In this document: positions 1 through 64,000 of the stretch, piece after piece | Layout of the letters: every line of letters starts with the position of its first letter | Position numbering within the stretch: the stretch's first letter is position 1 | Assembly (NCBI RefSeq): GCF_963506605.1 | Contig: NC_083283.1 | Coordinates: forward strand, 82,088,001 to 82,152,000 | DNA length: 64,000 nt | Direction: 5' to 3' | Origin: Zootoca vivipara | Taxonomy: Eukaryota | The notes under the pieces: generated by a model | Seen by the model: only the letters and a program-made list of their open reading frames with translations | The model's database searches: none | Told to the model about the DNA's origin: nothing | Program-made: the position numbers and the translations under genes

Positions 1-134
1 TGACACCAGCCCTTGAGCTAGCATAACTCCGTTCTCTTCCCGCTAAGCACAATGGGAGCTGGGTGGGCACCACAGAGGGAGCGCCACCACAGGCTTGGAC
101 ACAAAACAGGCTTTTGAATATAGTCATAAATAAC

Positions 135-140
135 TTTATT
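135..140 (-). terminator. Probable OVOL2 polyadenylation signal (AATAAA on minus strand)
   Basis: tttatt at 135-140, about 690 nt past the OVOL2 stop, at the end of an AT-rich 3'UTR. Confidence 0.55.
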
Positions 141-829
141 GGAATATTTCATAGCAGACTTTGCTTTCTTTGGGGGGAGGGGAATACAAATGATGGTTAT
201 TGTGTTATTGGCAAAGATATTTTATTTGAATTCTAGGCCAGTTACCTGTATTCAAATTAAATACAGTTATTTTGGTCAAATACATTATAGCCGTAGGTAA
301 CTGTTTCTTTATCAAAGGCACGTATTAGAGGTTTGTACAAAGGCTGAGAGAGAACCAAGCACAATTCAGTTTATGCTATGTACTGTACTATGTTCGCCCC
401 ATACTGGGGAGATTTTATTCACGTTCAGAAATTAAGTACCTAGACAGTTTGATCAGACCAGATTGAGTGCTGTCGTCCTTTTGAATTCAGTTCAATGCAG
501 CTCAGTAGGTAAATCCTGCAAGGTTACGAGCAGAGTTTAGTGACATCAGATGTAGGCTGAAGGCAGCACCTGACAGGTCAAAGGTAGAATTTGATCTAAT
601 GGGCCTGTGTGTACCAACAGTGAGAATAGTTAAAAAACTCTTAAGCCAAACAGACGCTAGCTTGCCTGCCTGCCTGCCTACCTAAGAGATTTCAGTCTTC
701 CCTTCCCCTAGAGATTTCAACAGGGCCACTAAAACCCTGAAACGTTTTGTCAGATCATGACACTTGGCAACCCGACTTCAGACAATTGTAAACTTCCAAC
801 TCATTTGGCCACTACAATGCAGTGCAGTA

Positions 830-7339
<6,510 letters not shown>

Positions 7340-8818
7340 GATGAGCTCCGCGATTTCACCTTTCCTCCTGGCCGTTCCGTTTTCTGGGAACTCCGCCCTT
7401 CCCTGGGGTTCCAGGTGAGGCGCGTTGGCAATGGGTCGCGGCTTCTACTGGCGGCCCCCCACCCCCACCCCGGCCCAGCGGAGCGCAAGAGACCCCAAAG
7501 CCGGAGCCGAAGGTGCCCCCCTTCACCCCCACCCCCTTTCCTAAGGTGTATATGAGCAAAGGCACCACCAGGAAACTTGGGAGGGAGCATGCGTGCTGCA
7601 AACATAACGGTGTCAACAAGCTTCTCTACCTGTCCGACCGGTTGGAGCAGCTCTGCTTTGTTCCAGCCCTTCCTTAGGCATGAATGTTTGCAAAGAATGT
7701 AACGTCTGAAAATGAGGAGGGGGGATTCGTAGGACCGTAGACTTCCCTCCCCGGATCATTTCTGTCACCACAGCAAGAGCAAGCACCCCCTTTCCTGCCA
7801 GCAGCGAAGACCCCCCCCCTCCCCACCAACCCAGGTGGAGCCTTGGGGTTGCAGCATGCTTGTGTCTCCAAGGTCCTGGAAGCTGATTTGGGCGCTGAGC
7901 TGCTCTCCCCTTGGGGCTTTAAATGTGTATCTGGTTGCCATGTACAAACACACTAGCTAATTTCATATTAATATAATGAATGCTTCTGCAGGACATGCAA
8001 GAATTTCCCTCTAGCTAGGTTGTGTGTGTGTGTGGACATGCAGTGCACCCATGGGAAGTAACTACAGGCTGACATTCAAAGCCAAGCAGCTCCAGGCACT
8101 TATATTAAGGGGTTTTTTTGCTGTCTGCTTTGCATGCAGTCATATTCAGAGGCCTCTTTCTCTCTCTCTCCTCTGAGTTTGGTGATGGAGATGCCTCCAA
8201 GCACTGCAAGGGGTAGGGCAAAGGGTGCTTCTCCAGCATGTAAGTGTGAGAATGTCTAGATGAAACACGAGAGCCTACAAAAAATAATAATGGATGGAGC
8301 TGCCTGCTATGTACATCAAGGACTCTGATGTGTGTTTTATGTAGAGTTTCAAAGCAAATAACTGTAGAGTATAGGCCGCTTCTCACTAGAACCGAAAGAA
8401 GGAAAAATGACCCCAGATTAATAAGGCAACAACATAAGATAAATAAATCAAGGGTAAGAAACTTAAATGAACTTTATAATCTCTCTATGTACACAAAATC
8501 TAATGGCTGTGATACCCATAAATAAAAAAAATTACATACAAAGAGTTGGATCTTATTATTGAAAAAGACAGAGAAAGGCAATAAAACAAAAATCCAAAAA
8601 AGTTAGTACCAAATATATAAAACTTATAATACAATAAATGGGATGTATAGATCCATAAACAAAATAAGAATATAAGACGTGTGAATATAAGAATATAAGG
8701 CTGCTGCTTCCAAGTCCCCACAATGTACAGGCTCATGCTTAAAAGGCCACGATGCCTTTAGTGACTTCCATGTCCCAAGGGGTGGCTTGCCCCTCACCCA
8801 ACAACCAATACAGTATGG

Positions 8819-9087
8819 CAGGCGTGTCCAACAGGTAGATCGTGATCTACTGGTAGATCACTGGATGTCTGTGGTAGATCACTGGTAGATCACTGGCTCC
8901 CCCAAAGAAGCTCTATAAGTTTTGTTCCCCCCCCCAAAAAAGCTCTACAACTTTTACCTGGAACCCCCCAAAACAGGGTTTTCCTTCCTAAAAAAAGCTC
9001 AACAACTTTAACCAAAAAGGGGGTAGATCACTGCCAGTTTTTAACTCTGCAAGTAGATCGCAGTCTCTTGGGAGTTGGCCACCCCTG
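8819..9087. mobile_element. Non-autonomous hAT element, family B (GTAGATC-rich)
   Basis: CAGG...CCTG ends with a perfect 8-bp TSD CAGTATGG. A second copy lies inverted at 45189-45410. Confidence 0.85.
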
Positions 9088-9899
9088 CAGTATGGGATCA
9101 GGCCCCGTTGTCAGGGCTGGCCCTATGTCCAGGCTGGGTGGCGCAGGGCGCCGGCCCGCCATGGGGGCGCATCGCAGCTGCGCCCGCCTGCCACTCTTCT
9201 GTGCAACAGCGCCCTCGGCAGTAGCGCTGTGTGCTGAGCCCGCCTGCCCGTCGCGCAGCAGTGCCCTCGGCAGCTGCGCTGCGCCTGCCCGCCCGCCGTG
9301 CTGGGAAACGGGGCGGGGGGGCACCGGAGGGATCCGTCGCACCACAGCGGCAGGGCACCAGAGGTGCTTAAGACGGCCCTGCCCGTTGTGGTGCTGAGGG
9401 GCCCATCTTGATGGGCCTTCCGTCACCTACCATCCCTAGGCGTCTGGCCCCTGACCAACAGGAAGACATTTCAAAGCTCTGTTGTCCTGAGGCCTACATT
9501 TTTCTTTGTACAGTAATTTGAAGTTATACCCATGTCACAGTTAAGAACCCAAAATGTGAAATATGCTTCTAGACATGCCTTGTCCTTAATCCTAAACACA
9601 TCTGCTCTTATTTCCAGCTGTGGCATTCAGACAGCTTTACTGACAAAGCCCTGTTCATCCAAGTTTTGTGTTTAGAGTCTTCTGGTGGAGTTAGAAGGCA
9701 GGAAGAACATCATTTGATTTATTTTTCTTTTTAATATTTTTTTTACTGTACAGCATCATGCACAAATGAAATAACATATCCCACTCTCGCCCAGAAGCTG
9801 AAGTTTAGTCAGTACATCAGAAATACAACCTAAATAACGTAATTAAGTTCCTACCCCAGACAACTATCTATATAGGGGGCAATATACAGTTTATGCTAA

Positions 9900-10195
9900 C
9901 CGAAAAGCCTCAGCAACTGGAGAATTGAGTAAGGCAACACTCTCATCAGAGAATGTATTTACAGCAGCATCAAGATCAGCGTGAAGGCGACCCCTTCTGC
10001 CCTCAAAATGTCTAGCAATCTTGTCACAGCAGGTCTTTGACAGTTCCAGCACCCCATCAGTCAAGCAGCTTTGCTGTTCAGTCAACTGCACTCTGCTACT
10101 TCCATGCTAGCCAGATGGACATCGCCTGGCCTGCTTCAATCCACATAATTCTGAGGAAAGCTAAGGAGCACAATGAGTGTCCGAGTGGACACTCC
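9900..10195 (-). mobile_element. L2-clade LINE ORF2 fragment
   Basis: CDKIARHFEG...LHADLDAAV resembles the fragment at 39619-39840 (CDLFAKHFEDKIACIPWDLDSVV). Confidence 0.5.
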
Positions 10196-10215
10196 CAAGA
10201 GATTGAGTCAATAGC

Positions 10216-10660
10216 CCTCCTGGAGGGCAACCAAAATGGTCAAAGGCCTGGAAACGATGCCTTAAGAGGAACAGCTTAGGGAGTTGGGTATGTTTAGCCT
10301 GGAGAAGAGAAGGTTAAGGGGTGATATGATAGCCATGTTCAAATATATAAAAGGATGTCATATAGAGGAGGGAGAAAGGTTGTTTTCTGCTGCTCCAGAG
10401 AAGCGGACACGGAGCAATGGATTCAAACTACAAGAAAGAAGATTCCACCTAAACATTAGGAAGAACTTCCTGACAGTAAGAGCTGTTCGGCAGTGGATTT
10501 TGCTACCAAGGAGTGTGGTGGAGTCTCCTTCTTTGGAGGTCTTTAAGCAGAGGCTTGACAGGCATATGTCAAGAATGCTTTGATGGTGTTTCCTGCTCGG
10601 CAGGGGGTTGGACTGGATGGCCCTTGTGGTCTCTTCCAACTCTATGATTCTATGATTCTA
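10216..10660 (+). mobile_element. CR1 LINE 3' fragment
   Basis: ORF FSLEKRRLRGDMIAMFKYIKG...RFHLNIRKNFLTVRAVRQW is the CR1 ORF2 C-terminus, followed by an (ATTCTATG)n tail. Confidence 0.92.
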
Positions 10661-11370
10661 TCTCCCGGGTCCACAGTGAGGTACCGATAAGGAGCTCAAT
10701 GGGATTGCTGACACTGGAAAATCCCCACCAGATTCCAGAAATTGTCCAGTTGCGACCCAGGATGTTTTGGCACTAGAGACAGAAGAGAATATTCTGTCCC
10801 CCTTCGGAGCCAGATTAAAGGTAGTGCGAGAAGTTCCCCAGCACAGGGCTCTGAGCTAATGAGAGACAAAATTAAGAAGATCCATACTTGAGAAGATCCA
10901 TTTTGGGGCACTGAATTTTGACCTCACACAGGGCGTCATATTACAAAGATTACCCCAGTCCACCCCTGCCTCCTCTTCTACTGTGCACCCACTGCCACAC
11001 ACCCACTGCTGTGCCCCCACCTAGCAGCAGGCACACAGCAGGTGGCAGCAGGTGGGTGCATGGTGGGGGGGGCATATTGCAAAGGAAGAGGCAGTGGCAG
11101 CCCACAAGTGCAGGAGGTGGATCTACTGCCCCTCCCAGTTGCCTGGAGGCTTCTGCCCTGTGGTCCCTGCTGCCCCTCGCCTCATTATTGGGCCAGCCCT
11201 GCGTCCAACAACATGCCTGATATGCCTTCTGTAAGCTCAGACAGGGAGGCTGCTCAGGGTGGACAATACACCAACAGCACCTCCAATTTGCCCCATGGAC
11301 CTAATAAGATGCCTTTTAGACCACAGTGCACTACCCCCTGGACCAGCTGGGGTGACCAGTGGCCAGGGAG

Positions 11371-11657
11371 GAATCATAGAATTGTAGAGATGGAAGGGGC
11401 CAAAGGGTCATCTAGTCCAACCCCCTGCAATGTGGGATTTCTTTGTCCAACGTGGGGCTCAAACCCATGACCCTGAGATTAAGAGTCTCATGGAGAGCTC
11501 AGGTGGTAGAGCATGAGACTCTTAATCTCAGGGTTGTGGGTTCAAGTCCCACATTGGGCAAAAGCTTCCTGCATTGCAGGGGGTCAGATTAGATGACCCT
11601 TGTGGTCCCTTCCATCTCTACAATTCTATGATTATATGCTCGACTGAGCTATCCCAG
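11371..11657. mobile_element. Two tRNA-Lys(CTT)-headed, CR1-tailed SINEs, one nested inverted inside the other
   Basis: Plus copy at about 11493-11633 has a tRNA-Lys-like head (AGAGCATGAGACTCTTAATCTCAGGG) and an ATTCTATG tail. The minus copy is split into 11371-11492 and 11636-11657. Confidence 0.85.
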
Positions 11658-12377
11658 AAGTTACTTGTAGGAAAGGCCAATGAAGTCACATGCATGGGGC
11701 CAAGTTGTTTTGCTCCCCTCCCCACAACATCCTTCTCCTCCCTTGCAAAGGTGTGTGTGGACACTAAATCATTGCAGTTGCAAATAATACAAAGTACCTA
11801 ACTAAAATGAAAAGTGTCTGACCTTGGTTTAGAAGGGGGTCCCTGACTCCCTGCTGTCAAAATTTCTAATGTGAGTAACTGTCACTATAGCCATGCATTA
11901 CTCTGAAATAAGCCCCACTAAATGCCATAGGGATTACTCCCAGTTAGGACTGGAGCCTGAATTGGTTAGTCTTAAAGGTGCCACACAGAACTTCAATAGA
12001 CCTTACAACTCCCAGGAAGTAGGGTTCGGATTGCAGTTTATCCTGTATTTCTAAACCCATTTAATCTGGGAGTAATCCTTTCCCTATTAACTTCAATGGA
12101 CTTTACCTCTGAATCATGGTTAGGATTGCTAGTCATCAAGTGCTCTTCTACCACTGGTGACCTGTTTAAAAGGGAATCCTACAGGCTGACAAAGCTTCTG
12201 TTATCTAGGGCTGAAATGATTAACTGTCCAATTCCCAGCACAAAGCACAATTCCTAACGGGGGGAGATTTAATCCACTTGGGTTTGTGGTTGGCCTTGTG
12301 TTCATTAAGGCTGCAGTAATAACGGCTGCTGCCCCCATGGGCAGGGGTGGGTTTATCCCGCAGTTAAGTGCATAGGC

Positions 12378-12513
12378 CAGGTATCCCCAAACTCGGCCTT
12401 CCAGATGTTTTGGGACTATAACTCCCATCATCCCTAGCTAACAGGACCAGTGGTCAGGGATTATGGGAATTGTAGTTCCAAAACATCTGGAGGGCCGAGT
12501 TTGGGGATGCCTG
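12378..12513. mobile_element. hAT-type MITE, family A
   Basis: Family A TIRs and body; its own flanks do not form a TSD. Confidence 0.85.
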
Positions 12514-13037
12514 CCTTAGAACACAGTTCTGAACATACTTATTGGGAAGTAAGTTCTAGTGAATGTACTGAGACTTAGGCCTAATTATCTCTTACACAGT
12601 GAACCTGAGATTGAACCACACAATTCCAGACTGCAGGGGGTGTTCACGTGATTACATTATTAACCCATCCCCAAAAGTCCTAGGCGTGTAGAAAACTAAA
12701 TTAGAACCCTTCTCCCTAACATGACAGTTTACAATGTGCATATTTATTTTTTCAGAACTGAAAATATTCAATCAGAAGTGGGCTCTGCAACAAAATGTTG
12801 CAGTATGGGGTGCTTCTGTTCAGCATTCCAGCTAGCCAGCCAGCCACACCATCTTACATCCTCTTACCATGACCCCCATTTCCTGCTTTTCTCTGTGACT
12901 ACAGGGGCAGTTCTCATTCAGCTTTAGATTCCCCACTTTAGGGGGTTTGCTTTTGGGTTCTGGCACTTCTGCAAACCTTGAAGCACCCACAAGTCTGCCA
13001 AGACAACTCCTTCTTACATGCTACTGGTGCTATTTGA

Positions 13038-13169
13038 CTTCCTCAAACTCGGCCCTCCAGATGTTTTTTGCCTACAACTCCCATGATCCCTAGCTAGCAG
13101 GACCAGTGGTCAGGGATGATGGGAATTGTAGTATCAAAACATCTGGAGGGCCGAGGTTGAGGAAGCCTG
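13038..13169. mobile_element. hAT-type MITE, family A (left tip missing)
   Basis: Family A body with the TIR variant CTTCCTCAA...TTGAGGAAGCCTG. Confidence 0.8.
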
Positions 13170-14139
13170 GCATAGGCCTACACATGTCTACTCAGAAGTA
13201 CCCTTACTCCATGATAAGTCTGTAGGCTGCTCGAAGCCTACCTTGGTTTCTTTTAAACGGCACACTGGACTGTTTTAAATAATAAAATAAATGCCACTCC
13301 TCCCTTCTTCAGCCAGCGCCCCCCACATCACAATGCAAGCTTCTCCAGTCTTCAGAATTAACTCTTGCTTTTGAAATAATTGCCCCCCCCTTCAGCAATA
13401 AGATAAAGAAACACACATCCCCTCAGAGCCAGCTCCCTTTGCCATAACAAGACTCTCATAAAGGAATCAACACTCCCCTCATTTCCTAAGAAATGGCTGG
13501 CTGCTGAAGCATTGCAATTAATGGATTTAAAAGGGATTCGTGACCTTTCCTTCCAAATCATAGGAAGGACTTCGTATGGCAGCTTCACCGTTTCCTTCAT
13601 TTGGTGCAGAGATTTTATTTTCCATATAAAAAGGACCACGATCGTAGCCAGGATTTTTGGTTGGGGTTGGGGGGGGGCAGGCCTTTTGTTGTAGGGGAGA
13701 ACCTGTTTGCTATGTATTTTATTGATGGGGGGGGGGTAGCTGCCCCTCCCTGTCCCCGTTTGGCTACGCCCACGAACAGGACTCCGTTTTTGCACCTACA
13801 CATAGACACCACCGCCACTCCGCGAAACATGGAGGGGAGGAAAAAGGAAAACTGCCCCCCCCTTTTCTCCTTCTCTGTCTTTCTTCTTGTTACCTCCTGT
13901 GGGTGGTAAGAGGCAGAGGATTCCACATTCTTTTTATTCTATTTGCATATTCTGGGTAGTTGTTTTGTTTTGAGTTTTTTGCTTAGTCTTCTATACATTA
14001 CTGAATTATGAAAAACGTCAATAAAAATCCTACACCGAACTGAAAAGCCCGTGTTTCTCCCTCCGACCATCCCAGGTGAGGCAAGCCTCAGGGCTGCAGG
14101 TAAAAACCGCTACAGCTGACCCGGGGTTCTGAACCCTAA

Positions 14140-14620
14140 CCAAAACTGTCGTAAGAGACGCGCTGCACGCTCTTTGCCCCTCTCGCGGCGTGGAACGGCG
14201 AGCTCCGAATGGAACCGGAAATCACCGCGGTCAGGAGAGCGTCAAGGGCCTTTGCCTCTTTAAGCCGCGGCCGAAAGAGCGTTCGGAAGGCGCCGAGCCG
14301 CTGGGCATGCGCAGGAGGCCGCGCATGCTCCTCGGGGTCCTAGCGGGCGCTGAGGGAAGGCCGAGTCCGCCGCCGACTCTGCCGGGCATGTCGGCGGCGT
14401 CCAAGGCGGTTCTGGCGGCCTCTGTCGCGGTCTCGGGCGTCATCGTCGCGGCCGTCCACCTCCAGCAGAGCCGCGTCAGGGAGGTAGGCCTCTCCCTCCC
14501 CCCACCCGCACTCTATATAAACGTGGCCTATTCCTATCCCCCCCCTCGTGGGAGGGGGGCGATTTCGGCGGCAGAAATAGCCATTGACTTTCCGGGGCGG
14601 CCCCATGCCAGCGGCTGCAT
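14140..14620. promoter_or_regulatory. CpG-island promoter shared by PET117 and KAT14
   Basis: CpG-rich region around PET117 exon 1, with NRF1-like GCATGCGCA (14305-14313) and GCGCATGC (14321-14328) and ETS-like CGGAA motifs. Confidence 0.75.
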
Positions 14621-16364
14621 TATTAGTGTGAATGCATGTGACCCTTTTGCCGAGAAGGGACTGAACTGTGTGCGTGTAAACCAGGCATCCTCAAACTTCG
14701 GCCCTCCAGATTTTTGGCCTACAACTCCCATGATCCCTAGCTAACAGGACCAATGGTTGGGGAAGATGGGAATTGTAGTCCAAAACATCCGGAGGGCCGA
14801 TGTTTGGGGATGCCTGGTGTAAACCAACGGGTACGATGGCTGTGGGAGGGGCACGGGCAGCGGACACGCCCCTCCCCCCAAATTTACACAGGTTCAGTGC
14901 TCCCCCCCCAAAATGTTTAGGGTTACTCTCATTTTGACTCAAGAAAATCACCATTGTATAGTTCAAATCTTGGGAAATAAATACAGTAAATGGCAAAAAG
15001 TACAAAGAACATGCATTATTACTTCATATTAAACAGCTGACAGCTCACATTAATTTTCCTACTCATATTGAAATGCTGCCCCTCAATGAGGCCAAACTTC
15101 TATCAGCAAAACACCACACATCCACATTCTACATTGCTTCACACATTAAATGCTCACTTCTTTATGAGACTCAGGAAATGAGGCCGCCGTCGGGGGTAGC
15201 AACAGATTCACCGTGCTAGAGAAGATTTAATTTTTTAAAATGTTTAGGGGTATGCTTACCCCTGCGTCTCCCCAGAAAAAAACGCTGCACAGGTTCAGTA
15301 TATACACTCACACCACAATGAACCCAGAAGGGACCCCGAAATGTTGTAAAGATGTCACTGGAACATTGCTCAAAGAGTGGGACAGGGTGTCTGTGGTCTT
15401 TTCCAGTGGGTTTTCAATTGTACACAATTTCACCAGTGTGTGTGGTGCCTCGGAACCCATGCTATTTTCCCTAGAGAAAAAGGTGCTGGAACTCACCATG
15501 AACACCTCCCTCCTTCTCTTAGCATGGCAGTGGCACCCACTTGACAAAAAGCCCTGCTCCAAATGTAACCCCCACACAAATTGGGGGGGGGGGCTGTCTG
15601 GACTGCCAAGTAGTCATGAGAATATTCCCTGGATTTCTGTCCAAAAGCCTGGAGGGGTAGAAGTAGGAAATTCTCCTATATAGCCAGATGTTTTTTATAC
15701 ACACACACACATACACTTGCTATGAAGCTGTTTAATATTTTCAAAAAGGTGTATAGGAGCTGGAGAGAAAAGGAAGCAAAAAAGAACAGAGGTATTTGAC
15801 ACTTTGCATAGGAGGAGAAATTGCATCTGCTGTTGCTGCCCTTTCCTCCAATTCAACCATTCCTTCTTACACGCTCCCTCTGCACTTTGTAACATAAATT
15901 TTCCCCAGCATTTTATGCCCCAGTGTTCCATATGGCCACAGAAGGCCTCTGATTATTGGTTTGTGATATAGCGATCTTCAGGTAATGACCCCTTTCTTTA
16001 TGATTTGCAGATGTCTTAGTCCTGTATTGGAATGAGGATGTATACTTCCTGCTGTTAGCAAAACCTTTGAAGTTACTTTTGCAACAGTATGATTGCTTTG
16101 TAAGATTCACATTTGGCCTTAATTTCCTATAGCAGTACCTTTACACTTTCTCAAGTTTTTGAACAGTAGATTATTAAGAGATATATAGCATAATATATGA
16201 TGAGAGGTCTCTTTCAGAGGCTACGTGAAGGAGTGCTGAGAGACGTTGAGAGGCAGAATCGTAAGCAAGAAAATCTTCGCCTTTTGGAGCAACAGATTGC
16301 CTTGACTGAGCAACTTGAAATGGAAAGAAGCAAAATGCTCATGGGAAAAGAATCCTCACAGTAA
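14388..16364 (+). CDS. PET117: PET117 cytochrome c oxidase assembly factor, 2 exons, 80 aa
   Basis: Exon 1 14388-14483 (MSAASKAVLAASVAVSGVIVAAVHLQQSRVRE, donor GTAGGC). Exon 2 16218-16364 (RLREGVLRDVERQNRKQENLRLLEQQIALTEQLEMERSKMLMGKESSQ*). Hydrophobic N-terminus followed by a coiled coil, in the syntenic position just before KAT14. Confidence 0.93.
14682..14816. mobile_element. hAT-type MITE, family A
   Basis: Perfect 8-bp TSD GTGTAAAC. Confidence 0.9.
14895..15287. mobile_element. Non-autonomous hAT element, family C
   Basis: Ends CAGTGC...ACGCTG with a perfect 8-bp TSD CACAGGTT and an internal repeat of AAAATGTTTAGGG. Confidence 0.8.
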
Positions 16365-16459
16365 GGGCAGGGAAGAGTTGGGATCTCCCTTTTCATTTCG
16401 GTTATTTAAATGTCTTCATATTTGTTCGAACAGTCTTGGTTTGGCTGGGCTTCTTGCAT

Positions 16460-16465
16460 AATAAA
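16460..16465 (+). terminator. AATAAA between the PET117 stop and the KAT14 ATG (probable PET117 poly(A) signal)
   Basis: Canonical hexamer 95 nt after the PET117 TAA and 18 nt before the KAT14 ATG. Confidence 0.6.
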
Positions 16466-16483
16466 AGTGACTGTCAATTCACA

Positions 16484-19400
16484 ATGGATACTAATGTGTA
16501 CATGAGCGAGATGATGAGCCGTCATGATGATGAAGCTACAAGGACATCACCTTCCGAAGGGCTGGAAGAAGGAGAAGTGGAAGGAGAAACTCTTCTCATA
16601 GTAGAGTCTGAAGATCAGGCATCCGTGGATTTGAGCCATGATCAGAGTGGGGACTCTATAAATAGTGATGAAGGGGACACATCCTGGACAGAAGAGATGT
16701 CCTATTACTGTGAAAGATGTCAGAAATGGATACCGGCAAGTAAGGCTTCCTAATTCTTGATTATTTAAAATAATAAAAATGTGTCCTTTGTTTTGTCCTT
16801 CTGACCTCAAGGCCTTGGTCAGGAAGACCTACAAGATTGTGACCCTTTCTGAGCTGGGCCTTCAGGAAGCAGGTCAGATGAAAGCCAGTTGAAAGCACAT
16901 CCTTCCCAAGGCACAGACCTAGCAAAAGGGGATTCCTTTTTCCACATGATTTGTAGTCCACAATCATGAGTGAGTGGCAGACCTCAGAAGTTTCTTGGGC
17001 CTCCTGCTTGCTGGTAAATCAGCTATATCCCTTTCAGAAGAAAGAATGGGTGGATGTCCCATTCCCCCTTTTAAAACATGGGGAGGATTTCCCAAAGAAC
17101 CCCATTGAGAGGAAGGCAGACTTCATGCTGTGCAGGACCCACAAGCTCTCAGCCTTAGCCATCAGAGCCTCTAAGGCAGCTTCCTTCAGGGCGGGTGTAT
17201 GCCTGCTCTAAGCACAGCCCCTTCTGCTGGATGTTGCCCATAGCACCACCCATAAGGGACTATGAAAACTAGTTAAAGGCTGTGCCTACACAGAGATGCA
17301 ACTGCATTTGCTCTTCAGTTTTCAGCCAGGGCCCTAGCAGAGTCCACTGGCATGTGAACTTCAAGGCCAAGGCTAGCCTCTCCAGTGATCCCTTTAGAAG
17401 GGGCTAGATTAGCCTCTTCGGGGAGTGGCTGGATGGTGTTCACAAGAACTACATAAAAGCTATAGATAAGATTTTTTTTCTGTTTGAGAAAAAAAACCTG
17501 GATGCACAATTCCTAAGATTTCAAAAAGAATTGCACTTATGAGCCAGTGTGGTGTAATGGTTAAGAGCGGTAGACTCGTAATCTGGGGAACCGGGTTCAA
17601 GTCTCCGCTCCTCCACATGCAGCTGCTGGGTGACCTTGGGCTAGTCACACTTCTTTGAAGTCTCTCAGCCCCACTCACCTCACAGAGTGCTTGTTGTGGG
17701 GTAGGAAGGGGAAGGAGAATGTTAGCTGCTTTGAGACTCCTCCTGGTAGTCGTAAAGCGGGATATCAAATCCAAACTCCTCCTCTTCTTCTTCTGATACA
17801 TATATATGTGATATCTCCAAAATAGAGACTGATGTACCCACCAATTGAGGTGATTAACAAAGCAAAATGCAGAGTGGATGAATGCTGTTGGAATGAACCC
17901 CATTTGTGCTATTTTGGGCCTTGCTCATAATGTGTTGGTGTGTAGGCCCCATTTGTTGGGAAAGAATTCAGGGCTAACATTTTGTTTACTTGTTTACAGA
18001 TCAGGTGAGAGAACAGATCACCTACCTCAAAGGTGATAATTTTTTCAGATTTACTTGCTCTGATTGCTCAGAAGATGGGAAGGAACAGTTTGAACGGCTG
18101 AGGCTAACTTGGCAGCAGGTAAGTAACAAGAAGACCCTTAGTTATTGCCGGCATATACAGTAAATATTGGAGTCAGGGGGATGGTGTTGGCTAATCTAAT
18201 CAGTTATAAGATTTCAAAATTCCTTTAATAAATAAATTTCTGAGTTATCCTTCTCCAAGCTGCAAATTGCCTAACAAAGTTTATGCTCCAATTCCTCCTT
18301 AAAACATACTGTTTGGTTGAATATGTGTTTTAACCAAGTCTATCATCAAATTAACTGCATTGCAAGAGTGTATTTTTAAGTTTCATTGATTTGTTACTTT
18401 GTTCCAAAAATAAAGCAAGGCCTTAACATAGCAACATTGCAAAAGTTCTTTAATGCATCATTGTTTTTATTCATCATGATATAACTTTTTCTGCTACTTC
18501 CAATTCAATAGGAAATGCAATTTGAGTTTTTGCTGATTAGTAATTGCCGTAGTGAGTACTTGCAGAGAGATATTTTAAAATATAAATACTATCAAATGGT
18601 AGAGATTTTTTTAAAGCTGAAATTTTCCCTTATTAGGGTATGCCCATTGCAACAAATCTTCCTTAAACTCTTCCATGAGTTCCCATAGTAGTTAGGACTA
18701 TAGTAATATCAAATTTCTAAGTATTTAATTAGAAAGTCCCTCCATGGAATCAGATACTGTACCCTGTTGTTTTTCCCTTTGTAGTTCTATCCAAGTTGAA
18801 GCCCATCCATTCAGGCCTTGTGAAAATCAATTTGTATCTGGAGATTGCATTGAATTCTGTAAAACAAATTTAGGAGTTTCCCAGATGAATTCATCCACAT
18901 ACCAGTTAGTTTTAAATTGCTCTTGTCTGATCTTAGCTCCTTGTATTTCCATTTGTATTTTTATTGTTCCAGTTAGGGTAATAAAGGACACATTTGTTGT
19001 GTTCCTCTTTTAGGCTAAAACATATCTGAACATTCGTTAACTGAAATAGTTGCATTTAGGATAATTTTAATCCAGGCAGATTAATTCCCCCTATATTGTC
19101 TAAGAGTGGATTATTTTATATAACCTGCTAGGAGAAGAGAATCATTTTATCCCAGAAAAAATATTCCTTGTTAATGAGAGGTTCCTATTTGTGTTTCAGG
19201 TTGTTATGCTGGCAATGTACAATCTATCCCTGGAAGGAACTGGCCGCCAAGGCTACTTCAGGTGGAAGGAAGACATTTGTGCTTTCATTGAAAAACACTG
19301 GAATTTTCTACTAGGAAACCGGTAATGCCATTATGTTGTCTTAAAACTGAAGGTAAAGAACAAAACGTCCACATATAATTAAAATGTAGGAAAACATTTT

Positions 19401-22400
19401 TTCTCCTCGTTGAGAGTAAAAGAGAGAAGGTATCCATAGTGGGGGAAGGTCAATAGCTAGTTCACTTCTGTATAGTTCTGCATAGTATGACTTTCCCTAG
19501 CTTGTCTCTCTCCAGTTGGTTTCTGCAAGCAGCGAAGGCCAAAATATACGGCCATTTTTTTTCAAGGTTTATTCTGGTCTTTCAAAATAGTACAAGATTG
19601 CACCATGTTGAGTGTCCCTTAACATCTACTAGCCCTCATTTGTAATTTGTCCTAAGATGTTGAGAATCCAGAATAAAATTTGAAATAATGCATATACATT
19701 TCAGCTATAGTTGATTGCAGAAATTGATTCCTGCTTCCAGTCCTTGCTACTGTGCTCATCCCATTAATTTCACTAAAGATCTGAAGAGCAATCTACTATC
19801 AATGTAGTAAACAAAGCTCTCTTTCAGAGACATTTTTCTCTTTCTTTGATTTAGAAAGAAGACTTCTACTTGGTGGAGCACTGTTGCTGGTTGTCTTTCT
19901 GTGGGGAGCCCTTTATATTTTCGTTCAGGGGCTCAAGAGTTTGGGGAACCAGGATGGTGGAAACTTGTCCACAATAGGCCCCCTACAATGAAGCCGGAAG
20001 GAGAGAAGCTTTCTGCATCTGCCCTAAAAACAAAAGGTAATAATTTGTAAACTGCACATTTAAGGATACAGTAGTCTTAAAACTGGTGGTTTTGGCAGGG
20101 TGGGGGTACGTGAGGAGAGAGAGTGGGTTTGCACTCTTCTGTACTATTGACATGGATTTCAATCAAAATGAAAACAGTAAATTTCAAATGTAGAAATTTG
20201 TGAAGGGTATGCCACCATGCAGACATCCTCAGTTTTTAAAGACCCGTGAACTTTCTGCAAAGTGTGGGTGGGTAGGTATTGTATAGGTATAGCTCTTGCC
20301 CCTTGTACATCCCATTATGTTTCTTGGTTGCTGCTTCTCCCTCTCAGCCACTCTTGTTTTCATTCCCTTCCACTCCCAAGCTCACCACCCATTCAGCCTC
20401 TCTATTCCCCAGCTTCTTCCCCAGCTTCTTTTACCACTTTGGAGTTCTCCTTTTCACTACTTCTTGCCTCTCTTCTTCCTCTTAAAAATTTGGTGGAAAA
20501 CGTTCAGTGGTTCAGTGTATGTGACAAATATGTATTCCATTCCCACATTCTGTTATATGCAGTCTGGAATTAAAGAATGTTAGCACCTGCTTGTCCTGTT
20601 TTCCTGTATCAGGAAAGGTGTATTTTTATTGTCTTTAAAAAGTTGTTTATGTTGGATACCTTCTGTAGAAATAGATGCTGTATTTGCTTTGGAGTAATAA
20701 TAATAATAATAATAATTTATACCCCGCCCATCTGGCTGGGTTTCCTCAGCTACTCTGGGCAGCTTCCAGCAAAATATTAAAATACAATAATTCATCAAAT
20801 ATCAAAAGCTTCCCTAAAGTTCTAAAACTGGTATTCTCTCTGCATGTTGGAACAAACACACTACTTGTTCTCTGGCAGGTTCAAAACCATCATTAGACCC
20901 TATCATTACAGTGGAGGGACTTAGAAAGAGAGTGAGCCGCAATCCAGTAGAATCTGCCATGGAGCTGAAGGAGAAGAGATCTCGCACTCAGGAAGCCAAG
21001 GACATCAGGAGAGCTCAGAAGGAGGCAGCTGCCTTCCTGGACAGAAGCACATCCTCCACGCCAGTCAAATTCATCAGTCGAAGCCGGCGTCCTGACATTA
21101 TACTTGAGAAGGGGGAAGTGGTTGACTTTTCTTCCCTGAGCTCCTCTGATCGAACCCCTTTGACAAGCCCATCTCCATCTCCTTCTCCAGATTTCTCTGC
21201 TCCCGGAACACCAGCTTCTCACTCAGCTACACCGAGCCTGCTCTCAGAAGCAGACCTTATTCCAGATATAATGCCACCCCAGGCCCTGTTTCATGGTAAA
21301 AGCTACTAACATTTCCTTGTCTGTTAACCTCTATTGGATCTCATTCCCACAACCATTTCTTGACCATAGTTCTATTGTTGGTGATATTTAACATCTACCA
21401 GGAACTGTGATACTTATTCTCAATAATTATATTCACTAATGTACCAAGGAAAATGTTTTCTAATGTGAAAAATATTGAAGCACTTATCATAATATTATTC
21501 CTTGTCTAGTATTAATTCACATAGAAAATTGTGTCCCCAACCAGTGCTTCTGACAATCACATATATGCCATCTGTGTTGCTAGATACTTGCTGGAACGTT
21601 AACTTTCTCTGATGTACTCTTCTGGAAGCATATTCATGGGCAAAAAAGAAGAAAATGCTGCAACTGCTGTTTCCTTAATACTATGTGTACTTGTATAAAG
21701 GGCATTATTATAGTACTTTCATGCGAAAAATAAATAAATAAACCTATTGTCTCAACTGTACCAAAACAAACAAACAAAATTAGCAGTAACACTAGAACAT
21801 AGAAAAATGCCTTTTTTGTTTGCTGCTGTTTTGGTTTTGGTTGACCTTCTAGGCTGCTAGTTCTGGAGATTCTACCCTCTCCCCCTCCCTGTCAATACAG
21901 TTATGTTTTAACTTTCCTGATGGTTTATTATTGCTTATTAAAATTTATGTTGCCTTTCCTTCAAACAGCTACTTTCAGGAGAGCTGAAAATAATGCTGAA
22001 AATATTTCACATCTGACAACCAATGCCCCCCTTGGGTTTCAGATTCTACATGGGTAGACAAGTCTAAAAAGCCCGGAACACATCCCTGACCCCTGGTCCT
22101 GTTAACTAGGGATCATGGGAGTTGTAGTCCCAAAACAGCTGGAGGGCCAAGTTTGGCCATCACTGCACTAGTGGCTATGGTGGCTCATTTACCAGAAGCA
22201 CTGGATTTAGCGTCAGTTCTGGAAGTGTATACTCAATTTTGACCAAACCAAGCCTCCTGATATATATTTTGCTGTAATGGAACCTCATAGTAAGTCTAAT
22301 AGGGATGTGGGTGGCGCTGTGGTCTAAACCACTGAGCCTCTTGGGCTTGCCGATCGGAAGGTGAGCTCCCGTTGCTCTGTCCTATCTCCTGCCAACCTAG

Positions 22401-25400
22401 CAGTTTGAAAGCACACCAGTGCAAGTAGATAAATAGGTACTGCTGTGGCGGGAAGGTAAATGGTGTTTCCGTGCGCTCTGGCTTCTGTCACGGTGTTCCG
22501 TTGCACCACAAGCGGTTTAGTCCTGCTGGCCACATGACCCGGAAAGCTGTCTGTGGACAAACACCGGTTCCCTCGACCTGAAAGCGAGATGAGCGCCGCA
22601 ACCCCATAGTCGCCTTTAACCGGACTTAACTGTCCAGCAGTCCTTTAACTTTACCTTTTAGTGAGTCTAGCATTTCATTCTGGCAAACTTGCCACAGTCT
22701 TTATATACATCCATTGAGTTATTGTTCCTGGCTATTCTATCAGCATACTTTTAGACATATTTGTGCTACAGAAAGGTCTGTCTTTTCTGCTGTCAGACTT
22801 TTGTGGTCCATCTTCCTTCCCTAATTAAGCACCCTATTCAGAGCCACACTGGATCTACTAAAGTGGCCTGATTTTCATAAATCAAAACATCTTTGAACTA
22901 GCAATTGTGGAGAATACAACTTTGGAAAGGGTAGTCTCAACTGAATATTAATGGGGAATGGCTGTGTACCCTTTCATATTAAAGCCACAGTCTTCTAGAA
23001 AGATAACACAGTTGTATTCTAGATTCAGGAAGGTTGGTCTGACGCAGTCCAAATAAATTAAAAAATTGTCCAGTAGCACCTTAGAGACCAACTAAGTTTG
23101 TTCTGGGTATAAGCTTTCGTGTGCATGCACACTTCTTTAGATAAGTTGTATTCAGATACAACTGAATACAACAGATAAGTCGTATTCGTTACACTGTCAC
23201 AAAATTTATGGAATATTTTGTTTTGTTTACAGATGATGAAGAAATGGAAGGTGATAGTGTTATAGATCCGGGAATAGAGTATATCCCACCCCCGAGTGGG
23301 CCAGTGGGAATGATCCGAAAGAAGGTGAAGACACCAGAGCAGATTAAGCAGGAGATGGAGAGCGAGGAAGAAAAAGCAGAGAGACTTGAACGTGACACTG
23401 AAAACTCTGATCATACTCGCACATCCCTTCAGGAGCAGGGTCGAGACAAAAGGAGGATGCAGTTGGAACATAAGAATGCTAAGTTCGGCATGCCCAAGTA
23501 TGCACCTGTTAGCATCTATGAAGAAAAGCTTCTCTTGAGGAACTTGGAGGGCTGCCCAAATGCTGCAGCCATGACCCCCGAAGCTCAGAGACTGCGGCGC
23601 AAGTTGATAATCCGGCAGGCCAAGCGCGAGAGAGGGCTGCCCCTCTTCGACTTGGACAGTATTGTGAATGCAGCTCTTCTCCTGGTTGATCGGATTTATG
23701 GACCCAAGGAAGGAACTGCTCCCTGTCCCCCAGCAAATTATGCAATGTACAGAACTACCAGCCAGGATTTCAGAATCTTGGATCGATACCAGGTTAATGT
23801 TTCCAATTAAACTGTTTTTTCAATAGCTCCCATACTCTGGATGGGGATAGTGGGCAAAGGGAACACAACCTGCTAGTCTATACACCACACATCTAGGCAC
23901 CCTTTCTTAGGTCATTATCTATGAATCACTGCCCATGATCACATCCATTGTAAAAAATCTCTTAATGGAATGGGGCAATGTTATTCCTCGTCACTGGCTG
24001 CTCAATCCCTTCTCCTTTCCAGAGAGTGAGTGCTTTGCTGTTTTTCTGGAAGTTAGGTGTGACAATTTTCATTTCCTTTATATCCATCTAGGCATACTTG
24101 GGTGATGCCTTTATGTCCAGAAGGACCAAGGAAGTGTTTTCAGGGGAACAAAAGAGCCTTCCACCACAAAGCCTAGTAGGGCGGGGCAGTATCTGGCTCT
24201 CATCATTGTGATGTACCAGCGGTTAAATTCCACAATATGCTGATATACCACAATGTCTGCTATATTGCCCAGCCCAAGCCCCTATACCGCTCCAGCTTGT
24301 GTGAGCCGGAGAGGCATCGGGAGTTCCTTAAACTGATTAGCTGGAGGATGGGAAGCCTTCCGCTGCTCAACTGAGCAAGCCCTCATACCGCTCTGGCTCA
24401 GGTGAGACGGAGGGATGGGGTGGGGGAGGGGCTTTCTCAAAGGTGCAGGCAGGCAAGTAGAGCTTGAGTAGGTGTTCACCCGGAACCTTTTCAGGCTCCA
24501 TCTGCCTGCCTGCCTGCCTGCCTGCGCCTTTGCCGTCTGTAGGCATTTTGAGCTGGTATTGCCAGCTCAAAATGTCTGAAGCTGGTATTGCAATCTGAAT
24601 GTTTCTGACAATTGTCTGAAGGTTTCAGACAATTTACCAATATATCACCCAGCTCTAAAGCCTAGGTACGTATTTCTTCTTCTTCAGCTTTAAAGGACCG
24701 TAGGAATTTATGGAAGCTCTAAGGAGCCCTCTAGTGAGGGATCTGTAGCTACACTCTTGACTAGATGGAGACCATCCAGAAACGCCCCAGGTTTCTACTG
24801 CAGAATCTGGAGCATTCTGTGACGACTCGGTTCAATAGTTAACATTATCCAAATCCTGGGAATGACATTTTCTCTGTATATTCTTGGGTGTTAATGCACA
24901 CACTCATTTATAATTTACTGCTACAGAAGTTAATGGTTAACTGCAAACCAAGTTATGTTTTTATCGAGCATATTATGGGTGGAATTCAACATTGTGCTAA
25001 CAAAGGTTCCATCTCCACAAACATTTCGGCTTGCCACAAAAATATCCCACCTCTCCTCCCCCTGCATGCTTCACTGAGGGTTCTCCTGATCTCCGTAGAG
25101 CCAATTTCAAGGGGGTGGGGAGAAGAGGTAGGGAAAGCCCTGTTGCACACAAGCCAAAGTCCTTGCTCAGAGATTCTGCTTACAGGCTTGTAAAGTGAAT
25201 CCCTCCCTGTGCCCTGAGACGAGTCACAAAGTCATTTGCATAACTTTGCCCTTGAAGCAAAGGTGGGGGTGGGGGGGGGGAAGCAAACAATTCCTGGGTA
25301 ACCTCTATCCATTAAAGAGATTACAGTGTCACAGTAACTTCATTTTTAAGACCAGTAGACTAATGCTGTTTGAATATCTAAGAGGGACTAGGTAATCTCA

Positions 25401-28400
25401 ACATCTTGCAGATAGGGTAACTTAGGTTGTATTCAATGTGTGGTGCAAAGATTTATCACAATGGAACATTCTTCCCCTCTCCTCCCTCTTTGTGACCCCT
25501 AAACCTGTTCTGGGTTTCTCCCCAACCCTCTGGTACACATTTGGGGATGGCATGTGGGGAGGAAAGGGAGGAAATCCCATTGCGCTAGGGCAGCTTTCTA
25601 GCTGAATATTGTCCGTTCTCCTTTTTCAAAACTGGTAGTAACAGCCACCTTGTGGTTGGTGCAAATTACCATTTATAAAATAGCCAGTGGTACACTGTAG
25701 TAAACTTGCCATCGGCATTTTTTTTTTACCAAGGTGCAAGGATCAGTTGCAGGTGTTATTTGTATTCTATCAGCGATAGCACTCTTGTTTATGTTCATTC
25801 TAGGCTGATTTCCTTGTTTTTTGTCCTTGCTTTACAGACTAAGCTGTCTGCTGTGAAGGGGTTTCGACAAATGCCAACAAAATTTCTGTTCCGACTTGTA
25901 GGCTCAGAAGATGCTTTGACTGACCACAGCATTATCAGTCCCTACACTTCCCGTGTTTTGAAACCCTACATCAGGTACAGATTCCAGAGCTGTTTTAACT
26001 TACGAGCAGATGGCTTTCTCCTTTTCCCCTACAGATTTGTTCTCTTTCTGGGAAATTGTTGAACACTCAACTCTTAGCGCCTTGGCTTCAGGCTGAAATA
26101 TATGTTTTAAAGTTTGTAAAGACAGTCTGTTAAGTCTACTCTGTGAAATAGATCACTGTTATCCCCATATTACAGATGTAGAATGAAATTGTCAGAAGTG
26201 ATTTTGCCACAAAGTCAGTCCATAGTCATGGGGAGATGTATGGGTTCTCAGTGTAGGTGGCCTTGCAGGGCAGATACTCAACTGCCCCCTTTGTGTTTTA
26301 TACCAAAAGCATGGAAACAGGAAGTATTACTTGCTCATCTTTCCTGTTTTGGTGGTACTTCATAAGATGCAAAACTCTCGTGCTAGGAGGATCTTTTCTC
26401 TATGCAGCCCAGACTACCGTATTTTTCTTGTGAGTATGCTGGAGTTGGGACAGAAACAAATACACTTATCAAATGTACAGGAGCACAGCATGCACAATTT
26501 TGTCTAGGTAGTGGAATACTCTCCACAAAAAGGAAGGTTTAATAACACAGTAAAATAAATGGCAACTTACAGCTTAATGAATTAATATGGAGCACCTTAA
26601 GGACTGAACAGATAGCAAGATATTTTCATCAATGGGGTCGCTGAATTGCTGTGAAAGAGATGATATGGTTACCTTTTTGGTAGCTTGGTGGATGGATATG
26701 GTCCCAGATTGAAATATTTAGTGCATGGACAGAAAAGGAAAGGTGCCCTCTCCAAGTTGAGACACATGTTTTCCAGCATGGTATCACAATAAGACTTGAG
26801 AGACATCTGGAGAATGCTGCACCCTTGAACTGTTCTCCAACTTGTGACTCACTTTGACAACTAGACTCTGGCAACAGCAAATCTCTCCTGATCTCTCTGC
26901 ACCATTCTTGTGTCTTAATTTCAGGCCCGACTGACTCTGACTGCTGTTATACTATGAAAATGACAAATATTCTGTTGTGTCCCCTCCAGGCGTGATTATG
27001 AAACCAAGCCTCCAAAACTAAGGTTGCTGAACGAGATCCGAGCCCATTCACACAAGAATGATCCCAGCTGGACTGCTGAGCCAGAGGCACCAATTGATTA
27101 TTGCTATGTGCGCCCTAATCACATTCCCACTATTAACTCAATGTGCCATGAGTTCTTTTGGCCAGGTAGGATTTACTAGGTGGTCAAGGGAAATAATAGG
27201 GCGACTAGGCATTCCATTCTGGTAGATGTACTACAGCTCTAATGCTGCCACTGCTTCTCTCTTTTCCCTTCCCAAAGAGAATTTCAGCTGCCCCCTACAA
27301 GGCATACATTAGTTTTGAATCCTGAGAAGACAGAAGAAGGATGGGTGGGAGAGTTGAAAAAGAAATGGAGTGGGTAATAAAAGCTATGAAGCTGATTTTC
27401 TTGAAGAGGAAAGGAAAAGAAAGGGTTTGGGGATGTTAATTATTGAATTTGTGCCTAATGTGTACTTAGCCCGGTGCCATCATTTATTGGTGTTGAGGGG
27501 CTGGGCAAAAATACTTTTATTCTCACAGAATTTTGGCCCTTAATTTGGAGGCTATTTAGGTAGGTTTGTGACATCTTTTTAGTGGAGTGGGTTGAGTTGG
27601 CTATATATATTATGAATGAACATTGTGGGTTTTTATTATTGTTCTCATACTTAGTTTTAATGTTTATTTTGCACTGTATGTTGCTTACAGTCACTCTTAT
27701 GGAATAAAAAGAAATATAATAGTAATATCAATAAAAAGTCTGCGTGCATGTATCAGTGCATTTTCTATTGGCTGAAGTGACCTGTTCCTAACAGAACAGG
27801 CACCTATTTTTTCTGATTGGTTCCCAATGGAATCCCATAACCTTATAAAACCGTTTTTAATTCTCTCTCATGACTGAATAAATATAGCTTTCAAAAGTAT
27901 ATGTGGAAAAGTTGAATAACCTGCAGACATTTACTGTGATCTTGGGGTGTAATCCTGCACACACTTACTTCTGGTCAAAGACCCATTGAATTCAGTGGGA
28001 CATACCTCCCAAGTAAGTATGCATACAAGATAGAACTACTGGGTCATTTTATTCACATAATAATAATATCTAACATGATATTATTCCTTTAACATGGAAA
28101 TGTCCTTAACATTTCATTGTAAAATTATTTATTACCAGTCCCGTATTTAGATTTTGAGTCCTTTAGGACGTTATGAACTAGTCTCCATGCTAATGTCAAA
28201 TTATGAAAATAGGTGGGCTCCACATGAGCAAAGCTTTTTCTTTTTTAAAAAAAGCCTTAAATAGATATTTTATATAATGTTCCTTTTCCATCAACAATCT
28301 GATCATTTGTGGTGTGCTTTTCTCTCCAACAGGAATCGACCTCTCAGAATGCTTGCAGTATCCAGACTTCAGTGTTGTTGTCCTTTACAAAAAGGTCATT

Positions 28401-30738
28401 GTTGCGTTTGGTTTTATGGTACCAGATGTTAAATACAATGAAGCATACATCTCTTTTCTGTTTGTTCACCCTGAATGGAGAAGATCAGGAATTGCAACCT
28501 TCATGATCTATCATCTTATTCAGGTAGTTTTATTATTTATTCTCTTGAAAAGTATGATCTGTACCTTTTACTTTAAATACAAGTGCAAACAAGGCAGGTT
28601 TACTCAAGATTTATATCCCTTTGATGACCTACTTGTCGTTCAGTTGTCACATCTATGTTGTGCACATCAGTGGTGTAGCGTAGCATGGGGGGGGGGGCTG
28701 CAGAGGCAATTGCCCCGGGTGCAAAATTCTTAATGGGCTGCAGTGGTCCTGAAGGAGCTGCAATACTGGGAGGGGGGAGATGGCTCCCTTGCCTAGCCTG
28801 GCAACGGGTGTGAACTTTTCCTGGGTGGTTGGGTGGGCTGTGAGTGGGGAGTGGGTAGCCGGCCAGACCTTCCTGTGCCAGGGCAGAACCCCCTCTTGCT
28901 CCCTGCCCCCTTTGGTGCCTCGGGTTCGTATCATTAGCTTGCAGGTGTCATGCACAACATGCTGGTGCCAACAGTGTGCATGCCAGGTCGCTGCTGTGCT
29001 GGGTGGTCCCCTCATCTCCCTTCTGCCCTGGGGCCACCGCAGAGCACCCAGTCCAGCCCTTGTACAGGAGCAGGCAACCGTAGGCACGGCAGGGGCCATT
29101 GGAGTGCCTGGTGTGAATGAAGAGGCAACCATGTGAGCCTCCGCTGGCAGCATGCTGGCTCCTTGGCTGGACTGGTGGAGCTTTCTGTGGGTGTGCTACG
29201 AGCAGCTGAAGCGGCTGGTGCAGGGTGAGCTGCGGTGCCAGGGGGCTCCAGTTGTGAGCTTGGAGTCCACGTCCAGCACCTCCCAGGAGATCTCAGATCT
29301 CAGAAGTTGCACTAAAAAGGGGGAGGACCCAGGATGACATGCTAGCCCCCTTCCCCATGGTTGCCACTCCTTTTGCGCCTTAGTCCAGGCAACCCATGCT
29401 ACGCCACTGGTGCAGATTCATTAAGGACAGGAGAACACCCTTGTAAAATTTGTGGCTTGCATTTGGGATTCAGGTAGATGCCTAGTCGGTCCAATAGCAG
29501 CACAATCCTAAATTCCCAGTTTTCGCCAGCATGGAGCAAACTATCTGCTTTTTTATGTGTTGTCTTGAGTTCTGTAGCTTTCATATCCAGATTGAATGAC
29601 TTAACAAGCTCCTCATCACAAAACCTGTTGGTTCATTGACCTGTTGGTTCAAAATTTATTATCTGCTGGGGCTAATTGTTTTTACCCCGTTTGCAAGTAA
29701 TGAGATACTTCCACTTTCCACCACTCTTCCAGCTCTTCTTTCTGGTACATTTCTTAATTTATTCAGTGAAATTAAGGCTATGTAAGTGTTGCTGTAACTT
29801 TGCATCTTTTGAAGGTTGCTACTCCTTGTAGTTTACCAGTTGAAAGTACAGTGGTACCTCGGTTTATGAACACAATTGGTTCCGGAAGTCTGTTCATAAA
29901 CTGAAGCGTTCATAAACTGAAGCGAACTTTCCCATTGAAAGTAATGGAAAGTGGATTAATCCGTTCCAGACGGTCCGCGGAGTAACCGTTCATAAACTGA
30001 AGCGAACTTTTCCATTGAAAGTAATGGAAAGTGGATTAATCCGTTCCAGATGGGTCCGCGAAGTACTTAAACTGAAGCGTTCATAAACTGAAACATGGGT
30101 GTAATTGGTTCCGGAAGTCTGTTCATAAACTGAAGCATTCATAAACTGAAGCGAACTTTCCCATTAAAAGTAATGGAAAGTGAATTAATCCGTTCCAGAT
30201 GGGTCCGCGGCGTTCATAAACCGAAAATTCATAAACCGAGGTGTTCATAAACCGAGGTTCCACTGTACTGAATGACTGAGGTCCTTATCAAGTAGGATTG
30301 AAGGACAGTCAAACTTGGAAGCTAGCAATTCTTAAAATTTAGTATCCTGAATTCAGTTCCCCAAGAGAAATCTGTATTAGATGTAACCTGTGCTTTATCA
30401 TCTGTTATCGATGTATGTATATTAATGCATGATACTTCTGTCTGCTTTTAGTATCTCTTCCTCCTTCAAAGTTGTCTTGCTTTGACTGCACAGTGCTCCC
30501 ATAATTAGTTATCTCCTCATTTCCTTCCTCACATGTAACACTACTCTTTTTTTTCTTTTCACAGACTTGTATGGGCAAAGATGTAACCCTTCATGTATCT
30601 GCAAGTAATTCTGCAATGCTGCTGTACCAAAAGTTTGGATTTAAAACTGAGGAGTACATTTTAGATTTCTATGACAAATACTACGCTTTGGACAGTAAGG
30701 AATGCAAACATGCATTCTTTCTGAGGTTGCGGCGATGA
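16484..30738 (+). CDS. KAT14: Lysine acetyltransferase 14 (CSRP2BP/ATAC2), 10 coding exons, about 777 aa
   Basis: Exons 16484-16739, 18000-18118, 19200-19321, 19855-20036, 20879-21295, 23233-23792, 25838-25974, 26990-27165, 28333-28523 and 30565-30738, all GT-AG and phase-consistent (2334 nt). C-terminal GNAT domain (ISFLFVHPEWRRSGIATFMIYHL ... LHVSASNSAMLLYQKFGF) ending in FFLRLRR*. Confidence 0.97.
17541..17794 (+). mobile_element. Squam3-like tRNA-derived SINE
   Basis: A box TGGTGTAATGG, B box GGTTCAAGTC, core gctgggtgaccttgggctagtcac and a (CTT)n tail. Confidence 0.75.
20694..20818 (-). mobile_element. L2-clade LINE 3' end with (TAA)n tail
   Basis: Matches the 3' end of the L2 at 55615-56430. 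Confidence 0.7.
22302..22659 (+). mobile_element. Sauria SINE
   Basis: 5' gggatgtgggtggcgctgtggtctaaaccac, 3' (ACCTTT)-like tail, flanked by near-TSD TAGTAAGTCTA/TAGTGAGTCTA. Confidence 0.88.
23026..23143 (-). mobile_element. Short Penelope-like non-autonomous element with a degenerate hammerhead (CTAAAGA)
   Basis: Same family as 36148-36240 and 50062-50132/51083-51153; core G5 mutated to A. Confidence 0.6.
28668..29409. mobile_element. Non-autonomous hAT element (GC-rich, 742 bp)
   Basis: TIRs CAGTGGTGTAGC...GCTACGCCACTG with 8-bp TSD GTGCACAT/GTGCAGAT. Confidence 0.8.
29849..30265. mobile_element. Tc1/mariner (Tigger/pogo-like) MITE with internal tandem repeats
   Basis: TA|CAGTGGTACCTCGG...CCGAGGTTCCACTG|TA, with a repeated ttcataaactgaagcgaactttcccattgaaagtaatgg block. 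Confidence 0.88.
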
Positions 30739-31951
30739 TACTGCAAGGGAAATCTGGTCACTACAATAAAATACGGTTTAGCGCTCTTATTGAGGTGCTT
30801 TGTTGCCTTTATTGCTATTAAGTTATTTGTCTGTGGTCTTTACTGAGATTAGTGTGTATATAATATATATATATTACTACAATAGAGTCTGTGTGGCCAA
30901 GACAAATACAAATACAAAAACTCATTCCTTTTTCTGTAAGGATGGAATTGGTTGTCCTGTTCTTCATGAAGAACCCTTTTGACAAACTAGTTGATGATTC
31001 CCAACGAGTTCTCATACTGAATGAAGACACAAATGTTCCAACTATTCTTTGTAGAAAGGAATAAAATGTTTGACTCAATCGCTTTAGACATGACATTAGG
31101 TGGAAAAATCTAACCTGTAAAAATTCAGATTGGATAGATACATAATAAAAAGGCTGTGTGCAAATTCTTAGGGGCTCGCATAACAGCATGAAATTTATAG
31201 GATCCCTAATGTAGTGATTCAATGCTAATAAAGTGTTATGAGGTGTGCAATTAGCACATATGGCTGTCACCTTTATGAGACCTGAACATGCGCCACACTT
31301 TAACACTCCAAGGGTTAACAAGGACAACCAAGAGAAATCAAATGCAATTTTATTGTATCAAAAAGAGAATTAGCATACATGCTACAGATGCTAAACAGGT
31401 ACCGTATGTTGCAGGTATGTACCCAATTATTATATTGATATAGTCCATTATCAGGGATTTGTCAAGTACAGTGTTAATTCTCATTTGCATTTCCTCCTGG
31501 AAGGAAGTAGGTTAGGCCTGCGTGTGGCCATTCACATCTCCTGCAGTCATCCATAAGTGTGATAATGTTCAGGTGAGCAAGGCATGCTGGCATCCATATG
31601 TTCAAGGTGACCTTAGTCTGATGTCATGGTTTGTTGCTTAGGGATTTTATCTATCGTGCAGGTGTTTAGTTAGAACTTTATTTTTCCAAAGGCAAGGCAA
31701 ACCCCCCCCCAGCACATTGATACATTAAAACTAATGGGGGAAAATACATTAAAAGCATCCTGCCCGATTCTAAAAGGCCACAGATAGTTCCTGGGGGAGA
31801 GCATCCCGCAAATAGGAAGCTGCAACAGAAAAGGTCCATTCTCATGTTGCCACCCTCTGGACCTCTTGTGGAGGGGCACATAAAAATGGGCTGCAGATGA
31901 TGATCGCAGGGTCCAGGTTGGTTCATAGGGCGAGAGGCAGTCCTTGAGGTA

Positions 31952-32139
31952 CAGTCATACCTTGGTTTAAGTACGCTTTGGTTTGAGTACTTTCAGTTTA
32001 AGTACTTCGCGGACCCATCTGGAACGGATTCATCCACATTCCATTACTTTCAATGGGAAAGTTTGCTTCAGGTTAAGTATGCTTCAGGTTAAGTACAGAC
32101 TTCCGGAACCAATTGTGTACTTAAACCGAGGTACCACTG
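31952..32139. mobile_element. Tc1/mariner MITE in the DZANK1 3'UTR, nested in an old L2 fragment
   Basis: TA|CAGTCATACCTTGG...CCGAGGTACCACTG|TA; related to 29849-30265. Confidence 0.85.
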
Positions 32140-32157
32140 TATTGTAGCCCTGGGCCA

Positions 32158-57129
<24,972 letters not shown>

Positions 57130-57316
57130 CTAAATAGAAATGGTTATGATCTCAATTGTGCATGCTATGAATTGCAGAAGATTGCTGGAAACTTCTCCTC
57201 TTGGGATCCTTGAAAGGCTGTTTGCATGCCAATAACTTCCAGGGACGCTCAGTGGCACTGCTTGAGGCACACTCAGTGAGTCAAGGAGATAGGTCACCTG
57301 GATCTAGGCTCTGCAG

Positions 57317-57454
57317 CAGGTGCTAGGAACCTTTTGGCCCTCCAGATGCTAATGAACTACAATTCCCATCACCCCAGCAAGCATGCTCAATGGCCAGGGT
57401 TGGTGGGAGTTGTAGTTCAGTAACATCTGGAGGGCCAGAAGTTCTCCACACCTG
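57317..57454. mobile_element. Older hAT MITE related to family A
   Basis: CAGGTG...CACCTG ends with a ggccctccagatg / catctggagggcc core. Confidence 0.7.
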
Positions 57455-57699
57455 CTCTAGATAGCTCTCATTCAGGGGGCCCCCTCGGCCCCCTTTAGTT
57501 TCAGTCTTCAAAAATATCGCTAGAACCATTTTATGCTGTCTGAGCCTCATAATTTGATCATGATTATCCTGTTTTCAGTAAGCTTTTTTTTTAAAAAACA
57601 ACAACAACCACAAACCAATTTTACCATTGTTTTGTTATGTTCTGAGCGGCTTCCCTGGAGGAAACTGGGGATAGAAAACAAAGCATCACCCTTCGTCCT

Positions 57700-58280
57700 G
57701 TATCTATTACGGTCCTCGTCACCGGGGAGAACCGCTAGGTGCAACGGAATAGCCCCGGAACCACCGCCCCTCAGGCGACACTCACCAGCAGCCTCGCTCC
57801 GGACCCAAGGCTCGTCCGTCGCCACGGCAACCGCAGCCTCTCTTTCCCGCCAGCCCCGCCCCCGACGGACGCCTTCTGTTGACGTCACCTACCCCGTCGC
57901 CACGGCAACCGCAGCCACTCTTTCACGGCAGCCCCGCCTCCCTCGACTGGCGCCTTCTGTTGACGTCACCGGCATCCCCGCGACTCCCCTGGTCTCGCTT
58001 TGCGACGGAGGCTTCCGCGATGGCGGAAGCGAAGGCTCCGGAGCCTCTGGAAATAGAGAGCAGGTAAAAGCCGAGCCCGAGTCAAAACCGACGCCTGCAC
58101 CCAGGGGATCCGGGTGCCGCAGGGCTCTGTCCTCATCCACGTCTTCACAAGCGACTGGGAGGAAGGAATGGAGGGGAGGAGGCCCATCCTCTCTGCTGGG
58201 GTTGGAAGTGGAGAAGGGGTACCAAACAGCGCAGGAGACAAGATTCCCTGGAAGGGATTACGGCGCAAGCGGGGTGTTTG
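57700..58280. promoter_or_regulatory. Bidirectional CpG-island promoter DZANK1/POLR3F with duplicated X-box and CRE module
   Basis: Head-to-head genes. GTCGCCACGGCAAC at 57818-57831 and 57896-57909; TGACGTCA at 57880-57887 and 57961-57968; GC boxes in between. Confidence 0.85.
57786..57830 (-). other. DZANK1: Probable non-coding first exon of DZANK1 (5' boundary approximate)
   Basis: Strong donor CTG|GTGAGT on the minus strand at 57786/57785, inside the CpG island. The next acceptor, at 56993, is 14 nt upstream of the ATG. Confidence 0.6.
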
Positions 58281-61200
58281 TGTGGATAGGATCTCAGTAG
58301 GGACAAAGGTTAAGCTCCTTCACTTAGGCAGGAAGAACCAGCTGCACAGATATAGGATGGGAAGGGGGGGGAACACACCTGGCTTACTAGCACTAGTACA
58401 TGTGAAAGGGACCTAGACTCCTAGAGGGTCTTGGTGGACCACAAGCTGAGCATGAGCTCCAGGGTGATGTGGCAGAAAAAAGAAGAAGAGCTAACGCTAT
58501 TCTAGTCTGCATCCACAGAAATACAGTGTCCACATCAAGGGAAGTTATAGTGCCACTCTATCCTGCCTTGGTCAGACCACACTTGGGAGTCCAGTATCCA
58601 ATTCTAGGCACCACAATTTAAGAAGTGTGTGGACAAGCTGGAGCATGGGCAAAGGAGGGCAACCAAGATGATCAAGGGTCTGGAGAGCAAGCCTTAGGAG
58701 GAAAGGTTGAAGGAGCTGGATATGTTGAGCCTAGAAAAGAGGAGATTGAGAGGAGATATGATTTTGTTGTTTAGTCGTGTTCGACTCTTCGTGACCCCAT
58801 GGACCAGAGCACGCCAGGAGATATGATAGCCACCTACAGATATCTAAATGATCGTCTCATGGAACACAGAACAAGCTTGTTTTCTCCTGCTCTGTAGGGT
58901 AGGACTTAGATAAGATATCTTTATTGTCATTGTCCCCTTGCGGGAACAACGAAATTACTCGGTTGCTACATCCACTCAGATAAAGCATTCCGCATAATCC
59001 AAAATTACAAAACCTAATTAAAAACAGTAAATATAATACAAAATAACAAGTGAAATAAGATGACTTCAAAGTCCAATGGCTTCAGGTTACAAGAAAGGAG
59101 ATTCCAACTAAACATCAGGAAGAGCTTTCTGACAGTAAGAGCTGTCTGACAGTGGAAAGGTCTCCCTCGGGAGGTGGTGGACTCCCCTTGGTTGTAGGCG
59201 TTTAAGCAGAGGTTGGATGATCTAGTTGAGATTCCTGCATTGCAGTGGGTGGACTATATGACTCCTGGGGTCCCTTTCAGCTCTCCAATTCTATGATTCG
59301 GAGGAGTGTCTGGAGATGCATCTCCCCAGGCACATTTTAGCACCATCCAGTATCAGCATATATAACTGGGAGATTTAGGCCACAGATAATAAATTAAGGC
59401 ACAGTTCGTAGGCAACAACTCACATTGTCAGATGGCAGAGGATGTCCTTTTCAATACCCCTCCTGTATCTTCCTCAGGGGAAACCAAACCAAACCAGACT
59501 TTTCTACCATGGCCTCACACCAGGTGAGAGTCACTGTGCCTGACCTACAATGCCATATCCTGACAAACAGTGCAGGACTACCCTACCCCTGTAGCATCCC
59601 AAAACAGTCATCCCCACTGCCCACAACAGAGCTTGTTCTTATAGCAAGGCAAGCTCTGGACCACACCCACACTCCAGCTGTATTCAGTCAACCAGTAGTC
59701 AAATAGCATCCTACACTGCAGTCGCCACTCTTACCTGCAGGCAGATATCTCATTGGGCAAACCAGAATAATGCAGGCAAAAACCATACAGTCTTGCTGGG
59801 TAGGAGAATACACCAGGCTGGTACCAAACCAGCCCCCACTCCTAGTCTTTTGTCAGTTGGTTCTTAAGGGGCAGTGTGGCAGACACCATTCTTGTAGCAA
59901 GGCAGGCTGTGAACCAAGCCATATTTACTCAGCCAGCAATTTGACTTGGTTTGATTCTCCAGGGAGCTTTTAGCTTTTGACTCCCTGGTGTAGAGTTAGT
60001 TCTTGATTATTTTTCTTATTGTTATAGGTATTTGTTTTTTAACATTTTTTTTCTGCTGCTTTCTCAGTGATAGTTCTTTTTTTTAATTGCAATTAATATT
60101 TTTCTTATTAGATATTTGGGACTTAAGAAAAGAATAGATATACCGGTAGATGCTTTATGTTATGTTAGTTGTGGATTTGTTCTATAATTAGTGGTACTTT
60201 ACTTGCTATTTCTACTTTTGCCAGGATCATTGAGCTGTGCCATCAGTTTCCCCAGGGCATCACAGACCAGGTGATTCAGAATGACATGCCTCACATGGAG
60301 GCTCAGCAACGGGCCGTGGCCATTAACAGGCTGCTCTCAATGGTAAGACCTTCCTTAGTTCTGTTGTTGGTTGTCTCAAAAGACAATATAGTGTCTTAGT
60401 GTTTTTAAGTGTCAGGTGTAACTTCAGCCTGAACACAGCAGAGTTTGCGCAGGTTTTTCTGGAAGCTTCTGGTGGTAACTTAAATGACTAGACGTCTGGA
60501 CGCAGAATAAACTATATACAGGATTTATTAAAATAAAAGAAATCCAGAGTTTCTATGTACAACTTTAGAACTAAAAAACAAAGTAAAATAAATCCTTTCC
60601 TCTCTGTCTCTGTCTCTCTCTCACAACTGATACAGCACCTCTCCTCCTACACTGACCACACTCACCACACTACGTACTGTGCTAGCTTTCTCTGATAACA
60701 GGTCTCAGTGCTGATCTCAACCAATGAGAGCGCAGTTACTATGGCAGAAGTAGACCTTGGCTTTCTGCCCAGTGTTAATTGCTTGTCCTAGAGTTGAATG
60801 TGTGAAGAAGCAATCTGATGGTTTCTCATGCTACTAATTTAGCAAAACCTGAACAATAGTGCACCTACCATAGTTCTTTGACAGTATTTAAACTGGATTA
60901 CAGTATATATCGGGATAACGCACGTTCAGCGGTTAATGTGCGTAACAACCAGCTATTGTGCATATTCATGAAAACTCATGGAGAATGTGCACATAATCTG
61001 CTCATCAAGAAGAATTGCGTGTAAGGGGGGGGGAGCATGCTTCTGGGAGACTTTACTTACTTATTAGAGAATGTGCATATTGCTCAGAGAATGTACTGTA
61101 TAGAATTGTATAGAATTCAGCCAGGATATGGACCTTATTCAAAGCCTATTGGAGAATGTTCGTATCATGGCTATATTCTCTGGCCAATATGTGTAAGACA

Positions 61201-62653
61201 CTGCTTTACTCCTGCTACTGCTGGCAGAAACACCGCCAGCATTTGTGTTCTGCCCGTTGAGCCACTCTGCATATGAAGCAGGGGCCTCTGGTGGCAAATG
61301 GGGACCTTGATCATATCCCAACCCCGTCTAGCAAGCAACACCATAGATTTAAGCCTTCTCTTGAAGGCCGCTAATCTAGCTCATCTCATAATCTTCATCC
61401 ATTTGTCTAGCTTTGCTGCTTAGAACCATTTCACATATTGTACAACAGCAAATCAAGGTTTACTATAGAACATATGCTCAACAGAGAACTGCAGCCAAAT
61501 TTCCCTGACAAATATATCTGTTTGCCACACGTGTCCATAAAATTGTGCCATGCATATCCATAAACATGTGCACACATTACAATTTGTAGAGTATGCCTAA
61601 AAATGTAATCCATTTAGGTGTCCTTCAGAGTCACAAAAAAGAAATGTATAACATCTTAAGGGGGAAATACTTTTTTCCTGATCCATTAAGAATGAATATT
61701 AATTATATAAGGGAATATGCAGTATTAAATTAATACAGTCTATAAGTTTATTATTGAGTGTCTTTCATATTGCGTCCTAATGTTAAATCATTATTTTAGA
61801 AATAGTACAATAATGTGTGTTCTCTTAGGGACAGCTGGATCTGCTGAGGAGCAGCACTGGCCTTCTCTACAGGATCAAGGAATCTCAGAATGCTGGGTAA
61901 GCTGTGCTGTCAAAGCATCAACATTTTTTCTGCTTCTGTCACTGAGAAATTGATGGACATAATTGTAATTACCATAACACTGTAGCTTGGAAAATCACCT
62001 TAGGGTGAAAGAACATTTCTAAATAACTAGCAGAAAGCGCTCTCATCTGTGGTCAAATTCTAGTTTCTTTCTGACATCTCAAAATATGTATAGTATTTAT
62101 TTGTTTCATAAAATGTATTTGCTGCTTGATTGTCTGGGGAAAAAACCCTCAGAGTTGTTTAGTATTTAATTTCACATCGATCAAATCCACCAAGCTTTTC
62201 AACACAATTCACTTCTTATTTTGTCTTTCTGCAGTAAAATGAAGGGATCTGACAATCAGGAGAAGCTGGTATATCAGATTATAGAGGATGCAGGAAACAA
62301 AGGTAGTGTGAGTGTTTGTTGCTTTGTGTTTCCCACTTTGTGGTCTTCTTCACTGTAGCTTTTTAATTCCTGAATGCAGTAGAGTTAGAAAGGTTTTTTA
62401 TTTTACTTGGAGAAATGGCATTCAATACAGGGAAATGATGTGGGGGTGGTATTGTGAGAACCTGGATACATGTAATATGTAAAAATATGATTCAAGCTCA
62501 ATATGAATTAGTTTTCCTTTTTTTTCAACACCCAAAACAGGTATTTGGAGCAGGGATATTAGATACAAAAGCAATCTTCCATTAACTGAGATCAACAAGA
62601 TCCTGAAGAACTTGGAAAGCAAGAAACTCATTAAAGCTGTGAAGTCTGTAGCG
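58020..62653 (+). CDS. POLR3F: RNA polymerase III subunit RPC6 (RPC39), first 5 coding exons; gene continues past the window
   Basis: Exons 58020-58063, 60225-60342, 61829-61896, 62235-62302 and 62541-62653, GT-AG and phase-consistent: MAEAKAPEPLEIESRIIELCHQFPQGITDQVIQNDMPHMEAQQRAVAINRLLSMGQLDLLRSSTGLLYRIKESQNAGKMKGSDNQEKLVYQIIEDAGNKGIWSRDIRYKSNLPLTEINKILKNLESKKLIKAVKSVA. Confidence 0.96.
58298..59298 (+). mobile_element. CR1 LINE 3' fragment in POLR3F intron 1, interrupted by two younger inserts
   Basis: TKVKLLHLGRKNQLHRYRMG and later CR1 ORF2 3' sequence with an ATTCTATG tail. Inserts at 58763-58815 and about 58906-59065. Confidence 0.85.
60392..60855 (-). mobile_element. Probable solo LTR in POLR3F intron 2
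   Basis: TG...CA termini, 4-bp TSD ATAG, and AATAAA on the minus strand at 60524-60529. Confidence 0.55.
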
Positions 62654-64000
62654 GTGAGTAGCTCATAATTTTGAACTAATGCCTGACCGTTGTGTGGGGG
62701 TAAAGCATTTCTATTGTGTAACAGAAGAAATAGCTCTTAAGAGTCGTTGTCTAATTGTGGTTTCACCTGTTAAGTGGTAGAAATAATGGGTTTGTCTCTA
62801 ACGAGCGCCCTTGACTGAGAGCTGCAGCCATTCCTGGTTCCTGGAGGTGGTGGCCGTGGTTAGATGGGCCATCTGTCCTGGATGCTTTAGATGAGATTCC
62901 TGCATTGCAGGGGGTTGGACTAGATGACCCCAGGGCTCCCTCCCAACTCTAAAAGTTCTATGATACTGTGCACACAGGTCCTGCTTGCTGGTTTCTCACA
63001 GGCTTCTGGTTGGCCCCTGTAAGAACAGGATACTGGCCTAGATGGGCCACTGGCCTGATCCAGCAGGCTCTTCTTATGCTCTTAAAGAAATGAGCAGTGC
63101 TGCTGCTGCTGCTGCCCAAACCTCTGCCATTGTCATTGCCAGAGCCACCGATAGCCCCACACCATGGCCGTGCCTGTGTCTCTTGAGACTCAGGAATTGA
63201 GAAGATACAGACTTTTAAAAAGAATGTGGAAATTTTTTATAATTTACTTAGGAGACCATTGTGAACAAATAAAAACATTAGCTGGACTGTAAAAATAACT
63301 TGTAAATAAACGAAAATATGGATAATTTAGAGAAATGAAAACTGCAGAGAACGTAATGATATGGGGAAATCCAGCCAGATGGGTGGGGTATAAATAATAA
63401 TAATAATAATTATTATTATTATTAGTGGTAGTAGTAGTTTTAGAAAAAATATTTTAAGGACCCATGCAGGGGACTGGGGGAAGTCGCGAGATTCAGAGAA
63501 TCTCATATATGGATATGGTAAAAGTTTTTTTTCCTCCATTATTTTGAATTAGTTTTTGTAAAAACCAATGAAAAATATTTTTAAAAACAAAAACAAAACG
63601 AGCATACACAATGTAGGGCAAGTAGAGGTGAATATACAATTGTGCTGAAGCAATTCACTTTGGCAGAGTCAGAGAGATGCATGCACACAACTGTTTATGG
63701 CATGTAAAGAGAAGCAGTTGTCAAGAAGAAATTAAGGTAACTGAGGTGCAGACAAGGGGAAGTAACAGAGTGGAGAGATTGATGTGTTATTTATGTTGTA
63801 TGTTATATGATTTGATTTGAAACATTGTATATATCATTATTATTGTGTTATATGTTTAGTATGATTTAACTGTGAATTAATTCGATGTATTTTATTTTTT
63901 AATCTTAATAAATCTTAATAAAGGGGGGGAAATTAAAAAACAAAACTGTTTATGGCATTTCCCAGAATACACACGTTTTTATAGAAATCAGAGAATTGTA

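What the first reader, a model, noticed from the sequence alone, without database searches (positions are those of the whole stretch)
16218..16739. Bicistronic PET117-KAT14 exon with a poly(A) switch at the KAT14 start
Seen: PET117 exon 2 (stop 16364) and the first KAT14 coding segment (ATG 16484, donor 16740) lie 119 nt apart in different frames, with no CpG island between them; the only evident promoter is at about 14.2-14.4 kb. An AATAAA at 16460-16465 would direct cleavage at about 16480-16495, on top of the KAT14 ATG. Known: PET117 and KAT14 overlap at the human locus. Inference: one promoter gives either a short PET117 mRNA or, when the 16740 donor outcompetes the poly(A) site, a long mRNA in which a mitochondrial complex IV assembly factor acts as an 80-codon uORF for the ATAC acetyltransferase. 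That would be an operon-like link between respiration and chromatin acetylation.
Basis: partly seen in the sequence, partly recalled or inferred. Interest (0 to 1): 0.75.

Follow-up and report, generated by a model that had tools for sequence, protein, structure and literature searches.

The report
Known PET117-KAT14 two-protein mRNA in lizard
In this lizard the small mitochondrial assembly gene PET117 and the chromatin gene KAT14 share one spliced exon and are likely read from one messenger RNA, an arrangement already published for humans, while the proposed poly(A) switch found no support in the few RNA reads examined.

Summary
The coordinates are right. In this lacertid lizard, PET117 (80 codons, stop 16364) and the first KAT14 coding segment (ATG 16484) share one 522-nt exon. 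RNA-type contigs from 3 of 3 contig runs laid, in three organisms, join PET117 exon 1 to this whole exon and on to the next KAT14 exon without a branch. This is the ortholog of a published human bicistronic pair: PET117-KAT14 is one of 14 high-confidence pairs in the supplement of PMC13303939, with 179 of 195 long reads holding both ORFs and Ribo-seq calls for both. The poly(A) switch is unsupported. The AATAAA lies inside the exon, has a U-poor downstream flank, and is lost in a second squamate-like lineage. None of 67 raw reads showed a tail, an end cluster or the 16434 acceptor; about 32 covered the predicted cut. Depth is low, so a minor or tissue-limited short form is not excluded. KAT14 is likely reached by leaky scanning or reinitiation (inferred, untested). 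Fused gene predictions in two teleosts suggest the adjacency is old. Already known; low interest.

The parts
13751..15000 (.). CpG island, the likely shared promoter
   Evidence: 500-nt windows with GC>0.5 and CpG o/e>0.55; the longest RNA contig starts near 14335 (147 letters before the acceptor; contigs cannot fix a start)
14302..14331 (.). Two NRF1-like palindromes (14302-14313, 1 mismatch; 14320-14331, 2 mismatches)
   Evidence: consensus recalled, binding untested
14388..14483 (+). PET117 coding exon 1 (32 codons; start context G at -3, U at +4)
   Evidence: Pfam PF15786, 27.7 bits; 96 nt as in human; joint 14483>16218 in raw reads and a contig
16218..16739 (+). Shared 522-nt exon: end of PET117, spacer, start of KAT14
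   Evidence: Unbranched contigs in X16, X11 and X12; continuous raw-read depth in X20 and X21, no depth in the flanking intron bins
16218..16364 (+). PET117 coding exon 2, with three in-frame internal AUGs (16320 strong context, 16335, 16341)
   Evidence: Pfam PF15786, 36.5 bits; AUG census; single match in the own genome
16365..16483 (+). 119-nt intercistronic spacer (human gap 303 nt); no stable fold
   Evidence: folding z-score 0.36 for 16365-16520
16410..16505 (+). Weak-context 31-codon ORF that overlaps the KAT14 ATG out of frame
   Evidence: translation untested
16432..16433 (+). Possible alternative acceptor AG; no use seen
   Evidence: no joint and no loose end there
16460..16465 (+). 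AATAAA hexamer; no use seen
16484..16739 (+). First KAT14 coding segment; ATG in strong context (A at -3, G at +4)
   Evidence: 271 homologs found; this Met is the annotated start in most named vertebrate homologs, rays and shark included
16772..16777 (+). Second AATAAA, 33 nt inside the next intron (the classical donor-versus-poly(A) position); no use seen
   Evidence: zero depth at 16764-16890 in X20 and X21
18000..30738 (+). Remaining nine KAT14 coding exons, to the stop at 30736-30738; GNAT domain near 28.3-28.5 kb
   Evidence: tblastn; 6 of 8 internal exons have exactly the human length; Pfam PF00583

Best explanation
PET117 and KAT14 share one spliced exon and are likely made from one bicistronic mRNA started at the 14.3-kb CpG island, with KAT14 likely reached by leaky scanning or reinitiation and the AATAAA likely unused. 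Shown here: the exon structure, the two joints, and continuous RNA coverage across the spacer. Shown in human by others: most long reads carry both ORFs and both ORFs are translated. Inferred: ribosomes that take the first AUG (moderate context) make PET117. Those that pass it cross 195 AUG-free nt, then either pass four more AUGs or translate one of the short in-frame tails of PET117 (14, 9 or 7 codons) and reinitiate at the strong KAT14 AUG. KAT14 translation would also be what protects the mRNA from nonsense-mediated decay, since the PET117 stop lies 375 nt before the next junction. Confidence is about 0.9 for the bicistronic major form, 0.85 for the hexamer not being a main site, and 0.6 for the scanning route.
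For: Contig X16 (1,054 nt, depth 109) covers 14375-14483, 16218-16739 and 18000-18118 with no differences. X11 and X12, two other organisms, give single contigs of the same shape. X20 raw reads: 2 at the first joint and 4 at the second, which equals all 6 partly laid reads of 54. Human ENST00000688188/NM_001392073 carries both ORFs, with 179 of 195 long reads positive and Ribo-seq calls for both. PET117 has one match in the own genome, so no separate copy was found (1 match, 2 candidates scored). Mouse Kat14-201 begins in exon 2 (PMC13594194 passage). Fused PET117+KAT14 predictions exist in Phrynosoma, Albula and Coryphaenoides.
Against: A contig across two genes does not prove one molecule, and no lizard long read was available. 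The contig runs are 'RNA?' or unlabelled. Raw depth is low and uneven: X20 depth is about 2 over the PET117 part and about 28 at 16500, and X22 has reads on exon 18000-18118 but none on the shared exon. This could be library bias or the tool's human-like filter, but an internal start is not excluded. The lack of out-of-frame AUGs in PET117 is not significant (P about 0.4), so the sequence gives no positive sign of leaky scanning. A strong-context AUG at 16320 stands in the way.
Confidence: 0.8

Rival explanations
1. One reading: the AATAAA at 16460 is a real, regulated poly(A) signal that yields a short PET117-only mRNA, and U1 bound at the 16740 donor would suppress it to give the long form.
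For: Canonical hexamer in the spacer, with a U-rich upstream flank (0.42 U in 40 nt) and 2.9% in shuffles. None of the 12 listed differences (of 15 counted) in two related organisms falls in 16444-16548. Precedent: the HIV-1 donor 195 nt downstream suppresses an upstream poly(A) signal (PMC3694450 passage); here the distance is 274 nt. In human, 16 of 195 long reads lack the full pair.
Against: No tailed read, end cluster or step down in 67 raw reads; about 32 cover the predicted cut, giving a rough 95% upper bound near 9% if reads are independent and tailed reads are kept. Downstream U content is 0.22, in the lowest quarter of 51 AATAAA sites in the window, and there is no upstream UGUA. Only 1 of 19 homologs with a readable upstream frame keeps the codons that the hexamer requires; two alignable squamate-like proteins (one lineage) have other residues there.
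Confidence: 0.07
2. A minor PET117-only mRNA exists but ends in the intron beyond the 16740 donor (for example at the AATAAA at 16772), which is the classical composite-exon competition.
For: The hexamer lies 33 nt into the intron and is followed by a GU/U-rich run. NCBI names a 97-aa KAT14-exon ORF that runs into the intron 'PET117 homolog isoform X1' in Sinocyclocheilus (P0154), which implies a PET117 transcript model extending past the donor in a fish.
Against: Zero depth at 16764-16890 in X20 and X21, and all four runs stop at 16739. The fish model is an automatic annotation.
Confidence: 0.15
3. Most KAT14 comes from its own start inside or downstream of the shared exon, or from splicing to 16434, so the joint transcript is incidental.
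For: X20 depth rises from about 2 to about 28 between 16300 and 16500. X22 has reads only from exon 18000-18118, with 6 molecule ends at 18088. Mouse has a Kat14 isoform whose translation starts in exon 5.
Against: No CpG island, no listed joint or loose end at 16434, no cluster of starts in 16140-16890, unbranched contigs in three organisms, and 92% of human long reads carry both ORFs. The tool warns that depth dips are not findings. Splicing exon 1 to 16434 would still leave a 55-codon ORF overlapping the KAT14 AUG.
Confidence: 0.1

Closest known systems
Human PET117-KAT14 bicistronic transcript ENST00000688188 / NM_001392073 (PMC13303939, Dataset EV1 and Fig. 1E source data)
   Same: Same two ORFs in the same order on one transcript. 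PET117 coding exon 1 is 96 nt in both, exon 2 is 150 versus 147 nt, the first KAT14 segment is 259 versus 256 nt, and 6 of 8 internal KAT14 exons have identical lengths.
   Different: The gap is 303 nt in human and 119 nt here; the table does not say whether the human gap is unspliced. The lizard spacer holds an AATAAA. The paper did not include this pair in its evolutionary set (no hit in Dataset EV6).
[quoted passage not shown]
   Same: A small conserved protein in front of an unrelated larger ORF on one mRNA. For STREMI the upstream product is mitochondrial and represses the downstream ORF, with relief under the integrated stress response.
   Different: KAT14 has ten coding exons, so the retroposition origin proposed for intronless downstream ORFs does not fit. 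No stress regulation of KAT14 translation was found in my searches.
U1-mediated occlusion of an upstream poly(A) signal (HIV-1 5' LTR, foamy virus; PMC3694450 passages)
   Same: A donor lies a few hundred nt downstream of a poly(A) hexamer (195 nt in HIV-1, 274 nt here).
   Different: Here there is no evidence that the hexamer is ever used, and its downstream element is weak.

Membership tests
PET117 family (Pfam PF15786) | Profile match above the curated cut-off | tested here: met
   27.7 and 36.5 bits for the two exons, cut-off 27
KAT14/CSRP2BP (ATAC2) | Full-length orthology, exon structure and C-terminal GNAT domain | tested here: met
Vertebrate bicistronic mRNA | Both complete ORFs on one spliced transcript | tested here: inconclusive
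   Unbranched contigs in 3 of 3 contig runs and both joints in raw reads, but no single-molecule lizard read; met in human by long reads, 179 of 195
Vertebrate bicistronic mRNA | Both ORFs conserved as proteins | tested here: met
   Pfam and homolog searches; human PhyloCSF positive for both
Vertebrate bicistronic mRNA | Both ORFs translated from that mRNA | not testable with these tools
   No lizard Ribo-seq; human Ribo-seq calls exist for both ORFs but do not assign footprints to one molecule
Vertebrate bicistronic mRNA | No independent promoter for the downstream ORF | tested here: inconclusive
   No CpG island and no start cluster, but uneven depth and the X22 pattern
Functional poly(A) site at 16460 | Canonical hexamer | tested here: met
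Functional poly(A) site at 16460 | U/GU-rich downstream element and upstream UGUA | tested here: not met
   U 0.22 downstream, no UGUA within 100 nt upstream; crude measure
Functional poly(A) site at 16460 | RNA 3' ends or tails 15-30 nt downstream | tested here: not met
   none in 67 raw reads, about 32 over the site; low power, two samples of one study
Functional poly(A) site at 16460 | Conservation of the hexamer | tested here: not met
   compatible codons in 1 of 19 readable upstream frames; indirect and biased test

The most novel reading that the evidence does not exclude
PET117-KAT14 is a bicistronic unit kept since the ancestor of bony vertebrates, driven by a respiratory-type (NRF1-like) promoter, whose PET117 ORF works as a stress-sensing uORF. 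Mitochondrial stress would then shift ribosomes from a complex IV assembly factor to an ATAC subunit, giving a direct respiration-to-chromatin relay. A lacertid-only poly(A) switch at the AATAAA remains possible as an extra layer (about 0.07).
Probability: 0.2. Interest if true: 0.6.

Novelty: already known. Interest (0 to 1): 0.2.

Why it matters
The pair itself is in print for human, though only in supplementary tables of one 2026 paper among those I searched. The lizard data add that the architecture, with a much shorter spacer, is transcribed in squamates, and gene-prediction fusions hint that the adjacency reaches teleosts; that paper did not trace this pair. One practical inference: if the bicistronic form is the main source of both proteins, RNAi against KAT14, or alleles that trigger decay of this mRNA, would also lower PET117 and could cause complex IV deficiency. 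That would confound KAT14 phenotypes. Variants in the PET117 start or stop could likewise change KAT14 output.

Tried and rejected
No indexed holder of the exon was on record as RNA; this is not evidence either way. A search for further fused PET117+KAT14 predictions with residues 1-80 of P0086 returned only P0086, 1 of 104 candidates, and missed the known Albula case, so it is insensitive. AUG avoidance in PET117 as a leaky-scanning signature: not significant, P(0 out-of-frame AUG) 0.38-0.43. Spacer structure: none beyond shuffles. A bacterial promoter and terminator scan does not apply to a vertebrate and was ignored. Pfam on 27 long frames to name neighbouring genes: only the KAT14 GNAT exon hit. 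Drosophila rule-bender supplements: no Atac2, CG10414 or PET117 row in the files searched, file 1 not searched. PMC4716680 and PMC3012649 passages only list the genes. Depth differences along the exon were not used as evidence for my reading, because the tool's human-like filter and library bias can create them. Unbranched contigs were not counted against a poly(A) form, because contigs drop rare variants. The scan's earlier notes had nothing on this locus. No structure or complex prediction was run, since no binding is claimed.
Full report
Observation. PET117 runs from ATG 14388 through a donor after 14483 and an acceptor before 16218 to TAA 16362-16364, 80 codons, and both halves match Pfam PET117. 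KAT14 starts at ATG 16484 in another frame, 119 nt later. Its first segment is identical to named Zootoca and Podarcis proteins, so the window is from a lacertid lizard. The gene continues to a stop at 30736-30738. Six of eight internal exons have exactly the human length (human values). The only CpG island near the gene is 13751-15000. It holds two NRF1-like palindromes at 14302-14331 (consensus recalled). PET117 has one match in the own genome.

RNA. I laid 6 of the 22 runs listed. Contig 1 of X16 covers exon 1, the whole of 16218-16739 and exon 18000-18118 with no differences, and goes on for about 300 more letters. X11 and X12, two other organisms, each give one contig of the same shape. 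These three runs are unlabelled or guessed to be RNA; their GT-AG joints, or loose ends that match the neighbouring exons, argue that they are. In raw reads, X20 shows 2 reads at the first joint and 4 at the second, which accounts for all 6 partly laid reads of 54. In X21 the 5 partly laid reads of 13 fit the same two edges, as inferred from the depth table. Depth is continuous across the spacer and absent in the flanking intron bins. No joint or loose end appears at 16434. Against this tidy picture, X20 depth is only about 2 over the PET117 part and about 28 near 16500, and X22 has no reads on the shared exon but has reads on exon 18000-18118. I cannot explain this; the tool warns that its human-like filter makes dips, and the three samples come from one study. 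No lizard long read was available, so a single molecule with both ORFs is inferred.

The poly(A) switch. The hexamer is real but modest: 2.9% of shuffles of the spacer contain one, as do 8.3% of all 119-nt stretches of the window and 11.2% of those in this gene. Its upstream flank is U-rich (0.42). Its downstream flank is U-poor (0.22, lowest quarter of 51 sites, against 0.51 for the first hexamer after the KAT14 stop) and there is no upstream UGUA. One search lists no end cluster and no tailed loose end. About 32 reads cover the predicted cut, a rough upper bound near 9%, valid only if reads are independent and tailed reads survive filtering. The hexamer lies 274 nt upstream of the donor, so splicing does not remove it. 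A switch would need U1 occlusion as described for HIV-1, where the donor is 195 nt downstream (PMC3694450, passages). The classical competing position is a second AATAAA at 16772, where depth is zero.

Conservation of the hexamer, tested indirectly. In the KAT14 frame the hexamer reads Asn-Lys at codons -8/-7. Of 206 fetched proteins, 194 carry the anchor motif and 21 have at least 9 residues called upstream of the conserved Met. I dropped 2 fused predictions, leaving 19. Only P0121, 99% identical to the window, keeps Asn-Lys. P0044 and P0122, squamate-like and probably one lineage, align without gaps (His -9, Lys -7, Cys -4, Thr -1) but have Arg or Gly at -8, which excludes the hexamer there. 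One other protein has a compatible dipeptide far upstream. The bird-, mammal- and fish-like extensions (labels by resemblance to named proteins) are not alignable, and frames with stops are invisible, so this test is biased. In favour of the hexamer, none of the 12 listed differences (15 counted) in X11 and X12 falls in 16444-16548, but these organisms are about 97% identical.

What is known. PMC13303939 (EMBO Rep 2026) reports 14 high-confidence human bicistronic transcripts. I saw its abstract, passages, section 13, part 1 of Datasets EV1 and EV6 and supplement searches; I did not see its figures or four oversized archives. The main text does not name PET117 or KAT14. Dataset EV1 and the Fig. 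1E source data list ENST00000688188/NM_001392073 with both ORFs PhyloCSF- and Ribo-seq-positive and 179 of 195 long reads holding both. The Ribo-seq sheet for the 14 pairs has rows named PET117-KAT14. The pair is absent from the evolutionary dataset. PET117 is a two-exon, 81-residue complex IV assembly gene mutated in disease (PMC5429353, passages). Mouse Kat14-201 begins in exon 2, and a shorter isoform starts in exon 5 (PMC13594194, passages). Nine full-text searches showed no paper on a poly(A) switch or on the translation mechanism at this locus; the library lacks most subscription journals, and unread supplements could bear on this. That KAT14 is an ATAC subunit with only weak acetyltransferase activity of its own is recalled, not checked.

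Age. Automatic gene predictions fuse PET117 to KAT14 in Phrynosoma (P0086), Albula (P0119) and Coryphaenoides (P0200), and NCBI files a KAT14-exon ORF under PET117 in Sinocyclocheilus (P0154). These are probably annotation artefacts, but they show the same order and closeness in teleosts.

Mechanism. The PET117 AUG has G at -3 and U at +4; the KAT14 AUG has A at -3 and G at +4. Between them lie 195 AUG-free nt, three in-frame PET117 AUGs (one in strong context; ORFs of 14, 9 and 7 codons) and a weak 31-codon ORF overlapping the KAT14 start. The most likely route to KAT14 is leaky scanning past the first AUG, followed by further leaking or by reinitiation after a short ORF. This is inference: the AUG pattern is not significant and the spacer has no special fold. 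The PET117 stop is 375 nt before the next junction, so by the established junction rule the mRNA would be a decay target unless KAT14 is translated; a preprint title (10.1101/2022.01.10.475702, listing only) says reinitiation protects only partly.

Verdict. A real bicistronic locus, the ortholog of a published human pair, with supporting lizard RNA. Already known; interest 0.2.

Noticed in passing
window 18000-18118, run X22: Reads cover this KAT14 exon, with 6 molecule ends at 18088, while the shared exon has none; library bias or a shorter KAT14 isoform.
   Followed up: no
window 16361-16467: A donor-like GTAAGG overlaps the PET117 stop. Spliced to the AG at 16466-16467 it would fuse PET117 in frame to KAT14 (open for all 210 codons tested). 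No such joint was seen in RNA.
   Followed up: partly
window 16319-16483: The KAT14 frame is free of stops for 55 codons upstream of the ATG, so a near-cognate start could extend the protein.
   Followed up: no
window 14690-14823 and 17540-17790: High-copy repeats in the introns: the first draws reads that join opposite strands (inverted, MITE-like), the second looks like a SINE (labels from my own knowledge).
   Followed up: no
window 5751-7750, 9001-9750, 46751-47250, 57501-58250: Further CpG islands and a perfect NRF1-like palindrome at 45954-45965; the genes they belong to were not identified.
   Followed up: partly
window 16370, 16404, 16427, 16507: Run X20 differs from the window at four places in the shared exon, three in the spacer, none in the hexamer.
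   Followed up: no
window 41001-43000 and 63001-64000: Strong G skew (up to 0.40), probably low-complexity or repeat DNA.
   Followed up: no
proteins P0086, P0119, P0200, P0154: Public annotations fuse PET117 with KAT14 or file a KAT14 exon under PET117, a recurring annotation error at this locus.
   Followed up: partly
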